A stretch of DNA of 20,000 nt from an uncultured virus (IMG/VR IMGVR_UViG_3300045020_000151). Its lineage: Duplodnaviria > Heunggongvirae > Uroviricota > Caudoviricetes. A program made the translations under genes and the position numbers. The notes under the pieces were generated by a model. That model made no database searches, was not told the DNA's origin, and was given only the letters and a program-made list of their open reading frames with translations. Below, piece after piece: positions 1 through 20,000 of the stretch; within the stretch, counting starts at the first letter, position 1; the number at the start of each line of letters is the position of its first letter. Location: the IMG/VR virus record IMGVR_UViG_3300045020_000151, one strand, 5' to 3'.

Positions 1-1459
1 CCTGGTCGTCTCCGGTGAGAGAGGTCGTGAAGCGGAGCTGAGGTGGAGAGCCACCGTCATCGCTGACTGCGACTCCGGGGATGTTGGTTCCAATGGCCGC
101 TTCGACCGCAGCCATGTTGGAGAACGGACCGCCGGTGAAGGTGAAGCGACCGGAGGTGGCCACACCGTTCACCGTGACGATGTAGTCCAGGTACAGACCG
201 GCCAGGGTGAAGGGGCCGGAGCCTGCACCAACTCCTGTCACCCTTCCAGCCGTCGCTGCGGTGCCTGAGATGCTGCCGGTGACGCTGGCGGCGATGGGAG
301 CAGCCAGGGTCCAATCGATGTTGTTCGCCTTGAAGTAGGCGTACTTCGGGCCGAACGGGTTCGGATCGAAGATGGTCCCGACCGTCGAGGGGTTGTACAC
401 CTTGGTGACGTAGTTCCCGTTGGCGTCGACGGTGGAGAGGGCGGTGTTGATGGTCCCGAGCTGGAATCGGGCCGACTGCACCGTCATGACCTCGGCGCCG
501 TTCACCCGAATGCCGTCAGCGAAGAACCAATCGCCGACTCGAAGATCGTAGGTGCCGGAAGAACCGAAGGTGACGGCCGAGTGGGCGGCAGAGCTGAAGG
601 TGGTCGGCGTCTCGATGTTGTAGAGACCCGCCTTCGATGGGAAGGACGTGCTGGCTCCATCGAGCAGGTAGGCGCCGGCGTAGAACTCGATCCAAGAAGA
701 CCGGGTCGTGTTGTTGTTCTGGTTCTGGCCTCTCCAACCGGAACCCTCGATGCGCTCTTCGTGAGCGTTTGAACCGCTGGAGTAGCCGATCTGCAGGACG
801 GAGTTCGCAGAGGCTCCTGCACGGACCGTGACCGAAGCCAGCGCTCCGTACTTGGTCGAGGCGATCTGCACCTTGTCGCTCGGAGCAGTGCCCACCACCG
901 TGGCCACGGTTTGACCCACCGCAGCGTTGATCTGCGCTGCAGCTTGGGCTGAGGTCAGATTGCCGGAGCCAACGAAGGTGATGGTGATGTCGGGGACGTG
1001 GTTCGCATCGACTGGGTTGTCGATGGAGAGCACCAACACCGTTCCGTTCAGAGCGAGACCGGTACCACCGTTGAAGACAACCGTCTGGATGGCCGGCTGT
1101 CCGGCCCCATGAGCGGTGGCGAAGAAGGCTTCACCATGCCCCTGTTGATCGAGAAGCTCTCCGAGAGTGCCACCCTGGAGCAAGAAGGTGCGAACCGTGT
1201 TGTTCTGCACCACCAGCTCTGCGGCATTCCCACGCGGGGCGGGGAAGGAGCTCTCCGTGATGGAGAGAGGGGTCTGCAGGTACTGGCCGAAGAGGTCCCC
1301 CGAGTTGATGGTCCCGTCAGCGTTCAGGACGTTCGTGATCTCGAAGGCCGGGCCCACGACGACCGGAACGAGTGTTGGGGTGACGAAGGAAGGCGCAGGC
1401 GTCGAGAGCTGCTGAATGACTTCAACTCCGGGACGCGGGAGCTCGGCTGGCAGGGCCAT
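1..1459 (-). CDS. Contractile tail sheath protein, N-terminal part (runs off the left edge)
   Basis: Open frame from ATG at 1459 (SD AAAGGAG) to the window edge. MALPAELPRPGVEVIQQ...PVVVGPA resembles the RPGVYV N-terminal signature of tail sheath proteins, followed by Gly/Thr-rich beta-type sequence. Absent from the ORF track because it has no stop in the window. Confidence 0.7.
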   Translation of the reverse strand, partial: MALPAELPRPGVEVIQQLSTPAPSFVTPTLVPVVVGPAFEITNVLNADGTINSGDLFGQYLQTPLSITESSFPAPRGNAAELVVQNNTVRTFLLQGGTLGELLDQQGHGEAFFATAHGAGQPAIQTVVFNGGTGLALNGTVLVLSIDNPVDANHVPDITITFVGSGNLTSAQAAAQINAAVGQTVATVVGTAPSDKVQIASTKYGALASVTVRAGASANSVLQIGYSSGSNAHEERIEGSGWRGQNQNNNTTRSSWIEFYAGAYLLDGASTSFPSKAGLYNIETPTTFSSAAHSAVTFGSSGTYDLRVGDWFFADGIRVNGAEVMTVQSARFQLGTINTALSTVDANGNYVTKVYNPSTVGTIFDPNPFGPKYAYFKANNIDWTLAAPIAASVTGSISGTAATAGRVTGVGAGSGPFTLAGLYLDYIVTVNGVATSGRFTFTGGPFSNMAAVEAAIGTNIPGVAVSDDGGSPPQLRFTTSLTGDDQ

Positions 1460-1477
1460 TGAAGAGTTCTCCTTTCG

Positions 1478-2281
1478 CTACTTGCGCGGCTTCGGGGTCT
1501 TGATGAGCCCCTGAGCAACCGTCTGTGAGAGTGTCAGCACCTTGTCATACCCAATCAGCTTCCCGTTGATGCCTGGCTCCCTGATTGCCGTCGCGCCTGG
1601 GGCGGGCCATTCGATCTCTGAACTTAGGGCGACGGCCACTTTGGTGAGAAGCGATTTGTTGAGAGGAGAGGTAGTCCAGGTGTCTTGGAAGTAGAACGGG
1701 ACTTGCACACCAACGAGGATGATTTCGTTGGGATCTCCGGTGACGATGGAGCCCGGAGGAGACTCAGAACCGACCTGCAGTTCTTCACCCACCCGATGAA
1801 GACCGGCTCCCAAGAGGAACCTCTTCAAGACACGAGTGGCGTAGAGGGCAATCCAGGCAATCCGTTGGGCCTCAATCCCCTCTCGGGAGAGGCAGTTGTA
1901 GGTCATCGACGCCGAGATGAGGTCCGTATGGCGGACAGCCCCCGAGACTGGATCGTTGTTGGGGGTGAAGGTGAACTTGCCAGACGCGTCTTTCACCAAG
2001 AGAGGCCCAGCGAACTGGTCAAGAGCTATGTTCGCAAAGGCCGCTGGTCCTCTTGAGACGATGATGGCCGGTCTCTTCTCGACCACCTCTTTGTCGATGG
2101 GGTTCTGATCAGAGATGGTGATGTCGGTGTTCTTCTCTTCAGCGTCCCAACGGTAGGCACCCTTCTCGAAGGTGCCGAAGACAATCTGCAAGAACTTGCA
2201 GAAGAGCCTGGCGAACTGCGTCAGAGGGTCTTCGCCGAACCCCTGAGGCTGAGGAACGCCTTGTGAGACTCTCTCGCTCAC
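1478..2281 (-). CDS. Virion morphogenesis protein, possibly tail completion/terminator
   Basis: 267 aa ORF directly upstream of the sheath gene; RPAIIVSRG motif and position suggest a tail terminator/neck protein (inference). Confidence 0.5.
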   Translation of the reverse strand: MSERVSQGVPQPQGFGEDPLTQFARLFCKFLQIVFGTFEKGAYRWDAEEKNTDITISDQNPIDKEVVEKRPAIIVSRGPAAFANIALDQFAGPLLVKDASGKFTFTPNNDPVSGAVRHTDLISASMTYNCLSREGIEAQRIAWIALYATRVLKRFLLGAGLHRVGEELQVGSESPPGSIVTGDPNEIILVGVQVPFYFQDTWTTSPLNKSLLTKVAVALSSEIEWPAPGATAIREPGINGKLIGYDKVLTLSQTVAQGLIKTPKPRK

Positions 2282-2622
2282 TTCGACTTCTCCTCGTACA
2301 TCTTCCTCAGAGCCAGTCTGGACGCCATGACGCCGGCGCCAAGAAGAGGTCCGACAATCAGCTTCTTCGTCTTCGGGTCCAACCGTGACCAGGCTGGTCC
2401 GAGCTTGGATCCAACGAGCTTGTCAGCAACGGTTGTGAGAGCCGAACCCACACCGGCCCCACCGGCGATCAAGGCGGTGTTCTTCAAGAACTTCTTGGCC
2501 TTGTCTCTTCGCTCTTGATGAATGGCGGAGGAGATCTTCTGCAGCTCGTCTAGAAAGCCATCAACGAATCGCGCCTCTGGGATGGCCGAAGGCAGCGATG
2601 ATGTCGTCGTAGTCCTCTCCAT
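2278..2622 (-). CDS. Small Lys/Gly/Ala-rich protein with FLDELQKIS motif
   Basis: 114 aa ORF, 4-nt overlap with the next gene; motif shared with 18741-19022. Start uncertain (62-nt overlap with the upstream gene). Confidence 0.65.
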   Translation of the reverse strand: MERTTTTSSLPSAIPEARFVDGFLDELQKISSAIHQERRDKAKKFLKNTALIAGGAGVGSALTTVADKLVGSKLGPAWSRLDPKTKKLIVGPLLGAGVMASRLALRKMYEEKSK

Positions 2623-3475
2623 CGTTTTCGAGGTTCTGGCGATTGAGGAAGTTCCTCTCGGCCGAAGGCTGCAACGTTTGGGTATTCACGTTCAGCGGGA
2701 GGTCGTATTCGATGTCACCCTTCGGAATCTCGTGAAGACCCAATTCCCACCGAACGGGAGTCCGAAGACGTTCAGTTGGTGTGGCTGAAACCACCTTCCA
2801 GCGTCGGTTTTCTGACTCCACAAGTATGTCGTTCACAGACACAGGTGGGAAGTAGATCATGCGCCCGGCCGTATCGATGGCCTGGCTCTGTCCAAGGGGA
2901 GTGGGCTTCAAATGCTGCCCGACTGGATCGATCTGAATCCAGACCTCGACGGGAGACATGTAGCCTCCCAAGAAGCCGGTGCCAAAGCAGGCCGCATGGT
3001 TGGACCTCGTCTTCCTCTGGAGGTTCACATCCCAGCAGGTGCACCGAGGACCAAAGGTCCTTCGTGGGAAGAGCCAGCAACGCCGACCAATGAACTCCCG
3101 GAAGAGGACGTCTTCTTCATGGTAGATGGCCGCCGCAATGAGATCAGGCTCTGGAATGCCTGAGGCGGCGGGGCCGAAGATCTTCTCGTCCCCGGTGGGA
3201 ACGTGGTGAACCTTGATTTGGTAGTAGTACTGCCGCCACTTGTGAAGAAGAGAGACCGAGACGTCTCGAATGGCGTACTGGTCGACGAGAGGACCGGCGA
3301 GTTGCTCGTAGGGCCCCTCCGGTGAATCCCCTGAGCGCAGAACGAAGAACTGGTAGTCGAAGATCTCATGCTTCTCTTCGTCGTTCCTCGGACCGAAGAC
3401 GGAGTCGATCTCCCAGAAGATGTCCAGGCGATCGAGGTCGAAGGAACGGACTGTGAGCTTCGAGATGTTGATCAC
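2561..3475 (-). CDS. Putative head-completion/neck protein with Cys-rich motif
   Basis: 304 aa; RCTCW...HAACFGTGFLGGY resembles the CxC...CxxCxGTG motif of large-myophage neck proteins; coupled to the upstream gene by overlap. Confidence 0.6.
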   Translation of the reverse strand: MINISKLTVRSFDLDRLDIFWEIDSVFGPRNDEEKHEIFDYQFFVLRSGDSPEGPYEQLAGPLVDQYAIRDVSVSLLHKWRQYYYQIKVHHVPTGDEKIFGPAASGIPEPDLIAAAIYHEEDVLFREFIGRRCWLFPRRTFGPRCTCWDVNLQRKTRSNHAACFGTGFLGGYMSPVEVWIQIDPVGQHLKPTPLGQSQAIDTAGRMIYFPPVSVNDILVESENRRWKVVSATPTERLRTPVRWELGLHEIPKGDIEYDLPLNVNTQTLQPSAERNFLNRQNLENDGEDYDDIIAAFGHPRGAIR

Positions 3476-4047
3476 GGGAAGTTGCGCTGGACCAGGTACG
3501 TGGCGAGGTTAACTCCCGTGTACGTGGCCGCGATGGAGTACTGACCAATCTTGTTGGTGTCGTAGGTCCCTGGACTGGCAGCCTGGGCTGCAGCGGCATC
3601 TGCAGCCGTGCTGTAGATGCGAAGCCGGCCAGATGTCAGATTGTTGTTCCCGTCGAAGCTGGTGATGTCGAGGACCGAGTTCTCGTGTAGAAGTCCCAGG
3701 CTCCTGAAGAGAAGAACTGCCACGTCGTCATTGAGGTACCCAACGATCTGGAACCTCATGATGGTGAAGTCGGTGACAGGTGAAGATGTGCTGTTGAACG
3801 AGAGGACCAAGACCCCTAGCTCGTTCAAGATGCCGGCCGGGAGCCCGGCCATGTAGACACCTGGAGCATTGACCGAGTCCACCTCGGTCCAACTCGTCAG
3901 GGTGACGGTGACCTCCGAAGCGTCGTTCTTGATGGCCTTGACGACGAGATGGGCGGTGGTGACCCCAGTCTGACGGGTGACGCCGTCAGAGGCGAACATC
4001 ATCACTGCGATGTTGGCGGCCGTGCTCTGTTTGAGGAGGTCAGCCAT
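3472..4047 (-). CDS. Putative virion structural protein
   Basis: 191 aa, Thr/Val/Ser-rich beta-type sequence in the structural operon. Confidence 0.7.
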   Translation of the reverse strand: MADLLKQSTAANIAVMMFASDGVTRQTGVTTAHLVVKAIKNDASEVTVTLTSWTEVDSVNAPGVYMAGLPAGILNELGVLVLSFNSTSSPVTDFTIMRFQIVGYLNDDVAVLLFRSLGLLHENSVLDITSFDGNNNLTSGRLRIYSTAADAAAAQAASPGTYDTNKIGQYSIAATYTGVNLATYLVQRNFP

Positions 4048-4052
4048 ACACC

Positions 4053-4493
4053 CTACCCATCAAATCCAGCGTTGAAGTCCAGTCTCCTCCCAGCCGAGAT
4101 GGATGAGAAGGTGTCACTGACGGGTCCGTTGACCAAGTTGTTGAGGGTCGCTGCAGTGCCAGCAGCAACGTCGATTCGATAGCTGCCAGCCTGGAGTCCA
4201 CCGCTGAGGTGAAGAGTGACTCCCTGCGTTCCGTCAAAGGTCACCGACGAAACTGTCAGCGCCGGCTGGCTGCTCAAAGAGGTGATGGTGTAGTTGGCAG
4301 CCGTCGTGAGGGCGGACAGGTTCTCAAGAGCGAAGTTCCACTTCAAGAGGACCTGTGAACCACCAGCCTCTGATGCGACAAAGAGGAGGGCTGGAGGGAA
4401 TGCCTCCATCGTCAATCTGCGAACACGCTGAGCGACTGGAAGGAACATCGGATCCAGTGGCGGCGTGAAGAAGAATCGGGTGACTGCCGGCAC
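4053..4493 (-). CDS. Putative Ig-like virion protein
   Basis: 146 aa, GTG start; TAANYTI...VTLHL pattern recalls bacterial Ig-like domains (inference). Confidence 0.6.
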   Translation of the reverse strand: MPAVTRFFFTPPLDPMFLPVAQRVRRLTMEAFPPALLFVASEAGGSQVLLKWNFALENLSALTTAANYTITSLSSQPALTVSSVTFDGTQGVTLHLSGGLQAGSYRIDVAAGTAATLNNLVNGPVSDTFSSISAGRRLDFNAGFDG

Positions 4494-4502
4494 GGCTTCT
4501 CC

Positions 4503-5561
4503 TTACAGAGAGGGAGACGTATTGCATGGGAACCAGCAGGTGCCCATGACGACGGAGGTGACTGGAGGTGTAACAGGTGGCGAACTGGGTGGATCCGTCT
4601 TTCCGTTCGATGCGTTTGTCCCGTCGATTCCTGCAGCCTTGATGTCTACGATCCTCCCACGCCGTGTTCTGTGTGAGTTCGAGTTGGAGGTGTTGCTGAA
4701 GACAGCGATTGGCCAATCGGGAATGGTACCGTCTTGACCATCACCACTGTTTGCGAAGCCTCCAGCCATGGGCCCGATGGAAGAGTTGTAGGGCTGGTAT
4801 GGACCGTAACTCGAAGCGGTCGTCCCGTCCGAACCAGAGTTATCTGTGTAGCGAGCTTGCCAAATGGAGGTGCCGAAGAAGGCTGAATTGGTGGGCACTC
4901 CTGGAGCCCCGTTGTTGTATTCCATGTAGAGTCCGTACGGGAAAACGTCTCCGGAATACGCCTGGGCCATCATGGGGAGATACGACATCCACTGAGCCTG
5001 CCCCTGTCCGGACTTCTGCGAGAACATGTAGTGATCCCCAATGGTGCTGAGGACCCCGCTGAAGGCGAAGGTGGTCGAAGATCCATCTGTGATTTGCAGG
5101 TTGGTGAATGGGTTGCAAGCATCGGTGGTGGTCGGATCGTTGGTGCTGGAGCCGCCTGTCGGGGCACTCTTGCTGAATCTGACGTTGATGAAGTTGAAGC
5201 CACCAGTACCCGACATGCTGACGAGTAAGTAGCAACCAGGTCCGAAACCGCTTGAGGGACTCTTGTAGCAAATCCAAGAGTGAGCCGTTCCGTTCGTTGC
5301 GCTCACGTACTTCGAGAAGTTGAACGTGCTGCCCCAACGATCGACAGCATCCATTGCTCCGGTGACCCCATCACTGGAACCGGCAACAGTCCAAGCTCCA
5401 GTTGGAGAGCCGATGGCGACGTTGTTGATGTCGGTGAACGAGAGCAGCGCCAACATCAACTGATGGTGGAAGAAGAGAAGAGACGCTGCCAGACGGTTGA
5501 CCGTCGTGTTGTCCGCCGGGGCAACGTTCCAGGCGTGCTGGTAGACCCGTTCGAAGGCCAT
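4503..5561 (-). CDS. Putative virion structural protein
   Basis: 352 aa, Ser/Thr/Gly/aromatic-rich, GGGAG SD, tightly packed in the operon. Confidence 0.75.
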   Translation of the reverse strand: MAFERVYQHAWNVAPADNTTVNRLAASLLFFHHQLMLALLSFTDINNVAIGSPTGAWTVAGSSDGVTGAMDAVDRWGSTFNFSKYVSATNGTAHSWICYKSPSSGFGPGCYLLVSMSGTGGFNFINVRFSKSAPTGGSSTNDPTTTDACNPFTNLQITDGSSTTFAFSGVLSTIGDHYMFSQKSGQGQAQWMSYLPMMAQAYSGDVFPYGLYMEYNNGAPGVPTNSAFFGTSIWQARYTDNSGSDGTTASSYGPYQPYNSSIGPMAGGFANSGDGQDGTIPDWPIAVFSNTSNSNSHRTRRGRIVDIKAAGIDGTNASNGKTDPPSSPPVTPPVTSVVMGTCWFPCNTSPSL

Positions 5562-5591
5562 TGCTTCACTCCCGAATCAGAGACTGTGGTC

Positions 5592-6308
5592 CTACTTGCC
5601 AACTGCAGGGGCCATGCGGCCCACGAGCTTTTGAGCGCCTCCCACGAGAGCCGGAGCGGCTGCACCAGCGACTCCGCCGGCGGCAGCTCCACGGAGAGCG
5701 CCCCCGAGGCGGCTGCCGGATTGCCCGGTCATCGGATTGATGCCCGGCTTCTGGGCGGCGCCACCGACTGCTCCGATGGCTGCTCCGCCTGCAGCACGCC
5801 CCAACATGGAGGAACCTGCCATCGCCTTGCCTGCGCTCTGGAGACCCTTGGTGACGGTGGGCATCGCCTTGCCGAGGAGACCAGAGACGCCTGGAGGAAG
5901 AGCGAGAGACTTCTTCTCCTTGCCCATGTTCTGGAGCCAGCGTTCTGAGTGTCGGCCAGCCTGGACTCCACCGAGGTATCCCGCTCCGAGACCGTACTTC
6001 CCGGAGTGTTTGGCAACGTGTCCTTTGACCGCTCCGGCTGCCCCCTTGAGAGCGTCCATCTTCGAACCTGCGGTCTTGGCGAAGTCACGGGCGAGGTCTC
6101 GGCCCCACTGATCCGCAAGAGCGAACTTCTCTTCGGCCGACATCTTCACCATGTCGCTCTTCTTCTCCTTCTTCGGAGAAGCTTCCTTCTTGATGAGCTC
6201 TTCGAGCTCTTCGATGGGAAGATCCTTGAAGGCGGAGGCGAGTTTCGTCTTCTTCGAATCCACCGAGCTCAAGGCCTCGGCGAAGGTCATCTCGGCGGTC
6301 TTCTCCAC
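5592..6308 (-). CDS. Lys/Ala/Gly-rich protein with repeated K-x-A motifs (possible internal head protein)
   Basis: 238 aa, GTG start with GGAGG SD; motifs KTA, KLA, KEA; Gly-zipper-like C-terminus. Confidence 0.7.
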   Translation of the reverse strand: MEKTAEMTFAEALSSVDSKKTKLASAFKDLPIEELEELIKKEASPKKEKKSDMVKMSAEEKFALADQWGRDLARDFAKTAGSKMDALKGAAGAVKGHVAKHSGKYGLGAGYLGGVQAGRHSERWLQNMGKEKKSLALPPGVSGLLGKAMPTVTKGLQSAGKAMAGSSMLGRAAGGAAIGAVGGAAQKPGINPMTGQSGSRLGGALRGAAAGGVAGAAAPALVGGAQKLVGRMAPAVGK

Positions 6309-6317
6309 GGGTTCCTC

Positions 6318-6785
6318 CTACTTCAAGGCCTTCAGAATCTTGAGGCCAGCCATCGCCCCTGCAGGGGCGACCATGAGTCCTGCTGCGGTTGGGTGCTTGG
6401 CCAGGAGATCCGCAACACCCGAGACTCCAGGAGCCGCAGCGTGCATGAGCCCCTTTGCCAAGCCGGGCTCCACTCCCGTCTGCTCTTGAGTCTGCTTTGC
6501 GGCGGCTGCGGAGTCGGTGAGCTTCCGACCGACTCTCTGTTCAGCCGAGGGCTCACCGTTCTTCCCAGGCTTGGCCATGGCTCGGCCGAGAAGTCCTGCT
6601 CCCAACGCTCCAACTCCGCCGGCGATGATCGATCCCTTGTTCCGACTGGCTGCCTCGCCGGCGTGTCGAACGAAGTTCTTCGCCATGCCCTTGGCCATGT
6701 CGAGTTTCGGACCAGCCGTCTTCATCTTCTTGAGGAAGGCCCTGCCCGCCGCCTTCTCGATGATGTCGTTCAGAGATTCGGACAT
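6318..6785 (-). CDS. Lys/Ala/Gly-rich protein with K-x-A motifs
   Basis: 155 aa, first gene of the left minus-strand block; EKAA and AFLKKMKTA motifs. Confidence 0.7.
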   Translation of the reverse strand: MSESLNDIIEKAAGRAFLKKMKTAGPKLDMAKGMAKNFVRHAGEAASRNKGSIIAGGVGALGAGLLGRAMAKPGKNGEPSAEQRVGRKLTDSAAAAKQTQEQTGVEPGLAKGLMHAAAPGVSGVADLLAKHPTAAGLMVAPAGAMAGLKILKALK

Positions 6786-6843
6786 GGATGCTCAAGGGTA
6801 GAGCGGGTTTGGGGTCTGTAGGAAGCAATTCGTCAGGAACCGC

Positions 6844-6873
6844 TTGACAGTTTCGTCTCGGCCTTGAGATGCT
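6844..6873 (+). promoter_or_regulatory. Putative sigma70-type promoter of the tRNA array
   Basis: Perfect TTGACA at 6844-6849, 18-nt spacer, TG-N-GATGCT as a weak extended -10. Confidence 0.5.
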
Positions 6874-6883
6874 GGAGGCCTCG

Positions 6884-7033
6884 ATGAAGACCGTGTCGAA
6901 AACGCAGAGAGGGCAAGCCGGATCGCCAGTGGCGACCGCAGGCGTAGCCTATTTGCGCGATTCGTTCGGTTGCCGAGCCTCAAAGCCGCAGATTCACCTC
7001 AGCCTGAATACCGAAGAGCGCCCGCCCGGCTAG
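6884..7033 (+). CDS. Leader peptide, 49 aa (MKTVSKTQRG...EERPPG)
   Basis: GGAGG SD 5 nt before ATG; its last codons overlap the antiterminator arm; below the ORF-track size cut-off. Confidence 0.65.
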   Translation: MKTVSKTQRGQAGSPVATAGVAYLRDSFGCRASKPQIHLSLNTEERPPG

Positions 7034-7070
7034 GGTCCCGAGAAGAAGCTTTCTCCCACCAAGCCGGGCG
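7023..7070 (+). promoter_or_regulatory. Antiterminator hairpin
   Basis: CGCCCGGCT (7023-7031) is the exact complement of AGCCGGGCG (7062-7070); inner helices GGT/ACC and GAGAAG/CTTTCTC. Confidence 0.65.
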
Positions 7071-7101
7071 ACCCAAAGAGGTCTCCCGGCTTTTCGCGTT
7101 T
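7061..7101 (+). terminator. Intrinsic terminator (attenuator)
   Basis: AAGCCGGG-C-GACC / GGTC-T-CCCGGCTT hairpin followed by TTCGCGTTT. Confidence 0.7.
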
Positions 7102-7141
7102 CAGGAGGTCTGCGTCTCCAACCCAACATGCCGTTCTGAAT

Positions 7142-7209
7142 AGGCCGTCCTCCAGCGAGGAACCTGAACTCCAAATCCAGGTAGCAGGGATCAACACCTT
7201 GACGGCCTG
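7142..7209 (+). tRNA. tRNA-Trp(CCA), atypical (minimal D arm, T loop ATCAACA)
   Basis: Acceptor AGGCCGT/ACGGCCT, G73, loop CT-CCA-AA, T stem CAGGG/CCTTG. Confidence 0.7.
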
Positions 7210-7274
7210 CTTCTGCAGACGTTCTCTGACATCCTGAATAGCTCGATGAGCCCGATGAAGGATCGGGCTCACAT

Positions 7275-7347
7275 GCCCCGCTAGCTCATCTGGTAGAGCG
7301 CCTGTTTCGTAAACAGGAGGTGATCGGTTCAAGTCCGATGTGGGGCT
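7275..7347 (+). tRNA. tRNA-Thr(CGT)
   Basis: Cloverleaf; CCTGT-TT-CGT-AA-ACAGG. Confidence 0.95.
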
Positions 7348-7423
7348 CTTGTTGCTGTAGGCGCCGATAGCCTCCGGTGCGTAACCACTCGCCCCTCGCT
7401 TGAGTCGCCGATCAGCAGCATCT

Positions 7424-7496
7424 GCGGATGTAGCTCAGTTGGTAGAGCATCTGCTTGCCAAGCAGAAGGTCGTCGGTCCGAATCCGATCATCCGCT
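7424..7496 (+). tRNA. tRNA-Gly(GCC)
   Basis: Cloverleaf; TCTGC-TT-GCC-AA-GCAGA; T loop TCCGAAT. Confidence 0.93.
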
Positions 7497-7582
7497 CAGC
7501 AGCGTGCAGGCTCCATAGCGGTGTTCTCGCCGTTCAGGGCCTGGAGAAGAGGGCGCCCTTCCCTCACGCACGGGGCAAGCAT

Positions 7583-7665
7583 GGTGGAGTAGTTCAAGCG
7601 GCAAAGACATCAGACTGTAAATCTGACGCCTCCGGGCTTCGAAGGTTCGAGTCCTTCCTCCACCA
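7583..7665 (+). tRNA. tRNA-Tyr(GTA)
   Basis: Cloverleaf with long variable arm; TCAGA-CT-GTA-AA-TCTGA. Confidence 0.95.
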
Positions 7666-7669
7666 AGTT

Positions 7670-7740
7670 GGGTCCTTAGTTCAATGGTAGAACCATCGCC
7701 TCTTAAGCGACCAATGAGAGTTCGATTCTCTCAGGACCCA
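7670..7740 (+). tRNA. tRNA-Lys(CTT)
   Basis: Cloverleaf; loop CT-CTT-AA. Confidence 0.92.
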
Positions 7741-7790
7741 CTGAAAGGAGAAGTCATGCGATTGAAACAGGACGGCAGTGACAAACGAAT

Positions 7791-7862
7791 GCCTCCGTAG
7801 CTCAAAGGTAGAGCACTCGCCTTTTAAGCGAAGGGTTGCAGGTTCGAGTCCTGTCGGGGGTA
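7791..7862 (+). tRNA. tRNA-Lys(TTT)
   Basis: Cloverleaf; loop CT-TTT-AA. Confidence 0.92.
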
Positions 7863-7865
7863 CTC

Positions 7866-7937
7866 GCGGCCATAGCTCAGTGGTAGAGCGCTTGGTTCCC
7901 AACCAAGAAGTCGAGGGTTCAAGTCCCTCTGGCCGCT
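7866..7937 (+). tRNA. tRNA-Gly(CCC)
   Basis: Cloverleaf; CTTGG-TT-CCC-AA-CCAAG. Confidence 0.95.
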
Positions 7938-7940
7938 CTT

Positions 7941-8012
7941 GCGGAAGTAGCTCAGAGGTAGAGCGTCTGCCTTCCAAGCAGAATGTCGTGGGTTCAATTC
8001 CCATCTTCCGCT
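7941..8012 (+). tRNA. tRNA-Gly(TCC)
   Basis: Cloverleaf; TCTGC-CT-TCC-AA-GCAGA. Confidence 0.95.
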
Positions 8013-8017
8013 CTTGA

Positions 8018-8071
8018 AGTCTTCCCGGGGCCCAATGGCGGCCTGCAGGGAGTCACGCTCGTGAACCGAGC
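8018..8071 (+). ncRNA. Unidentified structured RNA motif, copy 1
   Basis: AGTCTTCC...GGGAGTCAC followed by hairpin GCTCG-TGAAC-CGAGC. Confidence 0.6.
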
Positions 8072-8073
8072 TT

Positions 8074-8144
8074 TCGCGTGTAGCTCAATTGGTAGAGCAC
8101 CGGCCTAGAAGCCGGCTGTGCTGGTTCGAGTCCGGCCATGCGGT
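8074..8144 (+). tRNA. tRNA-like gene with 6-nt anticodon loop (CTAGAA), identity undetermined
   Basis: Intact acceptor, D and T arms; anticodon arm CCGGC-CTAGAA-GCCGG. Confidence 0.75.
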
Positions 8145-8151
8145 CTTTCGT

Positions 8152-8274
8152 AGTCTTCCTCTACCCTGTGGGGCCCCCATCAGCACCCAATCTCGATTGG
8201 ATGTTGTTGGGGCCTCTTCAGGGATCGACAGATCGGAATGCCACCGATTCGGGAGTCACACCCGTGAACCGGGT
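8152..8274 (+). ncRNA. Unidentified structured RNA motif, copy 2 (larger insert)
   Basis: AGTCTTCC...GGGAGTCAC followed by ACCCG-TGAAC-CGGGT; the insert folds into two hairpins. Confidence 0.6.
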
Positions 8275-8275
8275 A

Positions 8276-8348
8276 TGGGTCATAGCTCAGTCTGGTAGAG
8301 CGCCGGCCGAGATGCCGGAGGTCACAGGTTCAAATCCTGTTTGCCCAG
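8276..8348 (+). tRNA. tRNA-like gene with 6-nt anticodon loop (CGAGAT), identity undetermined
   Basis: Canonical D and T arms; anticodon arm CCGGC-CGAGAT-GCCGG. Confidence 0.75.
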
Positions 8349-8368
8349 CTTGCAGTCGCGGTGTCGAT

Positions 8369-8439
8369 TGAGGCGTCGTCTAACGGCAGGACGCCGGTCT
8401 TTGGAACCGGCTGTCTAGGTTCAAATCCTAGCGCCTCAG
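8369..8439 (+). tRNA. tRNA-Gln(TTG)
   Basis: Cloverleaf; CCGGT-CT-TTG-GA-ACCGG. Confidence 0.95.
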
Positions 8440-8442
8440 CAT

Positions 8443-8513
8443 TGGGGAATCGTCTAATGGTAGGACTCCAGGCTCTGACCCTGGCTATCTAGGTCCGAAT
8501 CCTAGTTCCCCAG
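8443..8513 (+). tRNA. tRNA-Gln(CTG)
   Basis: Cloverleaf; CCAGG-CT-CTG-AC-CCTGG; T loop TCCGAAT. Confidence 0.93.
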
Positions 8514-8516
8514 CTT

Positions 8517-8589
8517 GCCGAAGTAGCTCAATAGGTAGAGCGCCAGTTTTGTAAACTGGATGTTGCAGGTTCAATTCCTGTCTTCGGCT
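8517..8589 (+). tRNA. tRNA-Thr(TGT)
   Basis: Cloverleaf; CCAGT-TT-TGT-AA-ACTGG. Confidence 0.95.
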
Positions 8590-8606
8590 CTGAAGAGAAG
8601 AAGCAT

Positions 8607-8678
8607 TCCCCGATAGCTCAATGGCAGAGCGCCCGGCTGTTAACCGGTTGGTTGAAGGTTCGAGTCCTTCTTGGGGAG
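8607..8678 (+). tRNA. tRNA-Asn(GTT)
   Basis: Cloverleaf; loop CT-GTT-AA. Confidence 0.95.
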
Positions 8679-8681
8679 CAC

Positions 8682-8753
8682 GGCACCGTAGCCAAGTGGT
8701 AAGGCACGAGTCTGCAAAACTCACATTCGTCGGTTCGACTCCGACCGGTGCCT
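8682..8753 (+). tRNA. tRNA-Cys(GCA)
   Basis: Cloverleaf; loop CT-GCA-AA, U73. Confidence 0.95.
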
Positions 8754-8795
8754 CAACTGTCAAAGAGGTACTAACAGCTACTACTTTAGTAGAAT

Positions 8796-8867
8796 GGCCT
8801 CATCGTCTAACGGTTAGGACACGGCGTTCTCAGCGCCGTTATTGGGGTTCAAATCCCCATGAGGCTA
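8796..8867 (+). tRNA. tRNA-Glu(CTC)
   Basis: Cloverleaf; CGGCG-TT-CTC-AG-CGCCG. Confidence 0.93.
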
Positions 8868-8938
8868 CTTGCTGCGCCACCCATGAGAAGCCAAGAGTCG
8901 ATCCGACCGAGAGCCAGGGTGGGAGCGCAGCAAAACAC

Positions 8939-9010
8939 GTCCCTGTAGCTAGCGGCCCAGGCATTCTGCCTTTCAAGCAGGAGACGCGGGTTCGAATCCC
9001 GCCAGGGACA
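8939..9010 (+). tRNA. tRNA-Glu(TTC)
   Basis: Cloverleaf with weak D stem; loop CT-TTC-AA. Confidence 0.88.
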
Positions 9011-9013
9011 CAT

Positions 9014-9087
9014 CTGGGAGTAGCTCAGCCTGGTAGAGCGCTTGCCTTGGGCGCAAGAGGCCGCAGGTCCGAATCCTGTCTCCCAGA
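9014..9087 (+). tRNA. tRNA-Pro(TGG)
   Basis: Cloverleaf; CTTGC-CT-TGG-GC-GCAAG; T loop TCCGAAT. Confidence 0.93.
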
Positions 9088-9092
9088 CAGTA

Positions 9093-9166
9093 CGAGACGT
9101 AGCTCAGCTTGGTAGAGCACTTCCTTGGGGTGGAAGGGGCCGGAGGTTCGAATCCTCTCGTCTCGA
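9093..9166 (+). tRNA. tRNA-Pro(GGG)
   Basis: Cloverleaf; CTTCC-TT-GGG-GT-GGAAG. Confidence 0.95.
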
Positions 9167-9174
9167 CAGTAGAA

Positions 9175-9253
9175 GGGTCGCATGTCAGCCGTCGAAAGAC
9201 GGTCCACTCGGAAACCGAACCCTATAGTGGCCAGTCGTGAGGCTGGTGACCTG
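9175..9253 (+). ncRNA. Cloverleaf-shaped RNA with GNRA tetraloops
   Basis: Closing stem GGGTCGC/GTGACCT; arms CCGTC-GAAA-GACGG, CCACT...AGTGG, CAGTC-GTGA-GGCTG. Confidence 0.55.
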
Positions 9254-9257
9254 TCAT

Positions 9258-9331
9258 CGAGGTGTAGCGAAGCCTGGTATCGCACTTGGTTCGGGACCAA
9301 GGGATCGTGAGTTCGAATCTCACCACCTCGA
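9258..9331 (+). tRNA. tRNA-Pro(CGG)
   Basis: Cloverleaf; CTTGG-TT-CGG-GA-CCAAG. Confidence 0.95.
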
Positions 9332-9332
9332 C

Positions 9333-9404
9333 TGGCTCATAGCTCAACGGTAGAGCAAGCGCTCGATAGGCGCTGGGTTCTAGGTTCAAATCCTAGTGGG
9401 CCAA
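9333..9404 (+). tRNA. tRNA-Ile(GAT) with C33
   Basis: Cloverleaf; AGCGC-TC-GAT-AG-GCGCT. Confidence 0.85.
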
Positions 9405-9412
9405 CTCGTAAT

Positions 9413-9485
9413 GCCTAGCGTCGTCCAATTGGTCAGGACACCTGATTGTGGCTCAGGGAACCACGGTTCGAATCCGTGCCTAGGT
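9413..9485 (+). tRNA. tRNA-His(GTG) with irregular acceptor stem
   Basis: CCTGA-TT-GTG-GC-TCAGG; 5' GCCTAGCG against 3' CCTAGGT leaves one base unpaired. Confidence 0.8.
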
Positions 9486-9492
9486 GCTGTAC

Positions 9493-9566
9493 GGGTCGTG
9501 AGGAAGCTTGGTGAATCCGCCTGCCTGTCACGCAGGATCTGACCGGTTCAAATCCGGTACGGCCCG
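9493..9566 (+). tRNA. tRNA-Asp(GTC)
   Basis: Cloverleaf; CCTGC-CT-GTC-AC-GCAGG, G73; G at position 8. Confidence 0.9.
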
Positions 9567-9653
9567 CTCAAAGCAAAACGTCAGACCCTCTTGGTAGAAG
9601 GCCTCTGGACTGAGCATTTAGCTCAATCTCCAACCAACCTTGAGAGGGAAGAC

Positions 9654-10592
9654 ATGTCGAGCAAGAAGAGCACGAAGACTGGGCAGTTCGAGAAGCAACA
9701 GAACGACAACACCATCACCCGAGCCTCCGGCATCACGGTGGACTCGGCTCTGAAGTCGCTGTCGACTGCCCAGGCGGTCGTTGGGAAGACACTCGCTGGA
9801 GTGGGTGAGCAGATTCAGTCTCAGCTCCTGGAGCTGGACACGGTGACCAAGGCGGTCGAGCTCAAGAAGGACGAGCTGAAGACGATTCACGGAGTCGAGA
9901 TCGTCGCCAAGAACATCGAGGAGATGGAGGCGGAGTTCGTCTCTCGTCGAGAGCTGGCCACCGCTCACTTCCGTTCCTTCCAGGCCGAGCAGGAGACGGC
10001 TCGGTCCGACGCCAATCGCGACTTCAGCCAGTTCCTGGCGCAGCAGAAGGCCAACCGGGATCAGGCCATGGCCGATTGGGCGTACAACTTCTCCCAGGAG
10101 CAGAAGAAGGCCCGAGACGCCTTCGCCGAGGAGATGCGAGTCATCCGGAACCAGGAGCGGGATCGTTCGGAGGCTCTGTCGAAGAGCTGGGCGGCCCGGG
10201 ATGAGGAGCTCAAGAAGAACGAGGCCCTCTTCGCCGATCTCCAGAAGCAAGTCGCCGAGTTCCCCGCCAAGCTCAAGACGGAGACGGAGAAGGCAGCTTC
10301 CATCGCCGGCAACTCGGTCAAGCGCGACTACGAACACCAGTTCGAGTTGCTGAAGAAGGACTCCGAGGTTGCGGCCAAGATGTCGGCCAACACCATCGAG
10401 AGCCTCCAGACGACCATCGCGAATCAGAACAGCGTCATCACCACGCTGCAGGCCAAGCTGACCGACGCGGAGAAGAAGGTCGAGACCATCGCCACGAAGG
10501 CTCTGGATGCCGCTTCCGGCCGCCAGACCCTCGCCGAGCTGCAGAGCCTCCGGTCGGACAACGGGGCGCCGTACGCTGCTCGCAAGACGTAG
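9654..10592 (+). CDS. Long coiled-coil protein, 312 aa
   Basis: ATG at 9654 after GAGAGGGAA; E/K/A/Q-rich heptad pattern, strongly GC3-biased codons. Confidence 0.85.
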   Translation: MSSKKSTKTGQFEKQQNDNTITRASGITVDSALKSLSTAQAVVGKTLAGVGEQIQSQLLELDTVTKAVELKKDELKTIHGVEIVAKNIEEMEAEFVSRRELATAHFRSFQAEQETARSDANRDFSQFLAQQKANRDQAMADWAYNFSQEQKKARDAFAEEMRVIRNQERDRSEALSKSWAARDEELKKNEALFADLQKQVAEFPAKLKTETEKAASIAGNSVKRDYEHQFELLKKDSEVAAKMSANTIESLQTTIANQNSVITTLQAKLTDAEKKVETIATKALDAASGRQTLAELQSLRSDNGAPYAARKT

Positions 10593-10605
10593 CCGTTCAA
10601 CTCTT

Positions 10606-10641
10606 AGCCCCCACCCAGCCCTTCTGGTGGGTGGGGCTCTT
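10606..10641 (+). other. GC-rich hairpin after the coiled-coil gene (processing/stability site or weak terminator)
   Basis: AGCCCC-CACC...GGTG-GGT-GGGGCT stem with no real U tract. Confidence 0.45.
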
Positions 10642-10714
10642 GCCCTGGTAGCTCAGTTGGTAGAGCAGCGGTCTGAAGAGCCGCGTGTCGGAGGTTCGAT
10701 TCCTTCCTGGGGCA
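10642..10714 (+). tRNA. tRNA-Phe(GAA)
   Basis: Cloverleaf; loop CT-GAA-GA. Confidence 0.95.
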
Positions 10715-10721
10715 CTGTGTT

Positions 10722-10794
<73 letters not shown>

Positions 10795-10796
10795 CT

Positions 10797-10868
10797 AGCG
10801 CTGTAGCTCAGGGGTAGAGCACTTCCTTGACATGGAAGGGGTCGTGGGTCCGATTCCCATCAGCGCTA
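10797..10868 (+). tRNA. tRNA-Val(GAC)
   Basis: Cloverleaf; loop TT-GAC-AT; T loop TCCGATT. Confidence 0.93.
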
Positions 10869-10941
10869 CAAGTGGTGCAGGCACGCATCACCCAGGCAGC
10901 TTCGGAGAGCAAGACCATGTGACTTCGAGGTTGCCGTTAAT

Positions 10942-11014
10942 GGGCTCGTAGCTCAGTCGGGAGAGCGCCTGGTTCGCAATCAGGAGGTCGAGAGTTCGAT
11001 TCTCTCCGGGTCCA
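10942..11014 (+). tRNA. tRNA-Ala(CGC)
   Basis: Cloverleaf; G3:U70; loop TT-CGC-AA. Confidence 0.95.
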
Positions 11015-11152
11015 CTACTTCTTCTTTAGCCAGAGATAGACGAGAGCGGTGATGAGAAGAACGCAGCCGACGAAGAAGGCTGCTGGCAGTTCTGGAGGTG
11101 GAGCAGTCGGTGCTTCGCTCTTGAGAGAGTTGTAGGCCGTGTAAGTGATCAT
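11015..11152 (-). CDS. Small single-pass membrane protein, 45 aa, antisense to the array
   Basis: MITYTAYNSLKSEAPTAPPPELPAAFFVGCVLLITALVYLWLKKK almost exactly fills the spacer between two tRNA-Ala genes; hydrophobic helix followed by KKK. Confidence 0.55.
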   Translation of the reverse strand: MITYTAYNSLKSEAPTAPPPELPAAFFVGCVLLITALVYLWLKKK

Positions 11153-11154
11153 GA

Positions 11155-11226
11155 GGGTCCGTAGTTCAGCGGGAGAACGTCGCCTTTGCAAGGCGAATGT
11201 CGCCGGTTCGAGTCCGGCCGGATCCA
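11155..11226 (+). tRNA. tRNA-Ala(TGC)
   Basis: Cloverleaf; G3:U70; loop TT-TGC-AA. Confidence 0.95.
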
Positions 11227-11230
11227 AGTT

Positions 11231-11301
11231 GCCCCCGTAGCTCTAAGGCAGAGCACGCCCTTGGTAAGGGTGAGGCGAGAGTTCGATTCTCTCCAGGGGC
11301 A
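11231..11301 (+). tRNA. tRNA-Thr(GGT)
   Basis: Cloverleaf; loop TT-GGT-AA. Confidence 0.92.
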
Positions 11302-11304
11302 CAC

Positions 11305-11378
11305 GCACCCATAGTCCAACTGGATACGACGCCTGACTACGAATCAGGAGACTGAGGGTTCAACTCCTTCTGGGTGCG
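11305..11378 (+). tRNA. tRNA-Arg(ACG)
   Basis: Cloverleaf; CCTGA-CT-ACG-AA-TCAGG. Confidence 0.95.
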
Positions 11379-11382
11379 CCTT

Positions 11383-11457
11383 GTCTCTGTAGCTCAGTTG
11401 GAATAGAGCGTTCGCCTCCGAAGCGAAAGGTCGCAGGTTCAAATCCTGCCAGAGACG
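11383..11457 (+). tRNA. tRNA-Arg(CCG)
   Basis: Cloverleaf; TTCGC-CT-CCG-AA-GCGAA. Confidence 0.95.
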
Positions 11458-11462
11458 CTGAT

Positions 11463-11534
11463 GTTCCCATCGTTCAACGGACAGGACACTGGTTTCCTAA
11501 ACCTGGAATGGGGGTTCAAATCCCTCTGGGAACG
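11463..11534 (+). tRNA. tRNA-Arg(CCT)
   Basis: Cloverleaf; loop TT-CCT-AA. Confidence 0.92.
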
Positions 11535-11550
11535 CTTTAGAGTTCTTCAT

Positions 11551-11625
11551 CGCGGGGTAGATCAGTCTGGTTAGATCGCTGGGCTCATAACCCGGAGGCC
11601 GTCGGTTCAAATCCGACCCCCGCAA
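11551..11625 (+). tRNA. Initiator tRNA-fMet(CAT)
   Basis: C1:A72 mismatch and three consecutive G-C pairs in the anticodon stem. Confidence 0.93.
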
Positions 11626-11631
11626 CTTGCT

Positions 11632-11705
11632 GGGCCCTTAGCTCAATGCGTAGAGCCCCCAGCTCATAACTGGGTCTTGTGCTGGTTCGAGTCCAGCAGG
11701 GCCCA
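11632..11705 (+). tRNA. tRNA(CAT), probably Ile2 (lysidine type)
   Basis: GGGCCCT acceptor typical of Ile2; loop CT-CAT-AA. Confidence 0.8.
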
Positions 11706-11714
11706 CTTCTCCAA

Positions 11715-11792
11715 CGTGACGTAGCTCAGCCCTGGAAGAGCACCGGTCTCATAAACCGGAGGTCGAGGGTTCAATCCCCTCCGTCACGACCA
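11715..11792 (+). tRNA. tRNA-Met(CAT), probably elongator, CCA encoded
   Basis: Cloverleaf; CCGGT-CT-CAT-AA-ACCGG; ends ACCA. Confidence 0.85.
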
Positions 11793-11793
11793 T

Positions 11794-11865
11794 GGTCCCT
11801 TAGCTCAGAGGTAGAGCGTCCCGTTCACACCGGGAAGGTCGAAGGTCCGATCCCTTCAGGGACTA
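11794..11865 (+). tRNA. tRNA-Val(CAC)
   Basis: Cloverleaf; loop TT-CAC-AC; T loop TCCGATC. Confidence 0.93.
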
Positions 11866-11871
11866 CTGCAA

Positions 11872-11954
11872 GGCCAAGTGGTGGAATGGTAGACACGCCA
11901 GCTTCAGGAGCTGGTGTTCGAAAGGACGTGAGAGTTCGACTCTCTCCTTGGCCA
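11872..11954 (+). tRNA. tRNA-Leu(CAG)
   Basis: Long variable arm; loop TT-CAG-GA. Confidence 0.95.
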
Positions 11955-11958
11955 AGTT

Positions 11959-12038
11959 GATCGAGTGGTGGAACTGGTAGACACACCAGCTTGAGGGGCT
12001 GGCGCTTCGGCATGAGGGTTCGATTCCCTCCTCGATCA
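11959..12038 (+). tRNA. tRNA-Leu(GAG)
   Basis: Long variable arm; loop TT-GAG-GG. Confidence 0.95.
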
Positions 12039-12039
12039 T

Positions 12040-12122
<83 letters not shown>

Positions 12123-12126
12123 AGTC

Positions 12127-12200
12127 GCCCCTGTAGTCCAATGGTAGGAGACGATGCGCTCAAAACGCAGACAGTAGTGGTTCGAGTCCACTCAGGGGCA
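12127..12200 (+). tRNA. tRNA-Leu(CAA), short variable loop
   Basis: Loop CT-CAA-AA; 5-nt variable region. Confidence 0.9.
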
Positions 12201-12209
12201 CTGTACAAT

Positions 12210-12283
12210 GGGCTCATGGTGAAACTGGCAAACACGGCCGACTTAAGATCGGAACATTGCAGGTTCAAATCCTGCTGGGCCCA
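12210..12283 (+). tRNA. tRNA-Leu(TAA), short variable loop
   Basis: Loop CT-TAA-GA; 5-nt variable region. Confidence 0.9.
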
Positions 12284-12300
12284 CTGGAAAGGAGGGCGTC

Positions 12301-12846
12301 ATGGAGTGTCTTGTTCTGAGTTCGAGCTTCATGCCCATGGCGAAGGTGCCCTGGCAAAGAGCAGTCACCCTCTACTTCAAGAACCTGGTGGAGGTCGTTG
12401 AGCACCATGACGCGGTGATCCACTCCGTCACGTTGGAGCTCAAGGTGCCTTCCGTTGTCCGCTTCATCAGAGGCTCCAAGCCTCGGAGGAAGGCCATCAA
12501 GTTCTCTCGTGAGAATGTCTACGCGAGGGACGCTGGGCGCTGCCAGTACTGCAGCCGTCCATGCGACAGGAGCGAGGCCACCTACGACCACGTCATCCCG
12601 AGAGCTCAGGGAGGTGGCACTCACTGGGACAACATCGTCATCGCCTGTGTCCCCTGCAACCAGAAGAAGGGCGGCAGGACTCCGGAGCAGGCAGGGATGC
12701 ACCTCAGGTCAGTTCCGGTGAAGCCGAAGAAGCTCCCGGACACGATGCGCTTCTGCATGACCTACCAAAAGGGCATGCCGCTATCGTGGAGACAGTGGCT
12801 CCAGGTTGATTTGCCGTACTGGCACGGAGCTCTGGACGAGAAGTAG
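12301..12846 (+). CDS. HNH endonuclease (McrA-like)
   Basis: RD..RCQYC...TYDHVIPRAQGG.THWDNIVIAC..CNQKKG motif; SD AAAGGAGG. Confidence 0.92.
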   Translation: MECLVLSSSFMPMAKVPWQRAVTLYFKNLVEVVEHHDAVIHSVTLELKVPSVVRFIRGSKPRRKAIKFSRENVYARDAGRCQYCSRPCDRSEATYDHVIPRAQGGGTHWDNIVIACVPCNQKKGGRTPEQAGMHLRSVPVKPKKLPDTMRFCMTYQKGMPLSWRQWLQVDLPYWHGALDEK

Positions 12847-12870
12847 CCACGGGTGCAACGCCCGTGGTCT

Positions 12871-12959
12871 GGAAGAGTTGGTACATTGGCAAGTCCGCAC
12901 GGCTCGAACCCGTGTAGTCGTCTTCGGGCGACTTGGCGGTTCAACTCCGCCCTCTTCCT
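12871..12959 (+). tRNA. tRNA-Ser(CGA), atypical D arm, U73
   Basis: GGAAGAG/CTCTTCC acceptor; loop CT-CGA-AC; 7-bp variable stem with TTCG loop. Confidence 0.82.
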
Positions 12960-12971
12960 CTTTTAGCTGTC

Positions 12972-13060
12972 GGAGAGATTGGCACATTGGAAGGTCCGCT
13001 CGTCTGGAACGCGAGTAGTCGTCGAAAGGCGGCTTGAGGGTCCGACTCCCTCTCTCTCCA
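12972..13060 (+). tRNA. tRNA-Ser(GGA), atypical D arm, A73
   Basis: GGAGAGA/TCTCTCC acceptor; loop CT-GGA-AC; 7-bp variable stem with GAAA loop; T loop TCCGACT. Confidence 0.82.
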
Positions 13061-13063
13061 CAT

Positions 13064-13152
13064 GGTGGGTGACCGGATGGCCGAGGGACTGGTCTTGAAA
13101 ACCAGCAAGGTGCTTTGTCAGCGCCTCCAGAGTTCGAATCTCTGACCTACCG
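13064..13152 (+). tRNA. tRNA-Ser(TGA)
   Basis: Long variable arm; CTGGT-CT-TGA-AA-ACCAG; G73. Confidence 0.92.
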
Positions 13153-13189
13153 CAAACGCACCCTCCACGACCTGCTAGAGTCAGTAGTC

Positions 13190-13615
13190 ATGGCTTTCAA
13201 AGATCCTGAGAGGGAGAAAGCGTACAAGAAGGACTATAGGGTAAGAAGGAAGGCCGAGCGAAGTGACTATGAACGGCAACGACGAGTGAATCCAGCTCAC
13301 CGAGCCAATTACATAGTCCAAGACTCAAGAAGTGGAGACAAGAGACATGGTCGATCAAACGATCTGACCGTGGCATTCGTAGAGAGATTGATTGCCTCTG
13401 GTTGTGCATACTGCGGAGAAACGAAGTTGCAGATGACCTTGGATAGGATTGACAACTCCATCGGCCATCTCATGACGAATGTCGTATCGGCGTGTGTCCG
13501 CTGCAATCTCATGCGTAGGGACATGCCATACGCAGCCTGGTACTCCATGCTTCCAGCGATCCGTTTCGCACGAGAGTCAGGATTGTTTGGCGAATGGCGT
13601 GGCGGTATTTGGTAA
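13190..13615 (+). CDS. HNH-family (homing-type) endonuclease, 141 aa
   Basis: CAYCG...TLDRIDNSIGH...NVVSACVRCN motif; lower GC than the flanks; ATG at 13190. Confidence 0.85.
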   Translation: MAFKDPEREKAYKKDYRVRRKAERSDYERQRRVNPAHRANYIVQDSRSGDKRHGRSNDLTVAFVERLIASGCAYCGETKLQMTLDRIDNSIGHLMTNVVSACVRCNLMRRDMPYAAWYSMLPAIRFARESGLFGEWRGGIW

Positions 13616-13617
13616 AG

Positions 13618-13689
13618 CGCACCCTCCTGGACTTGAACCAGGAACCTCCGTCGACTACCCGGCGCTCTAACCAGTTGAGCTAAGGGTGC
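13618..13689 (-). tRNA. tRNA-like gene, shortened anticodon stem (CCG-GGTAGTCGA-CGG)
   Basis: Perfect acceptor GCACCCT/AGGGTGC, canonical D and T arms; 15-nt anticodon arm. Confidence 0.75.
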
Positions 13690-13692
13690 TAG

Positions 13693-13768
13693 CGCGTCCA
13701 TCAGGATTCGAACCTGAAGCCCTCCGGGTCATTACTCCGGTCGCTCTTCCATTTGGAGCTATGGACGC
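13693..13768 (-). tRNA. tRNA-like gene with expanded anticodon loop (CCGG-AGTAATGAC-CCGG)
   Basis: Perfect acceptor GCGTCCA/TGGACGC, D stem GCTC/GAGC, T arm TCAGG-TTCGAAT-CCTGA. Confidence 0.78.
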
Positions 13769-13769
13769 A

Positions 13770-13843
13770 TGGTGGGGCAAGGGGGAATTGAACCACCCTC
13801 CATCCGGCTTTGACACCGGCTGTGCGACGTACACCATCGCCCC
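13770..13843 (-). tRNA. tRNA-like gene with 6/8-nt anticodon loop (CCGG-TGTCAAAG-CCGG), CCA encoded
   Basis: Acceptor GGGGCGA/TTGCCCC followed by ACCA; T loop TTCAATT; D loop lacks GG. Confidence 0.7.
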
Positions 13844-13848
13844 GTAAG

Positions 13849-14204
13849 CTACTTCAGAAGCGGCAAGTTCGAGAGGTACCTCCGATAGGTGGACTTGTAG
13901 GAAGGCGGTAAGCCGATGGCCATGAGCTGCCCGTCGTAAGGCGGATCCGGCTCGTTGATGAGAATGGGGGCAATGCCCGCCGGCCTGGAGTCGTTCGGCC
14001 AACGCCCTCAGCTCTCGCTCGTCAGCGACGGTGAGAGCGATGGCGTAGGTGCCGTGGGGAAGGTTGCCGGGCGATGAGTGGCCAGCGGCGTGAATCAGTT
14101 GTGCTGCTTGGGTACCACGAGGGAGATCCCGACGCGTGATGCAGAAGTGCGTCCAGGGGTCTTCTGGGAGCTCGCTACGAGCGGCCTCAATGGTAGCTGT
14201 TCAT
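13849..14204 (-). CDS. Peptidyl-tRNA hydrolase, Pth2 family, split by two +1 frameshifts (recoded gene or pseudogene)
   Basis: Joined frames read MNSY/x/EAARSELPEDPWTHFCITRRDLPRGTQAAQLIHAAGH...AIALTVADERELRALAERLQAGG/x/APILINEPDPPYDGQLMAIGLPP...YLSNLPLLK, matching the Pth2 pattern RxDL..G..AAQ..HA...E/D...AIG.P....L.LL; 356 nt = 3n+2. Confidence 0.8.
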
Positions 14205-14211
14205 GGGAGGC

Positions 14212-20000: not shown

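Follow-up and report, generated by a model that had tools for sequence, protein, structure and literature searches.

A putative ribosome-dependent attenuator of transcription ahead of a phage tRNA array

The tRNA Array and Its Neighborhood

The DNA analyzed here, a window of 20,000 nucleotides, belongs to a phage-like contig from soil metagenomes. All genes in its left part (2–6785) are on the minus strand, so that the 489 nt between this minus-strand operon and the first tRNA gene (6786–7274) form a divergent spacer. To the right follows, on the plus strand, an array (7275–14404) of 48 tRNA genes found by ARAGORN, 42 of which are confirmed by Rfam; we presume this array to be the regulated target. 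It begins with a tRNA-Thr at 7275 and comprises 19 isotypes with 43 distinct anticodons; a 333-aa ORF (phrog_29668) and two genes for HNH-type endonucleases interrupt it. Three of the tRNAs (13617–13843) are on the minus strand and are preceded by a strong promoter match on that strand (14239 to 14212). GTA and TGG are the only sense codons that are not read by a tRNA of the array.

The proteins encoded next to the array have few homologues in metagenomes. For the 155-aa neighbor and the 333-aa ORF within the array no relatives were found in viral_contigs, and among isolate phages the neighboring 773-aa and 352-aa proteins had zero tblastn matches. An alignment of the 352-aa protein retrieved 9 loci in a metagenome scan, all with at most 38% identity, a set that omits a 2977-nt JGI contig carrying a 71% homologue of this protein; a wider alignment retrieved 42 loci from viral_contigs, all with at most 42% identity. 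A tRNA scan of 47 of these 51 loci (left out were L023, L026, L027 and L028, each shorter than 3 kb) revealed zero arrays and a single tRNA at 3 loci. By blastn against isolate phages, the leader and the first tRNA block yielded single-tRNA matches only.

The Leader Open Reading Frame

Within the divergent spacer, on the same strand as the array and ahead of its first gene at 7275, lies a small ORF (6884–7033) that begins with an ATG at 6884 and consists of 49 sense codons followed by TAG (7031–7033). It encodes the peptide MKTVSK...SLNTEERPPG-stop, for which a Pfam or PHROG family match was not found. The ORF uses 37 distinct codons for 19 kinds of amino acids (Trp is absent), among them all four Gly codons and both codons each of Lys, Gln and Glu. 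This content, including the R-P-P-G end, is as counted in the first-pass annotation, a reading of the sequence alone which had proposed that the ORF samples codons in order to sense the tRNA pool.

Two arguments for such a sampler had been a high codon diversity and a GC3 unlike that of the neighboring genes. These 15 genes span 0.56–0.84 in GC3, and with a value of 0.69 the ORF is therefore not unlike them in this respect. The codon diversity is indeed rare among genes, at least 37 distinct codons being reached in only 4 of the 3899 windows of 49 codons that were taken in frame from the 15 annotated genes (mean 28.3, sd 3.2) and in 3 of 237 non-annotated open frames, but 7.1% of draws of random codons with the base composition of the spacer reach it too (mean 33.1, sd 2.35). 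In the same draws 19 kinds of amino acids were reached in 6.7%, and when the 489-nt spacer was shuffled, 66% of the shuffled sequences had an ATG-started ORF of at least 49 codons. Taken by itself, the window shows an ORF that resembles unbiased sequence and not a designed sampler.

The codons of the leader call on 34 of the 43 anticodons of the array, a number that none of the 3899 gene windows reaches (maximum 33); its GTA codon is read by no tRNA of the array. Runs of one regulatory codon are absent from the leader. Instead there are 19–20 kinds of amino acids, corresponding to the 19 isotypes of the array, and it is only in this generalized sense that the leader codons fit the regulated genes.

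The end of the peptide had been likened to that of RAPP/RAGP-type arrest peptides, which carry R-A-P-P or R-A-G-P at their C terminus. The leader peptide ends E-R-P-P-G-stop, which contains the pause motif PPG and neither RAPP nor RAGP, and the comparison had to be given up.

Candidate Promoter and Shine-Dalgarno-Like Site

A candidate promoter of the sigma-70 type (6844–6873) is composed of TTGACA (6844–6849), an 18-nt spacer with a TG at 6865–6866, and GATGCT (6868–6873). It is the only lenient −35/−10 match on the plus strand within 6600–7300; a stricter promoter scan made no call of it. When TTGACA is taken as −35 element, the sole −10 candidate is TG-n-GATGCT (6865–6873), which predicts a transcription start near 6880. 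GGAGG (6874–6878), a Shine-Dalgarno-like sequence 5 nt upstream of the ATG, falls inside the −10/start zone of this candidate promoter; sites with a GGAG core also precede 9 of the 16 other listed starts.

TTGACA and GGAGG are both located where the first-pass annotation had placed them, but they are not usable jointly as it had assumed: the predicted start near 6880 is downstream of GGAGG, and therefore promoter and Shine-Dalgarno site exclude each other as read. As far as the sequence goes, translation of the leader would need either a near-leaderless start or a real promoter further upstream. An ECF-type promoter (GGAAC...CGTCT, 6837–6859) was considered and dropped, its spacing being too short.

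Between the terminator described below and the first tRNA (7101–7274) the lenient scan found no sigma-70-like promoter on the plus strand. There may be a phage-type promoter within 7117–7274.

Folding of the Leader RNA

The strongest feature in the window is an RNA fold. The region 6984–7116 folds on the plus strand with −59.9 kcal/mol (z = −4.53; MFE and centroid structure are the same), which none of 200 shuffles equaled, as compared with a z of −1.67 for the minus strand. In this fold a segment designated A (7024–7031 of 7023–7031) is paired with a segment designated B (7062–7069 of 7062–7070) around a small hairpin (7034–7060) that brings the two together, and an outer stem, the 5′ strand of which (6987–7019) comprises codons 35–46 of the ORF, pairs with 7089–7114 and thereby sequesters the U tract in the read-through fold.

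Segment A, CGCCCGGCT (7023–7031), reaches from codon 47 (Pro) into the stop codon, of which it includes the first base, and is the 5′ strand of the antiterminator. It is perfectly complementary to segment B, AGCCGGGCG (7062–7070), as had been claimed. A perfect complement to B of at least 9 nt anywhere in the 176 nt upstream was found in 1.1% of 5000 dinucleotide shuffles, and since the 9-nt complement observed also spans the stop codon, a chance origin is less likely still.

Segment B is at the same time part of the 5′ arm of a putative terminator hairpin (7061–7092) with a loop at 7074–7079 and segment C (7080–7092) as 3′ arm. Folded alone, the hairpin has 8+4 pairs and −22.3 kcal/mol (z = −4.73), again with none of 200 shuffles as good. 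On its 3′ side is an interrupted U tract, TTTTCGCGTTT (7091–7101). Thus, from the terminator with U tract put forward originally the strong hairpin stands, while the U tract is short, interrupted and was missed in a consensus scan, because the rule of the scan demands 5 T in 8 and here there are 4. Transcription is predicted to terminate at this hairpin with its U tract (together 7061–7101).

For 7020–7101 two mutually exclusive folds are near balance (−33.6 versus −29.2 kcal/mol). Folding of both conformations, which the first-pass annotation had called for, bore out a terminator/antiterminator geometry that is specific for the plus strand. When growing transcripts were folded in silico, A:B was present from a 3′ end at 7072 onward and the terminator never appeared as long as A was unmasked. 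Masking of 7013–7046 or 7016–7046, which corresponds to a ribosome that has Pro48 in its P site or has reached the stop codon with its A site, gave the terminator, and with masking of solely upstream stretches the antiterminator stayed. The idea that a ribosome at the end of the ORF operates the switch is thus supported in silico, in that covering the footprint at the last codons turns the antiterminator into the terminator.

The 5′ two-thirds of the leader ORF have no significant fold (z = −1.64), and a classical 1:2 element is therefore not evident. An Rfam scan of 6700–7300 with E up to 10 detected no T-box and no amino-acid leader; there was one spurious 19-nt match. On the plus strand the stretch from 7117 to the first tRNA (7117–7274) is folded with a z of −2.68 (2 of 200 shuffles were as good) and contains two copies of CTGAATAG, at 7136 and 7234, and a perfect 10-bp hairpin (7246–7270).

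Relatives of the Leader Peptide

The ORF of the window was also predicted, in a 54-aa version, by the JGI gene caller on three contigs, the longest of which has 77,299 nt. Homologous peptides are P0030 (49 aa), which is 98% identical to the window peptide with G10W as single change, P0032 (54 aa; 67% identity; E = 1.5e-5) and P0033 (50 aa; 60–66% identity; E = 2.1e-5). The ORF is thus conserved, at the peptide level, in two diverged relatives (60–67% identity), as the first-pass annotation had anticipated; the homologues come from called proteins, among which lineages with a broken ORF would be invisible.

P0033 is encoded on an ENA contig of 43,373 nt, and P0032 on a Logan contig of 11,432 nt. 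Homologues of the 352-aa protein (73%) and of the adjacent 155-aa protein (65%) are on a contig of the same source, also of 11,432 nt, which we take to be the same contig; the locus would then be syntenic.

Across the alignment of the homologues M-x-T-V-S-K at the N terminus, the region K-P-Q-x-H ... S-L-N-T-E-E-R-P-P-G at the end, and the start and stop of the ORF are invariant. The middle of the peptide is variable and has several in-frame indels. In the fold, base pairing takes up almost the whole of the last ten codons, so that the invariance of the C terminus may reflect the RNA and not the peptide.

Contigs from three further soil runs of different studies contain the leader with 0 differences (those of a fourth run do not cover it), so that the leader is stable in nature, yet offers no variation to test. 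The leader-peptide alignment had zero matches in viral_contigs and genome_contigs, and tblastn of P0032 against isolate phages gave just two chance matches (E = 6 and 8). A search for the three-part pattern of the switch found one unrelated contig, which has no tRNAs.

All 20 amino acids are found in each of the peptides P0030, P0032 and P0033, which have 49–54 residues, compared with 19 in the window peptide. All 20 kinds are present in 0.77% of 1561 random ORFs of 45–60 residues and in 0.1–2.5% of 50–54-residue windows of real proteins. In comparison with P0030, the columns of Tyr, Phe, Cys and Ile no longer hold these residues in P0032, where each of the four is present elsewhere in the peptide, and in P0033 Asp, Ile and (by one column) Trp are relocated. 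Relocation of rare residues with all 20 kinds kept is what a sampling leader would predict.

When the changed positions were redrawn from three background compositions, the probability of having all 20 was 0.020–0.025 for P0032 and 0.070–0.081 for P0033; with as many changes as were observed, an unconditional simulation gave 0.078 and 0.029, respectively. The two lineages are not fully independent, because both share Ile at one column, which places the joint probability somewhere between about 0.002 and the values for a single lineage. As an independent test, comparison of these sequences favors the sampling-leader idea with moderate strength through the retained completeness of the amino acids.

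Proposed Mechanism

On balance we favor the view that the 5′ leader of the phage tRNA array contains a transcription attenuator operated by ribosomes. We infer for it translation of the leader, a coupling of ribosome and polymerase, and a biological trigger.

The transcript would begin at the small ORF or upstream of it, the promoter candidate being that at 6844. In the nascent RNA, A (7023–7031) would pair with B (7062–7070) before C is made, and because A:B forms before C exists, read-through into the tRNAs would be the default. A ribosome arriving at Pro-Pro-Gly-stop would cover A and leave B free for C. With B:C formed as terminator hairpin, transcription would stop in the U tract near 7095–7101. 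When the ribosome is absent, lags behind or is stalled earlier at a hungry codon, A would stay free and the array would be transcribed. Since absent, slow and early-stalled ribosomes all free A, the output would rise as decoding capacity falls.

In the absence of EF-P, ribosomes pause at PPG, the A site being occupied by Gly-tRNA and the P site by peptidyl-tRNA-Pro (PMC4140641). Such a pause, taking place directly on A, would keep A masked for longer, as B and C are being made about 30–70 nt ahead.

We put forward only tentatively the further suggestion that the leader is a pan-amino-acid sensor of the tRNA pool, or of the whole decoding capacity of the host, and that it is kept complete by selection. 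Nearly all amino acids, if not all, are represented in the leader, which would therefore register a lack of almost any charged tRNA. What speaks for the general tRNA-pool sensor of the first-pass annotation are the geometry of the switch, the conservation of the ORF and the retention of the amino acids; the codon count, the GC3, the pairing of promoter with Shine-Dalgarno site and the RAPP/RAGP resemblance, with which it had also been argued, do not support it or had to be abandoned.

Alternative Explanations

A rather unlikely explanation, though the best of the alternatives, is that the region is a structured 5′ leader of the pre-tRNA transcript, or a switch that is thrown by some protein or RNA factor and not by a ribosome; the ORF would then be secondary and kept open by constraint on the RNA. 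The strong, strand-specific fold would be expected from it, and the conserved ends of the peptide coincide with paired RNA or with the 5′ end of the transcript. Repeats also point in this direction. The motif CTGAATA is enriched, with 4 copies in the 20 kb versus 0.72 expected, all of them in the flanks of the array and three of the four in the leader. Finally, a perfect 16-nt inverted repeat, TCCTGAATAGCTCGAT, brackets the array with its left arm at 7232–7247 (plus strand) and its right arm at 14412–14427 (minus strand) and could form a processing stem; the exact 16-mer matches 20 viral contigs, which is about chance expectation, and none of them has a tRNA. A constraint on the RNA alone would, however, not predict that the middle of the peptide keeps its frame through several indels and that all 20 amino acids are retained while rare residues are relocated. 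Nor does 6700–7300 contain an Rfam family at E up to 10, and the stop codon is exactly on segment A.

It is improbable that the ORF is just a small phage gene of the ordinary kind, with a promoter and a terminator to itself, and that the array is transcribed from a separate, unrecognized promoter within 7117–7274, perhaps one that involves CTGAATAG. Such a gene would be conserved and called as protein, as this ORF is by the JGI gene caller; a hairpin with a U tract does follow it, and there are repeated motifs between the terminator and the first tRNA. But a peptide without a Pfam or PHROG match, with a middle that is poorly conserved and has indels, is not what one expects of it. The alternative pairing A:B across the stop codon would be purposeless in an ordinary gene, equilibrium folding yields no terminator unless A is masked, and 7101–7274 lacks a sigma-70-like promoter.

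The same hardware could also serve a more specific sensor, one for Pro/Gly or for EF-P, in which the dwell time at Pro-Pro-Gly-stop sets termination and the rest of the peptide is a spacer that has its full set of amino acids only incidentally; we give this possibility a low probability. ERPPG-stop is invariant in four of four homologues, PPG is an EF-P-dependent pause motif (PMC4140641), and the middle of the peptide is variable. That all 20 amino acids are kept although residues have been relocated is unexpected for a mere spacer, and the invariance of the end may come from the RNA.

A chance ORF with chance hairpins in a GC-rich spacer is strongly disfavored, for although ORFs of this length are common in shuffles (66–93%) and the codon diversity is random-like, chance would leave the z-scores of the folds (−4.5 and −4.7), the homologous peptides in diverged relatives and the identical leader in three further soil runs of different studies without explanation.

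Comparison with Known Systems

It is an open question why phages carry large sets of tRNAs and when these are used; in recent work phage tRNAs are linked to the escape from defenses that target tRNAs (PMC10264068; PMC11555353). If the leader does report decoding capacity and gate the array, it would provide a mechanism for the expression of phage tRNAs on demand, the near-complete set being opened only when elongation falters, e.g., upon decay of host tRNAs during infection or their cleavage by anticodon nucleases. It would be a homeostatic, self-limiting counter-defense, and also a compact natural sensor of translation stress built from the parts of an attenuator, in which attenuation of the trp type is extended from one amino acid to all.

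Full-text literature searching retrieved no account of leader-peptide attenuation of tRNA arrays. The trn operon of Anabaena sp. PCC 7120, a long array of supernumerary tRNAs whose expression is low until there is translational stress (PMC8421152; PMC10272220), had been named as a parallel. In Anabaena, however, the ribbon-helix-helix repressor TrcR acts at the promoter (PMC10272220), which is repression and not attenuation, and the parallel fails in this point. The Anabaena operon belongs to a cellular host and is governed by a repressor, whereas here a leader peptide and a terminator are proposed for a phage.

Closest in logic are the ribosome-mediated attenuators of bmrCD, mef/mel-msrD and yxjB, which respond to a general inhibition of translation and where slowed or stalled translation of a leader relieves a terminator (PMC4191407; PMC4335068; PMC10314930; PMC6851288). 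In these, as described in the sources cited, the output follows the state of translation and not one metabolite. They control resistance genes of Firmicutes in response to ribosome-bound antibiotics, whereas here the output would be a full set of tRNAs and the proposed signal is decoding capacity.

The attenuators of the amino-acid operons use an antiterminator that competes with an intrinsic terminator, and a ribosome at the stop codon leads to termination and one stalled upstream to read-through, just as proposed here. In the trpL, hisL, leuL, thrL, pheL and ilv leaders, as in the phage leader, the end of a short ORF overlaps the upstream strand of the antiterminator. The distance from the stop codon to the U tract, about 60–70 nt in the phage leader, is similar in trp. 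Unlike the leaders of the amino-acid operons, the phage leader has no run of codons for a single amino acid and has 19–20 amino acids instead, it lacks a significant upstream hairpin of the 1:2 type, it is longer (49 codons), and the genes regulated would be phage tRNAs and not biosynthetic enzymes. The hardware of the proposed attenuator is of the trp/his type, and what differs are the codon runs, the 1:2 hairpin and the tRNAs as targets.

Gene content of the tRNA array

The 48 tRNA genes of the array (7275-14404) decode all sense codons except two: GTA, as Val-UAC is missing, and TGG, as there is no tRNA-Trp. Tryptophan is exactly the amino acid that the leader peptide of the window is without; P0030, a near-identical strain variant of this 49-residue peptide, has Trp at residue 10.

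For three of the tRNA genes, 8074-8145 and 8276-8349 on the plus strand and 13770-13843 on the minus strand, ARAGORN assigned no anticodon. The two on the plus strand score 52-53 bits with Rfam and, as judged by eye, have 5-bp stems with anticodon loops of 6 nt (CTAGAA and CGAGAT, respectively). Such genes could serve as decoys or as decoders of an unusual kind, or could be copies undergoing decay.

The array also harbors three protein genes (9591-10592, 12301-12846 and 13115-13615), two of which are HNH/endonuclease VII-like; such genes are typical mobile insertions. A 333-aa ORF among the three matches phrog_29668 (E = 1.4e-10; function unassigned).

Directed at the three minus-strand tRNA genes of the array, which include Thr-AGT and Ile-AAT (anticodons with A34), is the best match to a sigma-70-type promoter in the window, at 14239 to 14212 on the minus strand (TTGACA and TAGAAT separated by a 16-nt spacer). 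Of its 12 positions, 11 agree. The match suggests that canonical promoters are read by the host polymerase.

Occurrence in soils

Apart from the run that is the probable source, three more soil-metagenome runs, which belong to different studies, have contigs with pieces of the region 6300-8300 that show 0 differences from the window. A fourth run contains two short identical pieces and one with a single difference. The distribution of this phage in soils is therefore wide.

Sequences flanking the array

The heptamer CTGAATA is present in 4 copies in the 20 kb, at 7004, 7136 and 7234 on the plus strand and at 14419 on the minus strand, versus 0.72 expected, and at least 4 copies were obtained in 3 of 200 shuffles. 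Each copy is located in non-coding sequence flanking the array, and three fall inside a 231-nt stretch of the leader. Farther upstream, directly adjoining the start of a minus-strand gene, GCTCAAGGGTAGAGC (6790-6804) matches the D-arm consensus of the array tRNAs (family D17) to 87-93%; either a tRNA remnant or chance could explain this similarity.

The whole array is bracketed by a perfect 16-nt inverted repeat, TCCTGAATAGCTCGAT, with its left arm at 7232-7247 (plus strand), 28 nt upstream of the first tRNA gene, and its right arm at 14412-14427 (minus strand), 8 nt downstream of the last. By eye, allowing one bulge (TGAC-A-) lengthens the match between the arms to 20 of 21 nt. The leader ORF (6884-7033) lies outside the repeat. 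Just short of the right arm ends a small minus-strand ORF (14430-14541), which has AGGAGG 6-7 nt 5' of its ATG and a predicted hydrophobic peptide as product. The two arms could be terminal repeats that delimit a mobile cassette; alternatively, by analogy with rRNA operons, they could form the stem at which a single long pre-tRNA transcript is processed.

Follow-up and report, generated by a model that had tools for sequence, protein, structure and literature searches.

Introduction

Arrays of tRNA genes in phage genomes are usually read as plain lists of genes. The array considered here, which belongs to an uncultured virus, contains a structured RNA that appears to be under selection and fits no family, and this RNA is tied to tRNA-like genes that have the full L-shape and no normal anticodon loop. 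The question raised by the locus is what this combination is, and whether it is maintained by selection or decaying. Positions are those of the window, that is, the whole stretch of 20,000 nucleotides that was analysed.

Two tandem units in a phage tRNA array

With ARAGORN, 48 tRNA genes were found in the window between positions 7275 and 14404, 45 of them on the + strand and 3 of the 48 with an anticodon loop other than 7 nt; at gathering thresholds, Rfam yielded 42 matches in the whole window, all of them tRNA. Isoacceptors for all amino acids but Trp are represented. In one CAT tRNA of the array C1 faces A72, the hallmark of bacterial initiator tRNAs, and therefore the host of the phage is a bacterium. 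The order of isoacceptors Gln-Gln-Thr-Asn ... Phe / Ala-Val-Ala-Ala-Arg is common to the array of the uncultured Virus Rctr197k. The ORFs flanking the array gave no Pfam or PHROG family, except for three HNH-type endonucleases, whose ORFs lie within the array or next to it, and one PHROG without an assigned function. Two large ORFs of the window had no tblastn match in 50,697 GenBank phage records, and a protein-based search for related loci with 9591-10592 and 14552-16483 found none. Among public sequencing runs, the stretch was found in soil metagenomes only, with no RNA run among them, and we take the window to belong to a large, previously unsampled soil phage. All three stop codons serve as stops across 14 of 14 complete ORFs of the window, CUN codons make up 323 of 4618 codons and UCN codons are also abundant, so that a wholesale reassignment served by tRNAs with 6-nt loops is unlikely; the window gives no sign of a changed genetic code.

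Between positions 8018 and 8348 of the array two units follow each other in tandem, each composed of a conserved leader, 1-2 nt, and a tRNA gene with a 6-nt anticodon loop. Such a tandem unit of conserved motif and tRNA body, seen twice, was the core of the original prediction, and all of its claims about the sequence of the unit hold. Exact copies of AGTCTTCC are present at 8018 and 8152 only, and exact + strand copies of GGGAGTCAC at 8048 and 8251 only; the - strand has a single exact copy, unrelated, at 4216. With up to one mismatch, the single words occur at chance level (9 found versus 9.0 expected, and 16 versus 22.2 expected), and therefore the signal consists in their colinear repetition and not in the words. 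Hairpins of 5 bp with a TGAAC loop (H2) exist twice in 20 kb when both strands are considered, at 8057-8071 and 8260-8274, and are separated from the start of the tRNA by UU (2 nt) in unit 1 and by A (1 nt) in unit 2. The motif is absent from the remaining long spacers of the array (41-139 nt), and a scan of 6800-9700 for promoters and terminators gave no promoter-like sites and three terminator-like sites, none of them inside the units.

Contigs from one soil run (X1), possibly the source of the window, cover the whole stretch with 0 differences; those from a second run (X3) cover 7920-8104 and 8099-8400 and those from a third (X4) cover 8247-8400, again with 0 differences. As the letters across the loops are identical in contigs of three soil runs, the short loops are no assembly slip.

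The conserved blocks of 8, 4, 9 and 9 nt keep a fixed spacing, with intervening stretches that diverge in sequence and have a length difference of 69 nt; AGUCUUCC, AAUG-N10-GGGAGUCAC and CGUGAACCG are letter-identical between the two leaders. Unit 2 is followed on the + strand by a trailer, TTGCAGTC (8350-8357), which resembles TTGAAGTC at 8014-8021. Judged by this resemblance, the trailer may be a third, truncated start of the repeat, which would fit an old tandem duplication with its junction at AGTC.

Structure of the leader

Both leaders contain the same helical elements on the + strand. In leader 1, the 5' strand of helix P1, GUCUUCC (8019-8025, within the block AGTCTTCC at 8018-8025), pairs with 8048-8054 at pair probabilities of 0.5-0.7. 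It is followed by hairpin H1 (8028-8044), with 5 bp and the 7-nt loop CAAUGGC, in which AAUG occupies 8034-8037 (0.82-0.95). The block GGGAGUCAC (8048-8056) is composed of the 3' strand of P1 (8048-8054) and AC and is, as an exact 9-mer, the same as 8251-8259; hairpin H2 (8057-8071), GCUCG/CGAGC with the loop UGAAC, comes next (0.97-1.0) and is followed by UU. In leader 2, the 5' strand of P1, GUCUUCC (8153-8159), pairs with 8251-8257 at probabilities of 0.86-0.96 in the leader alone and of 0.2-0.4 when folded with the tRNA. An additional long hairpin of the predicted fold (8164-8223) is found in unit 2 only and carries AUCUCG at its apex (8190-8195). Then follow H1 (8231-8249), with 6 bp and the 7-nt loop AAUGCCA, in which AAUG is at 8237-8240 (0.65-0.94), the exact 9-mer block GGGAGUCAC (8251-8259), and H2 (8260-8274), ACCCG/CGGGU with the loop UGAAC and a subsequent A, which was obtained by the search for TGAAC hairpins and the listing of their stems.

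P1 is formed by GUCUUCC and GGGAGUC, a helix of 7 positions with 6 of 7 paired, one U/U and one U.G, and is identical in both units. The motif has the extent given in the original prediction as far as that description went, but the leader is larger and includes H1 and P1, which closes over what had been taken for a variable insert, CUUCC pairing with GGGAG inside it. The length of the insert inside P1 is 22 nt in one unit and 91 nt in the other; its last element in both units is H1, whose AAUG is located exactly 10 nt before GGGAGUCAC and whose stem differs in sequence between the units and has the same geometry. H2 starts after AC, and its closing C-G/G-C pairs and its loop are kept, whereas the two outer variable pairs have changed. 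The covariation claimed for the stems with TGAAC loops is thus real: 2 of 5 pairs are altered on both sides (G-C to A-U and U-A to C-G) and 3 of 5 are unchanged. P1 and H1 include U.G pairs, which are mismatches on the other strand, and the folding strand is therefore the + strand RNA.

In isolated leaders, P1, H1 and H2 are predicted at pair probabilities of 0.5-1.0, and leader 1 keeps them when both flanking tRNAs are attached. When leader 2 and its tRNA are folded together, the leader helices drop to 0.2-0.7. The fold of leader 2 has a z-score of -2.84, with 2 of 200 shuffles as good; with a z-score of -0.71 and 50 of 200 shuffles as good, the fold of leader 1 is no better than shuffles. 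It had been suggested that TCT of the motif could pair with AGA of the anticodon loop; this pairing is unsupported because TCT lies within helix P1, whose pairs have predicted probabilities of 0.6-0.96 in the isolated leaders. The apical AUCUCG of leader 2 is complementary to the anticodon loop of tRNA-like gene 2, and this pairing was rejected as it holds in unit 2 only; a pairing of the 5' strand of H2 with tRNA positions 1-5 was discarded for the same reason. ARAGORN in its permissive mitochondrial mode reads leader 1 as an armless tRNA (atg) and leader 2 otherwise, and this reading was rejected because of the inconsistency between the two leaders.

tRNA-like bodies with 6-nt anticodon loops

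Both tRNA-like genes, 8074-8145 (gene 1) and 8276-8349 (gene 2) on the + strand, were called by ARAGORN, form a full cloverleaf and do not encode CCA. Gene 1 has U1.G72 and the discriminator U, and gene 2 has U1-A72, G2-C71, G3-C70 and the discriminator G. Using Infernal, the two scored 52.3 and 53.3 bits with the Rfam tRNA model RF00005, one loop position being skipped, versus a gathering score of 29. The predicted anticodon stem CCGGC/GCCGG common to both and a 6-nt loop of the form CnAGAw were borne out by ARAGORN, which gave the loops CUAGAA (gene 1) and CGAGAU (gene 2), called both tRNAs with a 2-base 'anticodon' (ag), equivalent to a 6-nt loop, and labelled them 'Leu|Ser'. Both have the elbow of a tRNA, with GG in the D loop (AAUUGGUA and AGUCUGGUA), UUCRA in the T loop (UUCGAGU and UUCAAAU) and the 15-48 pair; this pair covaries between the copies (A/U versus G/C). 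The bodies therefore resemble canonical tRNA (RF00005) in their acceptor, D, anticodon and T stems, in the D and T loop sequences and in the 15-48 pair, and differ from it in having a loop of 6 nt instead of 7 and, in one copy, G instead of U at the second loop position.

Identity between the two bodies is 70%, and they are no less close to Thr, Phe, Pro and Ile genes of the array; the best partner identity among isoacceptors is 0.72 for body 1 and 0.75 for body 2. The best conserved part of the body is the anticodon arm, with 14 of 16 positions identical. As had been claimed, the acceptor stems differ: among 7 pairs 1 is the same, 1 is changed on one side and 5 are changed on both, one of these five being an unpaired C/U in the second tRNA. 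In the T stem, 2 of 5 pairs show double changes. From the stems, the canonical loops, the covarying 15-48 pair and the scores of 52-53 bits it follows that the fold was kept after the loop became 6 nt, and selection appears to have acted on the L-shape, the loop remaining 6 nt long.

The anticodon arm comprises 16 nt instead of 17, and therefore a normal 7-nt anticodon loop cannot be presented; no register yields both U33 and a purine at position 37 in the two copies. Reading the loop as C + UAG/GAG + A + A/U keeps the purine at 37 and drops one of positions 32/33, and reading it as C + U/G + AGA + A/U keeps the invariant AGA but puts G at 33 and U at 37 in one of the copies.

In BLAST searches, body 1 was 87% identical to a normal tRNA-Phe with a 7-nt loop of Burkholderia phage BcepSaruman and also matched tRNA-Trp genes of mycobacteriophages, and body 2 was 88% identical to tRNA-Val of Sinorhizobium phage Phosso. 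Both tRNA-like genes adjoin two tRNA-Gln genes, and body 1 has the same anticodon stem and variable loop as its neighbour tRNA-Gln(ttg). The acceptor end of body 2 (U1-A72, G2-C71, G3-C70, G73) is Gln-like by identity rules. Gln genes may be the ancestors of the two tRNA-like genes.

Conservation that is perfect in patches, together with fixed spacing, compensatory changes and cloverleaves that remain intact, speaks for the two units being copies of one selected + strand RNA rather than products of decay. The original prediction had likewise called for selection rather than decay, and it is supported by patches of 100% conservation amid about 30% divergence, by the compensatory changes in H2 and by the U.G pairs of the + strand. 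Signs of selection are present, but we can only infer a function because there are two copies in a single lineage of uncultured phage.

Comparison with known RNA families

The original prediction did not recognise the motif, and a scan of 7940-8420 with Rfam and Infernal at E<=10 gave no described family for the leader: there were 7 matches, and none of them accounts for the leaders. A minus-strand match to mir-76 was rejected (20.4 bits versus a gathering score of 75), and a match to Y RNA-like RNA (YrlA) reached 14.6 bits versus 69, with E 4.1, and covered the D arm only. ARAGORN detected no tmRNA in the window. There was no T-box match in Rfam, and the pairing of UGGN with the discriminator fails in both units: leader 1 has UGGC versus the discriminator U, and leader 2 has UGGG/UGGA whereas its discriminator G would need UGGC. 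T-box logic fails because no UGGN fits the discriminators.

The hammerhead core consists of CUGANGA ... GAAA around a three-way junction; both CUGANGA and GAAA are absent from the + strand of 8000-8370, and there was no Rfam match. Theta ribozymes, which are minimal HDV-like ribozymes, adjoin phage tRNA genes, often those of suppressor tRNAs, and are thought to act in tRNA maturation; their cleavage site is at most 5 nt from the tRNA and their catalytic C is at the first J4/2 position, directly after P4, according to PMC10879173. The likeness to the module is that of a small structured RNA directly beside phage tRNA genes, often unusual ones. The leader differs in abutting the 5' end of the downstream tRNA; we could draw no nested pseudoknot in it, and no HDV-like or theta model was among the 7 Rfam matches at E<=10 in 7940-8420. 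The last hairpin is followed by UU (unit 1) or A (unit 2) and then by the tRNA, so that no catalytic C of the HDV-like kind follows it. P1 starts at 8019 and 8153 and the upstream discriminators are at 8012 and 8144, which leaves gaps of 6 and 8 nt, outside the range of 5 nt on either side that the same source gives for theta ribozymes.

Non-tRNA RNAs derived from tRNA precursors are a further point of comparison. The spacer-derived and tRNA-linked small RNAs include the 3' external transcribed spacer of an E. coli tRNA operon, the stable species 1 and 2 of the T4 tRNA cluster and the MALAT1-mascRNA handles. Their ends are made by tRNA-processing enzymes, as would be those of the module in the mechanism proposed below. 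In the module, however, the handle would be a dedicated tRNA-like gene with a shortened loop, and we know of no sequence or structural likeness between these RNAs and the leader. GOLLD and ROOL are large ornate RNAs of unknown function beside phage tRNA arrays; they are several hundred nt long and contained in Rfam, whereas the leader has 56-124 nt and the window gave no match to them at gathering thresholds. No RNA family described so far accommodates the leader, which is most fittingly classed as a variant among the structured RNAs associated with phage tRNA genes. In the literature searched, no description of 6-nt-loop phage tRNAs or of the leader motif was found.

Search for relatives

Scans for the leader and for the odd anticodon arm used exact patterns, and matches were checked for the stem, block A and neighbouring tRNAs. 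In IMG/VR, one leader pattern gave 99 stretches, none with a 5-bp stem or block A after filtering; a second gave at least 116 matches, none convincing among the matches listed; a third gave 49 stretches, among which one (L369) alone had 5 of 5 stem pairs but lacked block A and a tRNA; and a further pattern gave no stretch. In 185,579 species genomes of GTDB, 8 stretches with at most 4 of 5 stem pairs and no nearby tRNAs were found. A looser pattern run on part of a set of metagenome contigs gave at least 120 matches with none convincing among the matches listed, which tests absence weakly. With up to 2 mismatches, a leader pattern gave 4 matches in 5 phage or viral records, versus 4 for the reversed control. 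A spacer of Virus Rctr197k contains GTGAACCG, GGAGTCA and GGAAGAC in another order, which was judged coincidental. Since exact words miss diverged relatives, the conclusion is that none were found, not that none exist, and the leader is so far unique to this lineage. The original prediction had named a lack of homologs as a finding that would speak against it, and the exact-word scans, with none convincing among the matches listed, point weakly in that direction.

A pattern for the odd anticodon arm with the D arm found nothing in IMG/VR, and a pattern for any 6-nt loop on the same stem beside a D arm found 17 stretches, 3 of which are good tRNA genes in viral contigs (L396, L405 and L412). 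These tRNAs have scores of 39.9, 55.2 and 50.8 bits, the loops UUUGAU, AUUUGC and CCAAAC, and an identical stem CCGGC/GCCGG. Short-looped tRNA genes do recur in viruses; as the search pattern fixed the stem and the loop length, the three contigs show the existence of such genes and not their frequency. Within 500 nt of these tRNAs, on the tRNA strand, AGTCTTCC, GGGAGTC, GAGTCAC and GTGAACC are absent. The anticipated co-occurrence of the leader with 6-nt-loop tRNAs thus holds for both units here but not for the three other viral contigs, and the two parts are therefore not obligately linked in other phages.

Possible functions of the module

Directly observed in the module are its anatomy, conservation in patches, compensatory changes, cloverleaves that are intact and anticodon loops of 6 nt. 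We tentatively read it as a selected, lineage-specific structured leader RNA joined to a non-decoding tRNA-like handle, the two being separated by tRNA-processing enzymes; we prefer this reading while holding it with less than even confidence. Both units would be transcribed on the + strand within the polycistronic tRNA precursor of the phage. P1 would close H1, and in unit 2 also the extra hairpin, and H2 would form next. The tRNA-like part would mainly be a handle for processing and stabilising, presumably non-decoding and kept out of translation by its 6-nt loop. RNase P would cut at a putative site 1-2 nt after H2, and the 5' side of the leader would be released at another, when the 3' end of the upstream tRNA matures. 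The product would be a stable leader RNA, some 58 nt long in unit 1 and some 128 nt in unit 2, whose two ends are sheltered in helices and which might act in trans through the invariant P1 sequence, the AAUG loop and the UGAAC loop by binding a protein or another RNA. The reading draws on analogy with the spacer-derived small RNAs, the T4 stable RNAs and the tRNA-like handles named above. A weakness of the handle is that it does not account for the anticodon arm being better conserved than the rest of the body, and for want of such an account the rival readings stay alive.

An old tandem duplication of a spacer and a pseudo-tRNA, in which blocks were kept by chance or by patchy gene conversion, is unlikely. 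It is in line with the decayed tRNA pieces in array spacers of the syntenic Virus Rctr197k, with GAGTC belonging also to common T loops, with the existence of two copies only and no homologs found in the exact-pattern scans, and with the truncated third repeat start after unit 2. Decay, however, should blur stems, and every leader helix and, one pair excepted, every tRNA stem has been preserved, double changes included; the blocks of 8, 4, 9 and 9 nt stand at fixed spacing amid stretches varying in sequence and length, and conversion tracts would also have homogenised the intervening H2 stem and acceptor strand. Two further readings are ones that we consider distinctly improbable. According to one, the short-loop tRNAs work as special decoders in recoding or frameshifting, and the leader times their maturation. 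The bodies are canonical, both carry the 'Leu|Ser' label of ARAGORN, and in the C + UAG/GAG + A + A/U register the pair would cover all CUN codons, the loops differing at the wobble position and position 38 only, like isoacceptor pairs, while the C + U/G + AGA + A/U register would read UCU; the acceptor end of body 2, Gln-like by identity rules, and the two adjoining tRNA-Gln genes have also been counted in its favour. Against this, no natural decoder with a 6-nt loop was found in the literature searched, long-arm Leu(tag) and Leu(gag) and four Ser tRNAs are already in the array, CUN (323/4618) and UCN codons are heavily used while every stop acts as a stop, and one copy is missing U at the second loop position. 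According to the other, the body is a tRNA mimic or decoy whose uncleavable short-loop arm titrates a host factor that acts on anticodon loops (an anticodon nuclease, for example, or some other defence aimed at tRNAs), with the leader stabilising it or timing its production. The anticodon arm is indeed the most conserved part of otherwise diverged bodies, phage tRNAs that evade host nucleases through changes in their anticodon loops have been reported (PMC10264068, PMC11464382, PMC11555353), and three more viral contigs have 6-nt-loop tRNAs on the same stem. The loops of those tRNAs have nothing in common with CnAGAw, however; no host, nuclease or target tRNA is known for a decoy, and the invariant leader would be left unexplained.

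The leader and the short-looped body could also be one folded RNA of a new class, in which P1 and a capped anticodon arm, with a C-A or C-U closing pair around the four-base turn U/G-AGA, touch each other or a common partner, or a self-cutting leader could make tRNA 5' ends without RNase P; we regard this pair of options, either of which would amount to an undescribed functional RNA or ribozyme embedded with a tRNA, as quite improbable. A self-cleaving ribozyme of a new class that makes the tRNA 5' end, or the upstream 3' end, without RNase P is very unlikely when taken by itself. Its position abutting the tRNA recalls the theta (HDV-like) ribozymes of phage tRNAs (PMC10879173), and helices of invariant sequence are typical of catalytic cores. 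The ribozyme-processed RNA of the original prediction found no support in the comparison given above, though: there is no Rfam ribozyme family at E<=10, no CUGANGA or GAAA on the + strand and no conserved HDV-like C after H2, the starts of P1 at 6 and 8 nt past the upstream discriminator exceed the 5-nt range of theta ribozymes in that source, and the insert in P1 is tolerated at 22 to 91 nt. A DNA-level site, for instance one that serves the array's HNH endonucleases as a target or boundary, or one for recombination, is highly improbable; the three HNH-type ORFs in or beside the array and the similar trailers TTGAAGTC and TTGCAGTC flanking the two-unit block would suit it, but the helices require U.G pairs, which do not exist in DNA, the closest HNH gene is 4 kb distant from the module, and the compensatory changes indicate RNA. 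We give least credence to a leader peptide of 9 codons, MAACRESRS (8035-8064) or MPPIRESHP (8238-8267), with its translation coupled to folding or processing of the downstream RNA. In-frame ATG and TGA have the same spacing in both units, and the sole variable base beside the 9-mer gives AGG or CGG, both Arg. A convincing ribosome-binding site is absent before both ATGs, however, codons 2-4 and 8-9 are entirely different in the two units, their partners beyond the ORF change so as to keep H1 and H2 paired, and the invariant 9-mer is without synonymous third-position variation.

If the module is processed as proposed in the preferred reading, it adds a case of phages making other RNAs by means of the tRNA-processing machinery. 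If the short-looped tRNAs decode or act as decoys, they would bear on how phages manipulate translation or escape tRNA-targeting defences. We suggest that genes for tRNAs with 6-nt loops, normally discarded as 'undetermined', deserve a systematic survey, for which the three further viral contigs are the basis: one of their tRNAs is located in a small array, and two have UUG in the loop.

Leader features of the two units

In the leader of unit 2, the second of the tandem modules in which a leader RNA precedes a tRNA-like gene with a 6-nt anticodon loop, the apex of the hairpin found only in this unit reads AUCUCG (8190-8195) and is the exact complement of the loop CGAGAU (8308-8313) of the tRNA-like gene located directly downstream. 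No counterpart of this complementarity is present in unit 1. Each of the two leaders also has a frame from ATG to TGA that is exactly nine codons long (8035-8064, MAACRESRS; 8238-8267, MPPIRESHP), with its stop codon within the UGAAC loop of hairpin H2.

Other tRNA-like genes with 6-nt anticodon loops

Three tRNA genes of the window (13617-13843, minus strand) are encoded on the strand opposite to the rest. Thr(agt) and Ile(aat) both carry A at the wobble position, and the remaining member is the window's third tRNA-like gene with a 6-nt loop (GUCAAA on a CCGGU/GCCGG stem). Of the three, only Ile(aat) passed the Rfam threshold (40.9 bits). CCA is encoded by the third tRNA-like gene but not by its two counterparts in the leader-bearing units (8074 and 8276) or by their inspected neighbours.

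Genes for tRNAs with 6-nt loops were also found in three IMG/VR viral contigs, L396 (9.5 kb, loop UUUGAU), L405 (153 kb, AUUUGC), and L412 (61 kb, CCAAAC), all with the anticodon stem CCGGC/GCCGG of the window's two leader-bearing tRNA-like genes. CCA is encoded in two of the three, and a Gln-like U1-A72/G73 end is present in one. Among GenBank sequences, the L405 gene is most closely related to a tRNA-Lys of Aeromonas phages, which has a normal 7-nt loop.

The tRNA array and its comparison with Virus Rctr197k

ARAGORN detected 48 tRNA genes at 7275-14404, a near-complete set that serves all amino acids but Trp and from which Val(tac) is absent; three ORFs break up the array, one of 333 aa at 9591-10592 and two for HNH endonucleases at 12301-12846 and 13115-13615. 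The array of Virus Rctr197k (KX853510.1) comprises 30 genes at 3400-7229, with decayed tRNA pieces in its spacers. Because runs of isoacceptor order are common to both arrays despite strongly divergent tRNA sequences, the comparison suggests that tRNA arrays move or persist as blocks. Two window proteins gave no tblastn matches among GenBank phages.

A long variable arm is a feature of bacterial tRNA-Leu. Two window genes with Leu anticodons (caa, taa; 12127-12201 and 12210-12284; 75 nt each) lack it and score 55.9 and 59.7 bits as tRNAs.

Stop codon use

The 14 complete ORFs listed for the window end in TAG (8), TGA (4), or TAA (2), and such a preference for TAG is unusual for a sequence of 59% G+C.
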